Sequence record: PP886230.1 | Length of the DNA stretch: 64,000 nucleotides | Strand: one strand, 5' to 3' | Shown: piece after piece, positions 1-64,000 of the stretch | How positions within the stretch are numbered: position 1 is the stretch's first letter | How the letters are laid out: the number at the start of each line of letters is the position of its first letter | The notes under the pieces: model-generated | Seen by the model: the letters and a program-made list of their open reading frames with translations, nothing else | The model's database searches: none | Told to the model about the DNA's origin: nothing | Made by a program: the position numbers and the translations under genes

Positions 1-17
1 TTGATGTATTTATACGT

Positions 18-45
18 GGGACAAACTGCTTTTTGGTGCTATAAT
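18..45 (+). promoter_or_regulatory. Phage 'middle'-type promoter (GGGACA-N16-TATAAT, extended -10 TG) driving gp55/47/46
   Basis: GGGACA 18-23, 16-nt spacer, TG-C-TATAAT 37-45; same architecture recurs 11 times in the window. Confidence 0.75.
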
Positions 46-102
46 AACATTGATGGTACAAGGATTGTACCTATTGGATTTAAACATGGAGAGTAAAATA
101 CA

Positions 103-942
103 ATGACAAATAGACCAAAGCGTAAAAAGTATCTCAATAATGCTGATTTACTTCGTGAAATACAAAAAAGTAAAATTTCATATTGCTGGTTATTAGACAA
201 ATCATATAGTATGTATGATTATATTGTTTTTCATGAGTCAGAAATTACTGCTGAGTTACTAGAAAAAGCTAAGGCAGCCCGAATTAAACGACTGAACAAT
301 GAAATGCTTGATAGTATTCGTGAAAAGGAAAATATGAGTGCTAAAAAAGCTAAAGAATATGCAGATGAACACAATTTAGTTATCACTGACGTTCCAATTG
401 ATGAAGTTGTTATTCGTGTTATTACAGATGAACATATTCCACCAGATACTAGAGTTAACTTTGAACCATTCAAGCATTATATTGTAGATAATGAAGGTAT
501 TCTCTATGAAGTTTGTCGTTCTCACTGGAAAGGCGACCTTGAAACTGGTGAATTCAGTACTGTTCATGGTAAAATTACAAATGAACTTGGGAAGATGTTC
601 ATTAAACTTGCAGAGGAAATCTCACACAAATCTAATTACAGAAACTATACATACTTAGATGAAATGATGGGTGATGCAAGAATACAATTAGTTAAAAACG
701 CACTTCTCTTTAAAGAGAGCATTCTTTATAAAAAAGATAAACCAGCAGTTCAGCTAAATCCTTTCTCTTACTATACATCATTCGTAAACAATAGTTTTCG
801 TTCTATATTGAATAGTGAGAAAAATGTTCGAAATATACGTGATGATTTACTTGAAATGCATGGCTTTACGCCATCACATACACGTCAAATTGAAATTGAA
901 TTGAACATGATTGAAAGGAAAAATGAAGATGGCTCTGTTTGA
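103..942 (+). CDS. gp55: Late-transcription sigma factor, T4 gp55-like
   Basis: C-terminal half (ITNELGKMFIKLAEEIS..NY.NYTY.DEMMGDA..NPFSYYTSFVNNSF) resembles gp55; directly upstream of gp47/gp46 as in T4; TATAAATA-type late promoters present in the window. Confidence 0.8.
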   Translation: MTNRPKRKKYLNNADLLREIQKSKISYCWLLDKSYSMYDYIVFHESEITAELLEKAKAARIKRLNNEMLDSIREKENMSAKKAKEYADEHNLVITDVPIDEVVIRVITDEHIPPDTRVNFEPFKHYIVDNEGILYEVCRSHWKGDLETGEFSTVHGKITNELGKMFIKLAEEISHKSNYRNYTYLDEMMGDARIQLVKNALLFKESILYKKDKPAVQLNPFSYYTSFVNNSFRSILNSEKNVRNIRDDLLEMHGFTPSHTRQIEIELNMIERKNEDGSV

Positions 943-1960
943 TAAAGCAATTACATTCACTGATATTCATTTAGGTTTAAAGAATAACAGCAAGCAACAC
1001 AATGAAGATTGTTTAAACTTCATTAAATTCATGATTGAGGTAGCTAAAAAAAATAATATCAAAGTTTGTGTTTTTATGGGAGATTATTTTCATAATAGAA
1101 GTAATATCAATATCCAAACACTAAACTATGGTTTACAAATTCTTCAATTATTAAATGATAATTTTGAAAAAGTATATTTTTTAGTAGGCAACCATGATAT
1201 GTATCATAAAAACAAACGTGATATAACAAGTATCAATATGGCTCAAGTTTATGAAAATATAGAATTCATTAATGAAATTACAACATTTGATGATTGTACT
1301 TTCATTCCATTTATGATTGAAGATGAATATAAGTTGTTACCTCAACTAAAAAGTAAGTATGTTTTTGGTCACTTAGAGTTACCAGGTTACTTGCTTAACA
1401 AGATGGTAGAAATGCCTGATCATGGAAAAGAAACAGAAGGTTCTTTTGGTGGTTGTGAGTATGTTTTTAGTGGGCATTTTCATAAAAGGCAGTCAAAAAC
1501 AACTTCAAAAGGAACTCGTGTAGTTTATACTGGTAATTGTTTTCCACATAATTTTTCCGATACATGGGATGATGCAAGAGGTGTGATGATTCTTGAACAT
1601 GGAAAAGAACCTATTTTCAAGTCATGGGATAATGCACCAAAATATAGAACATTCACACTTTCTGAATTGTTGACTGATCCAAGCTATTATCTACAAGATA
1701 ACACAATATCAAAAGTTCAAGTTGATATATCAATAACAACAGATGAGATTAGTTTTATTCGTGATACATTTACTAAACTTTACAACATTAGAGAGTTTAA
1801 TGTTGTAACGAGCAAGCAAAGTATCGCAGAATTAATTGAAGATGGTGTTAGTTTTGAAAGTACTGAATCAGTTGATGAGATAGTTTTACAGCAAATTATG
1901 GAAATTGATTCACCAATGTTTGATAAAAATCTTCTAATCCAAATTTACAGATCGTTATAA
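929..1960 (+). CDS. gp47: Recombination nuclease subunit, Mre11/SbcD-like (gp47)
   Basis: Phosphoesterase motifs DIHLG, GDYFH, GNHD, GHFH; start set at ATG 929 after AAAGGA. Confidence 0.92.
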   Translation: MALFDKAITFTDIHLGLKNNSKQHNEDCLNFIKFMIEVAKKNNIKVCVFMGDYFHNRSNINIQTLNYGLQILQLLNDNFEKVYFLVGNHDMYHKNKRDITSINMAQVYENIEFINEITTFDDCTFIPFMIEDEYKLLPQLKSKYVFGHLELPGYLLNKMVEMPDHGKETEGSFGGCEYVFSGHFHKRQSKTTSKGTRVVYTGNCFPHNFSDTWDDARGVMILEHGKEPIFKSWDNAPKYRTFTLSELLTDPSYYLQDNTISKVQVDISITTDEISFIRDTFTKLYNIREFNVVTSKQSIAELIEDGVSFESTESVDEIVLQQIMEIDSPMFDKNLLIQIYRSL

Positions 1961-1968
1961 GGGACTAT

Positions 1969-4116
1969 ATGCTAAACATTACACGTATATCTATGAGGAA
2001 CTTCTTTTCATTTGGTAATGCACCACAATCAATTGATTTGAATGGTTCCGACATTTCATTAGTACTGGGTCAAAATAATGATGCAGTTATTGAAGGTGGT
2101 GACAGCACCGGACGTCGAAATGGTGTCGGGAAAAGTGCTATTATTCAAGGATTAGTTTTTGGATTATTTGGTAAAAGTATTGGTAATGATATTAAAATTC
2201 CGAACCTAGTCAATAAAACTAATGGCAAAAATTGTGAAGTAGTTGTAGAGTTTGAAAAAGATGGTGTACAATATCTGGTTGAACGTGGGAGAAGTCCCAC
2301 GTATTTCAATTTTGTTACTTTAGGTAAAGATAATAAAATTGAAGATGAATCAAGGGGAGAAAAGAAAGACACACAAGAAGATTTGAATGAAATTCTTGGT
2401 ATATCTCAATTATTATTTGAACATATTGTAGTACTGAATGCTAACGTTGAACCTTTCTTAGCTTTATCCACACAAAAACAACGTGATATGATAGAAGAAC
2501 TTCTTGGAATAACACAGTTGACGGAAAAAGCTGAAATGCTAAAGGAGATGTATAAGGATACTAAACGTTTAGCCGAACAAGAAAAGTTCAAAAATGAAAC
2601 TGTAGCTGCAAGTAATGAACGTATTCAAAAAAGTATTGAGACACTACAAGAACAGGCAAACCAGTTTGAAATTGATAAAAATAATAGAGTATCTAAGTTA
2701 AATGAAGAGTTGAATATATATAAAACTTTAGACTTTAATGACCTCTATGAAGCTGCTGATATAAAAGAGAAAGCTCTTATTCATAACGCAAAGCGTGGGG
2801 AAATCGAACGCCGTGTACAAGAGTTGGCTTTAAAATTTGATGCATATGACCGTGAACTTGAAAGATCTAAAAGAGCATTAAATCTAAGCATTGATAAGCT
2901 AAAAACTATTGATATTAGTGCAGAATTGGAAAATCATAATGAGTTGGAGATATGGAAACAGTTAGAGGGTATTCTAAAAGAGAATAATAACCAAAAACGT
3001 TTCAAAGAACAAAAACTAAACTCACTAAAAATAGCTTTAAAAGGATATGAATGTTCAATTAATGCTGAAATTGACAAATTATCAACAGTTGAAAACAGCA
3101 AATGTCCACTTTGTATGTCTGAATTAGAACATAACGAACATACTTCTTCAATTAAAGACAAAATCCAAAGTACTATTAATGATCTTCAAGCTAAAATTGA
3201 TAGTTCTTCTTCTGAAATTGAAACATTACTTCAAGAAATTGATAGTATTGAGATTTTTGATATGCCACCTAAGCCTGTGACATATTATAATACACTTTCA
3301 GAAGCACAAATGCATGAACATAAGCTTCAAGAATTGGTCAGAAAGAGTGAAGAAGAACAAATAAACATCTATGCAAATGAACTTATGTCATCATATGATG
3401 AACTTAACTCATATGAACTAATGGAAGTTCCAGATACATTAAACAAATATGAAGTTAAAGAGTTAGAAATGACTGTAAATTCATTATCACAGCAATTAGA
3501 TCGTGAATTGAAGACTACTAACACATTTATTAGCCAAATTAATACCCTGAAGACTGATTCTTTAGTACCAATCGATTATAGCGACTATAATAATCTTGAT
3601 AAAATGTCAAATCACCAAGATTTCTTGGTTAAATTACTTTTAAACAAGGATTCTTATGTCCGTAAACGTATTATTGAGCAAAATATCTCATATTTGAATA
3701 CACGACTTCAGTACTATATCGATATGTGCGGTTCTGAGCATAATGTTGTGTTTTTGAATGATTTGAGTGTTGAAATTGAGAAGAGTGGACAGTACTTTGA
3801 CTATAAACAGCTTAGTAGAGGTGAGCGTACAAGGGTAAACATCGCATTATCTTGTGCTTTCCGTGATACATATGAGTCATTATACCAAAGTATTAATATT
3901 CTTATCATTGATGAGATGATTGACCAAGGTCTTGACTCAAGTGGTGTTCTACGTGTGTGGTCTATCTTCCAAGATATGGCTGCTGTACGTGGTAAGAACG
4001 TTTATGCTATTTCCCACAGAGAAGAGTTACTATCTAAGACTGAAAAAATCCTCAAAGTTGTTAAAGAGGACGGTTTCAGTACTGTTGAATATGCAACCCT
4101 TGACGATGTTTTCTAA
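1969..4116 (+). CDS. gp46: Recombination ATPase subunit, Rad50/SbcC-like (gp46)
   Basis: Walker A GVGKS, coiled coil with CPLC zinc hook, signature LSRGE, Walker B IIDE. Confidence 0.93.
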   Translation: MLNITRISMRNFFSFGNAPQSIDLNGSDISLVLGQNNDAVIEGGDSTGRRNGVGKSAIIQGLVFGLFGKSIGNDIKIPNLVNKTNGKNCEVVVEFEKDGVQYLVERGRSPTYFNFVTLGKDNKIEDESRGEKKDTQEDLNEILGISQLLFEHIVVLNANVEPFLALSTQKQRDMIEELLGITQLTEKAEMLKEMYKDTKRLAEQEKFKNETVAASNERIQKSIETLQEQANQFEIDKNNRVSKLNEELNIYKTLDFNDLYEAADIKEKALIHNAKRGEIERRVQELALKFDAYDRELERSKRALNLSIDKLKTIDISAELENHNELEIWKQLEGILKENNNQKRFKEQKLNSLKIALKGYECSINAEIDKLSTVENSKCPLCMSELEHNEHTSSIKDKIQSTINDLQAKIDSSSSEIETLLQEIDSIEIFDMPPKPVTYYNTLSEAQMHEHKLQELVRKSEEEQINIYANELMSSYDELNSYELMEVPDTLNKYEVKELEMTVNSLSQQLDRELKTTNTFISQINTLKTDSLVPIDYSDYNNLDKMSNHQDFLVKLLLNKDSYVRKRIIEQNISYLNTRLQYYIDMCGSEHNVVFLNDLSVEIEKSGQYFDYKQLSRGERTRVNIALSCAFRDTYESLYQSINILIIDEMIDQGLDSSGVLRVWSIFQDMAAVRGKNVYAISHREELLSKTEKILKVVKEDGFSTVEYATLDDVF

Positions 4117-4124
4117 TTAAAGAT

Positions 4125-4150
4125 AAAGGGAGCCTTAGCTCCCTTTTTTT
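4125..4150 (+). terminator. Intrinsic terminator between convergent gp46 and gp49-like genes
   Basis: AAAGGGAGC-CTTA-GCTCCCTTT followed by a T run. Confidence 0.8.
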
Positions 4151-4626
4151 ATATCAACCATATTTAATTTACCGTCCTTAATCAGCTTTCTAGCTTGCTT
4201 TACACGAGCAGTAGTGTTACTACCAGGGACAACTCCTAACCCTTCCAGAATCGCGTTTTGCTGTGTTGCTGGAAGCCTTTTAAACTTATTAACATCCACA
4301 GTTAGTGCAGTGTGATGTATAACTTGTTCATCGTCAGGAATGCTGTTATTACGCTCTAAGTAATCAGCAAGATTTCTGAGTACCTCATATAATGGTTTAT
4401 CAGTTAAGTGCTTCATATATCGATTGAAGCTGTTTTGTACCTTTCCTTCCCAAGCATTGACTTCATTTTGAAGAACTTGTCTACAATGTTGGTTACCATA
4501 GTGGTAGTGATCCAGTACTGGTTTAGTTATTGGTTCTTTAATTATAGGATCTATTCCATTTTGTTTCTTTAGCAATTCGTTTCGATAGTTTGCAGCATCC
4601 TTACTATCTTTTAATCTTTTTTTCAT
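4135..4626 (-). CDS. gp49: Holliday junction resolvase, endonuclease VII-like, lacking zinc cysteines
   Basis: QNG..VLDH.H..VNAWEG.V...FNR..L.NL..YL and IH...FKRL align with T4 endo VII (LDHDH..CNAAEGQMKHKFNR). Confidence 0.8.
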   Translation of the reverse strand: MKKRLKDSKDAANYRNELLKKQNGIDPIIKEPITKPVLDHYHYGNQHCRQVLQNEVNAWEGKVQNSFNRYMKHLTDKPLYEVLRNLADYLERNNSIPDDEQVIHHTALTVDVNKFKRLPATQQNAILEGLGVVPGSNTTARVKQARKLIKDGKLNMVDIKKGS

Positions 4627-4656
4627 AATTCCTCACCAAACTATTTGTTATCAAAA

Positions 4657-4664
4657 TATTTATA
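4657..4664 (-). promoter_or_regulatory. Late promoter TATAAATA for the endo VII-like gene
   Basis: TATTTATA on +, i.e. TATAAATA on -, ~30 nt upstream of start 4626. Confidence 0.65.
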
Positions 4665-4718
4665 GATTAGTTATTTGCAATATTTTAAGTACTTAATGAA
4701 TATTTTTATAAAAATAGT

Positions 4719-4746
4719 GAGACAACTTTAAAGTTTGTGCTATAAT
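4719..4746 (+). promoter_or_regulatory. Middle-type promoter firing into the non-coding region
   Basis: GAGACA 4719-4724, N16, TG-C-TATAAT ending 4746; no ORF downstream. Confidence 0.75.
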
Positions 4747-4752
4747 GTTTGT

Positions 4753-5240
4753 TGTAGTAATGACAATCCTGTTGAATGCAGAAATGCATATAAATTAGAA
4801 CCTGATCCTATCGAAAATGTAGATGGCAGATGAGCAGTTCAACAGTGCGATGAGCAAAAGAAACCCGTTAGATGTGGGCATAGTTTGAACCCCTCACGGC
4901 AATGCGGCTCAATAAAGAACTCCGATAAGCATACAGAGAGTTCCTAGATAGACATATAAGGATCGCACCTTACCAGATTTGCTAAGGGAGTTTATTAAGT
5001 GATTTTAATAAACAGCCTGAAGTTTGATTGTATAGACTTTCAGGTGAGTGTCAGGATGATTAAGACTGACGACCGTTGCACATGACTGCGATAGAGAGAA
5101 ACAGAGCAACCCGCTTTCGTTCTTAATATATTTTTAAGAAATTCGCAATACAATAAATGCTGAAACCATCAGCGTCAAGAAATAGAGACTTCATTGTCTC
5201 TTTTTTATTGTCTTCATTCCCCTGCGGGGGGATGAAAATG
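4753..5240 (+). ncRNA. Candidate large structured non-coding RNA (family unassigned)
   Basis: No ORF of 60 aa or more in 4627-5462; GC visibly above flanks; at least 10 helices, a GAAA tetraloop, G-U pairs and a multibranch junction; upstream consensus promoter. Confidence 0.6.
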
Positions 5241-5303
5241 TCCTCAACAAATCCCGTCAAGTATTAAATCTTTTAAAGTTCTTTATAATTAATTTAATTA
5301 AAT

Positions 5304-5363
5304 GAATATGAGTTACGTAGTAACGAATATTCTTCAGCTAACGAATGAAATGAGTTAGATGAA
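5304..5363 (+). other. Two ssDNA-type hairpins (GNA triloop plus tandem GA mismatch) in an AT-rich tract; possible origin element
   Basis: GAATAT-GA-GTTAC-GTA-GTAAC-GA-ATATTC and TTCA-G-CTAAC-GA-AT-GAA-AT-GA-GTTAG-A-TGAA. Confidence 0.55.
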
Positions 5364-5462
5364 TCCAATAATATTAAAATTAATCCTTTCATAATTCAAT
5401 TCAAATAATTCTGTAGTTTAAAACCAAAAAAAACCAGCAACAATGTGCTGGCTATATGAAAA

Positions 5463-5672
5463 TTAGTGCTTCTCGTTTTGTTTTTTAATTTTTTTATTAA
5501 AAGACTTAACTAATAAGTCTCTATCTATTAATGGCATATTAAGGAGTGTTCCATAGTCAATGTTATCCATATATACAGAACATTCCATTAGTGCATTTTT
5601 GATTTCTGACTTATTCAGTTCTATCTCCTTCAGTACTTCTTGTATTTCTTCAGGAGATGACTGGAGAAGCAT
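5463..5672 (-). CDS. Small baseplate hub assembly protein (gp51-like, tentative)
   Basis: 69 aa, coupled to the gp26-like gene; L.MP..DR motif. Confidence 0.45.
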   Translation of the reverse strand: MLLQSSPEEIQEVLKEIELNKSEIKNALMECSVYMDNIDYGTLLNMPLIDRDLLVKSFNKKIKKQNEKH

Positions 5673-6508
5673 TACTCGAAAAAATGACTAGGATCATATT
5701 TTAGTCCATCAATTTCCCATTGATGATTACATCCATCACATTCTACTTCCATACTATGAGATACACCAATTTCAAGTACTTCATCCATTTTTTCACGAAT
5801 TAGTTTAAGTACTCCCTTCGATTGTTGTCCAAGCCATTCATTAATAAATTCTTTTTCAACTACTTCATCACCATCTGGTGTTATAATTTTTGCAATAACT
5901 CCACCAATCATATCGAAGTTAAGTTGAGCCATGTTTTCAAATACTTCAGAAAATATTTTTACTTTTTCATCTTTATCAATATCAGCAGTTTCAAGAAACT
6001 TAGTCTTCTGCTGCTCACTGAACATGCGTTCAGCAAACGATGAATATTCTTTCCATGTCAGTGGTCTAAATTCTAAACGTAGTCCATTATCTAAATCAAT
6101 TGATGGGATTTCTTCAAATGCTTGTGCAGTTTCAAGAAGATATGATAGATTACGTTCAAATCGACCTTCTTTTTCACATTCAGGACATACAACGTTAATA
6201 TCATATGTTTCTTCTTTAGAAGCAACTTTAATAGCAATAAGAAGCATTTCAACGTCATTTACATACAACTCATCAGCGTCAATTACATTAGGAACACAGT
6301 TTTCAATAACACGGGATACTGCATCTCCGTTTAGTAACATATCGGGGGTATTAAGTGTCATTTCATCACGTGCACTACGTGCACAAACTCCACATTTGAC
6401 ACCTTTTGGACCTAGAACTCCTTCTTTATAAGGAATAACGCCGTTTGTAACTAACTTAGTACTGATCTCTTCAATTTTAGTGTACTTAGCAAGTGGATTC
6501 ATAGCCAT
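5672..6508 (-). CDS. gp26: Baseplate hub assembly protein, T4 gp26-like
   Basis: ARDE..L.TP..L..G.A...I..C, D...LLIAI..AS, two CxxC pairs (CPEC, CDGC); late promoter upstream. Confidence 0.75.
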   Translation of the reverse strand: MAMNPLAKYTKIEEISTKLVTNGVIPYKEGVLGPKGVKCGVCARSARDEMTLNTPDMLLNGDAVSRVIENCVPNVIDADELYVNDVEMLLIAIKVASKEETYDINVVCPECEKEGRFERNLSYLLETAQAFEEIPSIDLDNGLRLEFRPLTWKEYSSFAERMFSEQQKTKFLETADIDKDEKVKIFSEVFENMAQLNFDMIGGVIAKIITPDGDEVVEKEFINEWLGQQSKGVLKLIREKMDEVLEIGVSHSMEVECDGCNHQWEIDGLKYDPSHFFE

Positions 6509-6542
6509 TTTATTAAATCTCCATGTAATAAATGTGTTTTAG

Positions 6543-6550
6543 TATTTATA
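6543..6550 (-). promoter_or_regulatory. Late promoter TATAAATA (gp26-like operon)
   Basis: Exact TATAAATA on the minus strand, 35 nt before the start. Confidence 0.7.
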
Positions 6551-6598
6551 AGACTAAAAAAGATTAAATTAAACTAATTTTTATATTCTCTATAGTTT

Positions 6599-6606
6599 CA
6601 TAAATA
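6599..6606 (+). promoter_or_regulatory. Late promoter CATAAATA (divergent, tape-measure/portal operon)
   Basis: NATAAATA variant ~33 nt before start 6639. Confidence 0.55.
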
Positions 6607-6638
6607 TTTCTATAATACATCTATTAAAAGGGAATGTT

Positions 6639-8843
6639 ATGGCTGGAACTACAAGTGATTACCTACTCCAGCAGTTGGTTAATCAAACTAAAGATAACAA
6701 CGATAGTTTGAGTGCTATACGTGAGTTATTGGCTGAAAATATAAAAAATGATAGAAAGAAATCCGGTTCTAAAAGTGGAAAACGTAATGGAAGTAATTCA
6801 TCAAGTGCTGGAAACCGTGGCTCTCGAACAAATAACAAAGCTGATGATGGTAAAGAATTTGGAAAAATATTCAAATCATTATCATCTGAAGTATCGAATG
6901 TCGGCAAAACTATGATGAGTACGTCTGCAAACGTTAGCAATGTTGTAAACTCACTAGGAATGAGTGCATCTTCATTTGCTGGTTCATTAGCAATGATCCC
7001 AGGTCCAGTTGGTGCAGCAGCATCTGCATTCAAATTGGTTGCTGACGCTGGTTTAGCAGTTTATAATGTGTTAAATGCACAGCTTGAAGTTTATAATAGA
7101 ATAAACAGTGCTGGTGTCGCTCTATCTGAAGGTTACGGCTCCATATTAAAAGGTGCTGGTGCATCAATGATGAGTATTGATGCATTTGGTGAAGCATTAC
7201 AAACTCATAGTGCCGTTGTTGCACAATTAGATGGTGCATATGGTGATGGTGTTTCTACATTTGGTAAATTATTGGGTACTGTGCAACAAGCACAAAATCA
7301 ATTAGGTTTATATGGTGTTTCTCAAAAAACATTAACTGATTTAACTGCACGTAATATTAAATTCCAAAAGCAATTTGGTGGAAGAGAAATGTTACGTAGT
7401 ATGGATCAAGCAAAAAGTACTGAACAGTTTATCATGAGTATGACTAAGTTCAGTAAAAGTATGGGTGAGTCAGTTGATGCACTATTAAATAAAACACAAA
7501 ACTTAGATAAATCATTAGACACACGTTCAATGCAAATCGCATTACAAAACTATTCTGGATTATCTAGTAAAGCAGCAGTTGCAACATCAAAAGCATTTAA
7601 CGAAGCTGCTGCCAGTATGGGTGATGCTGGTGCAGATTTTCTACGTTTAATTTCACATCGTTTAACTATTGGTGGAGTACCAGATGATTTATTGACTCCA
7701 GTACTGAACCAATTTGCTGATTTAGGTGAGAACTTGGTACGTAGTGGTGTTACTGATTCACAAGAAATTCGCCGTCAACAATTGGAATTTGTTAAAAAGA
7801 ACAAAGAACTAATAAAGCAAGATTTATTAAATCAGATACAATTAGGAAACACTACGGCAGCAACCTTCAACCAACAACTACTTGATATGGAAGCTGCGAT
7901 TAATGATCCTAAGAGTCAACCAGCAGATAAACTAACACAATTCACTGATAGATTCAATAGATGGATTAGTAAAGAATTTACTGAACCATTTAATAAAATG
8001 TATGCAGATACACAAAATTCTATTGCGGATTACCTTACTGATATTGCAGACCGTACTGATGGTGCATGGGAATTTATCGGAGAGTTAGCACTTGATGGTT
8101 TTGGTTTGGTTCCTATTGCGAAAGATGCAGTTGCGTATTTGGATAGGATTGGTGGTGAGTTTGAGCAGTGGTTAGAAGGGTTAGGTACTGAAATTTTTGG
8201 TAGTGGATATAATAAAGTTTCAGAAGCATTTGATAGCTTTATGAATAACCTAATGGATCTTCCTGGTAAACTTTGGGATTCTGTTAAAGGTTGGTTTGGT
8301 GGATCAGACGACAAAGTAAAAGTAGAAAACAATTCTGTTACCGATGGTGCAGAAAAAGTTAATAATTATTTTGAAGAAAAAATGAATTCATTTGGTGATT
8401 ATATTTCTAGTTCATTTGATGGTTTTTTAAAATGGAATTCAAGTAGAAACTTTAAACAACCAAAACCCCTTGATGAATCAGTTGCTGAAAAACTTATTAG
8501 TAGTGGTCTTGAAAATAAGCCAAGAGCAACTGCGAGAATCGAAAAATCTGAACATGTTGCACCATATGTTACCATAACTCCAAAAACTTTTGATAAATCA
8601 GCATGGGGTCCAAATGAACCACCAATTCAAGCTGAACCGGACGATTATGAGGCCATGAAAGCGATGATAAATAGTGGTAGTAGTATGGCAAATGCTAATA
8701 ATAATGCCACAATATCAGAAGACATGAAAGAGTTACTTAAAAAACTTGCTGATGTTAATGAGCAATCTCTATCTGCCGTGCAACAGACAAATAACTATCT
8801 AAGAACTATCTCTGAAAACACTCAAGGTGAGAGAAACAGTTAA
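6639..8843 (+). CDS. Tape-measure/baseplate hub-like virion protein
   Basis: 734 aa, Ala/Gly/Ser-rich, predicted helical, next to the gp26-like gene and portal. Confidence 0.55.
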   Translation: MAGTTSDYLLQQLVNQTKDNNDSLSAIRELLAENIKNDRKKSGSKSGKRNGSNSSSAGNRGSRTNNKADDGKEFGKIFKSLSSEVSNVGKTMMSTSANVSNVVNSLGMSASSFAGSLAMIPGPVGAAASAFKLVADAGLAVYNVLNAQLEVYNRINSAGVALSEGYGSILKGAGASMMSIDAFGEALQTHSAVVAQLDGAYGDGVSTFGKLLGTVQQAQNQLGLYGVSQKTLTDLTARNIKFQKQFGGREMLRSMDQAKSTEQFIMSMTKFSKSMGESVDALLNKTQNLDKSLDTRSMQIALQNYSGLSSKAAVATSKAFNEAAASMGDAGADFLRLISHRLTIGGVPDDLLTPVLNQFADLGENLVRSGVTDSQEIRRQQLEFVKKNKELIKQDLLNQIQLGNTTAATFNQQLLDMEAAINDPKSQPADKLTQFTDRFNRWISKEFTEPFNKMYADTQNSIADYLTDIADRTDGAWEFIGELALDGFGLVPIAKDAVAYLDRIGGEFEQWLEGLGTEIFGSGYNKVSEAFDSFMNNLMDLPGKLWDSVKGWFGGSDDKVKVENNSVTDGAEKVNNYFEEKMNSFGDYISSSFDGFLKWNSSRNFKQPKPLDESVAEKLISSGLENKPRATARIEKSEHVAPYVTITPKTFDKSAWGPNEPPIQAEPDDYEAMKAMINSGSSMANANNNATISEDMKELLKKLADVNEQSLSAVQQTNNYLRTISENTQGERNS

Positions 8844-8854
8844 GGACGAAAATA

Positions 8855-10594
8855 ATGAGTTGGAAACGACATATGACAGTGGGAAGGTCTAAACTATCGA
8901 CCATCCCAAATCAGTCCAGTAATAGCAATAAATCAACAGGAACGAAAACAAATTTCGCTTCCTATCTTCCTGTTGTATATAATGGATTGGCAAACCGTAC
9001 TGAGCGTTATAGTCAGTATGAGCAAATGGACCAAGATCCTGAAATTAGAACTGCATTGAATATAATTGCTGACTTTTGTACCCAAAGTACTGAAGATTTT
9101 GGTTTACCATATAAAATCAAATATAAAGATGACATTGGTGATACTGAAGTAACGACTATTGAAGATCGTTTAGATGCATGGACTGAACAAAATGATTTTA
9201 AAACACGAATGTATGAAATTGTGCGTGGTCTTCTGAAATATGGTGATCAATTTTTCATTCGAGATCCAGAAACATTCGATTGGTATTGGGTAAGCCCCAA
9301 AAATGTTGAGCAAGTATTTGTTAACGAAGCCACTGGTAAAACACCAGTAATTTATTATATACGTGACGTATCATTAAATTTGAAAGATAAAGTTTTTAGT
9401 AACCTTCAAGTAGGATTTGATAAAACCGCTTATCCAGGAGCTATTCCGACAACAATGGGTGGCGGTGGTTCAGTAGCTGCGGGTGGTGCATCTGGTTTTA
9501 CAAGTCAAGGAAATACTGCTGACCCATTCAGTACTAACGGTCAATTAGACGTTATTCCTGTTGGTGCAGAACACGTAATTCATCTAACGCTAAATACAGG
9601 ACAAGATGGGGTATGGCCTTTTGGTACTAGTATACTTGAGGACGTATTTAAAGTCTATAAGCAAAAAGAACTTCTGGAAGATAGTATCATAATTTATCGT
9701 GTACAACGTGCACCTGAGCGTCGTGTATTTAAAATTGATGTTGGTGATATGCAAGCACACCAAGCGATGGCTTATGTTGAAAGATTTAAAAATGAAATCC
9801 ACCAGCGTAGAATACCTTCAAACAAAGGTGGAAGTACTTCATTAATGGATGCAGCATATAATCCATTAAGCATTTTAGAAGACTACTTTTTCCCACAAAC
9901 TTCTGAAGGTCGTGGTTCAGATGTTCAAACATTACCAGGCGGTGATAACTTAGGACAAATTGATGACTTACGTTATTTTAATAATAAATTGATTCGTGGT
10001 CTTCAAATACCAGCTTCTTATCTACCACAAGGTCCAGATGATGGTGGTGTTTCATTATTTGGTGATGGTGCTACACAAGCTATGGCAAGTGAATTGCGAT
10101 TCAATAATCAATGTATGCGTTATCAACGTTTAGTTGCAAAACATTTTGATGCTGAATTCAAAAGATTTATGGTTAAAAATGGATATAACATTAGTACTTC
10201 ATCTTTTGAAGTTATTATGAATCCACCTATTAACTTAGCTTCTTATCGTAAAGCTGAACTAGATGCTAAACTAATTAATACATATCTTCCTCTTAATGAC
10301 TTGCCTTATATGGCGAAACAAACAATTCTTGAAAAAATGGGCTTTTCTAAAGCTGATATTGTTAAGAATGAACAAATGTGGTTACAAGAGAATCCACAAG
10401 ATGGTTCCCAACCTTCTGGTGGTGAAGAAGATTCCGCTGGATTACAGTCTGTTGGTATTGATGCTCCAAATGATCCTGGAATGGATCTTGGTATTGATGG
10501 AGAAGGTAATTTGGAAAGTGCTGATGCCGAATACCAAGAGCAACAGAGTGGAAGTGGTGGTTTCAACCCTAATAATTTAGGCAATTCTTTTTAA
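8855..10594 (+). CDS. gp20: Portal protein (gp20)
   Basis: LEDSIIIYRVQRAPERRVFKIDVG, EDYFFP...GRGSDVQTLPGG.NLG.IDD..YF..KL..L..P.S motifs of T4-type portals. Confidence 0.95.
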   Translation: MSWKRHMTVGRSKLSTIPNQSSNSNKSTGTKTNFASYLPVVYNGLANRTERYSQYEQMDQDPEIRTALNIIADFCTQSTEDFGLPYKIKYKDDIGDTEVTTIEDRLDAWTEQNDFKTRMYEIVRGLLKYGDQFFIRDPETFDWYWVSPKNVEQVFVNEATGKTPVIYYIRDVSLNLKDKVFSNLQVGFDKTAYPGAIPTTMGGGGSVAAGGASGFTSQGNTADPFSTNGQLDVIPVGAEHVIHLTLNTGQDGVWPFGTSILEDVFKVYKQKELLEDSIIIYRVQRAPERRVFKIDVGDMQAHQAMAYVERFKNEIHQRRIPSNKGGSTSLMDAAYNPLSILEDYFFPQTSEGRGSDVQTLPGGDNLGQIDDLRYFNNKLIRGLQIPASYLPQGPDDGGVSLFGDGATQAMASELRFNNQCMRYQRLVAKHFDAEFKRFMVKNGYNISTSSFEVIMNPPINLASYRKAELDAKLINTYLPLNDLPYMAKQTILEKMGFSKADIVKNEQMWLQENPQDGSQPSGGEEDSAGLQSVGIDAPNDPGMDLGIDGEGNLESADAEYQEQQSGSGGFNPNNLGNSF

Positions 10595-10595
10595 A

Positions 10596-10603
10596 CATAA
10601 ATA
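10596..10603 (+). promoter_or_regulatory. Late promoter CATAAATA
   Basis: Immediately after the portal stop, upstream of the 10668 gene. Confidence 0.55.
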
Positions 10604-10667
10604 ACAGTGTATAAGAATGAGGGTTTATTTTTACCCTCATTTATAATGCATATTTCAAGGAGATCAA

Positions 10668-10895
10668 ATGTTAAAGGACATCTTTGAATCTAGCAGTGAT
10701 TCAATGTACGACCCTGAAGATGATCAGAACGTATATAAAATTACTGATTCCAGAAAACCGAAACTAACATTACAAGTATTAAACAACTTAAGAAAGTACC
10801 GTGAATTTAAAGCACATGAAGAACAACGCCGCAAAAATGTGGTTGCAGTTGTTTATGCCGCTACACCAACTGGTGACGGTTCTGGGTTAATGTAA
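10668..10895 (+). CDS. Small head-module protein (hypothetical)
   Basis: 75 aa with AAGGAG RBS, between portal and prohead core genes. Confidence 0.7.
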   Translation: MLKDIFESSSDSMYDPEDDQNVYKITDSRKPKLTLQVLNNLRKYREFKAHEEQRRKNVVAVVYAATPTGDGSGLM

Positions 10896-10996
10896 ATCAA
10901 AAATCGCACTTTTTAAAGCTTTTAAAAAAGGCGATTTTATTCAGTACTAAATAATATCATACTTTATACGAATGTAATATATCTATGGAGGATATA

Positions 10997-11845
10997 ATGG
11001 CGAATTTAAAACTACTACAAGAAGCAATTGCGGCGTTTGCAAATGGCGAACAAGATATTGCTGATAAAAAAATGCGTAAGTATTTCGTTGAGCAAGCTCA
11101 AGAAATTAACAAACAACTAGAAGAAAGCATGGAAGATGAAGACGACGATGAAGATTGTGAAGTCGAAGTTAAAGTCAAAGATGAAGAAAAGCTTGACGAA
11201 GATTTTGATGTACAACCAGACGAAGGTCTAAATGCTGAAATCGAATACACCCTTGGTGAAGAAGATGAAAGTGCAGAAGAAGAAGTTGAATTCTCTGCTG
11301 ATGCAGATGGTGACGGTGAAGACGATGTTGACGTTGAAGTGAAAGCTGATGCTGATGTTCCTTCCGAAGACCAATGGGAATCAATCCAAGATGCTTTCCG
11401 TGGCCTACAACAAATGTTTGATGAAATCGGTGACGGTGAAGTTGATCTAGATTCTGAAGAAGAAGTAGAAGATAGCGAAGAAGAAGTTGGCGTTGACGGT
11501 GACGACGAATTTGCTGATGTTGAATTCGGTGATGAAAAATTCGGTGAATCCTTCAAACTAGAAAAAGTTGCTCCAGTTGATAAGAAAGAAAAAGCTGGCA
11601 CTCATTCCAAATCTCCAGTAGCACCAGAAGCTAAATCTCCAGTAGCAGGAGCAGAGCCAGTTAAATTCGCTAAGAAAACTGACCAAGCACCACTACTAGA
11701 CCTAGATGATAAATCTGTTCTACCAAAAGATAGTCTAGATCTTGGTAAAAATGCTCGCGGTGAAATGAAAGATGTTAAAGCACCAAAAACTACTGCATCT
11801 AATTCTAAATCACCACTAAGCAAAGCACAACCTAAACTAAAATAA
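10997..11845 (+). CDS. Acidic prohead core/scaffold-like protein
   Basis: GGAGG RBS before ATG 10997; very Asp/Glu-rich centre, Lys/Pro-rich tail; head-operon position. Confidence 0.7.
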   Translation: MANLKLLQEAIAAFANGEQDIADKKMRKYFVEQAQEINKQLEESMEDEDDDEDCEVEVKVKDEEKLDEDFDVQPDEGLNAEIEYTLGEEDESAEEEVEFSADADGDGEDDVDVEVKADADVPSEDQWESIQDAFRGLQQMFDEIGDGEVDLDSEEEVEDSEEEVGVDGDDEFADVEFGDEKFGESFKLEKVAPVDKKEKAGTHSKSPVAPEAKSPVAGAEPVKFAKKTDQAPLLDLDDKSVLPKDSLDLGKNARGEMKDVKAPKTTASNSKSPLSKAQPKLK

Positions 11846-11865
11846 ATATCTGAAAGGAGATCATT

Positions 11866-12489
11866 ATGAGTAGTATGATTCGTGAATGGTCTTCATTCAA
11901 TGATTCTAAAGTTGTTTTGGAACATCGTGATAATGGATTTGGTGGGCGTGACTGCTATCTTCGTGGTATTGCTATTCAAGCCGACCAACGAAATTTGAAC
12001 GAGAGAATTTACCCTTTATCTGAAATTACAAGGGCAGTAAATAACATGAACCAGCGTTTAGCTAAAGGTGAAAGCATTCTTGTTGAATGTGACCATCCAG
12101 AAACACTAACTATTAACCTAGACCGAGTAGCAGCAATGATTACTAAGGTTTGGATGGAAGGTGCTAATGGTATGGCAGAAATCAAACTACTTGATACTGC
12201 ACATGGTCAAAATATCCGTAAAATGCTAGAGGCTGGTGTAAAACTTGGTGTAAGTTCTCGCGGTTCCGGTAACGTTGATTATAATGGAATAGTTTCTGAT
12301 TTTGAAATTATCACTATTGATATTGTTGCTCAACCTAGTGCTCCAGAAGCATACCCAACAGCGGTATTTGAATCTCTGATGAGTAAGTACGGATCACCTT
12401 GTAATAGTTCTAAAAAAATCACTGAATCTAAAAAAGTAAATAATTTAGATTCTGAAATATACGATTTTTTCAAGAAATTAAAAGGTTAA
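11866..12489 (+). CDS. gp21: Prohead protease (gp21)
   Basis: N.N.RIYP, ECDHP (catalytic His), GVSSRGSG (catalytic Ser), DIVAQPSAPEAY. Confidence 0.95.
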   Translation: MSSMIREWSSFNDSKVVLEHRDNGFGGRDCYLRGIAIQADQRNLNERIYPLSEITRAVNNMNQRLAKGESILVECDHPETLTINLDRVAAMITKVWMEGANGMAEIKLLDTAHGQNIRKMLEAGVKLGVSSRGSGNVDYNGIVSDFEIITIDIVAQPSAPEAYPTAVFESLMSKYGSPCNSSKKITESKKVNNLDSEIYDFFKKLKG

Positions 12490-12500
12490 CATTTTAAAAA

Positions 12501-12508
12501 TATAAATA
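12501..12508 (+). promoter_or_regulatory. Late promoter TATAAATA (scaffold gene)
   Basis: Exact T4 late consensus upstream of 12556. Confidence 0.7.
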
Positions 12509-12555
12509 TCTGTATGTTGAAGTACAGATATTTCAGTACTTAAAGGAGAGAACGA

Positions 12556-13671
12556 ATGTCTAAATTAGAAAAGCTTCTAAAAGAATCATCTCTTTCTGAT
12601 GAGGCAAAACAGCTAATTCAGGAAGCATGGAATGAAGAAAAGAATACACTAGCCGCAGAGATGCGTGAAGAAATGAAAGGCCGTTATCAGCAAGATTTGG
12701 CTGAACTAACCGAAGGTTTGAATACTATGGTTACTCAAGTCATTGCTGAAGAAATGGGTGCTGTATATGAAGAGAAAAAACGTCTCGTTGAAGATCGTGT
12801 AACTCTACGTAAAACACTAAGCAATTTCTCTGCGTTTTCAAACTCTGTTTTGGCTGAAGAAGTTAAACAAATGCGTAAAGAACGTAAGCATCTTCATGAA
12901 TGCATGGGTAAATTCGTTAATTTTTCTAACGGTATACTAGCAGAAGAGCTAAAAGAATTCCACACTGAAAAACGTCAACTAGTTGAAACTCGCGTTAAAC
13001 TACTTGCTGAAGGTTCACGTCAAATTGCTGAAGCTCGTAATAACTTCATCAAACGTACATCTGAAAGTGCTGCTAAATATATTGCAGAAACCACTCAGAA
13101 GAATCTATATGCGTTGAAACAAGATCTAGTGGAAGCAAAACAAAATATGTTTGGTCGTAAAATCTTTGAAGCATTTGCTCAAGAGTTTAATGTCAAACAA
13201 TTTAATGAAAACTCATTGCTACGTTCCCTAACTGAATCAATTAAATCTAAAGAAGATGAAATTGCTCAAGTTAAGCAAGAACTACATGAAACTGCTAATG
13301 CGGTTAAAGCTGCTAAAACCAAACTACGTATTATGGAAGATGCACAAGCACGTAATGCGATTATGTCTGAACTAGTAAAACCACTAACTGCACAGCAAAA
13401 ACAAATTATGGAATCCCTTCTAGCTACTTCACCTACTGAAAAGCTTAAAGAAGATTTCAGCAAGTACCATAAGTCAGTACTTAACGGTACTAAAGTAAAT
13501 GAATCTGCTACCACTCGTCAAGCAGTTCAGTCTTCCGCTAAGAAAACTCTTGCAGAAGGTAAAGTAATCACTGGCAACCGTCAGGCTATTGTTGAAAGCG
13601 AAGAAATGACCGCTGACGATATGGCATTCCTAAAAGAACTCGATGTTCTTTCAGGTATCAATAAAAAATAA
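12556..13671 (+). CDS. gp22: Major prohead scaffold protein (gp22-like)
   Basis: Long coiled-coil protein between protease and major capsid genes; GRKIFEAF motif. Confidence 0.8.
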   Translation: MSKLEKLLKESSLSDEAKQLIQEAWNEEKNTLAAEMREEMKGRYQQDLAELTEGLNTMVTQVIAEEMGAVYEEKKRLVEDRVTLRKTLSNFSAFSNSVLAEEVKQMRKERKHLHECMGKFVNFSNGILAEELKEFHTEKRQLVETRVKLLAEGSRQIAEARNNFIKRTSESAAKYIAETTQKNLYALKQDLVEAKQNMFGRKIFEAFAQEFNVKQFNENSLLRSLTESIKSKEDEIAQVKQELHETANAVKAAKTKLRIMEDAQARNAIMSELVKPLTAQQKQIMESLLATSPTEKLKEDFSKYHKSVLNGTKVNESATTRQAVQSSAKKTLAEGKVITGNRQAIVESEEMTADDMAFLKELDVLSGINKK

Positions 13672-13709
13672 ACATTTTAAAGCATTTTAATAATCAAATT
13701 TTTCAGTTC

Positions 13710-13717
13710 TATAAATA
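13710..13717 (+). promoter_or_regulatory. Late promoter TATAAATA (major capsid gene)
   Basis: Exact consensus, inside an inverted repeat TTTTTCAGT/ACTGAAAAA. Confidence 0.75.
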
Positions 13718-13762
13718 ATATCATACTGAAAAACGAATATAACATCTTTAAGGAGATATATA

Positions 13763-14938
13763 ATGTCACAACTACTAAATGAATCCAAATGGGTAGCAGT
13801 AAAAGAGAAACTAGTTGAAGGTCTACAGGGTACTCGTAAGTCTGTAATGGAAACTGTTCTTGATAACCATCGTAAAGTTATGCTAACTGAATCCGCAACT
13901 TCTGGTGCAACTACCGCTGGTAACATCGCTACTCTAAACAAAGTGATTCTACCAATTATGCGTCGTGTAATGCCAACCGTTATTGCTAACGAAATCATCG
14001 GTGTTCAACCAATGACTGGTCCAGTTGGTCAGATCCACACCCTACGTGTGCAATATGCTGATAACGCACCTGGTGTTATCGCTGGTGAAGAAATGCTTTC
14101 TCCATACAAAATCGCTAAATCCTACTCTGGTGATCTAAATGCGGATAATAGCAACCCACAAGCTGCTCCTACTAGCCAACTAGAAGGTACTATGGGTCGT
14201 CGCGTTAACATCCGTATTCTACGTGAAACTGTTGAAGCGAAATCTCGTCGTCTATCTGCACGTTGGACTGTTGAATCTGCACAAGATGCTCAATCCCAAC
14301 ATGGTGTTGACGTTGAAGCAGAACTAATGGCTGCAATCGCTCAAGAAGTTACCGTAGAAATCGACCAAGAGCTACTAAGCCGTCTACGTGCACTACCTGG
14401 TGCTGCTGCTGTAACTTATGACCAATCTAAAGTTACTGGTGTTGCAACCTTCGTTGGTGATGAGCACGCTGCTCTAGCAACTCTAATTAACCGTCAAGCA
14501 AACGAAGTTGCTCGTCGTACTAAGCGTGGTGCTGCAAACTGGGCTGTTGTTTCCCCAACTGCACTAACCATTCTACAATCTGCTACTACTTCTAGCTTTG
14601 CACGTACCACTGAAGGTACTTTCGAAGCACCAACTAACGTTAAGTTTGTAGGTACTCTAAACAGCACTATGCGTATTTTTGTTGATACTTATGCAAGTGA
14701 TGCAGAAGATATTCTAATTGGTTATAAAGGTAATGCAGAAACTGATGCTGGGGTGTTCTATTGCCCATACATCCCACTAATGGCTTCCGGTACTGTAATG
14801 GACCCTAACACTGGGGAACTCGTGACCACATTCCTTACCAGGTATGGTTATGTACAATTGACTGATAGTACTTCTTCTCTTGGTAACGCTGCTGACTACT
14901 ACAGCAAAATCGCTATCAAAAACGTTACTTTCATGTAA
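13763..14938 (+). CDS. gp23: Major capsid protein (gp23)
   Basis: IIGVQPMTGPVGQI..LR, AKSRRLSARWTVESAQD...HG.D.EAEL, G.FYCPYIPL, TRYG; strong codon bias. Confidence 0.96.
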   Translation: MSQLLNESKWVAVKEKLVEGLQGTRKSVMETVLDNHRKVMLTESATSGATTAGNIATLNKVILPIMRRVMPTVIANEIIGVQPMTGPVGQIHTLRVQYADNAPGVIAGEEMLSPYKIAKSYSGDLNADNSNPQAAPTSQLEGTMGRRVNIRILRETVEAKSRRLSARWTVESAQDAQSQHGVDVEAELMAAIAQEVTVEIDQELLSRLRALPGAAAVTYDQSKVTGVATFVGDEHAALATLINRQANEVARRTKRGAANWAVVSPTALTILQSATTSSFARTTEGTFEAPTNVKFVGTLNSTMRIFVDTYASDAEDILIGYKGNAETDAGVFYCPYIPLMASGTVMDPNTGELVTTFLTRYGYVQLTDSTSSLGNAADYYSKIAIKNVTFM

Positions 14939-14981
14939 TTGTAATAGATTTAAAAGATTTAATCAAGAAATTAAAAACAAT

Positions 14982-15010
14982 AGGGACTCTTCGGAGTCCC
15001 TTTTCTTTTT
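14982..15010 (+). terminator. Intrinsic terminator after major capsid gene
   Basis: AGGGACTC-TTCG-GAGTCCCT plus T tract. Confidence 0.9.
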
Positions 15011-15076
15011 GTGTTGACACACCATCTTTTTTGTGTAATAATACGCGTACATTATAAATGAAGAAGAGGAATTTTC

Positions 15077-15997
15077 ATGAAACCAAATGAAGAAAAATTT
15101 ATTAATACAGTGAATGAAAAGTACGGTACTGGTGTGTATTTGTTTGATAAAATGGTATATATTAATGCTCATAAACAGGTTGAACTTTATTGTGTAGAAG
15201 GTGGTCATTATTTCAAAATCACTCCTATGCAAATAGTCCGACCTTCTGCAAAAGGATGTAACATTTGTCAAAAAAACACAGCATACACGACTGAAACGTT
15301 TATTGAAAAAGTTAAAACCATCCATCCAACATTGTCATTTGAGAAAACTATCTACAAAAAACAAAGTGACAGTAATGGGCGAGTCATCGTTACGTGTCAT
15401 AATGATCCGAATGATGTGCATGATTGGATTGTATCTGCCAATACTTTGTTAAGAGGTAAATCAGGGTGTGGTGTTTGTTCTGGTAAAGGCGGGAGGACAT
15501 TGGAGCAATTTGTCAAAGAAGCAAAAAAAGTACATGGTGATGATTATGATTATTCTGAATCATGCTATACTGGTAGTGAAGAATATATGGATATGAAGTG
15601 TAATAATTGCAATGAAAAATTCAAACAACAGCCCAAAGCACACCTTTCAGGACGCGGGTGTCCTAACTGTGGTAAGTATGGATACCAACCATCAAAACCT
15701 GGATATTTCTATGTACAAAAACTAACTAACAATAACAAGACGGTGTACAAATATGGGATCACTGGTGATATGAAACGCCGTGTCAACGAACAAAGCCGCA
15801 ATTCTGAGTTCGAGCATGAAGTACTTATAGAACGCTACTTTGAAGATGGCAATCAACCATTACTGTTGGAAAAGTTCATAAAGAAATACATTGAAAGTGG
15901 TGTTGTAAGTACTGAAGAGTTACCGTCAGGATTTACTGAAACATTTGATGCTAAGTATCTTGAAAGTGTTTTAGAAATTGTAAATACTTTTAAGTAA
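15077..15997 (+). mobile_element. Free-standing homing endonuclease-like gene: three Cys/His zinc-binding repeats plus C-terminal GIY-YIG-type domain
   Basis: Repeats F...K.H...Y.......C..H.......L.G.GC..C (DUF723-like) x3; YFYVQ...YKYGIT...R...E. Confidence 0.7.
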
Positions 15998-16020
15998 ACA
16001 ATCTAAAGGAGTTGACACGG

Positions 16021-16371
16021 ATGTTAACTGTATACAAATTTAACAAAGAAGAGTACTTAAAGAGTCAGTACTCAAATATAGAAATAAATGTTCCTTATGG
16101 TACGTTAGTTGGATATGATGAAGCCACTGAAACATTGTATTATAATGATGATAGATTGGATTATAGTTTAGATTCTTTCATAGAAGATATACTTAATACA
16201 CATACTGAAGATATGTTGTATGAAGAATACATAGATCATTATAGAGAACGTATGTCGGTGCTGCATTCTGATGCTCCTGTACTAAACATAGCACAAGAAC
16301 CATCGGAATTTCAGCCACATAATCCTTTTCAACGTTTAATTGATATTGGTTTAAAATTCACTATTAGTTGA
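16021..16371 (+). CDS. Hypothetical protein
   Basis: AAAGGAG RBS 9 nt before ATG 16021; 116 aa. Confidence 0.65.
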   Translation: MLTVYKFNKEEYLKSQYSNIEINVPYGTLVGYDEATETLYYNDDRLDYSLDSFIEDILNTHTEDMLYEEYIDHYRERMSVLHSDAPVLNIAQEPSEFQPHNPFQRLIDIGLKFTIS

Positions 16372-16410
16372 TAGATAAATATCTCCATATTAATGATGGA
16401 GATTGAATCT

Positions 16411-16719
16411 ATGTCACAGATATGTTATGTTATAATAAACTCTGCATGGCCTGACTATGTTAAGATTGGTTTCACTTCTAAATCTGAAATGACAGAGCGT
16501 TTGAGAACGTATCAGACAGCTACCCCGTTTCGTGATTTTGAAGTTTATCATGAAGTTCACTTTGAAGACGCACGTTTAGCTGAAAAAGAGATACATAAAA
16601 GGCTTAAACAAATGAATGCAACTAGACAACCAAACACAGAGTGGTTTAAAATGTCTAAAAAGATAGCAGCAAACATCATTGATTCTGTGTGGGATGATAT
16701 GGATAACGACTTGCTATAG
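16411..16719 (+). CDS. T5orf172-family (GIY-YIG superfamily) protein
   Basis: YVI......YVKIGFT....ERL..YQT..P.......AEK.IH..L......EWF. Confidence 0.8.
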   Translation: MSQICYVIINSAWPDYVKIGFTSKSEMTERLRTYQTATPFRDFEVYHEVHFEDARLAEKEIHKRLKQMNATRQPNTEWFKMSKKIAANIIDSVWDDMDNDLL

Positions 16720-16720
16720 G

Positions 16721-16728
16721 AATAAATA
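16721..16728 (+). promoter_or_regulatory. Late promoter AATAAATA (tail fibre)
   Basis: NATAAATA 32 nt before start 16760. Confidence 0.55.
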
Positions 16729-16759
16729 TAGTATATATTAATCATAAAGGGATTTATAC

Positions 16760-18370
16760 ATGAGCATAAGTTTTAATAACCCATTGGATACAATGACCAG
16801 TACTGGTGCTAATGGATCTTTAGAACTAATAGTGCTTGGTGGTACACCAACTAACCCAAGACCTATTCGTTTTAATTCGTCATCAGTTATTATACCAGTA
16901 CAAACGTTACCTACTGGTGAACAAGGTGCAATGGTTTTTGATCGAAACGAATTAGTTTTGAAGTATCATAACGGTACAAGTTGGATTGCAGTATATGATA
17001 CTGATACTATTTTGGAACCAATTAGAATTTCATTAGATGAAGTAAACAGAAAATTAAATTTAAAAGTAGAAAGTGTAACATACAGTAGTAGTACTGTTCC
17101 TAGTGCAAGTATTAGTGGAACAAACTTAAACATTGTATTCCCTACTGCTTCTAGTGGTGGTTCTGGTCCAACTGGTCTTTACACTTCACTTAAACCTGGT
17201 GCTATTACACAATATTCATTGACTTCTGGTCAATCTGTTGCTAGTATACGTGAACAAATGTCAGGGCAATCGAATGGACAAAGTGGACGAAACGGTTCAC
17301 AAGGTGCTCCGTGGAAAACGTCTGACGGTTGGTGTTTTGCTGATGGTATGTGGTGGCAATGGGAGGGGGAAAATGGTACAATTACCAAACAAGTACCAAA
17401 CCTTAACCAAAACGCGTATTTAAAAGGTATAACAACATCAGGTGTAACTAAAACTGATAGTGTTATTGGTAGTAGTGGTAACATTAGTGGAACTGTATTG
17501 AGTGTTGCCCAGTTACCATCACACTCATTTAGTTTTAGTGGAACCACTGGTGCTGCTGGTCGTCATGGTCATAGTCAAGCACTAAAAGGTATGGACCGTA
17601 GTGGTCTAAATGCGTTAACTTCAAGTAATGATAACGGTATACCAACTGTAATCAATAACATTAACGAAGCACCAGACCACATTCACTCATTTAGTGGAAA
17701 CACTAACACACTTGGTGGAAACCAACCACACTATCATGGTATTAGCAACATTGATGTGGAACACTTTAACGTTGCATACCTATATAACATTGCTGAATCT
17801 AACGTCGCATTGAGTGAAAAAGTTGCAAACACTCGTTATGTACTAAAAACTGGTGATACAATGACTGGTTCATTGACTATTGCAAACAGTGCGTCAATTA
17901 AGTCAAATGATACATCATTAGTTCTATATTTCCGTAACGCAAGCGGTGGTGAGCGTGCGGCAGTGTATCATAACTCTTCAAATAATACATTGAGATTACG
18001 TTCCGGTGGAGCAGAAGTTACTGTAAACTCTTCTGGTACTTTAGCTGCTCCATCATTAACTGTTTCTAACAACTCAGCTACTGTTGGTGGTAAAAATATT
18101 GTTCGTTCAATTAACGGTACTGCTGCTGATGCTAGTGGCAACGTTACTTTGCAAATTAGTACTAATAACGTACAAAGTATTCGTTTGAGTGCACGTATTG
18201 AAACAAGTAAAATACCTGATTCTTCATGGACATATACACCAGAAGGTGCATTTATGGATGGCGTATGGATTTCTGTTAATGGTAGTTCAGGCACTCACTT
18301 AGAACGAATTAGTTATCGCTATGTTCAAATGCAAATAAATGGTAACTGGGAAACAGTACGTCAACAATAA
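16760..18370 (+). CDS. Tail fibre protein with tail-collar domain and HxH fibre segment
   Basis: GWCFADG...VPNL collar motif, L...QLPSH.H..H.H.H repeats, C-terminal GGKNIVRSING..DASGNV..IRL..YRYVQ..INGNW.TV. Confidence 0.85.
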   Translation: MSISFNNPLDTMTSTGANGSLELIVLGGTPTNPRPIRFNSSSVIIPVQTLPTGEQGAMVFDRNELVLKYHNGTSWIAVYDTDTILEPIRISLDEVNRKLNLKVESVTYSSSTVPSASISGTNLNIVFPTASSGGSGPTGLYTSLKPGAITQYSLTSGQSVASIREQMSGQSNGQSGRNGSQGAPWKTSDGWCFADGMWWQWEGENGTITKQVPNLNQNAYLKGITTSGVTKTDSVIGSSGNISGTVLSVAQLPSHSFSFSGTTGAAGRHGHSQALKGMDRSGLNALTSSNDNGIPTVINNINEAPDHIHSFSGNTNTLGGNQPHYHGISNIDVEHFNVAYLYNIAESNVALSEKVANTRYVLKTGDTMTGSLTIANSASIKSNDTSLVLYFRNASGGERAAVYHNSSNNTLRLRSGGAEVTVNSSGTLAAPSLTVSNNSATVGGKNIVRSINGTAADASGNVTLQISTNNVQSIRLSARIETSKIPDSSWTYTPEGAFMDGVWISVNGSSGTHLERISYRYVQMQINGNWETVRQQ

Positions 18371-18380
18371 GGAATGTGTA

Positions 18381-18896
18381 ATGCAACTAACAAATTTTAA
18401 GATGTATGAAAAAGAAGGTGGTAATCCTAATTCTTTGTATATGATGTCCGATGAAGGTATGGATTGGTATGAATCTCGTGAATTGTTTGACATTAATAAA
18501 GCAAAATTTATGTATGATATTAACGGTTTAATTGTTTCAGCATCATATAACATTTATGATCTAGTACCTTTAGGTTTTAGTGTTTCTGAAATTGAATATG
18601 ATGGTGATATTAACAAACTTTATGGTATGGTTTACGATGGAAATACTATTCATGACTATATTGAAACTAAAGAAGAAAAAATTGAACGCCTAAAAAATGA
18701 ATTATCTAATTTGAAATACATTGCAATTCAAGAACTTGGACACTTAAAAACGGCTATGGATCTTGAGTTAGCAACTGATGAAGAAGCTGTATTGTTTGTG
18801 AAATTGAAAGATTATGTAACGCAATTGAATTCAATCAAACCAGCAGACATGATCAAGAAAACATTTTCATTTCCAGTTAAACCGGAAAAAAAATGA
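18381..18896 (+). CDS. Tail fibre assembly chaperone
   Basis: Directly after the fibre; SDEG.DWYES..F....K..YD..G.I, L..A.DL..ATDEE...P.KP. Confidence 0.85.
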   Translation: MQLTNFKMYEKEGGNPNSLYMMSDEGMDWYESRELFDINKAKFMYDINGLIVSASYNIYDLVPLGFSVSEIEYDGDINKLYGMVYDGNTIHDYIETKEEKIERLKNELSNLKYIAIQELGHLKTAMDLELATDEEAVLFVKLKDYVTQLNSIKPADMIKKTFSFPVKPEKK

Positions 18897-18922
18897 GACA
18901 ACACGTAAAGACGTGATACAAT
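18895..18922 (+). promoter_or_regulatory. Middle-type promoter (dsbA-like gene/DNA polymerase)
   Basis: GAGACA-N16-TACAAT with TG extension. Confidence 0.65.
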
Positions 18923-18986
18923 TAAGTCATCTCACCGATTGTGGTGAGGTGACATTTTTTTGAAAACACACATGGAGAAATACAAA

Positions 18987-19289
18987 ATGGCTAAATCTAA
19001 AAAAGAAGTTAAAGTTGAAATTCGTGATCTAAACGATGAACAACGTAAACGTCTCGGTGACGCACTTAACAACATTGTTGTACAACTAACTTTCATTGAT
19101 GATACCAAAGCATCCTTATCTGATTTTGTTTCTAGTGTTTCTGATGAACTTGGTATCGATGCATCTGATATCAAACAAGCTGCACAACGTATGTACAAAG
19201 GTGATTACTTTGACAAACAAAATAAACTCGATAATATCGAAACTATTCTTAGTGTTACTAATAATCTTCCACAAGCAGATGATTACTAA
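18987..19289 (+). CDS. dsbA: Double-stranded DNA-binding protein, T4 DsbA-like
   Basis: SDELGIDASDIKQAAQRMYKGDY resembles T4 DsbA KDELGVDGKMFNRLLALYHKDN; GGAGA RBS. Confidence 0.6.
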   Translation: MAKSKKEVKVEIRDLNDEQRKRLGDALNNIVVQLTFIDDTKASLSDFVSSVSDELGIDASDIKQAAQRMYKGDYFDKQNKLDNIETILSVTNNLPQADDY

Positions 19290-19311
19290 TTAGTACTAAA
19301 ATATATTAAAT

Positions 19312-19339
19312 AGCCTCCAATGACGGAGGCTTTCTTTTT
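19312..19339 (+). terminator. Intrinsic terminator
   Basis: AGCCTCC-AATGAC-GGAGGCT plus TTCTTTTT. Confidence 0.75.
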
Positions 19340-19368
19340 AACTTAATAAACGTAAGGGAATACAAACG

Positions 19369-22300
19369 ATGTATATCGATGCTTATATGGAACGTAAACG
19401 TACTGGTGATATTCTTCATGTAGTTGAACGTAAGAATGGTAAACGTATTCTACGCGAATTAGATCCAGTATATGAATATTATGTTGAATCCCCACAAGGA
19501 ACACATAAAACTGTTTATGGTACAATGGCTAAACATTTTGAGTTTCAAACTCAAGCTCAAATGAATAAAAGTGTAGAGCAACACAAAAGTGAAGGTCTAC
19601 GTATTTTTGAAAGTGATTGTAACATTACATTTAAAACATTAGCTAAAGAATATATGGGAAAAGGTTCACCCGATTTGAACATCGTGTTCTTCGATATCGA
19701 GACTGATTTCCATAAGAAATTTGGTTATGCTCCACCATCAGACCCGTTTAACCGAGTAACCGCTATTTCTCTATATCAATCATGGACTGGAAAGGATTAT
19801 GTACTTACTTTACCACCTGCTGATATGGAAATTTATGAAGCACAAGATATTGTTCGCCAACTAAATGAAGAAACAAACGATCCTAACAGTACTGTAATTT
19901 TATATACAGACGAAAAGGAAATGTTTATGGAATTCTTTAGTTTAATTGATGATTCTGATGTTATTTCAGGATGGAATAGTGAATTCTTTGATATTCCATA
20001 TATGATCAATCGAACTAAAAAAATCTTCAATGAAGCAACAACTGCTCGTTGGTGTTTATGGAATAAAAAACCAAATTCACGTGAAGCAGACAACTTTGGT
20101 AAAACTGTTCAAACATATGATCTGGTAGGTCGCGTCCATCTTGATTATTTGGCTTTGTATAAGAAACATGCTGGTCAAGTTGAACAATCTTATAAACTAG
20201 ATTATATTGCTGAAAAAGTAACTAAAGAAAATAAAGTATCCTATGAAGGTTCATTGGATAAACTTTACAGAGAGGATTACATTACTTTCTTGCGTTATTC
20301 TAAACAGGATAGTATTCTTCTTAAAAAGATTGATGCTAAATGTGACTATATCAACCTACACAATCGACTTGCACACAAAGAATGTGTACTTATCAGTACA
20401 ACAATGGGTTCAGTAGCACTAATCGACACTGCTATTATCAACTTAGCACATACTCGTGGTGAAGTTGTTTTCAACAAAGCACCGAAAGATGATCTTGAGT
20501 TTGATCCAGAAATGGAATATTATGGTGAAGATGGTGAAGAAGAAGATGAGAAAATTAGTGCAAAAGCAGCAGGTGCATGGGTACAAGATCCAGTACTAGG
20601 ACTTGTAAGTGACCTTGGGTGTACTGACTTTAACTCTCTTTACCCTACTGTTCTACGTACTTTGGGTATGAGTACTGAATGTATTCTTGGTCAATTACGT
20701 CAAGATTACACCGATGCGTATCTTGCAGCTAAAATCCAAGAACAGAAGAACAAATCTAAATCTAAATCATTTGAACCAGATTGGACTGCGGCATGGCATG
20801 GTTTATTTGCTGCTGTTGAATTTACAATGGTTCATGAAAAGTCAGAAGAAACATTGATTGTTGATTTAGAAGATGGGAGTTCTTTTAAAGCAACGGGCAA
20901 AGAGCTATATGATATTATTTTTGCAGAAGATAGTACTATTGTACTTAGTGCAAACGGAACACTTTTTGATAAGTCTAAGTCTGGTGTAATTCCTGACATT
21001 CTAACTCAATGGTATTCTGAACGTAAAGCACAGCAAAAAATGGTCATTGACTACAAACATATGTATACTGATGGTTGGGAGTTTAATGGCTATGAAAAAG
21101 TCGAACCACTACTATCAAACTATACCCCTGGTACAATGTTTAGAACTAATATTCATGATAATGATCCTGTATACTTACTTCGTAAAGAAATTGGTAAAGG
21201 ACAGTGGGATGAAGTTGCTAAGTTGATTGTAGAAAACGGATTAGTACTAAAAGATGGTCGTATTTTCTGTCCTAAAGAAGAAAAAGATTACTTCAAACAA
21301 CGTAGTGCTTTCTGGAAACAGAACCAACAGATTCGTAAGATTCTTCTAAACAGTCTATATGGTGCACTATTGAACAAAGGTTCTCGTTTTTTTGACAAAC
21401 GTTTAGGTCAATCCGTAACATTAACTGGACGTTCTATGACCAAACATATGGCAAGTCGTATCAATGAAATTACTACTGGTGTATATAACCACCAAGGTGG
21501 TTCAGTAATTTATGGTGATACTGACTCAGTTTACTTTAGTGTAACTCATTATCTGAAAGAACAAGGTATTCCATATAATCTATCTAAAGAAGAGATTGTT
21601 GATATGTATATTAAAATTGGTGAAGAAGTTGGTGAATCTTTCCCATCATTTATGCATGAGATGTTCAACACTGGTATTGAAAAAGGTAAGATTGTTGGTG
21701 CAGACCTTGAGATGGTTGGTTCGCGTGGCCTATTCTTGAAGAAAAAACGTTATGCAATTCTGAAGTACTGGGAAGATGGGTTCCGTAAAGATATTGATGG
21801 TAAACCAGGTGAAATCAAAGCGATGGGTCTTGAAATTAAACGCTCAGACACGCCAAAATACATCCAGAACTTCCTAGAAGAGACTCTAATCGCATTACTG
21901 GTAGGTGAGAGTGAACAACAGCTAAAACAGCGTGTACGTGAGTTTAAGGACGTATTTAAGGATATGCCTGTACATGAAAAAGGTTCACCAAAAACTGTAA
22001 AAAACTACACTAATTTAGAGGCTGAATATCAGCTAACTGGTAAGTGTAAAGTTGGTCACGTTCTTGCTGGTATCCAATGGAACCGTCTACGTGAAGTTTA
22101 TGATGATAAATCTGTTCCAGAAGTAACAGATGGAACAAAAGTAATTGTCTGTAACTTAAAAGATAATCCTATGGGAATTAAAGCAGTTGGTTATCCAATT
22201 GACTGTGTTGAGTATCTTCCAGAATGGTTCTTGGAACTACCATTTGATACTGAAAAAATGGAAGAGATTGTTCTAACTAAAAAATTAGAGAATATTTTTG

Positions 22301-22374
22301 GTATTTTGGATATGGATATTGGTATTCATGAAAAAAGTACTGCGTCAGTAAACAATGGATTCTTCACTTGGTAA
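19369..22374 (+). CDS. gp43: Family B DNA polymerase with 3'-5' exonuclease (gp43)
   Basis: Exo FDIETD, GWNSEFFD, YKLDYIA; pol DFNSLYP, KILLNSLYG, YGDTDS, KKRY. Confidence 0.97.
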   Translation: MYIDAYMERKRTGDILHVVERKNGKRILRELDPVYEYYVESPQGTHKTVYGTMAKHFEFQTQAQMNKSVEQHKSEGLRIFESDCNITFKTLAKEYMGKGSPDLNIVFFDIETDFHKKFGYAPPSDPFNRVTAISLYQSWTGKDYVLTLPPADMEIYEAQDIVRQLNEETNDPNSTVILYTDEKEMFMEFFSLIDDSDVISGWNSEFFDIPYMINRTKKIFNEATTARWCLWNKKPNSREADNFGKTVQTYDLVGRVHLDYLALYKKHAGQVEQSYKLDYIAEKVTKENKVSYEGSLDKLYREDYITFLRYSKQDSILLKKIDAKCDYINLHNRLAHKECVLISTTMGSVALIDTAIINLAHTRGEVVFNKAPKDDLEFDPEMEYYGEDGEEEDEKISAKAAGAWVQDPVLGLVSDLGCTDFNSLYPTVLRTLGMSTECILGQLRQDYTDAYLAAKIQEQKNKSKSKSFEPDWTAAWHGLFAAVEFTMVHEKSEETLIVDLEDGSSFKATGKELYDIIFAEDSTIVLSANGTLFDKSKSGVIPDILTQWYSERKAQQKMVIDYKHMYTDGWEFNGYEKVEPLLSNYTPGTMFRTNIHDNDPVYLLRKEIGKGQWDEVAKLIVENGLVLKDGRIFCPKEEKDYFKQRSAFWKQNQQIRKILLNSLYGALLNKGSRFFDKRLGQSVTLTGRSMTKHMASRINEITTGVYNHQGGSVIYGDTDSVYFSVTHYLKEQGIPYNLSKEEIVDMYIKIGEEVGESFPSFMHEMFNTGIEKGKIVGADLEMVGSRGLFLKKKRYAILKYWEDGFRKDIDGKPGEIKAMGLEIKRSDTPKYIQNFLEETLIALLVGESEQQLKQRVREFKDVFKDMPVHEKGSPKTVKNYTNLEAEYQLTGKCKVGHVLAGIQWNRLREVYDDKSVPEVTDGTKVIVCNLKDNPMGIKAVGYPIDCVEYLPEWFLELPFDTEKMEEIVLTKKLENIFGILDMDIGIHEKSTASVNNGFFTW

Positions 22375-22385
22375 GGAGTAATAAT

Positions 22386-22535
22386 ATGGTTATTGTAAAT
22401 GAAATTGAACTAAACTATGACGAAGTAAACGATACTTTCACTAATGAGATGTTGAATCTTACTGAAGAAAGTGTAAATGAGGCATGGGAAAAATATGTAG
22501 AATGGACTTCATTACAAGGTAAAAATGATGAGTAA
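22386..22535 (+). CDS. Small acidic hypothetical protein (49 aa, not in ORF track)
   Basis: AAGGAG RBS, MVIVNEIELNYDEV...QGKNDE*, overlaps start of next gene. Confidence 0.6.
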   Translation: MVIVNEIELNYDEVNDTFTNEMLNLTEESVNEAWEKYVEWTSLQGKNDE

Positions 22536-22824
22536 TATATATAAGCGTATTGGTGAAGTATTAGAAGGTAATGGTATCATTAATTCTGTACTAGCATATG
22601 ATAATGATGAAGAAGTAGTTCTAATTGGTGCGGGTTTTACTCGCACTGGTTCAGTGGAAGTTGACGGAGAGATTGCTGATGTTTACACTCTTGTGAAAAA
22701 GCGTAAAGTTGTTTTTGTCGATGATGTACATACATTAAAAGACTTGAAAAAATTACGAGATAAAATTGGCATGAGTTCTACAATTGATAAGCCTTATCTT
22801 CAACGTTGGAATACAAAATACTGA
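22525..22824 (+). CDS. Hypothetical protein
   Basis: 99-aa ORF in operon frame. Confidence 0.65.
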   Translation: MMSNIYKRIGEVLEGNGIINSVLAYDNDEEVVLIGAGFTRTGSVEVDGEIADVYTLVKKRKVVFVDDVHTLKDLKKLRDKIGMSSTIDKPYLQRWNTKY

Positions 22825-22833
22825 TAAAAAATT

Positions 22834-22861
22834 GAGACAAGCATCATTTTTGAGATATAAT
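22834..22861 (+). promoter_or_regulatory. Middle-type promoter (clamp-like gene)
   Basis: GAGACA-N16-TATAAT. Confidence 0.7.
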
Positions 22862-22925
22862 GGTGCTTGTAGTAATCTTACATAAAAACATTTTTTGATT
22901 AACAAATAAAACGGAGAATTATATA

Positions 22926-23657
22926 ATGGATCTACGCAACGTACTACGTGACCTCGTAAACACAACCAGTGGTATTGACTTCTCTTGTATTGCAGTAAGC
23001 AGTGAAGACCGTGGTGAAGGACAACGTGTATATCTAGAAGCGTACACAGATGACCGAACTCTTGTAATGCGAGCATATACTAAAGAAGATGTTCCTGAAG
23101 TTCAGGGTCGTTTTGGCTTAGGTAATCTAGGTCTTCTTCAGGGTCTAATGTCTCTAAAAACATACAGTACCGAAGGAACCACAATCACATCAAATGTTAA
23201 AGATGGTTCAGTTAAAAGTCTGGCATTTAAATCTGAAGATGCAAGCACTACATTTATGGTACAAGCTGAAAAACTTATTCCAGTTCAACCACGTTTTCAT
23301 GAACAACCATATGACGTACAGGTTATTCCTAGTGCAGCAAAAGTTCAGGAACTAAAGAGTTTTTCTGGTGTATTTAAATCTTTTAGTTCTCTTGTAACTC
23401 CGTATACTGAAGGCGACACCCTATACTTTCACGTTGGTGAGAAAAACAAAAGTAACCACGTTGGTTCTCTAGCTTTTTCTAAAACTGAAGGTGAATTAGG
23501 TCTTGGTTTTGGTTATAATATTGATCGCGTACTTCAAGCATTATCTCGCGTATCTAATGCCGAATCAGTATCACTTGGTATTACTAAAACTGGTATGCTA
23601 AATGTAACACTAGATACTGGAATTGCAGTATACAAATTTTACGTAACAGGCTGCTAA
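22926..23657 (+). CDS. Probable DNA polymerase sliding clamp (gp45-like)
   Basis: 243 aa, clamp-like size and alternating beta/alpha pattern, FGL.NL..L motif, near the polymerase gene. Confidence 0.6.
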   Translation: MDLRNVLRDLVNTTSGIDFSCIAVSSEDRGEGQRVYLEAYTDDRTLVMRAYTKEDVPEVQGRFGLGNLGLLQGLMSLKTYSTEGTTITSNVKDGSVKSLAFKSEDASTTFMVQAEKLIPVQPRFHEQPYDVQVIPSAAKVQELKSFSGVFKSFSSLVTPYTEGDTLYFHVGEKNKSNHVGSLAFSKTEGELGLGFGYNIDRVLQALSRVSNAESVSLGITKTGMLNVTLDTGIAVYKFYVTGC

Positions 23658-23665
23658 TATAAATA
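23658..23665 (+). promoter_or_regulatory. Late promoter TATAAATA (FmdB-like/GroES operon)
   Basis: Exact consensus directly after the clamp-like gene stop. Confidence 0.65.
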
Positions 23666-23721
23666 ACGGGGAACACTATGTTCCCCAAATTAGTTTGATT
23701 TAAAAAGTAAAGGAATACAAA

Positions 23722-23928
23722 ATGCCATTATATACATATCGTTGTGAAAAAGAAGAATGCAAACATAGCATGGAAAAAATTGTTAAAATTGCAAATCGTG
23801 ATGAACCTCATGATTGTCCTAAATGTAATGGTGAAAAAACTATGAAGTTGGAAGTGTTCACTCCAGGTGATAAGGGTGCTAATCTTTATTTCCGTGGAAA
23901 ATGGTTTGCAAATACTGGAGGTTACTGA
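23722..23928 (+). CDS. FmdB-family zinc-ribbon protein
   Basis: MPLYTYRC...C.H..E.........CPKCNG...F.G.WF.NTGGY. Confidence 0.85.
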   Translation: MPLYTYRCEKEECKHSMEKIVKIANRDEPHDCPKCNGEKTMKLEVFTPGDKGANLYFRGKWFANTGGY

Positions 23929-23929
23929 T

Positions 23930-24229
23930 ATGAAAATTAAAATGATTAATGATTACGTTCTTGTTCGACAAATTGAAGCACAGAATAAAAGTACTGGTGG
24001 TATTATTCTAGGTAATGTTGAACCACCATGTATTGGGATGGTAATTTCCGTTGGTCCAGGTAAAATTCTTCCGAACGGACAACTTGCAGAACATAATATT
24101 AAAGAAGGTGATATGGTTGTGTTTGGTCGTTCATCTTTGAACACACCACTGACTGAAGATCTTGGTGGCGGTGAAGATACATATTATGTAATGAAAATCG
24201 AAGAGATTTTTGGTAAGAAAAATGGCTAA
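23930..24229 (+). CDS. groES: Co-chaperonin GroES (cpn10)
   Basis: NDYVLVR....KSTGGIIL...G.V.SVGPG......G...KEGD.V.F; GGAGG RBS. Confidence 0.92.
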   Translation: MKIKMINDYVLVRQIEAQNKSTGGIILGNVEPPCIGMVISVGPGKILPNGQLAEHNIKEGDMVVFGRSSLNTPLTEDLGGGEDTYYVMKIEEIFGKKNG

Positions 24230-24947
24230 AAAGAAATTTATTCCATTTTGGATGGTCCCTGCTCACTGGGGACTTTCTGGAAAGGCAAAAGAGATAGCTA
24301 AAGCATACTACTACAATGATGATTATGAAGCTGATATGAAAGTTGCTGAATTGACATATCTAACTCCATATGAAGTTGAAGTGGCCCAATTGGATATTAA
24401 AAAGAAATATAGCGTAATTGGAGATTTGGAATATCTAATTGCTGCACTTGATGTTGAACTAAAATATTCTAAAATTACTCGTGAACAGTATGATGTTAAA
24501 GTTCTTGATGCAAAACTAAGTATTGGAGTTATTACAGAAAAAGAATATGATATGGAAATCATTGAGTTAATGCCAGAAGGTGATGAAAAAAGGCTTAAGG
24601 CTATTGAATTTGCATATCGTTACGATGAAATCACACAAAGTGAATATTCTAAGGAAATATACACACTTCGTAAAGAACCTTGGATTGATTTGGATGTTGT
24701 TCTTGATCCTGAAACTAATGAAGTTGAGTTTGTATTTGACTATAATGAATATTTCTGGAAAAAGTTGAAAGCTGAAGGTCATCCAGGAAATGATGAAGAA
24801 GAAATTATCGATAACTTTGTGAGAGACTTGGGGCGTAAACTTGCTACGGATGATTTCAGTGATGATTACGACACAAAGCTGGTGAGTGCGAACGAAGGAT
24901 TAGACAAGCTACCTGGTTTGCCTGAAGGATTTCGTTCATATAGATAA
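24222..24947 (+). CDS. Hypothetical protein
   Basis: 241-aa ORF overlapping the groES stop; IPF...PAHWGL.G start. Confidence 0.75.
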   Translation: MAKKKFIPFWMVPAHWGLSGKAKEIAKAYYYNDDYEADMKVAELTYLTPYEVEVAQLDIKKKYSVIGDLEYLIAALDVELKYSKITREQYDVKVLDAKLSIGVITEKEYDMEIIELMPEGDEKRLKAIEFAYRYDEITQSEYSKEIYTLRKEPWIDLDVVLDPETNEVEFVFDYNEYFWKKLKAEGHPGNDEEEIIDNFVRDLGRKLATDDFSDDYDTKLVSANEGLDKLPGLPEGFRSYR

Positions 24948-24951
24948 CATA

Positions 24952-24985
24952 TAAAAAAAGGAGAGCAAATGCTCTCCTTTTCTTT
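24952..24985. terminator. Bidirectional intrinsic terminator
   Basis: A run, AGGAGAGC-AAAT-GCTCTCCT, T run, between convergent genes. Confidence 0.85.
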
Positions 24986-24994
24986 TGAAAAATA

Positions 24995-25684
24995 TTAAAC
25001 CAATGCTGGGATGTATTGGAAAAGTTTAACACCGAAATCACCTGCTGCATCAGCAGATTGGGAACGTAGGTAAACTTCGGTAACACCATCTTTAGCAAGT
25101 AGTGGAACACCAGTTAGATCATCAATTAGTAGACGGCCTTCTTCGGATTCAGTACTTGGTACACCTTGTGGTGATTTAAGATCTTTGTTAAAGACACCCG
25201 CACGTTCAACTAGGAAGGTAACAACAGAAGCATCAGCAATACTAACTGAACCTGCACTCAATACACCATCAGGTGCGTTGGTGAAACCAGTAACTGGAAA
25301 TACTTCAAGACCATTACCTGCGATGTTAGAGGTAGCGATGATAACCGCACGTTGTTGAACAACATCGACAATACGTTTAACGTTAGTTTGTGCTGCATAA
25401 GATGCATTGTAATCAGCTTCTAGTGTGCCAAGAACAAATGCAGTTCCATCAATACGTTTGATACCTTTATCATTTAGATATGCTAGAATTTCTTCTGGAA
25501 TATCAGTGTTTAGAAAACGTTGTAGACCAGCATAAGAAGAAACTGCACCAGTAACTAGAACGTTTACGTCTCCTAGCTTACTGATAGCAATGGATGCTAG
25601 GGCGTTAGTGCCACAAAAGTAACCTAGAATACGTTCAAAGGAATAACCATTGATACGTTCAAAAGAAGTATTAGTATATGACAT
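24995..25684 (-). CDS. Abundant virion structural protein (paralogue of 25699-26298)
   Basis: Capsid-gene-like codon bias; shares QQRAV...TS and TF..ER..VF with its neighbour. Confidence 0.65.
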   Translation of the reverse strand: MSYTNTSFERINGYSFERILGYFCGTNALASIAISKLGDVNVLVTGAVSSYAGLQRFLNTDIPEEILAYLNDKGIKRIDGTAFVLGTLEADYNASYAAQTNVKRIVDVVQQRAVIIATSNIAGNGLEVFPVTGFTNAPDGVLSAGSVSIADASVVTFLVERAGVFNKDLKSPQGVPSTESEEGRLLIDDLTGVPLLAKDGVTEVYLRSQSADAAGDFGVKLFQYIPALV

Positions 25685-25698
25685 AATCTATCCTCCTA

Positions 25699-26298
25699 TT
25701 ATAGTTGAACAGGAAGAGCAGCACGTACTTTAATTGCTACAGCAGTAGATGCACCTGCATCACCAACACCATCAGTACCTTGACTTACGAAAGTTTTGGT
25801 ACGGAAAACTTTAGCTTGAGCGATAGACTTAGCTAGGTCAACAGTTGGATCAACTGGAGCAGGACATGCTGAACCAGGACGAACTTCTTGCTTGTTAAAT
25901 ACGTCTTGACGTTCACAGATGAAAGTCAATGCAACAGAATTAGCACCACCTGCTACATCAGCACCACTAGTGCCGAACGCAACTACGTTTGGATTAGCAT
26001 TTTTGAAATCAGCAGGAATAACAACTTCTGAATCAAGAGCTAGTAGAGAGGTAGTAACTAGAACTGCACGTTGTTGTAGTAGTTGGGTAACCATGAATAG
26101 GTTATATTGAGCATTACTTAGAGCAGTTTGATACGCTTCAGCTTGAACATCAGAACCGTCAGAAGTAACTTTGGTAGTACCTAGTTCAACATCAGTTGGT
26201 AGATCGATTACGATGGTAACGAAACCGTTATTACCACCCCACCATTCGCGAGCAACGCTAGACATACCATAGTTACGGTTAAAAGAATTAAGACTCAT
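25699..26298 (-). CDS. Abundant virion structural protein (paralogue of 24995-25684)
   Basis: As neighbour; AAGGAG RBS; late promoter upstream. Confidence 0.65.
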   Translation of the reverse strand: MSLNSFNRNYGMSSVAREWWGGNNGFVTIVIDLPTDVELGTTKVTSDGSDVQAEAYQTALSNAQYNLFMVTQLLQQRAVLVTTSLLALDSEVVIPADFKNANPNVVAFGTSGADVAGGANSVALTFICERQDVFNKQEVRPGSACPAPVDPTVDLAKSIAQAKVFRTKTFVSQGTDGVGDAGASTAVAIKVRAALPVQL

Positions 26299-26344
26299 GA
26301 AAATCTCCTTGTCAAATTTTGTGCAGGTATATCCTGCTTAAAGT

Positions 26345-26352
26345 TATTTATC
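26345..26352 (-). promoter_or_regulatory. Late promoter GATAAATA
   Basis: TATTTATC on +, upstream of start 26298. Confidence 0.6.
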
Positions 26353-26422
26353 AAAAAATATCACTAGCATTTAAATTTACTGAGATATTTAATGAATTTC
26401 TATGATATTATTTATCAAATCT

Positions 26423-31707
<5,285 letters not shown>

Positions 31708-31718
31708 TTAAAAAATAT

Positions 31719-31746
31719 GGGACAGTATAAAAACCTGTGCTATAAT
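31719..31746 (+). promoter_or_regulatory. Middle-type promoter 2 (gp32 operon)
   Basis: GGGACA-N16-TATAAT with TG extension, tandem with 31644. Confidence 0.75.
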
Positions 31747-31833
31747 GTAAAACGTTGAAGGAACAATGAAGTTTCTGAAACATTGAAGCCAATTAACAAA
31801 TAACAAAGAAACCCAAAATCAAGGAAGATATAT

Positions 31834-32868
31834 ATGAAATCTCTAGCTGAAATTCGTGCACACCTAAAAGCAGAACAAGAAAAAGCAGAAGCTCAAAAGA
31901 ATGGTACATTTACTGGTGAGCGTAAAGCTGATTCGTTCTTAGCTTTCTGGAACGTACCTTATAACGAACCACTAAACCTACGTTTTCTACCAGATGCAGA
32001 TGAGTCTAACCCATTCTTCTGGCGTGAACGTGACATGATTAACCTAACTTTCAATGGTGTAGTCGGTATGCACACTGATAAAGTTACCGTTCAAGTACCT
32101 TGTAACGAAATGTGGGTTCCTAAATCCTGTCCGGTTCTGAAAGAAGTACGTCAATGGTTCCAAAGTGCGAATGAAACAGGGAACGAAGAACTAAAAGCAA
32201 TGGCTGGTCGTTACTGGAAGAAGAAAACCTATCTAATGCAATGTTTTATTGCTCCTGATAGCGTTGCAGTAAAAGACGACATTGCACCAGAAAATCCAAT
32301 TCGTCGTATTCTGGCTAACAAAGATATCTTTGATAAAGTTAAATCCATCCTGCTAAATCCAGGCATCAAAGAGTCTCCAACTCACTACGTTCAAGGTCGT
32401 GATTTTGGTATTGTTAAAACTAAGAATGGTGGTGGTTATAATAGCTACGACATGTCTCAATTCTCCATGTCTGAGCGTCCACTAAACGAAGAAGAACTAG
32501 CAGCAATTGAAAAATATGGCCTATACAATCTAAATGATTTTATGCCAAAACAACCAACTCCAGAAGAGTTGAAAGCAATTGAAGAAATGTTCGAAGCATC
32601 AGTAAATGGTGAAGCATATGATCCAGCACGTTGGGCATTTGCATATCGTCCAGCAGGTGTACCAAAACCTAACTCTGGAACTGTTACTGAATCAAAACCA
32701 ACTCCTGCTCCAGTACAACAAGAGTCAGCACCTGCACCAGTTACACCAGCCCCACAAGCTGCTCCAGTAACTCCAGTCGCTACCCCAGCAGCAACCACTC
32801 CTGAAGCACCAAAAGAACAACTATCTGCATCTGCACTAGTTGCTCGTTTGAAACAACAAGGTAAGTAA
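31834..32868 (+). CDS. gp32: Single-stranded DNA-binding protein (gp32-like)
   Basis: LRFLP......FW, CPV......W, KK.YL, G.DF.I.K...GGYNSYD.S.F; first gene of the uvsX/Y/W cluster. Confidence 0.85.
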   Translation: MKSLAEIRAHLKAEQEKAEAQKNGTFTGERKADSFLAFWNVPYNEPLNLRFLPDADESNPFFWRERDMINLTFNGVVGMHTDKVTVQVPCNEMWVPKSCPVLKEVRQWFQSANETGNEELKAMAGRYWKKKTYLMQCFIAPDSVAVKDDIAPENPIRRILANKDIFDKVKSILLNPGIKESPTHYVQGRDFGIVKTKNGGGYNSYDMSQFSMSERPLNEEELAAIEKYGLYNLNDFMPKQPTPEELKAIEEMFEASVNGEAYDPARWAFAYRPAGVPKPNSGTVTESKPTPAPVQQESAPAPVTPAPQAAPVTPVATPAATTPEAPKEQLSASALVARLKQQGK

Positions 32869-32886
32869 TAGTTTTTGAAAAGTTAA

Positions 32887-32914
32887 GGGGCAACGGAGTT
32901 TGCCCCGTTTTATT
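32887..32914 (+). terminator. Intrinsic terminator/attenuator after gp32
   Basis: GGGGCAA-CGGAGT-TTGCCCC plus GTTTTATTT. Confidence 0.7.
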
Positions 32915-32937
32915 TCATGAAATTCAAGGAGCGAATT

Positions 32938-34056
32938 ATGAAAATGACAAGTGGTTTTGCGAACATTCTTAAAAACAGTACTGGTAGTGTTAAAAAGAAT
33001 ACTGGTGTTAGTGTTGGTTTTCATGATCCAGATACATGGGTTAGTACTGGTAACTACGCACTAAATTATCGCATCAGTGGCTATTTTGACCGTGGTATCC
33101 CACTAGGCAAAGTAACGATGTTTGCTGGTGAATCAGGTAGTGGTAAATCTTTTATCGTATCTGGTAATATTGCACGTGAAGCTCAAAAACAAGGCATCTT
33201 TGTTGTTATGATTGACTCAGAGAACGCATTGGATTCAGATTGGCTTCAAGCACTTGGTGTTGACACTTCTGAAGAAAAACTTTTGAAAGTCAATATGGGT
33301 ATGATTGGTGACGTTGCAAAATTCACCTATGAGTTCATTGAAGGATATCGTAAAGAATACGAAAATACACCTAAAGATGAACGTCAAAAAGTATTGTTTA
33401 TTATTGATTCAATTGGTATGCTAAACACTGAAGTAGCCAATGATCAAATGAAAGCGGGTAACCTTAAAGGTGACATGGGTCATAAACCCAAACAGCTTAA
33501 AGCATATATCACAAACTGTGTAAACTCTATTGGTTCATTGAACATTGGTATGGTTTGCGTTAACCACAGTTATGAATCTCAGGACATGTTTAACCCAGAT
33601 CCTAAAGTTTCAGGTGGTAGTGGCTTGATTTATGCTTCATCTATGGTTATCGCAATGGGTAAATTAAAACTTAAAGAAGATGAAGACGGAAATAAAACTT
33701 CCGAAGTAAATGGTATTCGTGCTAAATGTAAAGTCATGAAGACTCGTTACAACAAGCCGTTCGAAGATGTAGAAATTAAAATTCCTTGGGATAAAGGTAT
33801 GGACCCACGTAGTGGTCTACTAGATATGTTTGAAAAATACGGTCTAATCACTAAATCAGGTAACCGTCTATTGTATGTTGATATTGTAACTGGCGAACAG
33901 ATTCTAAAATATCGCAAAGAGTGGATGCGTAATGAAGATTCATGTCTTGATTTGGTAATGCATCAATTTAAAAATCATCCTTTGATTGAAGAAGTTAAAG
34001 AAGAAGAAAAAGGTGATGAAACTTTTGGTACTGATGTGGATATTAGTGAGGAATAA
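32938..34056 (+). CDS. uvsX: RecA-like recombinase (UvsX)
   Basis: STGNYALNY.ISG, GESGSGKS, IDSE.ALD, IDSIGML, VNHSY, SGG.G..YASS. Confidence 0.95.
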   Translation: MKMTSGFANILKNSTGSVKKNTGVSVGFHDPDTWVSTGNYALNYRISGYFDRGIPLGKVTMFAGESGSGKSFIVSGNIAREAQKQGIFVVMIDSENALDSDWLQALGVDTSEEKLLKVNMGMIGDVAKFTYEFIEGYRKEYENTPKDERQKVLFIIDSIGMLNTEVANDQMKAGNLKGDMGHKPKQLKAYITNCVNSIGSLNIGMVCVNHSYESQDMFNPDPKVSGGSGLIYASSMVIAMGKLKLKEDEDGNKTSEVNGIRAKCKVMKTRYNKPFEDVEIKIPWDKGMDPRSGLLDMFEKYGLITKSGNRLLYVDIVTGEQILKYRKEWMRNEDSCLDLVMHQFKNHPLIEEVKEEEKGDETFGTDVDISEE

Positions 34057-34517
34057 TGAAACCTTGGCATTGGATTATCAAAGATGATAAATCTAAAATT
34101 ATTGAAATGATTGAGTTCTTTAACAAAGAAGTTGAAGAAGCTCGTCGTGAAGTAAAGAAGATTGGCATCATTGAAAAAATTGCTCAAGAGATTCCTGGCT
34201 GGCATGAGACGCGTCTAAGCCAGCTTCAAGAACTTGAAGCAGTATTGGAAATGTTAGAAATTGAAATGCGTCAGGTACAAGCCGAGAAGTTCAAATACTT
34301 TCTCGAAGGATACCGCCGTGCACTATCTTCATCTGACTGTAAAAAGTATGTTGAAGGTGATAAAGATGTTTGTGAGTTAGCAGAACTTATAAACGAGGTA
34401 TCTTATATAAGAAATACATATTCAAGTATTGTTAAATCCTTAGAGATGAAAGCTTTTCAGTTAAACAATATTGTGAGACTACGTGCCGCTGGTATTGAGG
34501 ATGCACGTTTAGAATAA
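34056..34517 (+). CDS. uvsY: Recombination mediator (UvsY-like)
   Basis: Coiled-coil, RALSSSDCKKYVEGD, K.FQLNNIVRLRAAGIED; between uvsX and uvsW. Confidence 0.75.
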   Translation: MKPWHWIIKDDKSKIIEMIEFFNKEVEEARREVKKIGIIEKIAQEIPGWHETRLSQLQELEAVLEMLEIEMRQVQAEKFKYFLEGYRRALSSSDCKKYVEGDKDVCELAELINEVSYIRNTYSSIVKSLEMKAFQLNNIVRLRAAGIEDARLE

Positions 34518-34525
34518 TTATCATT

Positions 34526-34550
34526 AAGGACGCATATCGCGTCCTTTTTC
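34526..34550 (+). terminator. Intrinsic terminator
   Basis: AAGGACGC-ATATC-GCGTCCTT plus TTT. Confidence 0.7.
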
Positions 34551-34564
34551 TATGCGAGAATAAA

Positions 34565-35383
34565 ATGACAAAATTAAATGAGTTTTTATCAAATGTAGCA
34601 GTTCTAGATACTGAAACTACTGGGGTTGAGAGTGAAGATGATATTATTGAATTTAGTATCTCGTATCCACATACTTCACATGAAAACATTGATACTATTG
34701 ATAACTATACATTGAGATACAAACCCTTGAAAGATATTCCACCAGAGGCATCTGCTGTGCACTTTATCAGTACTGAGGATGTAGCTAATTGTGTTGGGTA
34801 TAAAGATGATTTAGATAACATTGATGCACTTATGGGATGCCGTAAGTATTTTGTTGGTCATAATGTACAATTTGACCGTAGAATGATGGTAGATAACGAA
34901 TATAAATATCGTAACTCAATTTCACAGTACTTACTTGATGAAAATAAATGGATTTGTACCCTTCGTCTTGCTAAGAAAATGTTCGCAGAAGATATTGAAT
35001 TTAAAAACTTAACTCTAAGTTATTTGTGGTATAAGTTTGGATGTTATCGTGATGTTCATCGACCTGTTAATGCACACGCAGCAAAAGACGATGTGTTCAT
35101 GTGTTATCAGGTTCTAATCAAATTAGTTGAAATTGCAATCGAACGTGGACATATTGAGCCTAATGGTGATATTGGTGAGCAAATTGTAACTTTCTGCAAC
35201 ACACCAATGCGTTATCAATTCATGCCATTTGGTAAACACAAAGGTGAGCCAATGAGTACAGTTCCATTGAATTACATTGAATGGATGATTGCTAATAGTG
35301 ACATTTTAGATGCAAGTAACCCTAACTGTGATAAAGATTTAGTATATACATTTGAGTACGAATATAATACTCGAACTAATTAA
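34565..35383 (+). CDS. DEDDh 3'-5' exonuclease, exonuclease X-like
   Basis: LDTETTG, VGHNVQFD, AHAAKDD, C-terminal MPFGKHKG....VP..YI.W. Confidence 0.88.
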   Translation: MTKLNEFLSNVAVLDTETTGVESEDDIIEFSISYPHTSHENIDTIDNYTLRYKPLKDIPPEASAVHFISTEDVANCVGYKDDLDNIDALMGCRKYFVGHNVQFDRRMMVDNEYKYRNSISQYLLDENKWICTLRLAKKMFAEDIEFKNLTLSYLWYKFGCYRDVHRPVNAHAAKDDVFMCYQVLIKLVEIAIERGHIEPNGDIGEQIVTFCNTPMRYQFMPFGKHKGEPMSTVPLNYIEWMIANSDILDASNPNCDKDLVYTFEYEYNTRTN

Positions 35384-35398
35384 TAAAGGTAATCATGG

Positions 35399-36883
35399 AT
35401 GAAAACTTGTAAGTTAACCTTATTGGATGAGGTGAATTGTAAATTTGAGGGACTTGATCCCTCAATTAGACAAAAGATGATTCGTGCAACTGAATATGTG
35501 TTACCATATGCAAAGTTCACACCAGCAGGACGTATTGGACGTTGGGATGGTAAAGTTCAGTTTATGAATTTAGGCGGGACAACTTATTATCATATGTTAG
35601 ATAAGTTATTGCCTATTCTTGATGAAGCTAAGATTGACATTGAATTAGTAGATCATAGGGTAGATTATGGATTTAAATTTGACCCCATTGATGAAGATAT
35701 TTTTAGTGATGTTGTATTCGGTGCAGGACACCACATGGAAGGTAAATCCATAAAACTACGTGAACATCAAGTTAATGCGGTTAATGCATGTTTGGCTAAT
35801 CCACACGGACTACTATTGGCAGCTACTGGTGCAGGTAAAACTCTCATTACTGCTGCATTGTCAAAGAAAGTGCAAGAGTATGGACGTTCTGTTATAATAG
35901 TACCAAGTACTGACTTAGTACAACAAACATATGATGACTACATTATGTGTGGGTTGGATACTGGCATGTTCTATGGTTCACAAAAAGATTTTGGTCACCA
36001 ACATACTATTACGACTTGGCAATCATTTAACTCTCTATGGAAGAAAACCAAGAAAGGTGAAATTGAATTAACTGAACAAGACGTGAATGATTTTATCGAT
36101 GGAGTAGTTTGTGTTATCGTTGATGAGTGTCAAGGTGCAGGCGGTGACGCATTAGTTCAAGTACTTTCTAAAGTTATGAATAACGTACCATTACGTTGGG
36201 GTCTTACTGGAACAATTCCTAAAGATCCGGTAGTTGCCGCGAAAATCAAATGTAATGTTGGTGATGTTATATTTAAAATAACTGCAAAGGAATTACAAGA
36301 TAAACAAATACTAAGTACATGTAATGTGAATTGCATCAAACTAAAAAGTAGTATGAAGTTTGCATCATATGCTGAAGAGTTGAAATACTTAGTAACTGAC
36401 AGAGATAGGATGGCATATGTAGCGTCATTGATATCTGCGTTATCTGAATCAGGAAACACTTTAGTTTTAGTAGATAGACTTGAAGCAGGTGAGTTGCTAT
36501 GTGAATTTTTAGGCATTCCCAAATCAGAATTCGTTCGTGGAGAAACTAAAAAGAAAGATCGAGAATCATCTTATGGTGAAATTCGTTGGGCTGATAATAA
36601 AATACTTATTGCGACATACGGCGTTGCCAGTACGGGTATTAGTATTTCAAGGTTATATAATGTAGTATTGATTGAGCCAGGAAAAAGTTTTGTAAGAACT
36701 ATACAGTCAATTGGACGTGGATTACGCCGAGCAGAAGATAAAGACCACGTAGAAATATATGATATTAGTGGTTCTAATAAGTATAGTGCCAAGCATTTAC
36801 GAGAACGTTTAGCTTACTATAAGGAAGCACAATATCCTCATAGTATAATAGATGTTAAAGATTGGGAAAACACAGCGGGATAA
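35399..36883 (+). CDS. uvsW: SF2 DNA helicase (UvsW)
   Basis: ATGAGKT, VDECQ, WGLTGT, ATYGVASTGISI, QSIGRGLR. Confidence 0.93.
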   Translation: MKTCKLTLLDEVNCKFEGLDPSIRQKMIRATEYVLPYAKFTPAGRIGRWDGKVQFMNLGGTTYYHMLDKLLPILDEAKIDIELVDHRVDYGFKFDPIDEDIFSDVVFGAGHHMEGKSIKLREHQVNAVNACLANPHGLLLAATGAGKTLITAALSKKVQEYGRSVIIVPSTDLVQQTYDDYIMCGLDTGMFYGSQKDFGHQHTITTWQSFNSLWKKTKKGEIELTEQDVNDFIDGVVCVIVDECQGAGGDALVQVLSKVMNNVPLRWGLTGTIPKDPVVAAKIKCNVGDVIFKITAKELQDKQILSTCNVNCIKLKSSMKFASYAEELKYLVTDRDRMAYVASLISALSESGNTLVLVDRLEAGELLCEFLGIPKSEFVRGETKKKDRESSYGEIRWADNKILIATYGVASTGISISRLYNVVLIEPGKSFVRTIQSIGRGLRRAEDKDHVEIYDISGSNKYSAKHLRERLAYYKEAQYPHSIIDVKDWENTAG

Positions 36884-36904
36884 ACCCGCTGTTTGTGATA
36901 TAAT
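36877..36904 (+). promoter_or_regulatory. Middle-type promoter variant
   Basis: GGGATA-N16-TATAAT with TG extension; overlaps the palindrome ACAGCGGG/CCCGCTGT. Confidence 0.6.
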
Positions 36905-36938
36905 GTGTCATATGACAACAACAAGGATGTAAAATAAA

Positions 36939-37367
36939 ATGGAATTGAGATCTAGTATTGCTTTTATTTGTGACCAAGAAACTTTAGAAGTTATGGATGT
37001 ATTGTTGAACGATGATGGTATTATGGATGACATGGTATCTTCTCTTGACTATATACCTGAGCTAGAAACGGATGATACTAACGTATGGAGATGTAATATT
37101 GATAGTGATTCTTGGATTAATATCTATGAATTACAGACACGAATTGATTCTAAAGTAGAATCATTGAAATATGATATCATCTATGCAAGTACTGACACGA
37201 AAACTTTTATTGATGTAGTAAGTCTAAGTGGTAATTTTGATTCATATCTGGATACTGATGTAGATAAAATTCAAGAGATGTGTGAAACTTATGGACTTGA
37301 ATTTTATGGGGTAGAAGACCAAGATGATGAAGAATATTATGATGACGAAGAAGATTCGCAGTACTAA
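36939..37367 (+). CDS. Acidic hypothetical protein
   Basis: 142-aa ORF. Confidence 0.7.
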   Translation: MELRSSIAFICDQETLEVMDVLLNDDGIMDDMVSSLDYIPELETDDTNVWRCNIDSDSWINIYELQTRIDSKVESLKYDIIYASTDTKTFIDVVSLSGNFDSYLDTDVDKIQEMCETYGLEFYGVEDQDDEEYYDDEEDSQY

Positions 37368-37376
37368 GGAGATGAC

Positions 37377-37874
37377 ATGAACGTATTAACACCTGAAAAT
37401 AATTCTTTTGACATGGATTTAGTAACAGAACATATCCCTGAAGAAATGTATTGTGTTTTGGATCTAAGCCCAAATGGTGAATCTGATTTTTATTTTAGAC
37501 ATATTCTAAACACCGTATCATTTAATAGTATTAGTGCTGATCTTCAAATTGGTGAAAAGATTATTCAAGTGCCTCTAGGATGGCAAATTATGTTAGGTGA
37601 TGAAGAAACTGGTATGGTTGAGATGTGTACAATTGAAAACATTCTTAACATGAAAGAACCAAAAGCTTTTGTTTACAATCCTATCCGTTCAATGTATCCT
37701 AAGTTTGAACCAGTCAAAGTACTACGTGTATTTGCATTAACTACAAAGTGGCAGATACCAATGTTACCTAAAAAGAATTTACTATGCGTCCCACTACATA
37801 GTGGTGAAAATCCACCATGTGTGTACTTTGCAGATGAAAACGAAAAAATTCAAGATTTGTATCTAGGAGTATAA
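37377..37874 (+). CDS. Hypothetical protein
   Basis: 165 aa, AAGGAG RBS. Confidence 0.75.
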   Translation: MNVLTPENNSFDMDLVTEHIPEEMYCVLDLSPNGESDFYFRHILNTVSFNSISADLQIGEKIIQVPLGWQIMLGDEETGMVEMCTIENILNMKEPKAFVYNPIRSMYPKFEPVKVLRVFALTTKWQIPMLPKKNLLCVPLHSGENPPCVYFADENEKIQDLYLGV

Positions 37875-37878
37875 AATA

Positions 37879-38724
37879 GTGTTTGATTTCAGTGATATTA
37901 AAAATAAGTCGGTCGATGATGATGAAAAACCAACACAGCATTCTTTTTCTATTGCTGAATTTCTAAAACACATTGACCGTGCTGATTATAAGTACTATAA
38001 TGACATGACCGAAAAAGAACGAAAAGAGTTTACTCCATATACTGTTTTGCGATGGGTAAGCTCTTTAGATGATTCGTTACAAGTAACCTACCCTAGTAGT
38101 AAAGTTGAAAGTGTATTTGGAAAATGGAAATCTGGTGGTAAAGAAGCACTGACTGAACTAGTTACTGAATTAAAGTCTTCAGGGACAAATGTTTCATCAG
38201 TAACTAAGTACTGTCATAGTGATTATGATTGGCGTATTAAATTTGCAGTCCAATCAAAAGATGACGCACAAAAATTAATATCCTCAATGGTCGAATTTGG
38301 CGTATCAGGTTCCGAAATTGTTTCATTAGTAGATACTGAAGTTGTCAAATACCAACTTATTATGCTAAATGATATGGTTAATGATGGATTTTGGGATATG
38401 AAAGAACATCCAGAATTAGTATATCAGCTTATGTGTTCAGTCCATGATATGATTGGTGGACAAGAAATGCCACGTAACTGGTTAAACTTTTCTAAGAATT
38501 TCAAAAAGGCAAATAACGAATTATTTGAGTTAATTAAAAGCTCACAACCTGATACTATATCTACTCAAATGAATGAAGATGAGTACAAAATTGTTCTATT
38601 GCAGTATGATAAAAAAACATTTGAGACATTTCTTGACAATAATGGTTTTCAAGATAATGAAAAGAAATCTATGATGAAATTGTTTAAAGAAGAATGTAAA
38701 AAATATGGCAAAGAAATCAAGTAA
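37879..38724 (+). CDS. Hypothetical protein (replication cluster)
   Basis: 281 aa, GTG start after AGGAG. Confidence 0.7.
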   Translation: MFDFSDIKNKSVDDDEKPTQHSFSIAEFLKHIDRADYKYYNDMTEKERKEFTPYTVLRWVSSLDDSLQVTYPSSKVESVFGKWKSGGKEALTELVTELKSSGTNVSSVTKYCHSDYDWRIKFAVQSKDDAQKLISSMVEFGVSGSEIVSLVDTEVVKYQLIMLNDMVNDGFWDMKEHPELVYQLMCSVHDMIGGQEMPRNWLNFSKNFKKANNELFELIKSSQPDTISTQMNEDEYKIVLLQYDKKTFETFLDNNGFQDNEKKSMMKLFKEECKKYGKEIK

Positions 38725-39415
38725 TCAAGTATATACCTGTAGATTTTGTGATCGTGAATTTAAACGTGAAGAAACTGTAAACACACATAAATGTATAAAA
38801 CGTGACCGATACGAAGACCGCCAAAGCCGCCAGATGATGGAGGCTTTTCGTATATATATGCAATTTATGGAATTGAATAAGTTCCCATTTAAAAAAGGCG
38901 TAGAGCCTTTTATTGCTTTTATAAAGTCAAAGTACTTTAATGATTTTTATAGTTTTGCCGAATACTATTTGAATAATAGAGATATTATTAATGTGGACGA
39001 GTTTGTAAAGTACTTGATTATCAATAACAAACCAATCACGGAATGGAGTACATATAAAGCAAAAGATGAATGGATATTAAAAACAATTCGTGCCGAGCAC
39101 CCAAAAGAAGCAATTGCAAGAAGTGTTATCTCACTGGTTGAATGGGCTGAAAATTTGAATGTACAATGGAATACTTTCTTTGAAAATGTAAGTTCTGCCC
39201 GTGCAATTGCATGGATTGAGAGTGGTAAAATTTCACCTTGGATTATCTGGCTTGCTCCTAAAAAAAGTACTAATAAGTTTTTTAAAAAACTATCAAACTC
39301 AGAAATTGAATATATACTTAAATACATCGATCCAAGTTATTTTGAAATCAAAACTATAAAATACAAAAAGGATTGTGATGAAATTAAGATTATGCTATGT
39401 GAGGCAGGATTATGA
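38705..39415 (+). CDS. Hypothetical protein with N-terminal zinc finger
   Basis: CRFCDREFKREETVNTHKC (C2HC). Confidence 0.7.
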   Translation: MAKKSSNQVYTCRFCDREFKREETVNTHKCIKRDRYEDRQSRQMMEAFRIYMQFMELNKFPFKKGVEPFIAFIKSKYFNDFYSFAEYYLNNRDIINVDEFVKYLIINNKPITEWSTYKAKDEWILKTIRAEHPKEAIARSVISLVEWAENLNVQWNTFFENVSSARAIAWIESGKISPWIIWLAPKKSTNKFFKKLSNSEIEYILKYIDPSYFEIKTIKYKKDCDEIKIMLCEAGL

Positions 39416-39741
39416 ATGGAAAAAGTATATATAATAAAATACCAGAAGGGTATGTACCTGTACCTAAAGAACAAAAATCAAAACAAATATCTCTACTTAG
39501 ACAAGGATCTATTACTGAAATAACTTTAGATGGTAAAACATTTCAAGTTCATGATCCTGCTCGTATTGAAAAAATTATTTCTTTGGTAGAAAGACACGAA
39601 GAACGCTTTTTCAGTTTAAGTCAAGAATTGGCAAAGACAAAACAAAATTGTAGATTATTAGAGAATCAAATATCAACTTTGACTAATACAGTTAAACAGT
39701 TACAGGAGCAAATAAAAAATGCAGGATTCGACCGATTCTAA
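39412..39741 (+). CDS. Hypothetical coiled-coil protein
   Basis: 109 aa, heptad-rich C-terminus. Confidence 0.65.
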   Translation: MNGKSIYNKIPEGYVPVPKEQKSKQISLLRQGSITEITLDGKTFQVHDPARIEKIISLVERHEERFFSLSQELAKTKQNCRLLENQISTLTNTVKQLQEQIKNAGFDRF

Positions 39742-40357
39742 ACATTATAGAAAAGCCCGAACTGATATTGACATTGACTTCAAGGATAGTAAAAGCGTAA
39801 TCGCTAAACTTCCATGTGTGCGAAGTACTGAAAAAATTACGGAGGATGGTTTAATCCCCCATAATAGTGGTGTTCATTTTGATAATATACCTATTGACCC
39901 AATCACTGGATTGGCAAGTATACAATATAAAGAAGCTGAAAGGTTAGGGTATCAAAAAGTTGATATTCTTTCACAGTCAGCTTACATGTATGTTCGTGAT
40001 AGAGAGCATTTAAAAGAACTAATGAATCAGGAACCAAATTGGGATCTATTGTTAGAACCCGAAATTGTAGAACATCTATCGCAAATTAAAAAACATGTAA
40101 CTTTATTAAATGTATGGAAGCCTAAATCTATAGACGAACTAGCAATGTTTATTGCAATGATTCGCCCAGGAAAAAGGCAGTGCCAAAGTATGAACACATG
40201 GGACGAAGTTAAAGCTACCATATGGGATTATAGTACTATAGGAACTGACCAAGCAGGAAATAAATTACGATATTTCAAAAAGCCACATGCTTACGCATAT
40301 AGCTTAATGATTGTTGTACAACTAAATGCTTTAGTTGAACATCTTACTTCTTCTTAA
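39719..40357 (+). CDS. Minimal DnaE (Pol III alpha, family C)-like catalytic core
   Basis: TDIDIDF, HNSGV, GYQKVDILS, PKSIDELAMFIAMIRPG, YFKKPHAYAY parallel the DnaE motifs in order. Confidence 0.8.
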   Translation: MQDSTDSKHYRKARTDIDIDFKDSKSVIAKLPCVRSTEKITEDGLIPHNSGVHFDNIPIDPITGLASIQYKEAERLGYQKVDILSQSAYMYVRDREHLKELMNQEPNWDLLLEPEIVEHLSQIKKHVTLLNVWKPKSIDELAMFIAMIRPGKRQCQSMNTWDEVKATIWDYSTIGTDQAGNKLRYFKKPHAYAYSLMIVVQLNALVEHLTSS

Positions 40358-40697
40358 GAGCCACATTACGACGCTTGATGCGTTTCTGTGGCAAATTGCT
40401 TAAAGAAACTACTGGACCACATACGAAATTCACCGACGGTGTATCGAATCTCTGTGTGTACGGTTCAAATTTCTCCATCTCTTCTTGAAAGAATAGACAA
40501 ACTGGAATGGTTCTATTACTTTGCCACCACCAATCGTGTGCTATACCTAACAATTCGTCTTGCATTGAATCATCCATATCATCGAAACAGTAAAGAGTTG
40601 TATACTGTTTGCTTTTGATTTTGATGATACCAACAAACGTTTTACCATCATACTGGATTACAGTAATGAATGGTGGAATAGTGTTATATTGATTCAT
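40344..40697 (-). CDS. Hypothetical protein
   Basis: 117 aa; PFITVI.Y....VGII, WWWQSNRTIP..F. Confidence 0.7.
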   Translation of the reverse strand: MNQYNTIPPFITVIQYDGKTFVGIIKIKSKQYTTLYCFDDMDDSMQDELLGIAHDWWWQSNRTIPVCLFFQEEMEKFEPYTQRFDTPSVNFVCGPVVSLSNLPQKRIKRRNVALKKK

Positions 40698-40754
40698 ATT
40701 AGTTCCATAAATATTAGTATAAATTTATACCTATTATTTATGGAAGGAAAAACT

Positions 40755-41732
40755 ATGGCTCATCACGGCGTGTTTATGTACCCTTATAATCAGGAAGTAT
40801 CATTGGGCAATTTTAATATGCCATATAGCAATGAAAAACTAACTATATATAGAGGGGCAAATAATAATTTATCTTTTACTGTTCACAACGCTGATGGAAA
40901 ATATACTTTATTGAAAGATAATGAATATCTTACATTTATGATTTTTGATGCACGAAATAATACTAAACTATTTGATGTTGTATTAGAAAAACAAGAACCC
41001 AGTTGGTTATCAGAAAGTGGACAAGGAAGACAAACATTAGGAAATAAAAAGAAAGTATATTATGGATGTATTGTTCCAGCAGGAGTTATTCAAGATACCA
41101 GTCCTGGTTCAAAATATAGATGGAGCATTACTAAAGTAACAATGGATGGTTCACTTATAGAACCAACACAATATCTATACACAGGGATGAACTTTGAGGC
41201 ATCAGCAGAGCTAATAATTTCAGACCAAGCAGCACCTGTATTTGTCCCCAGTACTGAAATATCAGTTAATAAAAATCCAGCATGGACAACTATAAAGCGT
41301 TTATATCATGAACCAATTGGAAATGGTATGATTGGTGAATATGATATTCTCGCATCAACTCCACTACCAGCACAAATGCAGTTTGGATTAGTAGATGGAT
41401 TAAGTAGTATTGCAATCTATTTTGATAAATTTATTGGTAGAATACAGCTACAAGGGTGCTTGTGTAACAACGTACCTAATGATAATGAAAACTATAAATG
41501 GTTTATTATTAAATTAGATGGAAAGGATTATATTGAAAATGGAATTGATTCAGAAGGTTTTCCAAAAGAACTTGACGGAATACAAGCATTTAATTTTAAA
41601 GGAAATTATATGTGGTTACGTTTGGTGGTTGCTATTCATCCCAAAATTGTTCCAGTACCATATGACTATGCTGCTGTCCGAAAAGTGTATGACCCTTTCC
41701 TAACAGTACCTAAAATTTTGATACGTAGATGA
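40755..41732 (+). CDS. Probable virion structural protein
   Basis: beta-rich, L.IYRG..N.L.F...N.DG start; late promoter CATAAATA 40706-40713. Confidence 0.6.
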   Translation: MAHHGVFMYPYNQEVSLGNFNMPYSNEKLTIYRGANNNLSFTVHNADGKYTLLKDNEYLTFMIFDARNNTKLFDVVLEKQEPSWLSESGQGRQTLGNKKKVYYGCIVPAGVIQDTSPGSKYRWSITKVTMDGSLIEPTQYLYTGMNFEASAELIISDQAAPVFVPSTEISVNKNPAWTTIKRLYHEPIGNGMIGEYDILASTPLPAQMQFGLVDGLSSIAIYFDKFIGRIQLQGCLCNNVPNDNENYKWFIIKLDGKDYIENGIDSEGFPKELDGIQAFNFKGNYMWLRLVVAIHPKIVPVPYDYAAVRKVYDPFLTVPKILIRR

Positions 41733-41758
41733 GACAAAACTAGAAGGTGTGCTATAAT
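41731..41758 (+). promoter_or_regulatory. Middle-type promoter (primase/helicase)
   Basis: GAGACA-N16-TATAAT with TG extension. Confidence 0.75.
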
Positions 41759-41787
41759 CATTTGTAAGAAAAGACAAGGATTAACTT

Positions 41788-42843
41788 ATGAACGCTGTAC
41801 AAAACATAATGGCACAAATTATGAATGATCCAGTACCTGCGATTGGTACATGGTCACAACACAACTGTCCAGCTTGTGTGTTCAGAGGACATTCAAGGCC
41901 GGATACAAAGCACCGTGGTAATCATATGTTCAATGCAGATGGTTCCGTTTCATATAACTGCTTTAACTGTAGTTTAAAAACTGGTTGGCAACCAGGAAAA
42001 TATATGAGCAAAGATATGGAGTCTTTGCTCATTTCTTTTGGTGCACAAGATAAAGAAATAGAATTAGTTAAGTTTTATATTAAAGAAATGGTTGACAGCG
42101 GTGATTTTGATGCACAAGAAACTGTTGCATCAAAATTGTATGACCGAGTAACAGTACGTGATTTGCCATCAAATGCAAAAACATTTTGGGAATGGGCTTC
42201 TTTACCTGAAGATAAAATTCCACAAGAATTTATAAGTGTTTTGCATAATGTCAATGAAAGAAACCCATATCTGTTAGACTTAGAATTATATTGGTCACCT
42301 AATAAAGAACATAAAATGTATGACAGATTTATTATTCCATATTTCATGAATGGTAAAATTATTGGTTATACTGCACGACATAAATTAAAAGATCCTGGAA
42401 GTACATACAGGTTCATAAATCAAGTAAGTACTAATATACTATATAACTATGATTTATTAAAAGATGAACGAATAAAAACAATTTTAGTATGTGAGGGTCC
42501 GTTAGACGCAGCATTAATGGGTGGTGTATCTGCTAATAACTTTAAATTATCAAACGTACAGATTGATGTATTAAAAGATGCACAGCAAAAAGGTAAAAAA
42601 ATAGTTATTGTTCCAGATAGAGATAAAGATGGATTAATAACTATAGACCAAGCACTTGAAAATGGATTCAGTGTTTCCTTCCCAGACTTTGGTGCTGTAA
42701 GAGAAGGTAGTACAATACGTCATATCAAAGACTTTGAAGAAGCTTGTGCACGATTTGGTAGGTTATTTTGTTTACAATTAATACATGATAGTATAGTAGA
42801 TGAGCCATTTTATATTAAAGCTCAAACGGATAAATGGATGTAA
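41788..42843 (+). CDS. gp61: DnaG-type DNA primase (gp61-like)
   Basis: Zn finger CPAC..CFNC, RFIIPY..G.IIGYTAR, TOPRIM CEGPLDA and PDRD. Confidence 0.85.
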   Translation: MNAVQNIMAQIMNDPVPAIGTWSQHNCPACVFRGHSRPDTKHRGNHMFNADGSVSYNCFNCSLKTGWQPGKYMSKDMESLLISFGAQDKEIELVKFYIKEMVDSGDFDAQETVASKLYDRVTVRDLPSNAKTFWEWASLPEDKIPQEFISVLHNVNERNPYLLDLELYWSPNKEHKMYDRFIIPYFMNGKIIGYTARHKLKDPGSTYRFINQVSTNILYNYDLLKDERIKTILVCEGPLDAALMGGVSANNFKLSNVQIDVLKDAQQKGKKIVIVPDRDKDGLITIDQALENGFSVSFPDFGAVREGSTIRHIKDFEEACARFGRLFCLQLIHDSIVDEPFYIKAQTDKWM

Positions 42844-42865
42844 TACATATAATGAGGGAACATAG

Positions 42866-44386
42866 ATGATTCAAAGCACAGTGGATGTGAAACAATATGG
42901 GATTAATGCACAACAATACTTATTATCTCAGATTTTCAGTAATCCTGATTTATATGTACGTTGTAAAAATATCCTTAAACCAGAATATTTTGATAAAACA
43001 TTTCATGAAAGTATTCAATACGTGCATGATTATGCTGCAAAATATAGTTCATCACCTACTTTGAAAGATATTGAAGTTAAAGGTGGTTATCAATACGATC
43101 AATATGAAGTTCAAGAATTACATAAACAATCAGTACTTGATACCTGTGGTGAATTTTGTCGCCATAAAGCATTAGCTTTAGCCGTTGAAAAAGGAATGGA
43201 ACTTGTCCATCAGAAAAAATATGGTGGAATCGAAGAACTAATCCGAGAAGCAATGTTGGTAACGGTACAGAATGAGTTAGGTTTGGATATTTTTGAAAAC
43301 CCTGAAGATACAATCCGCTCACTCAGTACAATGCAAGGATCATTTAAGAGTGGTTGGGAAACTCTTGATTACAAACTTTTCGGTGGATTTGGGCGTAGAG
43401 AGTTAGAGATCTTTGCTGCTGCATCAGGTGGTGGTAAATCAGTAGTACTGCAAAATTTAGCAGTTAACTTTGCGAAAGCTGGAATGAATGGTGCATACAT
43501 TTCACTTGAACTAGCTGAAGAGTTGGTTGCTGTTCGTATCTATGGTATGATGACTGAATCAAAACTCAGTAACGTAAAAAATGAAGCTGAAAAGATTGGA
43601 TTTGCTGTTAAAGTTGAAGGTAAAAACAGTGGTATGTTGCGTATTAAACGCTTACCTGAATCTGTAACAACCACAGACGATATTGAAAGTTATCTACGTG
43701 AATTACAAATTAAGATGGAAATCAAACTTGATTATGTATGCGTGGACTATTTGGATCTATTAACTTCTAATCGTCTTGGACCAAATGATAAATCCAATAC
43801 ATTTACTAAAGATAAATTTGTATCAGAAGAATTACGTGCTCTTGCATCCAAAATGGATTTGACTGTTTTCACTGCATCTCAGTTTAACCGTAGTGGTATG
43901 GACGAAGATAAGAAAAGTCAAAGTCAGATTGCTGGTGGTATTTCAAAAATTTATACTGCTGATAACGTAATTTATATTGAAGCAAAAAAAGAAACTGGCG
44001 AACTATGGTTTGATTTCCAAAAAACACGTAACAGTAGTGCAGTAGGTTCCCGTTTGCGTATGTCATATGATATTGATTCATTGAGAGTTCTTGACCACGC
44101 AACTACAGTACAACAAATGGAAACCGAAGGTAATGGATTCCGTCACAGCGGGGTTTCTAAGATTGGTGGAGGGAACATGGCGTTACCACCCAGCACTATG
44201 CAAACATTACGTCATTCGCTTTCTGGTGCAGCTAAATCACCATCTGTGCAACCTGACAATACAGTAACACTAAATACTGATAGTGCTCCTAACTCTACGA
44301 CACAAAACGAAATACAGAATCCACAGACACATGCTGGTACTGATCGTGTTCATGCAATGAAGCAATGGTTAAATCAAAGGAAATGA
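42866..44386 (+). CDS. gp41: DnaB-like replicative helicase (gp41)
   Basis: AASGGGKS, ISLELAE, VDYLDL, SEELRALA, TASQFNR, KTRNS. Confidence 0.93.
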   Translation: MIQSTVDVKQYGINAQQYLLSQIFSNPDLYVRCKNILKPEYFDKTFHESIQYVHDYAAKYSSSPTLKDIEVKGGYQYDQYEVQELHKQSVLDTCGEFCRHKALALAVEKGMELVHQKKYGGIEELIREAMLVTVQNELGLDIFENPEDTIRSLSTMQGSFKSGWETLDYKLFGGFGRRELEIFAAASGGGKSVVLQNLAVNFAKAGMNGAYISLELAEELVAVRIYGMMTESKLSNVKNEAEKIGFAVKVEGKNSGMLRIKRLPESVTTTDDIESYLRELQIKMEIKLDYVCVDYLDLLTSNRLGPNDKSNTFTKDKFVSEELRALASKMDLTVFTASQFNRSGMDEDKKSQSQIAGGISKIYTADNVIYIEAKKETGELWFDFQKTRNSSAVGSRLRMSYDIDSLRVLDHATTVQQMETEGNGFRHSGVSKIGGGNMALPPSTMQTLRHSLSGAAKSPSVQPDNTVTLNTDSAPNSTTQNEIQNPQTHAGTDRVHAMKQWLNQRK

Positions 44387-44389
44387 TAA

Positions 44390-44662
44390 ATGTCTAGTAA
44401 ATCCAATAAAAAGAATCTACTTGATAGTATAGTTGACTATACGCCAGAGAAAGATACATTACAGAGTTTTAGTAATCGTGCCGACCACGCAATAAACTCT
44501 GTGATTCATTTATTGGAGAGCATTGAAGATGAGTTTAACCAAACTGATGCTGAAGATTTAAAAAAACGCTTATTTCTAAGTATAAAAAACCGAGATTATA
44601 AAAAGTTTCAAAAAGGGTTAGAGAATATAGCACTTGATGAAAAACGTAATAAAGGAAATTAA
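44390..44662 (+). CDS. Hypothetical protein
   Basis: 90-aa ORF. Confidence 0.7.
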   Translation: MSSKSNKKNLLDSIVDYTPEKDTLQSFSNRADHAINSVIHLLESIEDEFNQTDAEDLKKRLFLSIKNRDYKKFQKGLENIALDEKRNKGN

Positions 44663-44663
44663 T

Positions 44664-44828
44664 ATGAAGAAAAAGAATATCAAAGAAAATGCATCTTCTG
44701 GAGCTACTTCAGCAGGTGCTATTGCATCAGTCAGTACTGGTTTACATTATCCATTACATCGTAGATTGCCTCCTACTAACTTCTTTGGATACAAAGTCGT
44801 AGAGAAAAAAGATAAGGACAAAGAATGA
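44664..44828 (+). CDS. Small head-associated protein (hypothetical)
   Basis: MKKKNIKENASSGATSAGAIA; AAAGGA RBS. Confidence 0.6.
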   Translation: MKKKNIKENASSGATSAGAIASVSTGLHYPLHRRLPPTNFFGYKVVEKKDKDKE

Positions 44829-45217
44829 AACCATATACATTCTACACAATTCACACTGTAGTAGATATTGGTGATGGTAAAACCCCAACAATCATAGATT
44901 CTAAGTTCACTGGTGCTATGAACTTGTCTAGGTTGTTGGAAGCTATTATGGTATATGACTATCCAATGATGGTAAGCGTTGTTAAAAATGAAGTCGATTT
45001 ATATAAAGATAATAATTCATCTTTTTATAACATGCCAATTTCTTGGGGAAAATGTACCATAAGCACATTCAAATTCGCATTACCAATGGATGTCGAACTT
45101 CGTTTGAATGGTATACCATTGGTTCTACCAACCGAATTAAATGGAAAACGAATAACAAAATTTATCACATCTGGTGATGATATTAACATTAGCATCAGCA
45201 AACAGACCTTTTCTTAA
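44825..45217 (+). CDS. Hypothetical (probable virion) protein
   Basis: 130 aa, ATGA overlap with previous gene. Confidence 0.65.
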   Translation: MKPYTFYTIHTVVDIGDGKTPTIIDSKFTGAMNLSRLLEAIMVYDYPMMVSVVKNEVDLYKDNNSSFYNMPISWGKCTISTFKFALPMDVELRLNGIPLVLPTELNGKRITKFITSGDDINISISKQTFS

Positions 45218-45273
45218 TTGTGATAAATATCATAAAGCAAGACAGAGGTCTTTTTATTTTATATGGAGAAATT

Positions 45274-46218
45274 ATGGATATAAACCAAACAGCAACTGAA
45301 CTTCAAAAGTTCGCAGATGCACATAATTTGAATGTTGATGTTTCTGTTATTCTTGATAATATGGATGCAGGTGATTTTATCACTTTAAATTCTGCGATTG
45401 ATAATTCTGACAATCGTGAAATATTCCAAATTTTACAAAAATACAAAGCACAGATGAGTGAATGTTATAATTATTTTAGTACTAAAAATGTTAACAAACA
45501 TATTAATGAAAGTACTGAACTTCATAGTATTGTTGATTCAATGTCACTAAAGCAATTAGCAGAAGAGTATCATAAAAATTATACATATTCAGATATAACA
45601 AAACTAACCACACAAGAATTAAAAGCAATTGTATTTGAAGATTTACAAAATCAAGCCACACAAATGCAAGCAAAACAAATTGCTAAAATGAATGTTTCTC
45701 AGGGTCAACAACAAGTCAATCCACAAACTCAAGCTAAAATGAAACAAGCTGAGTTGCAAAGAAATGCTAATAATATGAAAGTTAGTGTTCCTGGTACACA
45801 AAGCGGGACAGATTCGGTTGAACCTGTAGTTGGTGTTGACCCAGGACAAACACCGGAGCAATCATTAGTTATTACTAAAAGTGGGACCAAGCCAAATGAG
45901 TTGAACGTTTTTCCTTTGAGTGATGTTAATCCTATTGATAATCAAAATAATCCAATTCGAGAAGAAAAATCTCCACAAGAAATTAACAGTGAACTTATGG
46001 CTAATTCCAGTTTAGAGCCTGATAGTAATCCTGATACACCATCACCATTGTCACATCATGCACCTGGTATGGGCGAAATGATACATGCAATTTCTGATAT
46101 TGAAAAAGAAGATGATATCTATGGTGATGAAAGTGTTATGGCAAACACATCACAATCTGATAATGATGACATGGTAGACCAAATTATCGATTTCTGTCAT
46201 CGTATGCGAGGTCGTTAA
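45274..46218 (+). CDS. Hypothetical head-associated protein
   Basis: Late promoter GATAAATA 45222-45229; GGAGA RBS; INE/S site, Gln-rich centre. Confidence 0.65.
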   Translation: MDINQTATELQKFADAHNLNVDVSVILDNMDAGDFITLNSAIDNSDNREIFQILQKYKAQMSECYNYFSTKNVNKHINESTELHSIVDSMSLKQLAEEYHKNYTYSDITKLTTQELKAIVFEDLQNQATQMQAKQIAKMNVSQGQQQVNPQTQAKMKQAELQRNANNMKVSVPGTQSGTDSVEPVVGVDPGQTPEQSLVITKSGTKPNELNVFPLSDVNPIDNQNNPIREEKSPQEINSELMANSSLEPDSNPDTPSPLSHHAPGMGEMIHAISDIEKEDDIYGDESVMANTSQSDNDDMVDQIIDFCHRMRGR

Positions 46219-46436
46219 TGAGAACAGTACTAAATGTGCATGGTCACAATACAATGGTTTCTAATGAAGAATATAAACTATTACAAAAGATAAAAGCACG
46301 CGGTACTGTTCCAGTTGAAAAGGTAAATGAATATTATCAGGAATTAGCTGATAAGATGGTATCACGTGGTGTTCTAAATAAAATAGAAAATGATGACGGT
46401 ACTGAATCTTACCAAACAGTTAGGAGTAGTAAATGA
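46218..46436 (+). CDS. Hypothetical protein
   Basis: 72 aa, coupled ORF. Confidence 0.65.
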   Translation: MRTVLNVHGHNTMVSNEEYKLLQKIKARGTVPVEKVNEYYQELADKMVSRGVLNKIENDDGTESYQTVRSSK

Positions 46437-47110
46437 ATTACGAATATGATCAACAATCAGTTAATCAGATGGCTGATTTGTTAAGTGGATTGAATGACAT
46501 TGAAGCTGGTGAAACACATAACGCATCTGGGGTTCCATATAAAACTGGTGGTGATATCGGTGCTATGGCTTCTATTTTAACTTCATTAAATGAAGCAGGT
46601 ATGGATTATGGGGTTGACCCAGAGCAACAACACCCACAAGTTGTTCCATACTATGCACCATACAACGAACATATGCTTGGACATCAATCAGTACAACCTG
46701 TAGTTCAACGAACTCCAGCTAAACCAAAAACTAATTGGAGTTTAGTGGAAGAAAAAGTACAAGGTACTAAATCTACTAAAGTTTATAGCATTAAGTGTAA
46801 TCATAGTTCACAAATTATCATGAATAATATTATGATGTATGAAGCAGCACTTACATTAGTTAATCTTCTCAATGAAGGAAGAATGTTGACAGATGCAAAA
46901 GTACTTGGTATAATCAGTTCGGGTCTTCAATACACGAATGTGATTAGTGAAGCATTGAAAGCAGCCCAGAAACGTCAACGCGTACTTAATGAATCGAAGT
47001 ATGATGAAGCAAAAGATTTAGATATAATTATTGCAGAAAAGAAAGCTGAAGCGTATAAATTAAAAGAGCGTGTATTAAACTTTCTAAAAGGCGAAGGTTA
47101 TATAAAGTAA
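46433..47110 (+). CDS. Hypothetical head-associated protein
   Basis: 225 aa, LNE sites. Confidence 0.65.
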   Translation: MNYEYDQQSVNQMADLLSGLNDIEAGETHNASGVPYKTGGDIGAMASILTSLNEAGMDYGVDPEQQHPQVVPYYAPYNEHMLGHQSVQPVVQRTPAKPKTNWSLVEEKVQGTKSTKVYSIKCNHSSQIIMNNIMMYEAALTLVNLLNEGRMLTDAKVLGIISSGLQYTNVISEALKAAQKRQRVLNESKYDEAKDLDIIIAEKKAEAYKLKERVLNFLKGEGYIK

Positions 47111-47142
47111 ATAAATGAGTGATATTTTATAAGGAAATACAA

Positions 47143-47775
47143 ATGTCAAAATATAAAAAACTAATGGAAGCAGCTTCTCGTGCAGAAGCTATGAAGTTTA
47201 TTCAACTAAATGAATCTAATATTGAAAAAGCAGAAATTGTTCTTTCAGTAAAAGGTGAGATTGTGGATAAACTCCAACGTCAATCTGAGGTTATTAACAA
47301 CATGGGTGTTGACGTACTAGGCCCACTACTTGACCGTATTAAAGCCGAGCAAGGTCTAGATGCTGCACAAAATTTTAGTGATAATGTTCGTCATCTACTA
47401 CAACATGCAGTTACTACCTTAATGGATGTAAAAGACAAAATCAGTACTGAAACACTTAAACTAACTGGTGATATCACTGACGGTCCAGATGTTTCTGATA
47501 TTGGAAGTGAAGATGTTGATATTGATATTGCAGCAGATACCCCAACTTTTGATATGGATGCAGACGCAGACTTTGAAGAAGACATTATCTCTGAGCCAGT
47601 ACCAACTGAACGTGAAATGAAAGAATCTGTTAAACCAAGTAAAGTTGGTGTAAAAATGGAAAGTATTCGCGGAACTGTGGGTACTAAATACTTTAGTTCA
47701 AAAGAAGAAATGAAAACATGGCTTTCTGAGAATGAAAAGAAAGTTAAACGTGTTCTAGGATACGTTAAAAAATAA
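47143..47775 (+). CDS. Hypothetical head-associated protein
   Basis: 210 aa, LME/A and LNE/S sites, acidic linker, CTA-biased codons. Confidence 0.65.
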   Translation: MSKYKKLMEAASRAEAMKFIQLNESNIEKAEIVLSVKGEIVDKLQRQSEVINNMGVDVLGPLLDRIKAEQGLDAAQNFSDNVRHLLQHAVTTLMDVKDKISTETLKLTGDITDGPDVSDIGSEDVDIDIAADTPTFDMDADADFEEDIISEPVPTEREMKESVKPSKVGVKMESIRGTVGTKYFSSKEEMKTWLSENEKKVKRVLGYVKK

Positions 47776-47791
47776 TTAAGGACAATTCTAC

Positions 47792-48127
47792 ATGAGATTT
47801 CGTGATCTTACTGAAGAGGCTCCTGGTAAAGATATACGCAATATGATTACTACTATTGCGTTGTCTTTAGTGTCCACGGGTCGAGAAGAAGTAAATGTTC
47901 AATCTTTGATTTCTGAAATTAAAAAGAGAACCAACATCGATGTTCCATACAATGTAATGATGGACATTTTGAATTCCCTTCCTTTTGTACAGGATGCTAA
48001 TTCTGATGTTGTAACTTTTGCAGGAAATTCAGCAGAAGGTTCAGAAGAAGTCGAGCAAGATTCTGAAGAGCAAGTTGAAGATTGGGCCACAAAAGCTGCT
48101 GTGACAGCAAATAAACAAAAAAACTGA
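47792..48127 (+). CDS. Hypothetical protein
   Basis: 111 aa, MRFRDLTE start. Confidence 0.65.
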   Translation: MRFRDLTEEAPGKDIRNMITTIALSLVSTGREEVNVQSLISEIKKRTNIDVPYNVMMDILNSLPFVQDANSDVVTFAGNSAEGSEEVEQDSEEQVEDWATKAAVTANKQKN

Positions 48128-48153
48128 GACAAATTAAAATATAATGCTATAAT
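48126..48153 (+). promoter_or_regulatory. Middle-type promoter (exonuclease)
   Basis: GAGACA-N16-TATAAT with TG extension. Confidence 0.72.
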
Positions 48154-48166
48154 TAGGAGTACACGG

Positions 48167-48886
48167 ATGTACACACCACCAATTGTTAGCAGATATACAT
48201 ATGTTGGTTACAATAGAATTGAAGGCGGCCCAGAAGGTCGCCTTTATTCAACTCCAACAGGTAATCTGCCGTCAGTAACAACAATTCTAAGTGCGACCTC
48301 GAATGACGAAGGTTTAAAGAAATGGAGAGAATTTGTTGGTGAAGAAAAGGCTAATGAGATTACATTAGAAGCATGTACAGTTGGTACTTTTATGCATGAG
48401 AACTTGGAATTTAGATTGGAAGGAAAGCCAGACCATGAAGGCGGTATGCCAATTCGAGTTCTTGCACGTAGAATGGCTGACAAAATTCAGCAAGAAGCAT
48501 GGCCTAGAATTAATGAAGTATGGGGACAGGAAGTCCCATTGTACTATGAAGGTTTATGGGCCGGAACAACTGATTTAGTAGGTGTTCATGATGGAATCCC
48601 AACCATTATGGATTATAAAAATTCCCGTAAAGTTAAGAAGTGGGGACAAATCGAAAATTATCGTATGCAAATTGCAGCATATGCATTAGCCCATAATCAA
48701 ATGTTTGGTACTAATATAGAACGTGGTGTGATTTTCATCTGTGTAAGAAAAGATCCTAACAATCTACAATATCAAGAGTTTGTCATAGAAGGTCAGGACT
48801 TCAAAGATGCAGTCAATATGTGGATTGAACGTGTAGAACAATACTATATTTTACGTGGAGAAATTGAATCAAATGGAGCAGCATAA
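48167..48886 (+). CDS. PD-(D/E)xK exonuclease (Cas4/RecB-like phage nuclease)
   Basis: LPSVTTIL, GT.MH..LE, AGTTDL, IMDYK, Q.AAYA. Confidence 0.85.
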   Translation: MYTPPIVSRYTYVGYNRIEGGPEGRLYSTPTGNLPSVTTILSATSNDEGLKKWREFVGEEKANEITLEACTVGTFMHENLEFRLEGKPDHEGGMPIRVLARRMADKIQQEAWPRINEVWGQEVPLYYEGLWAGTTDLVGVHDGIPTIMDYKNSRKVKKWGQIENYRMQIAAYALAHNQMFGTNIERGVIFICVRKDPNNLQYQEFVIEGQDFKDAVNMWIERVEQYYILRGEIESNGAA

Positions 48887-49427
48887 AAAAATGAAACAAG
48901 ATCTATATACAATTCGTGCACTAGTAAGTAAAGGTTATGATTTAGAAGAAGTAATTAAACTTAGTGAAGAAGAGATTGATAAACTTGATTTATCAAATAA
49001 GCTAATTCTAAATATCAAAGATTATAAACAACGTGGTGCTAAACCTGTTGAAGAAATTAAAGAACAAATTGCACAAGATATTAGTGTTGATGAAGTATCA
49101 CGCAATGTACCACCAGAAGTTATCCAAGAGTATGTTGTTGATAGTGAAGAACAAGTTAAAGTTTCTGAAGAAGTTGAAATTATTGCAGAAGAACTTGCTC
49201 CTGAATTGGAAGAAGATGAAGTTGTTATTGAGCGTGTTGTTTCATCTAAAGAAGATTTGGACATTATCAAAGAAGCATTACAGACTAAAGAATTTAAAAG
49301 TGTTTCCAACTATGTTAAACATTTAAAATCTTTAGTACCAGAACAAATTTTATCTTCTGTAGATAGCTCAGTTGTATCTCAACTAATTAATGAGCGTATT
49401 GCGGAAGTTAAAGAAAAAGCTAAATAA
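48873..49427 (+). CDS. Acidic hypothetical protein
   Basis: 184 aa, Glu/Val-rich. Confidence 0.65.
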   Translation: MEQHKKMKQDLYTIRALVSKGYDLEEVIKLSEEEIDKLDLSNKLILNIKDYKQRGAKPVEEIKEQIAQDISVDEVSRNVPPEVIQEYVVDSEEQVKVSEEVEIIAEELAPELEEDEVVIERVVSSKEDLDIIKEALQTKEFKSVSNYVKHLKSLVPEQILSSVDSSVVSQLINERIAEVKEKAK

Positions 49428-49455
49428 TCCTATAATACTATAGGAGATAGTTTTT

Positions 49456-50037
49456 ATGGCACAACAACAAATTGCTTTACAACAAGTAAGAACTGGTAAA
49501 CAGAGAGACTTACCTGATGCATTAGAAAAAGGTCAGATAGGATTCAGTACTGATGTGGGTCGTGTTTTTATTGGCCTTCCATCATCATCTGACCCCGCCA
49601 GCTTAGTTGCAGGTAGAACTTGGACTACTGATCCAAATTCAGGTAAAGAAAACGTAGAAATAATTACAGAATTTTCACCGTGGAGAACGGTATCAAAAAT
49701 AATTAACAGACCGTTTAAAGTTGATCTTCCACAAAATCAAGAAAGTATAGAAGTTATTCTTGAAAGTGAAAGTAGAGTATTCATCGATTATATTGCATAT
49801 GATGATACCGAAACGGTTTTGGAATCAGGAACTATTCAAATTGTAGCTGCTGGCACAAACACGATGATTGCACAGTCAAATAATACAAATAGAACTGACG
49901 CAATTATTTCTATCTCATTTGAAGATCCTGCATATGATTCTACAACTGGAAATATGCAATTTAACATAGTTAACTCGGATTATTTAAATTCAGGATATCA
50001 TATAGAATTTGTATATCGTGGGTGGGACAAACCTTAA
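49456..50037 (+). CDS. Probable virion structural protein
   Basis: N-terminal Q.R.G....LP..L..G.IGF.TD..R.FIG motif typical of fibre/tropism-type N-termini. Confidence 0.6.
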   Translation: MAQQQIALQQVRTGKQRDLPDALEKGQIGFSTDVGRVFIGLPSSSDPASLVAGRTWTTDPNSGKENVEIITEFSPWRTVSKIINRPFKVDLPQNQESIEVILESESRVFIDYIAYDDTETVLESGTIQIVAAGTNTMIAQSNNTNRTDAIISISFEDPAYDSTTGNMQFNIVNSDYLNSGYHIEFVYRGWDKP

Positions 50038-50100
50038 AAGGCGTCCCGCCTTTTTCTTCCACTAAAAAAAGAAATTTACATCAAAAAACAAGGATGACAC

Positions 50101-52419
50101 ATGATTAACGTAACCAAGCGTAATGGAATGAAAGAGCCGTTATCATTGGATAAGATCCATCAAATTTTATTTTTCGCTGCTGAAGGTTTAAGTGGTATTT
50201 CAGTTTCTGAAATTGAAATCCGAGCACAACTTCAGTTTTATGAAGGTATTGAAACTAGTACTATTCATGATATTCTAATAAAAGCAGCAGCAGAACTTAT
50301 TTCTGAAGATACGCCTAACTATCAATACGTTGCTGGAAGATTATTAAACTATAGTATTCGTAAGCAAGTATATGGACAGTATGACCCAATTAAGTATACT
50401 GCTCATCTTCAAGAAATGGTAGATACTAAAATATATGATCCTGAAATTTTGGAGAAATATACTCTTCAAGAAATAGAAGAGCTTGGGCGTTATATCAAAC
50501 ATAAGCGTGACGACAAATTTACTTATGTTGCTATGCGTCAGTGGGAAGGAAAGTATCTTTATAAAAACCGAGTCACTAAGAAAATTTATGAAACCCCACA
50601 AATGGCATATATGACTATTGCAGCAATCATCTTTATGGAGTATGATCGTTCTGTACGTATGTCATATGTTAAAAAGTTTTATGACGCAGTAAGTAATTTT
50701 GACATCAGTCTTCCAACACCTATTATGGCAGGTCTACGTACTAATACACGTCAGTTTAGTTCTTGTGTAGTACTGAACGTTGGTGATAGTTTAGATAGCA
50801 TTGGTTCATCAAATCACGCTATTCTACGTTATATCTCACGCAAAGCTGGACTAGGTATTAATATGGGCCGCATTCGTGCTCTAGACTCTGAGATTCGTTC
50901 AGGTGATGCAGTACATACTGGGTTGATTCCTTTTATCGCAGCAACTGCTAAGACCGTTAAAAGCTGCTCACAGGGTGGTGTGCGTGGTGGTGCAGCAACT
51001 GTTCACTTTCCATTGTGGCATTTGGAATTTGATAACCTAGTTGTACTTAAAAATAACAAAGGTACAGAGTTTAACCGTGTACGTCAACTAGACTATTGTT
51101 TCCAAGTAAACAAAACTTTATATCAACGTTTGGTTGATGGAAAGAATATTACATTCTTTAGTCCTAATGAAGTCCCTGGGCTATATGAAGCATTCTGTTC
51201 TGACCAAAAAGAATTTGAAAAACTATATAAAAAATACGAAGCTGACCAAAGCATCCGTAAAAAATCCGTTCCTGCTGTGGAAGTATTCAGTACTCTAATG
51301 ACTGAACGTGCAGAAACTGGTCGTATCTATATTCAAAATATTGACCATGCAAACACTCACTCAACATTTGTTGAATCAATTGCACCAATCGAACAATCCA
51401 ACTTGTGTCAAGAAATCGCACTACCATCTGTGCCATTTGATGATATTAATACTGGTGAAGGTTTGATTAGCCTATGTACTTTGAGTGCAATTAACTGGGG
51501 TAACTTTGATAAACCAGAAGATATGGAAACTGCATGTGATCTTTCTGTTCGTGCTCTTGATTCACTATTGGACTATCAAGACTACCCAGTAGTTCATGCT
51601 GACCGAGCAACAAAAATGTATCGTCCACTAGGTGTTGGTATTATTAACTTTGCATACTTCCTTGCTAAACGTGGTTTACGTTATAATGAAGCAGCACTAG
51701 AAACAGTTAACGAGTGGGCTGAAGCATGGTCTTACTATCTAATTAAATCTTCTGTACAGCTTGCTAAAGAGAAAGGTAAGTGTGAAGGATTTGATAATCT
51801 AAAATATGCCAAAGGTATCCTTCCAATCGATACTTATAAATCGGACATTGATGAATTAGTAACTAAAGAACTAAAACAAGATTGGGAATCCTTACGTGCC
51901 GATATCAAAGAATATGGTATTCGTAACGCAACAACAATGGCATTAATGCCAGCAGAAACAAGTGCACAAATCAGTAACAGTACTAACGGTATTGAAAAGC
52001 CACGTTCTCTTGTAACGAAGAAACTATCTAAGGATGGTATTCTTAAACAAGTAGTTCCAGAAATCAATAAGTTGAAAAACAAATATGATTTACTATGGGA
52101 TCAGAAAGATAACATTGGTTATCTACAAATCTGTGGTGTTCTACAAAAATACATTGACCAAAGTATCAGTGTTAATACTAGTTATAACCCAATACACTTC
52201 CCTGATGGTAAGTTGCCAATGTCAACTCTTCTAACTGAACTTATGTATGCATATAAAGTTGGTTTGAAAAATCTTTATTATCATAATACAAATGATGGTT
52301 CAGATGAAGTAGACGTTGAAAAAGTACTGAAAGAAGCTGCCAAACCAGAATCTGGACAATTTGTATTACCATCACTTCCTGATTTGGATGAAGGTGATTG
52401 TGATAGTTGTAAAATCTAA
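50101..52419 (+). CDS. nrdA: Ribonucleotide reductase class Ia alpha subunit with ATP cone
   Basis: VTKRNG ATP cone, QFSSCV, QGGVRGG, QSNLCQE, MPAETS, LYY, C-terminal CDSC. Confidence 0.97.
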   Translation: MINVTKRNGMKEPLSLDKIHQILFFAAEGLSGISVSEIEIRAQLQFYEGIETSTIHDILIKAAAELISEDTPNYQYVAGRLLNYSIRKQVYGQYDPIKYTAHLQEMVDTKIYDPEILEKYTLQEIEELGRYIKHKRDDKFTYVAMRQWEGKYLYKNRVTKKIYETPQMAYMTIAAIIFMEYDRSVRMSYVKKFYDAVSNFDISLPTPIMAGLRTNTRQFSSCVVLNVGDSLDSIGSSNHAILRYISRKAGLGINMGRIRALDSEIRSGDAVHTGLIPFIAATAKTVKSCSQGGVRGGAATVHFPLWHLEFDNLVVLKNNKGTEFNRVRQLDYCFQVNKTLYQRLVDGKNITFFSPNEVPGLYEAFCSDQKEFEKLYKKYEADQSIRKKSVPAVEVFSTLMTERAETGRIYIQNIDHANTHSTFVESIAPIEQSNLCQEIALPSVPFDDINTGEGLISLCTLSAINWGNFDKPEDMETACDLSVRALDSLLDYQDYPVVHADRATKMYRPLGVGIINFAYFLAKRGLRYNEAALETVNEWAEAWSYYLIKSSVQLAKEKGKCEGFDNLKYAKGILPIDTYKSDIDELVTKELKQDWESLRADIKEYGIRNATTMALMPAETSAQISNSTNGIEKPRSLVTKKLSKDGILKQVVPEINKLKNKYDLLWDQKDNIGYLQICGVLQKYIDQSISVNTSYNPIHFPDGKLPMSTLLTELMYAYKVGLKNLYYHNTNDGSDEVDVEKVLKEAAKPESGQFVLPSLPDLDEGDCDSCKI

Positions 52420-52473
52420 TTTAAGATCCCGCTTCGGCGGGATTATTATTTCAAAATATATAAAGGAATATAT

Positions 52474-53598
52474 ATGTCAGTTTTCAAAATTAACGAGAAG
52501 TCTCACCTAGAAAAAAATATGTTTTTTGATGAAAGTGTTGATATCCAACGCTTTGAAAGTAACAAATACTCTACACTTGAAAAACTAACAGAGCAACAGA
52601 AAAGTTTCTTCTGGACTCCTGGTGAAGTTGACGTATCTAAAGATAAAATTGATTTTGCCAACCTTAATGATTCCGAGAAGCACATTTTTACCTCTAACTT
52701 GAAACGTCAAATTCTTCTTGATTCCGTACAAGGTCGTGGTCCAAACCTAATGTTACTTCCATATGCATCTCTACCTGAACTAGAGAACTTTATAGAGACA
52801 TGGGCATTCTTTGAAGGTGCGATTCATAGCAAATCATACACTCACATTATTCGTAACATTTATCCTAATCCATCTGAAGTATTTGATACTATGTTGGACA
52901 TTCCAGAAATCACAGATTGTGCGGCTGATGTTTCCAAATACTACGATGAACTTGATGTATTAGGAACTTTATACCGTGCATTGGGCGTTGGGACACATAC
53001 AATCAATGGTGAAACAGTTGAAATTAGTTTGTACGAACTAAAGAAAAAACTTTGGTTGTGTCTGAATAGTATTAACATTCTTGAAGGTGTTCGTTTTTAT
53101 GCAAGCTTTGCGTGTTCTTGGGCGTTTGCTGAAAACAATCTAATGGAAGGTAATGCTAAGATTATCCGTCTAATCTGTCGTGATGAAAACCTACACCTAG
53201 CAGCAACCCAAATGATTCTACGTCTTCTGAAAAAAGAAGATCCAGATATGGTAAAAATAGCAGAAGAGTGTTATGATGAAGTACTGGAAATGTTTATGTC
53301 TGCTATCCGTCAAGAAGAAGCTTGGGCAGACTTCCTCTTTAAAGATGGTTCAATCATTGGGCTGAATGCAGAAATCCTAAAACAATATGTTCGTTGGATT
53401 GGTTCTAAGCGTATGACTGCACTAGGAATTAAATGTCCATATACCGTATCTAAGAGTAACCCACTACCTTGGACTGAGCATTGGGTTAGTGGTGGTTCAG
53501 TACAAGTTGCACCACAAGAAACTGAAATAAGTTCTTATATCATTGGTGGTATTGTGAATGATATCCAAGTAGATACATTCACACCGTTCAAACTATAA
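52474..53598 (+). CDS. nrdB: Ribonucleotide reductase class Ia beta subunit
   Basis: FFWTPGE, QILLDSVQGR, IHSKSYTH, LEGVRFY, RDENLH, APQETE. Confidence 0.97.
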   Translation: MSVFKINEKSHLEKNMFFDESVDIQRFESNKYSTLEKLTEQQKSFFWTPGEVDVSKDKIDFANLNDSEKHIFTSNLKRQILLDSVQGRGPNLMLLPYASLPELENFIETWAFFEGAIHSKSYTHIIRNIYPNPSEVFDTMLDIPEITDCAADVSKYYDELDVLGTLYRALGVGTHTINGETVEISLYELKKKLWLCLNSINILEGVRFYASFACSWAFAENNLMEGNAKIIRLICRDENLHLAATQMILRLLKKEDPDMVKIAEECYDEVLEMFMSAIRQEEAWADFLFKDGSIIGLNAEILKQYVRWIGSKRMTALGIKCPYTVSKSNPLPWTEHWVSGGSVQVAPQETEISSYIIGGIVNDIQVDTFTPFKL

Positions 53599-53610
53599 AT
53601 TCTAACTAAC

Positions 53611-53635
53611 AGGGATTCTATGAATCCCTTTTCTT
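53611..53635 (+). terminator. Intrinsic terminator after nrdB
   Basis: AGGGATTC-TAT-GAATCCCT plus TTTCTT. Confidence 0.75.
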
Positions 53636-53648
53636 ATGGGTATAATAT

Positions 53649-55249
<1,601 letters not shown>

Positions 55250-55250
55250 T

Positions 55251-55283
55251 AAAAAAGGAGCAACAAAATGTTGCTCCTTTTAT
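55251..55283. terminator. Bidirectional intrinsic terminator
   Basis: AAAGGAGCAACA-AAA-TGTTGCTCCTTT between convergent genes. Confidence 0.85.
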
Positions 55284-55284
55284 T

Positions 55285-56687
<1,403 letters not shown>

Positions 56688-56772
56688 TGTTAATCTCCAA
56701 TCTTATTGTTATTTTTATAAAGTATTTACCCATTTTTACGTTTTACATAGTTTATATGGAGAAAGAAGTAAT

Positions 56773-58075
<1,303 letters not shown>

Positions 58076-58102
58076 CTTGAAATGTAAAAATCAGTCGAGG
58101 GA

Positions 58103-59446
58103 ATGATGAGTAAAATTAAGCTTACGGATAAGCAACAAGAAATCTTTGATGATTTTATAGATCGTGTTTACAACTATGCAGGTAAGACCATTTCGGTTTT
58201 GTCTGCCCCAGCAGGAACTGGAAAAACATTCACTACTGCTGAGATTGTAAAAGCACTATGTAAAAACTATAATATTGCAGTAACTTCACCTACACATAAA
58301 GCCAATGCTGTTATTCGTAATATGCTAATCAATAATGCTGGTCTTACTAAGGAAGATGCACAAGTTAGTACAATACACTCTTTTTTAGGACTAAAATTAG
58401 TATATGAAAAGAATCGTCAAGTACTGAAACATGATCCCCAAAGTAAAGTTAGTAATACTAACGTTGACATTCTTATTGTTGATGAGTGTAGTATGATTTC
58501 AGAAGAATTATTCCAACATATTCAGGATCAATTGTGGCGTGTCCGTCGAGCAGTTTTATTCATTGGTGATCGTTGTCAATTGCCCCCAGTTGAGTCCGAA
58601 GGTACAATGGGAGAGACTAAATTGTCTCCTACGTTTGATGTACCTGTTCAATATGAGTTAACTGAGGTTTTACGTCAAGCATTGGATAATCCGATTTTGG
58701 CAGTTGCAACTGCTATTCGAGAGTGTATTGGAACTAGTAAAAATCCATTTGATATTATGCATCAGACATATGGTTTAAGCACTATTACACCTATTGATGA
58801 TGAAGATTTATTTTTAGATGTTTATCGTGAATTTATTATGGAAAACAAGGGTTCATCTAAAAAAATATTTGATTTCGTAAATGAAAATAAAATCTTAGCA
58901 TATACTAACTATCGAGTTAATTTGGCTAATATTTACATTAGAAGTCAACTATTTGAAGTACCAGATGAATTTACTAAAGGTGAACCAATTGTTTTTGAAA
59001 GCATAACTGAGAATAGTCCATATGTAGTACAACAAATTATACAATGTCCTGAAGTGAAACGTGAAAGTTTTATGGGGATTGATTGTTGGCAATTCCGTTT
59101 ACCTAATGGTAGTTATATTTTAGGCGTAGGACCAGAAACAAGAATTGCAATGGACGAAAAACTAGATAAACTTGTTAAGGATATTGAGAAAAAAGAAATA
59201 AATCCATTGACAAAGAAACCATATATGTGGCAGGATTACTATGTAATAAAGAATAAATTGCATATTATCAATTATCCTTACGCAACAACTGTTCATAAAT
59301 CGCAAGGAAGTACTTTTGATAACATTTGGTTTGATACTGATTTTATTGAACGTATTGGTACAAATGATACTAAGTGTAGAATTTTATACACTGCCATGAC
59401 ACGTCCACGTTATAGTGTTATGTTGAGACAAAATGCACGATTCTAA
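58103..59446 (+). CDS. dda: SF1B helicase, Dda-like
   Basis: APAGTGKT, TSPTHKA, TIHSFL, VDECSM, GD..QLPPV, LRQ, YATTVHKSQGST, YTAMTR. Confidence 0.9.
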   Translation: MMSKIKLTDKQQEIFDDFIDRVYNYAGKTISVLSAPAGTGKTFTTAEIVKALCKNYNIAVTSPTHKANAVIRNMLINNAGLTKEDAQVSTIHSFLGLKLVYEKNRQVLKHDPQSKVSNTNVDILIVDECSMISEELFQHIQDQLWRVRRAVLFIGDRCQLPPVESEGTMGETKLSPTFDVPVQYELTEVLRQALDNPILAVATAIRECIGTSKNPFDIMHQTYGLSTITPIDDEDLFLDVYREFIMENKGSSKKIFDFVNENKILAYTNYRVNLANIYIRSQLFEVPDEFTKGEPIVFESITENSPYVVQQIIQCPEVKRESFMGIDCWQFRLPNGSYILGVGPETRIAMDEKLDKLVKDIEKKEINPLTKKPYMWQDYYVIKNKLHIINYPYATTVHKSQGSTFDNIWFDTDFIERIGTNDTKCRILYTAMTRPRYSVMLRQNARF

Positions 59447-59529
59447 AAGACTAAATGTTATACGTAAATATTTTTGATTTTTAATAATAAATAATCAAAA
59501 GTGTTTTGTATTATGGAGAAGAATATACA

Positions 59530-60096
59530 ATGAACAATTTACTACAAGTATTTAAAATTGAAGTTGCAGGGACGAACCTAGATAATATCCCATATTATAT
59601 GTATGGTGATTATGATTCATCTTCCCCAACAACCGCACCGACTGACCAGCAAACTATTGATAAGTCAATTGCACTTTTGCGTTACCTACAACTTTCTCGT
59701 TTGCTTTCAACTTATTCAGTACCAGTTTATAGCAATGTTGAATTTGCTACACCAGGAACTGCAAAAACGATTCCAACTGGTGCAACAATCACCGTTGGAT
59801 ATATTAGTTATCAACCTTTTCTTAGTACTTTGAGTGTTGCAGAACAAGCAGCACTAACTACTGAAGATATGAAAACAGCAAAAGCTGCTGAGATTATCCA
59901 AACACTAATCAATGATTCATTGAAAGGTAATGGCACTAATGCACTAGAAAATGAAGAAATTACTGTACAAAAAACCATACAACGTATCAAGAATGCTCTT
60001 ACTACGAGTACTGTTGATTTCATTGAGTATGAGAACGTGTATCTTAATGTTCCTTCTGTTTCTGATGCATCTGTAGTATCTTACGTTAAATTATAA
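59530..60096 (+). CDS. Probable virion structural protein
   Basis: 188 aa, Thr/Ala-rich; AATAAATA 59486-59493 upstream; GGAGA RBS. Confidence 0.6.
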   Translation: MNNLLQVFKIEVAGTNLDNIPYYMYGDYDSSSPTTAPTDQQTIDKSIALLRYLQLSRLLSTYSVPVYSNVEFATPGTAKTIPTGATITVGYISYQPFLSTLSVAEQAALTTEDMKTAKAAEIIQTLINDSLKGNGTNALENEEITVQKTIQRIKNALTTSTVDFIEYENVYLNVPSVSDASVVSYVKL

Positions 60097-60119
60097 TTTT
60101 ATAACATGGAGTTCTTGAC

Positions 60120-60314
60120 ATGACTGACAAAACATTTTATGATCGTATTATTGAAGACAAGGGAGTTTTTGATAAGGTAGTTTATGACCTAGAACTTATG
60201 ATCAAAGACGCACCGAACCCCCGTGTGCGAACCCAAGCAGAATTTGCAAAAACTTATCTTGTTCAAGTTCAAGCAATCTGTGAAGCAATTAAAAAACACA
60301 ATGATAGTGCTTGA
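60120..60314 (+). CDS. Hypothetical protein
   Basis: 64 aa, GGAG RBS. Confidence 0.65.
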   Translation: MTDKTFYDRIIEDKGVFDKVVYDLELMIKDAPNPRVRTQAEFAKTYLVQVQAICEAIKKHNDSA

Positions 60315-60339
60315 CAGAACTAATGTTCTATCCTATAAT
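60311..60339 (+). promoter_or_regulatory. Canonical sigma70 (early) promoter for infC/clpS-like genes
   Basis: TTGACA-N17-TATAAT, perfect consensus. Confidence 0.85.
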
Positions 60340-60383
60340 TACTATCGAACAAAACATTAAAATCATATTGGAGCTTTTATTAC

Positions 60384-61446
<1,063 letters not shown>

Positions 61447-61480
61447 AATATAGACTTAAAAACTCCAAGATTAGATATAT

Positions 61481-63623
<2,143 letters not shown>

Positions 63624-63624
<1 letters not shown>

Positions 63625-64000
63625 TGCCAAGTAAGAGTAAAAGTCAGGCTAAATTCTTCGCAGCCGCCGCACACAATCCAGAATTTGCAAAGAAAGCTGG
63701 AATTTCACAAAGTGCTGCTAAAGAATGGAATGCCGCTGATGAAAAGGAAGGAAATCTTAAAAAAAGTTCTAAACTTCCTAATAAAGTAAAAGAAGCAAGT
63801 ATGCGTAGTTTAGTCGATATTGTACAAGATGCAGAATTAGCTGATACAGACGACAGAACTTGTGATATAATGGATTCATGTGAAGACGACAAAGATAAGT
63901 TGGATGAAATGCCACAACGTTTCGATAGTTTTCAAGGTCAAGACCGAGACGAGTTTGTCGATAAAACTGCCGAAATGACAGGTAAGCACAACATGGTTAA
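63624..64000 (+). CDS. Hypothetical protein, truncated by window end
   Basis: MPSKSKSQAKFFAAAAHNPEFAKKAGI..., open to the last base; GGGAG RBS. Confidence 0.75.

Follow-up and report, generated by a model that had tools for sequence, protein, structure and literature searches.

The gap at 4627-5462 of the analyzed window (64,000 nt of record PP886230.1, from a PBECO4/121Q-like Asteriusvirus) harbors one member of a non-coding RNA family that has not been described before. The RNAs of this family are large (about 500-600 nt) and contain several pseudoknots. A first-pass annotation had proposed a structured non-coding RNA candidate of about 490 nt in this ORF-poor gap, and this held: the gap and the fold of the + strand were confirmed. 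Its suggestion of a new or divergent large phage RNA is supported by covarying helices in relatives and by the lack of an Rfam family, while its alternative, an RNA that primes an R-loop origin, was neither demonstrated nor ruled out. Among the outcomes named as refutations were folding no better than that of dinucleotide shuffles and the absence of conserved or covarying helices in relatives. Both tests were run and neither outcome was realized. The proposed end at 5240 failed, since conservation continues past this position.

The element is non-coding, because stop codons occur in all six frames across 4753-5365 and the alignment gap runs (369, 94 and 29, by length modulo three) reveal indels that are not multiples of three. 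The longest ORF in the gap has 45 aa, and none of 60 aa or more is present. In some GenBank records, the element region is annotated with three or four small "hypothetical proteins"; the small ORFs annotated over these loci in several records are spurious. At 38.7%, the GC content of 4753-5207 exceeds that of the spacer upstream (20.6%) and of the DNA downstream (22-24%), in line with the earlier claim of a GC content above that of the flanks.

Folding of the + strand yielded -132.1 kcal/mol (z = -4.42), and none of 100 dinucleotide shuffles was as good; the minus strand reached z = -2.39. RNAalifold on the alignment recovered 73 pairs, 41 of them with compensatory changes. When a structure of 22 helices was laid on the MAFFT alignment A1, 79% of the cells were paired, compared to 39-44% with the 3' partners slid, and the covariation score was 0.322 against 0.06-0.11, a value reached by none of 500 shuffles. 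G-U pairs (for example UG:23, GU:24 and UG:20) would turn into A-C mismatches if read on the opposite strand and fit the + strand only. About a dozen helices, including three pseudoknots, are 90-100% paired with compensatory changes in the MAFFT alignments. At least 12 + strand helices, three pseudoknots among them, are maintained by compensatory changes. No convincing covariation was found for a terminal helix between the 5' leader and the sequence after the U-tract. The criteria for a large structured non-coding RNA, that is lack of coding capacity, conservation across genera and compensated helices, are met.

All parts of the element described below lie on the + strand. The 5' pseudoknot domain (4769-4848) comprises P1, P1a, P2 and S1. 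P1 (4769-4776/4838-4845) was checked sequence by sequence across the homologues and is complementary in nearly every one, with at least nine different sequence pairs. It encloses P1a (4777-4788), a variable GNRA hairpin, and P2 (4802-4829), which carries the conserved loop GAAAAUGUA and is 93.5% paired, with compensatory changes in seven of eight pairs. S1 (4834-4836/4846-4848) is a 3-bp stem, and the loop closed by it provides the 3' strand of P1; S1 is 100% paired, and its middle pair is CG in nine, AU in seven and UA in seven cases. In the following domain (4851-4911), P3 (4851-4855/4907-4911; 100% paired, three compensatory pairs) encloses P4 (4865-4868/4896-4899), which is 100% paired and nearly invariant with a variable apex. 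The joining sequences GAAACCCGUUAG and CACGGCAAU of this domain are invariant in alignment A1. Hairpin P5 (4917-4943, GAACUC/GAGUUC) is 97.9% paired with compensatory changes in all six pairs. P6 (4957-4972, UAAGG/CCUUA) covaries by eye (A-U, G-C, G-U); it is just 57% paired on the MAFFT columns because its loop length varies. An invariant single-stranded stretch in the alignment, CUAAGGGAG (4982-4990), leads into P7 (4990-5013), a variable hairpin in a length-variable region where other copies contain an inserted module.

Two further pseudoknots organize the 3' half. Hairpin P8 (5016-5044) is 82% paired, with compensatory changes in eight of nine pairs, and its loop (5027-5033, AUUGUAU) pairs with 5148-5154 (AUACAAU) to form PK1. 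This pairing is kept at 99.4%, with four of seven pairs compensatory and three invariant, and it was recovered independently, without any proposed structure as input. P9 (5049-5071, UGUCAG/CUGACG) is 90.9% paired with four compensatory pairs. The core pseudoknot (5075-5154) is formed by P10 (5075-5079/5106-5110) crossing P11 (5087-5091/5143-5147); both helices are 100% paired, with three and four compensatory pairs, respectively. Between them lies GAUAGAGAGAAACAGAGCAACCCGCUUUCG, invariant in alignment A1, and the 3' strand of PK1 follows directly after P11. The variable hairpin P12 (5120-5139) is the second site of module insertion. Invariant single-stranded blocks thus join the helices, and the helix tips vary in length and accept an insertable module; variable tips combined with invariant joints are the conservation pattern of RNAs that work through a defined three-dimensional fold. 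The inserted module was also considered as a DNA-binding site and rejected: in a search of the PBECO4 genome it was found inside the RNA copies only, with no occurrence elsewhere.

Downstream of the core, the intrinsic-terminator-like hairpin P14 (AGAGAC/GUCUCU, followed by U6; 5184-5207) is 97.7% paired with five compensatory pairs and is missing from the PBECO4 copies c3 and c4. The next section (5213-5261) starts with P15, a GC-rich 10-bp hairpin (UUCAUUCCCC/GGGGGAUGAA; 93% paired, mostly invariant), and ends with the near-invariant ACAAAUCCCGUCAAG (5247-5261), in which AAAYCYCGUCA is invariant in the 28 sequences of alignment A3. The GC-rich hairpin at 5213-5236 contains a run of six G, and the DNA beyond has 22% GC. 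Conservation reaches 5261 in every copy and extends about 100 nt further, over two more hairpins, in most. In this copy, the corresponding AT-rich 3' extension (5262-5360) has hairpins at 5311-5323 and 5338-5358 (loop GAAUGAAAUGA) and is the counterpart of the P16 region in relatives; P17, a hairpin found in most other copies, is either absent here or diverged. The relatives are paired at 65-73% in P16 (on the MAFFT columns) and at 89.7% in P17, where six pairs are compensatory. The extent of this copy is therefore firm to 5261 and less secure to about 5360; that 5262-5360 belongs to the same transcript is inferred from sequence alone.

Most helices proposed in the first-pass annotation were confirmed by the relatives, namely 4769-4776/4838-4845, GAACTC/GAGTTC, GTCAG/CTGAC, CCTGAAG/CTTTCAGG, GTTGC/GCAAC, GAGAC/GTCTC and the 10-bp CCCC/GGGGG hairpin, and TAAGG/CCTTA (P6) held in part. 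ATGCA-GAAA-TGCAT, GTTTATTAA/TTAATAAAC and TTCTTAA/TTAAGAA are present in this copy, but on variable helix tips. Two proposals failed. The closure of a three-way junction by CAATAAA/TTTATTG is replaced by the 7-bp pairing of its 5' arm with the loop of the CCTGAAG hairpin, and a GCTGA/TCAGC hairpin is only 30% paired in relatives.

A promoter pointing into the gap had been predicted, and this held; the label "middle-type" is unsupported. Instead, 4717-4746 contains a sigma-70-type promoter (GTGAGA/GAGACA-N16-18-TATAAT, + strand) with a weak -35 region and the extended -10 element TGcTATAAT (4738-4746). The site matches 10 of 12 positions and has the TG. Among the copies in alignment A1, the upstream TATAAT hardly varies. 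The window contains TGNTATAAT 20 times (7.1 expected), with 17 of the 20 on the + strand, and we therefore conclude that the promoter is of the ordinary extended -10 type of this phage. The MotA-box consensus (TGCTT-type) served for comparison; no MotA-box-like TGCTT was seen by eye near -30 in 4700-4740, upstream of the TATAAT. Transcription likely starts near 4753-4754, a position predicted from the promoter and not mapped. No expression data for the element were found in the literature searched; that a transcript exists, where it ends and how abundant it is are inferences. P15 and AAAUCCCGUCA, both strongly conserved, lie downstream of the terminator-like P14 with its U6, which leaves the mature RNA undefined and allows for two products. 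Promoter-like sites on the minus strand (5054-5027 and 5178-5150) overlap positions that vary and covary between copies, and no conserved antisense promoter was found among the copies compared.

Matches were found in 72 of 50,697 phage records, all of them Rak2-like jumbo phages with four to five places per record. Between genera the RNA core shares 70-77% identity and neighboring protein genes share 65-75%, and the upstream spacer is not conserved; conservation of the core equals or exceeds that of the flanking endonuclease VII and baseplate-hub genes. The 348-kb genome of PBECO4 contains four diverged paralogous copies (at about 305, 38, 94 and 195 kb), all on the minus strand of the record and in annotated gene-free gaps, each behind its own TATAAT whatever its neighbors. 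The genes upstream and downstream of different copies are mutually unrelated, and copy c1 has no co-oriented downstream gene. This multicopy nature was not visible from a single window. Full-length homologues were also recovered from Citrobacter amalonaticus (365 bits), from related metagenome contigs and from two E. coli chromosomes. The Citrobacter and E. coli homologues are single copies in chromosomal integrative islands that carry defense-type cargo. Apart from a DUF4326 cargo gene, no protein common to phages and islands was detected; this absence rests only on tblastn at E below 0.01. No replication initiator or other replication protein was recognized in the islands. A pattern search of IMG/VR (GACCGT-N14-24-GAGAGAAAC) returned 120 loci, and all new ones were rejected as chance matches by nhmmer.

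No credible match to the RNA families compared was obtained. Rfam 15 gave no match at gathering score across the whole window, only weak and unrelated sRNA matches on the flanks of 4500-5600 at E up to 10, and nothing on the element in six homologue loci at E up to 1. The models of ROOL, GOLLD, OLE, HEARO and raiA gave no gathering-score match. Among RNase P RNA, tmRNA and group I/II introns, the sole match was to tmRNA (5.5 bits, E = 9.9), and ARAGORN found neither tRNA nor tmRNA in the window; the earlier statement that no tmRNA, RNase P or group I signature could be matched thus held with covariance models and ARAGORN. A group I intron was rejected: P10-P11-P12 superficially resemble P3-P7-P8, but there is no P4-P6 domain between the 5' strands. 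Resemblance to RNase P in short motifs was likewise judged superficial. We found no published description of the family in the literature searched. Phage PA5oct, reported to be related to 121Q, PBECO4 and RaK2, expresses long non-coding transcripts detected by RNA-seq (ncRNA001-004), two of which make up 1-5% of phage reads at sampled time points (PMC7318152). They were rejected as homologues: the conserved blocks were absent by eye in ncRNA002, and nhmmer gave no match on PA5oct 7000-24000, which contains ncRNA001 and ncRNA002; this comparison did not cover ncRNA003 and ncRNA004.

In its general architecture the family resembles ROOL, GOLLD, OLE and raiA, which also span several hundred nucleotides with many covarying helices and pseudoknots, reside on phages, prophages and other mobile elements and have no known function. 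In contrast to these, the new family, which matches them in neither sequence nor structure, is hosted by jumbo myophages of Enterobacterales, occurs as four to five diverged paralogues per genome and has no tRNA gene in the window, the latter being known for the window of this copy only.

We consider it as likely as not that host RNA polymerase transcribes the element into a structured RNA with a trans-acting role on a host component; this function is inferred. Each copy would be transcribed as an independent unit by host RNA polymerase, and the RNA would fold into a compact knotted core and act in trans. Under this reading, the most likely mode is action on a conserved host component or by the RNA alone, without a phage-specific partner, because jumbo phages and islands have no detectable protein in common, but share the same enterobacterial host. 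No target, partner or catalytic signature of the RNA was identified. The idea of Hfq-like and KTSC partners found no support, and phmmer with E. coli Hfq gave no match in the window. Other observations also count against a trans-acting role: dispersed, promoter-bearing copies with a G-run hairpin and AT-rich DNA would also fit cis-acting origins, and islands without a recognizable replication protein could be explained by a protein-independent, RNA-primed origin.

The strongest rival is that the copies are RNA-primed replication origins, which we regard as unlikely, but cannot exclude. Each copy would act in cis: close to the G-run hairpin and the AT-rich stretch, its transcript would stay hybridized to the DNA and be processed to yield a leading-strand primer, as in ColE1 RNA II or the T4 oriF/oriG R-loop origins; an island copy would be the protein-independent origin of the excised element. 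In favor are the dispersal of four copies with own promoters over the PBECO4 genome, a T4-like replisome with recombination genes (gp46/47-like, UvsX/Y-like, RNase H), the G6-run hairpin followed by 22%-GC DNA (though intergenic DNA of this phage is generally AT-rich) and the lack of a recognized initiator in the islands. The distance from promoter to G-run is about 470 nt, of the same order as ColE1 RNA II, which is about 550 nt long. Like RNA II, the element would yield a structured transcript of about 0.5 kb from its promoter, without need for a protein of its own and with a G-run near the putative functional 3' end, and it is compatible with islands lacking a replication gene; priming by the element is a conjecture by analogy. 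Unlike RNA II, it has no conserved RNA I-like antisense promoter (the minus-strand site at 5054-5027 overlaps covarying positions), and it has a pseudoknotted core and an internal terminator-like site. With T4 oriF/oriG it shares the T4-like replisome of the host phage and the presence of several dispersed promoters with AT-rich DNA behind them; a DNA-unwinding element in this DNA is only putative, as AT-richness is general in the intergenic DNA of this phage. T4 origins use MotA-dependent middle promoters giving short, unstructured R-loop transcripts inside genes, whereas the new element has an extended -10 promoter, no MotA-box-like sequence by eye and a conserved knotted RNA in intergenic gaps. 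Further points speak against an origin. A core with three pseudoknots and invariant junctions exceeds the needs of known primer RNAs, a terminator-like hairpin with U6 lies ahead of the putative hybrid zone, the island copy showed no similarity to 72,556 plasmids including ColE1-type replicons (blastn, distant mode), and the cumulative GC skew of PBECO4 merely tracks gene orientation.

A bolder reading, which we also deem improbable, would make the family a natural RNA machine of a new kind, whether a ribozyme or an RNA-only homo-oligomer as shown for GOLLD, ROOL and OLE by cryo-EM (10.1101/2024.12.08.627333). PK1 would then be intermolecular; such multimerization is hypothetical. Each paralogue has its own self-matching PK1 sequence: one is AUUGUAU, and the others read, in alignment register, AUCGAAU, GUCAUAU and AUUGCAU. 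If this were true, one phage would build up to four non-mixing assemblies, and the defense-type islands would carry a fifth version that competes with those of the phage or serves the same purpose.

We regard as very unlikely a cis-acting transcription-unit element, that is a structured leader or boundary cassette of early promoter, structured RNA, terminator and a late-promoter-like A/T box, which would control downstream read-through or RNA stability and, at copy c1, would give antisense transcription into a convergent baseplate operon. In favor are co-oriented genes after three of the four PBECO4 copies and after the BF, XbC2, Yen9-04 and Citrobacter island copies, the terminator-like hairpin inside the element, a positionally conserved TATWAA-like box after CGUCA and, in Serratia phage BF, a P17 whose end is about 10 nt away from the ribosome-binding site of the downstream gene. 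Against a leader, neighboring genes are unrelated between copies and c1 lacks a co-oriented downstream gene. Moreover, no alternative pairing covaries with the terminator arms, and the conserved knotted core of 450 nt is far larger than known leaders. Finally, the region might not encode an RNA at all, being instead DNA conserved as, for example, protein-binding sites, or a protein gene that has decayed or was overlooked. Only the annotated "hypothetical proteins" speak for this, and it is all but excluded and already contradicted by the covariation, as pairing is kept by compensatory changes with strand-specific G-U pairs, stops and indels rule against a reading frame, and a conserved promoter lies directly upstream.

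Few large, intricate non-coding RNAs are known, and each of those found so far (RNase P, group I and II introns, tmRNA, OLE, ROOL and GOLLD) opened a line of research. The new family enlarges the small set of large structured RNAs on mobile elements. Lysates of 121Q have been prepared on MG1655 (10.1101/2023.06.08.544223), hence the phage infects E. coli K-12. With this host, with paralogues as built-in controls for covariation and swaps, and with homologues in islands carrying defense cargo, the family is unusually tractable. An origin function would make it the first known case of a conserved, structured primer RNA in T4-like replication, and a trans-acting function would point to an as yet unrecognized RNA-based step, either in the takeover by jumbo phages or in the conflict between phages and islands.

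The gene-free gap at 4627-5462 of the window, whose longest ORF has 45 aa, lies between an endonuclease VII homologue (4135-4626) and a 69-aa ORF with a baseplate-hub protein gene (5463-6508), all on the minus strand. A plus-strand promoter-like site (4717-4746) carries a perfect TATAAT with TG ahead of it. The extended -10 sequence TGNTATAAT is found 20 times in the window (for example at 37-45, 26442-50, 31738-46 and 48145-53) versus 7.1 expected, a nearly three-fold excess, and 17 of the 20 sites are on the plus strand, the main coding strand. We therefore assign the promoter of the RNA to the regular promoter type of the phage. The first-pass annotation had proposed a middle-type promoter; no MotA-type box was seen here. 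About 50 nt around the promoter are similar to other promoter regions of the window (22824, 31711, 48117). The GC content is 20.6% in the upstream spacer and 38.7% in the core (4753-5207). The plus-strand RNA folds with -132.1 kcal/mol (z = -4.42), which none of 100 shuffles equalled, and the minus strand gives z = -2.39. The convergent baseplate-hub/69-aa operon terminates at a strong intrinsic terminator on the minus strand (5432-5453; CCAGCA...TGCTGG and a T9 run), which is kept in EJP2, Munch, Hallingskeid, CBB and GAP32 and is separate from the RNA.

The region is shared at 100% identity with the Escherichia phages PBECO4 and phAPEC6 and at about 99.9% with 121Q, all Rak2-like jumbo myophages of the genus Asteriusvirus. 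Using a query from which the promoter had been removed, the element matched 72 of 50,697 phage records, all jumbo phages, at four to five places per record; their hosts are Escherichia, Klebsiella, Salmonella, Erwinia, Yersinia, Serratia, Cronobacter, Pectobacterium and "Xanthomonas". Examination of the whole PBECO4 genome revealed four copies, all on one strand and all within annotation gaps: the window copy c1 (304919-305436, ~305 kb) and three paralogues (c2-c4) at 70-85% identity to it (37965-38506, 93655-94126 and 195097-195493; ~38, 94 and 195 kb). In Serratia phage BF, XbC2 and fHe-Yen9-04 the best match has different neighbours and precedes an ADP-ribosylglycohydrolase or unrelated genes. 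Between genera, the core keeps 70-77% identity, no less than the flanking endonuclease VII (66-75%) and hub (65-70%) genes, and the spacer upstream of the promoter shows no conservation. Scans with the invariant block GAGAGAAAC-N-G-NNNN-ACCCGCTTTC yielded 21 loci in IMG/VR, 19 on contigs of ~350 kb and two on shorter ones (23 and 34 kb), and 27 loci in metagenomes. Two far more divergent members (about 200 bits) were seen on metagenome contigs (L063:1086-1594 and L056:6-530). Since both adjoin genes resembling the N-terminus of the PBECO4 virion protein gp323, the family reaches more distant, unsampled phage relatives.

Aligning 24 non-redundant copies with MAFFT revealed a nearly invariant upstream TATAAT and, separated by stretches variable in sequence and length, the invariant blocks CGAAAAUGUAG, AGAUGAG, GAAACCCGU, CACGGCAAU, GAUAGACAUAU, CUAAGGGAG, GACCGU, GAGAGAAAC...ACCCGCUUUC, CGUCA, CCCC/GGGGGG and AAAUCYCGUCA. 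RNAalifold predicted 73 pairs, with compensatory changes in 41. The same helices emerged from a structure-free scan over all column pairs, together with a 7-bp pairing of the CCUGAAG-hairpin loop with AUACAAU about 120 nt downstream. We then counted a hand-written structure of 22 helices and three pseudoknots on the MAFFT alignment, which had not been fitted to any structure. In this count 79% of the cells were paired, versus 39-44% when the 3' partners were slid by one to three columns, and the covariation score was 0.322 versus 0.06-0.11; none of 500 shuffles reached the observed values. Helices P2, S1, P3, P4, P5, PK1, P9, P10, P11, P14 and P15 were 91-100% paired and P8 82%, each with at least one compensatory pair except P4, and P15 with just one. 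P1 was poorly aligned by MAFFT and was therefore checked one sequence at a time: in nearly all copies the loop after GAUGAG complements the 5' segment, by at least nine different sequence pairs. Read on the opposite strand, many of the conserved G-U pairs would become A-C mismatches, which together with the promoter identifies the plus strand as functional. Several GenBank records (PP886230, PQ390715, PQ330092, OR699282 and others) place as many as four short 'hypothetical proteins' over the locus (4627-5462 equivalent). Since the element has stops in all frames and indel lengths that are not multiples of three, these are likely spurious. We conclude that the element is conserved, promoter-preceded and non-coding, that its plus-strand fold is under selection, and that it is multicopy in phages and single-copy in chromosomal islands.

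No match to an Rfam 15 family was obtained for the window, for the region with E relaxed to 10, or for six homologue loci with a cut-off of E = 1, and ARAGORN reported neither tRNA nor tmRNA. Short resemblances to conserved regions of RNase P failed on inspection, as did a group-I-like reading of P10-P11-P12 (P3-P7-P8-like topology). The related jumbo phage PA5oct has reported lncRNAs (PMC7318152); these are not homologous to the element. We found no description of this family in the literature searched and conclude that it is a real, large and previously undescribed ncRNA family; the transcript itself is inferred.

On the plus strand, a 5' pseudoknot domain of P1 (4769-76/4838-45), P1a, P2 (4802-29) and S1 is followed by P3/P4 (4851-4911), P5 (4917-43) and P6 (4957-72). 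CUAAGGGAG is single-stranded between P6 and the variable P7 (4990-5013). The loop of P8 (5016-44) pairs with 5148-54 to form the pseudoknot PK1. After P9 (5049-71), P10 (5075-79/5106-10) crosses P11 (5087-91/5143-47) in a core pseudoknot containing the invariant GAGAGAAAC...ACCCGCUUUCG and the variable P12. P14 with U6 (5184-5207, scored terminator-like), P15 (5213-36) and ACAAAUCCCGUCAAG (5247-61) complete this part. The first-pass annotation had listed 13 helices within 4753-5240. Relatives keep seven; TAAGG/CCTTA covaries by eye only, and three lie on variable tips. The CAATAAA/TTTATTG closure was not supported, as it competes with the far better supported PK1, and neither was GCTGA/TCAGC, which is only 30% paired in relatives. 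P2, S1, P3, P4, P11 and PK1 had not been listed, and the multicopy nature was not visible from a single window. The large-ncRNA reading was supported, and promoter class, two helices, extent and copy number were corrected.

Most relatives have two more hairpins after the ACAAAUCCCGUCAAG region, P16, with the conserved loop AACGAAGUGA, and P17 (89.7% paired, six compensatory pairs); the window copy has a partly diverged tail (5262 to about 5360). Since the terminator-like P14 and U6 have conserved structure downstream, and PBECO4 c3 and c4 lack P14, the mature 3' end is not settled and two products are conceivable. An A/T box (TATWAAA or TATAAT; window 5262-5275) directly follows the invariant CGUCA in all copies of a 28-sequence alignment. 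Its similarity to a T4-type late promoter or a -10 element, judged from sequence alone, means that it could drive the P16-P17 tail as a separate transcript. An insertable module of ~35-45 nt (consensus ...GUACAAUAUAGAUCCGUC..., also given as ...AAAUUU..GUACAAUAUAGAUCCGUCUAAAAUU...) sits at the P7 tip, the P12 tip, both or neither. It is present in PBECO4 c2 (two sites), c3 and c4, in CBB, BF and the island copies, and absent from c1; outside the RNA copies it was not found in the PBECO4 genome. Every paralogue has a PK1 sequence of its own that is self-complementary, so this pairing could be an intramolecular or a homotypic intermolecular contact, the latter a tentative analogy to ROOL and GOLLD, which form RNA-only multimers (10.1101/2024.12.08.627333).

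A bacterial-genome scan with the GAGAGAAAC/ACCCGCTTTC block gave two matches, one genuine; that in Lewinella is a chance match. Citrobacter amalonaticus P55 carries a full-length homologue (365 bits) in an island adjoining ppdD/hofB (L065:1845-7000), in the order large serine recombinase, the RNA, 165-aa ORF, divergent cI-like S24 repressor, Ner-like HTH and two small membrane/secreted proteins. A metagenome contig has the same island with reverse transcriptase cargo. Among 5,426 complete E. coli genomes, two contain a 78%-identical, unannotated copy in an island beside ffs (L067:4791-15685 in LR-29-1), with a tyrosine integrase that an IS3 element interrupts and with DuOB, DUF488 and DUF4326 cargo; the island loci also include L058. 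The RNA is a core component of small integrative islands of these two types, and both types encode a membrane protein as well as a 118-aa secreted protein that is conserved. Their cargo resembles defence genes: one type has a reverse transcriptase and a 299-aa partner, the other DuOB, DUF488 and DUF4326. A plasmid search for the element gave zero matches. A tree of 35 copies places the island copies within phage diversity. The four PBECO4 paralogues, on long branches, cluster together with modest support (82/79) and not with positional orthologues of other genera, a pattern that suggests gene conversion or lineage-specific duplication.

The neighbour genes of different copies are unrelated to each other and the window copy has no co-oriented gene downstream, making a riboswitch-like leader unlikely. 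Apart from the cargo protein DUF4326, no protein shared by phages and islands was detected; therefore any partner would probably come from the host, unless the RNA works without one. For these reasons we favour a trans-acting structured RNA, with confidence that is evenly balanced. It would be transcribed by host RNA polymerase and may work via its three-dimensional fold, as inferred from the conserved knotted core and variable peripheral tips that typify such RNAs. The main rival, a replication origin primed by RNA as in ColE1 (RNA II) or at the R-loop origins of T4, is supported by the dispersed copies, each with its own promoter, the AT-rich DNA after the G-run hairpin and the islands without a replication gene. 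However, the complexity of the fold, the terminator-like hairpin inside the element, the lack of plasmid similarity and the lack of a conserved antisense promoter speak against it, and we regard it as unlikely; GC skew does not discriminate between the two models. A cis-acting boundary or leader role ranks below both and is very improbable, and a non-RNA explanation is less probable still. The trans-acting RNA remains our preferred reading, and the RNA is a system open to experiment in E. coli K-12.

Follow-up and report, generated by a model that had tools for sequence, protein, structure and literature searches.

Genetic organization of the region

The window, by which we mean the whole stretch of 64,000 nucleotides that was analysed, belongs to a jumbo phage. 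Between positions 36000 and 44000 its sequence is the same as that of Escherichia phage vB_EcoM_E9.1 (100% identity; subtracting 186000 from a position in that record gives the position in the window), and it is 99.8-99.9% identical in this part to other jumbo phages of the 121Q/PBECO4 type (Asteriusvirus, Rak2-like), which have genomes of approximately 350 kb. Two genomes were used as stand-ins, the 121Q-like record G001 and the annotated genome of vB_EcoM_E9.1 (PP886230.1). The genes of the window that bear on this analysis are the following.

19369-22374, plus strand: family B DNA polymerase, 1001 amino acids (PF03104, E 3.8e-23; PF00136, E 1.1e-21)
34565-35383, plus strand: DnaQ/ExoX-type exonuclease, named 'Pol III epsilon' in relatives (PF00929 RNase_T, E 6.7e-15)
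35399-36883, plus strand: SF2 (UvsW-like) helicase, start of the conserved block (ResIII/DEAD/Helicase_C)
37377-37874, 37879-38724 and 38705-39415, plus strand: three ORFs without assigned function, whose order is retained in PA5oct and Atu_ph07 according to blastp
39719-40357, plus strand: putative C-terminal half of a split minimal Pol III alpha, with the metal-binding palm strands and shortened fingers
40344-40697, minus strand: convergent ORF of 117 amino acids, overlapping the 3' end of the preceding gene by 14 nt (phrog_11637, unknown function)
41788-42843, plus strand: DNA primase (phrog_47, E 3.5e-31; same order in PA5oct and Atu_ph07)
42866-44386, plus strand: DnaB-like replicative helicase (PF03796 DnaB_C, E 3.4e-17)

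The ORF at 39719-40357, which extends from an ATG to a stop codon and encodes 212 amino acids, is part of a conserved block of genes. The block consists, in this order, of the SF2 helicase gene, the ORFs that start at 37377, 37879 and 38705, the 212-amino acid ORF, the convergent 117-amino acid ORF, a gene for a 'virion structural protein', and the primase and DnaB-like helicase genes. This order is common to the Rak2-like phages, PA5oct and Atu_ph07, with protein identities of 22-47%; the SF2 helicase homologues of PA5oct and Atu_ph07 are 46-47% identical and occupy the same position. The primase gene starts 1431 nt beyond the 212-amino acid ORF, in agreement with the distance of about 1.4 kb given in an earlier, first-pass annotation of this DNA.

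A Pfam search returned zero matches for the neighbouring ORFs located between 36939 and 39741, and their only PHROG assignments are to families without polymerase function. The 236-amino acid product of 38705-39415 includes a zinc-finger-like motif (C-x2-C...H-x-C) near its N terminus. The plus-strand ORF at 39412-39741 encodes a coiled-coil-like protein of 109 amino acids that belongs to phrog_14909 ('virion structural protein') and overlaps the start of the 212-amino acid ORF by 23 nt; it alone, of all members of the block, gave no blastp match at E<=0.01 with the set of PA5oct and Atu_ph07 neighbour ORFs used for comparison. The convergent 117-amino acid ORF accompanies the 212-amino acid ORF in every lineage examined, including PA5oct and Atu_ph07, where it is found at the same position, and a homologue is also present beside fused forms of the gene that are described below (metagenomic contigs L017 and L007). 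Its product can be considered a candidate accessory factor.

As the first-pass annotation indicated, the window also includes a full family B polymerase, whose gene is shared with G001. This enzyme carries its own 3'-5' exonuclease domain and is the candidate for the main replicase. The exonuclease match covers residues 80-280 and the polymerase match residues 645-865; the approximately 360 residues in between are not covered by any Pfam family.

Sequence features and conservation of the 212-amino acid protein

The amino acid sequence encoded at 39719-40357 includes a series of motifs in the order in which they are found in DnaE: T15-DIDID-F21, H48-NSGV52, G77-YQKVDILS85, P135-KSIDEL141, I145-AMIRPG151 and Y185-FKKPHAYAY194. 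The ORF and all the motifs listed in the first-pass annotation were therefore found in place. The codons of the residues most important for what follows are located as indicated here.

39764-39778, plus strand: codons of D16-I-D18-I-D20; the first two aspartates, D16 and D18, are equivalent to D401 and D403 of E. coli
39962-39964, plus strand: codon of D82, which lies in the strand GYQKVDIL and is the third catalytic carboxylate; aligned to M. tuberculosis DnaE1 'GllKmDFLG'
40163-40174, plus strand: codons of R149-P150-G151-K152, the fingers 'RPG' motif, aligned to 'ALYRPG'
40277-40300, plus strand: codons of K187-K-P-H190-A-Y-A-Y194, the fingers 'FNKSHA.AY' motif, aligned to DnaE1 'FNKSHAAGY'

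D82 presumably occupies the position of E. coli D555, the assignment of the latter being that of Lamers et al. 2006. Among 62 relatives, with identities down to 40%, residues D16, D18, D20, H48, G51, D82, R149, P150, K152, H190 and Y194 are invariant, and the conservation of F186, K187 and K188 is 90% or higher. The invariance of D16, D18 and D82 bears out the proposal that the three catalytic aspartates have been retained.

Database searches with the protein gave a sub-threshold Pfam match to DNA_pol3_finger (PF17657) at residues 129-162 (E 0.045), no match in NCBIfam, and an assignment to phrog_11778, 'DNA polymerase' (E 2e-108). When the family profile was used to search the sequences of the PDB, the match was to DnaE only, in the form of M. 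tuberculosis DnaE1, and it was weak (E 0.21). It consists of four collinear pieces, PDIDIDF, GllKmDFLG, ALYRPG and FNKSHAAGY, the first of which is aligned to the D16-D20 stretch. A phmmer search of the PDB with the single 212-amino acid sequence produced a chance match to dynein only. As the matches obtained from sequence alone are weak, the homology to DnaE rests on the structure prediction together with the collinear motifs.

Comparison of the gene with those of six relatives gave dN/dS ratios of 0.03-0.12 (Nei-Gojobori); for the least saturated pair dN was 0.033 and dS 0.91, a ratio of 0.037. The gene is under strong purifying selection. Parts of it are covered by short contigs from a wastewater metatranscriptome, with 0-4 mismatches, in libraries that may contain DNA. 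Scans for sigma-70 promoters and terminators gave signals at background level only.

Predicted structure and comparison with full-length DnaE

The AlphaFold2 model of the 212-amino acid protein had a mean pLDDT of 93.6. Pol III alpha accounted for all of the top 13 Foldseek matches, and the 12 best chains obtained with VIA-align were all C-family polymerases. The alignments covered residues 456-841 of Taq Pol III alpha (Z 9.8, rmsd 4.1 Å, 200 residues), 414-811 of M. tuberculosis DnaE1 (Z 9.6), 394-784 of E. coli alpha (Z 8.5) and 965-1304 of the PolC chain 9qrl_A (Z 6.2), while the best unrelated chain reached a Z of 4.1. Bacterial Pol III alpha is the best and the only consistent structural match of this protein. 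The invariant residues, the collinear profile match and the restriction of the structural matches to the C family uphold the DnaE homology that had been proposed from the motifs.

The phage protein is considerably more compact than its bacterial counterparts. In the alignments to the Taq, M. tuberculosis and E. coli enzymes, 188-200 residues of the model cover chain ranges of 385-398 residues, and about 205 phage residues span a stretch that takes 391 in E. coli alpha. The thumb is absent, D20 and H48 being separated by only 27 residues, and the fingers are shortened to about half the DnaE length. The C-terminal end of the protein corresponds to residue 784 of E. coli alpha, and the clamp-binding/OB region thus lies beyond its span. 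The near-identical genome G001 gave no match to the PHP domain (PF02811) at any position, whereas this domain was matched in each of 14 control genomes, and the HhH/clamp region (PF14579, HHH_6) had no match in G001 either. The loss of the PHP, thumb, clamp-binding and OB regions noted in the first-pass annotation is therefore confirmed.

What the 212-amino acid protein shares with a C-family core is the set of palm strands with the three carboxylates and the RPG and KxH..Y motifs of the fingers. A GS loop on the same chain, an N-terminal PHP domain, a thumb, and the HhH/clamp-binding and OB region are not present. Because the palm subdomain that includes the NTP-binding GS loop (GxGRGS) is missing from the ORF, the latter is not a complete minimal core. 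The term 'minimal polymerase core' used previously is thus appropriate in that the protein is DnaE-like and reduced, but not in that it implies completeness, since the half of the palm with the GS motif is encoded elsewhere.

A distant gene encodes the N-terminal half

A search of genome G001 with the Pfam DNA_pol3_alpha family revealed a second small ORF located approximately 31 kb downstream of the first (L005 1204-1746). In vB_EcoM_E9.1 it corresponds to the CDS 256694-257212, flanked by the topoisomerase II genes on one side and by a clamp-loader gene on the other, which on the scale of the window is at about 70.7 kb, i.e. outside the window. The encoded protein, hereafter the N half, has 180 amino acids in G001 and 172 when counted from the start codon that most relatives use, and it matches positions 16-95 of PF07733 (E 3e-10 in the genome search, 2e-9 with the protein). 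The N half ends with the GS loop of DnaE, in which all of 65 relatives have GxGRGSSVxSY unchanged; after the loop comes the helix whose E. coli sequence is ..FERFL.

The AlphaFold2 model of the N half had a pLDDT of 86. Its residues 78-172 align to residues 278-394 of E. coli alpha (Z 10.0, rmsd 2.8 Å, 94 residues), and alignments were also obtained to M. tuberculosis DnaE1 307-414, Taq 296-456 and PolC 823-965. The end of the N half coincides in each case with the start of the 212-amino acid protein, the C half, namely at residue 394 of E. coli, 414 of M. tuberculosis, 456 of Taq and 965 of PolC. According to these models, the two halves tile one continuous DnaE stretch, equivalent to E. coli residues 278-784. 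Residues 1-77 of the N half (L005 1228-1458) are predicted to form a small strand-plus-helix domain (pLDDT ~68-93) that lies outside the DnaE palm and is covered by none of the PDB matches listed.

These results modify two of the earlier suggestions. The 212-amino acid protein comprises the metal-binding strands and the reduced fingers only, with the GS loop being in the 172-amino acid protein, so the description 'stand-alone nucleotidyltransferase' is not supported. On the other hand, since the GS-loop subdomain is a separate protein, the idea that the C half is completed in trans is probably correct, but by a distant gene about 31 kb away and not by the adjacent ORFs, which have neither a Pfam match nor a polymerase PHROG.

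The N half terminates at once behind the 'EFLK' helix, and in the C half DxDxD is preceded by only about 15 residues. An intein-type split was considered and rejected, as the conserved ends leave no intervening sequence that could house intein halves. In the absence of such room, the N and C halves must act as separate subunits and not as a spliced chain.

Distribution of the two halves and natural fusions

According to tblastn, 96 phage records carry the C half and 94-95 the N half. The two lists show identical organism names and near-identical counts; a difference of one Klebsiella record may be explained by a partial record of 85 kb that includes the C half. Rak2-like phages of Escherichia, Klebsiella, Salmonella, Erwinia, Yersinia, Serratia, Pectobacterium and Cronobacter carry both halves, as do PA5oct-like phages of Pseudomonas, Xanthomonas, Stenotrophomonas and Vibrio phages, and Agrobacterium phage Atu_ph07. 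In every record for which both positions were compared the halves are separate, at distances of 14-182 kb (~31 kb here, ~44 kb in PA5oct, ~14 kb in Xoo-sp13 and 182 kb in Atu_ph07).

The DnaQ/ExoX-type exonuclease gene is located 4.3 kb upstream of the C half, and its PA5oct homologue is at about 8 kb from the N half; the C-terminal stretch of the protein matches QSregVF_b/ExoX-like_C. The distribution of this exonuclease does not single it out as a dedicated partner: it was found in 125 phage records that include small phages without the mini-polymerase, and its position relative to the halves varies.

An exhaustive profile search with the C half against 1.84 billion representatives (clusters at 50% identity) gave 565 matches at E<=1e-3. 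Nearly all of the best 150 of these 565 are stand-alone proteins of 190-215 amino acids, or fragments. Natural fusions of the two halves were also recovered, two among the best 150 matches and two from a follow-up search: P0302 (375 amino acids), P0390 and P0391 (376 amino acids), and P0379 (336 amino acids). The fusions were drawn from five independent metagenomic samples. In these proteins the N half corresponds to residues 10-180 and the C half to residues 180-375, with a linker of about 10 residues, and the PF07733 match crosses the N/C junction. P0302 can be aligned to E. coli alpha (E 3.5e-6), with the first two aspartates of the motif on D401 and D403; by way of this fused relative, the DxDxD of the C half is aligned to 'DFDVDF' of E. 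coli, in a stretch whose end is numbered to residue 417.

When a maximum-likelihood tree was built from the C-half region, P0302, P0390 and P0391 formed a clade inside the split forms, with supports of 96/95 and 100/100. As they are nested in this manner, their fusion is secondary. P0379 has a very long branch in the same tree. This divergent, unsplit mini Pol III alpha has DYDIE in place of DIDID, and its gene lies directly downstream of a 552-amino acid gene whose stop it overlaps, on an 8-kb JGI metagenome contig (L008 1516-4181). The 552-amino acid protein includes a PF03090 Replicase domain and an HTH; we take PF03090 to be an AEP-type plasmid priming protein. The two genes may form a small module for the replication of some other mobile element, and their proximity is a second, independent link to a priming enzyme.

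A probable two-subunit C-family polymerase

We conclude, with a probability that we would place at about 0.85, that the 212-amino acid protein is one subunit, the C-terminal one, of a much reduced C-family polymerase made of two pieces and typical of the Rak2-like and related 'group 2.2' jumbo phages, a reading that takes in both the pairing of the two proteins and the synthesis of DNA. The C subunit would provide the shortened fingers and the beta-sheet on which D16, D18 and D82, the three metal-binding carboxylates, are located, and the N subunit (172 amino acids) would contribute the helical subdomain that bears the nucleotide-binding GRGSS loop. The two proteins are expected to associate as a heterodimer and so to rebuild one Pol-beta-like nucleotidyltransferase palm, in which the GS loop of the N chain would hold the triphosphate and D16, D18 and D82 of the C chain would hold the two metals. 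The reduced fingers, with RPG and KxH..Y, may position the nucleotide and the template, both of which are contacted by their counterparts in DnaE, and the reconstituted pair would catalyse templated DNA synthesis. The lack of the thumb, clamp-binding region, OB fold and PHP domain leads us to expect a mini-polymerase that is poorly processive and distributive; with the thumb and about half of the fingers lost, the primer-template may no longer be held as it is in DnaE.

The job of such an enzyme is most likely, to judge from gene order, short-patch synthesis beside the family B replicase, for example primer extension or gap filling. This role is suggested because the C half has a conserved place beside the primase and helicase genes and because one fused form is linked to a replicase; the location of P0379 beside an AEP-type replicase hints at the same coupling to a primase in another mobile element. 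The more specific proposal of an active polymerase that is coupled to the primase, takes over RNA primers or fills gaps, and then hands over to the family B replicase is put forward tentatively, and we would not expect it to hold in all its parts.

The halves might assemble and make something other than templated DNA, such as untemplated tails, a short primer or a nucleotide signal, or they might be a non-catalytic scaffold in the replisome. Members of the Pol-beta-fold superfamily have changed substrate many times, and a pair of proteins that has dispensed with thumb, clamp-binding, OB and PHP parts and has fingers of about half the DnaE length could be another such case. However, the invariant residues are not limited to the metal ligands but include those of the fingers (RPG, KxH..Y) that in DnaE contact the dNTP and the template, the C-half gene is found within a replication block, and one of the fused forms follows a replicase/primase-type gene. 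We therefore regard a change of product or the loss of catalysis as unlikely.

That the 212-amino acid protein would be self-sufficient, or would be completed by the products of the adjacent ORFs between 36939 and 39741, seems more improbable still. The presence of all three carboxylates and of the fingers motifs on this one chain speaks in its favour, and three of the upstream ORFs do keep their order in PA5oct and Atu_ph07. Against it, the protein lacks the GS-loop subdomain, which DnaE requires to bind nucleotides and which is encoded here by a distant gene whose product tiles exactly with the C half, the N and C halves are fused in natural relatives, and the neighbours lack any Pfam match, to DnaE or otherwise. 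Finally, the possibility of a decaying, functionless remnant of a captured dnaE, to which the size of one sixth of DnaE and the word 'truncated' applied to the partner in some phage papers might point, deserves practically no credence and is already refuted as far as sequence evidence goes, given dN/dS ratios far from 1, invariant active-site residues, a gene order conserved across genera and a length of ~190-215 amino acids that is uniform in hundreds of clusters (best 150 of 565 matches).

Relationship to previously described polymerases

The system is already known from comparative genomics. Iyer, Anantharaman, Krishnan, Burroughs and Aravind (2021, Viruses 13:63; PMC7824862), in the passages of their article that concern it, described a split minimal Pol III alpha in 'group 2.2' jumbo phages as a phage-specific module with an NTP-binding N piece and a Mg2+- and template-binding C piece. 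The same passages indicate that the two genes are distant and that a family B polymerase is present too, and they propose a role in the synthesis of one strand or in repair. Compared with that account, ours is the very same system, and the gene in the window is its C-terminal piece with no difference in kind: a separate C piece of ~200 amino acids, a distant N gene in the same genome, and PolB without other Pol III domains were all found here. The view that the protein is unexplained is accordingly not correct if it is meant as unnoticed. What the present analysis adds to those passages of Iyer et al. is modest and consists of the structure-based break point, the natural fusions, the dN/dS ratios and the gene order around the primase and helicase.

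The N half had attracted attention before, in phage papers that mention a 'truncated' Pol III alpha (CBB_328; Atu_ph07 gp316), and in many GenBank records either half or both already bear the name 'DNA polymerase' or 'Pol III alpha', as the first-pass annotation had guessed. A literature search found no experimental paper on the split mini Pol III alpha. In the text of the PA5oct omics paper that was searched there is no gene-specific statement, and the family is not covered by a survey of bacterial polymerases from 2026.

With the bacterial DnaE/Pol III alpha enzymes (E. coli 2HNH, Taq 3E0D, M. tuberculosis DnaE1 5LEW) the phage system shares the Pol-beta-like palm, the DxD plus third aspartate, and the RPG and KSH motifs of the fingers. 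It differs from them in that the palm is divided between two polypeptides and in that it has no PHP, thumb, HhH/clamp-binding or OB/tau-binding parts. Cyanobacterial DnaE is also encoded by two distant genes and is split by a trans-splicing intein; the phage polymerase resembles it in being a C-family enzyme from two distant genes, but the phage halves leave no space for intein halves. Bacillus subtilis DnaE (DnaE3) is a second, less processive C-family polymerase that acts beside PolC and extends primers. Given the linkage of the phage gene to primase, this enzyme is a possible functional analogue. B. subtilis DnaE is, however, full-length and clamp-binding, whereas the phage enzyme is not full-length and the main replicase of the phage belongs to family B.

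If the pair is active, it would be the smallest known C-family DNA polymerase, with approximately 385 residues in two chains versus approximately 1160, and it would define the minimum that the C-family fold requires to copy DNA. It would also provide a compact model of how the bacterial replicase may have grown from a core. For the phages themselves, the replisome would be a hybrid in which polymerases of the bacterial type (family C) and of the archaeo-eukaryotic type (family B) are combined.
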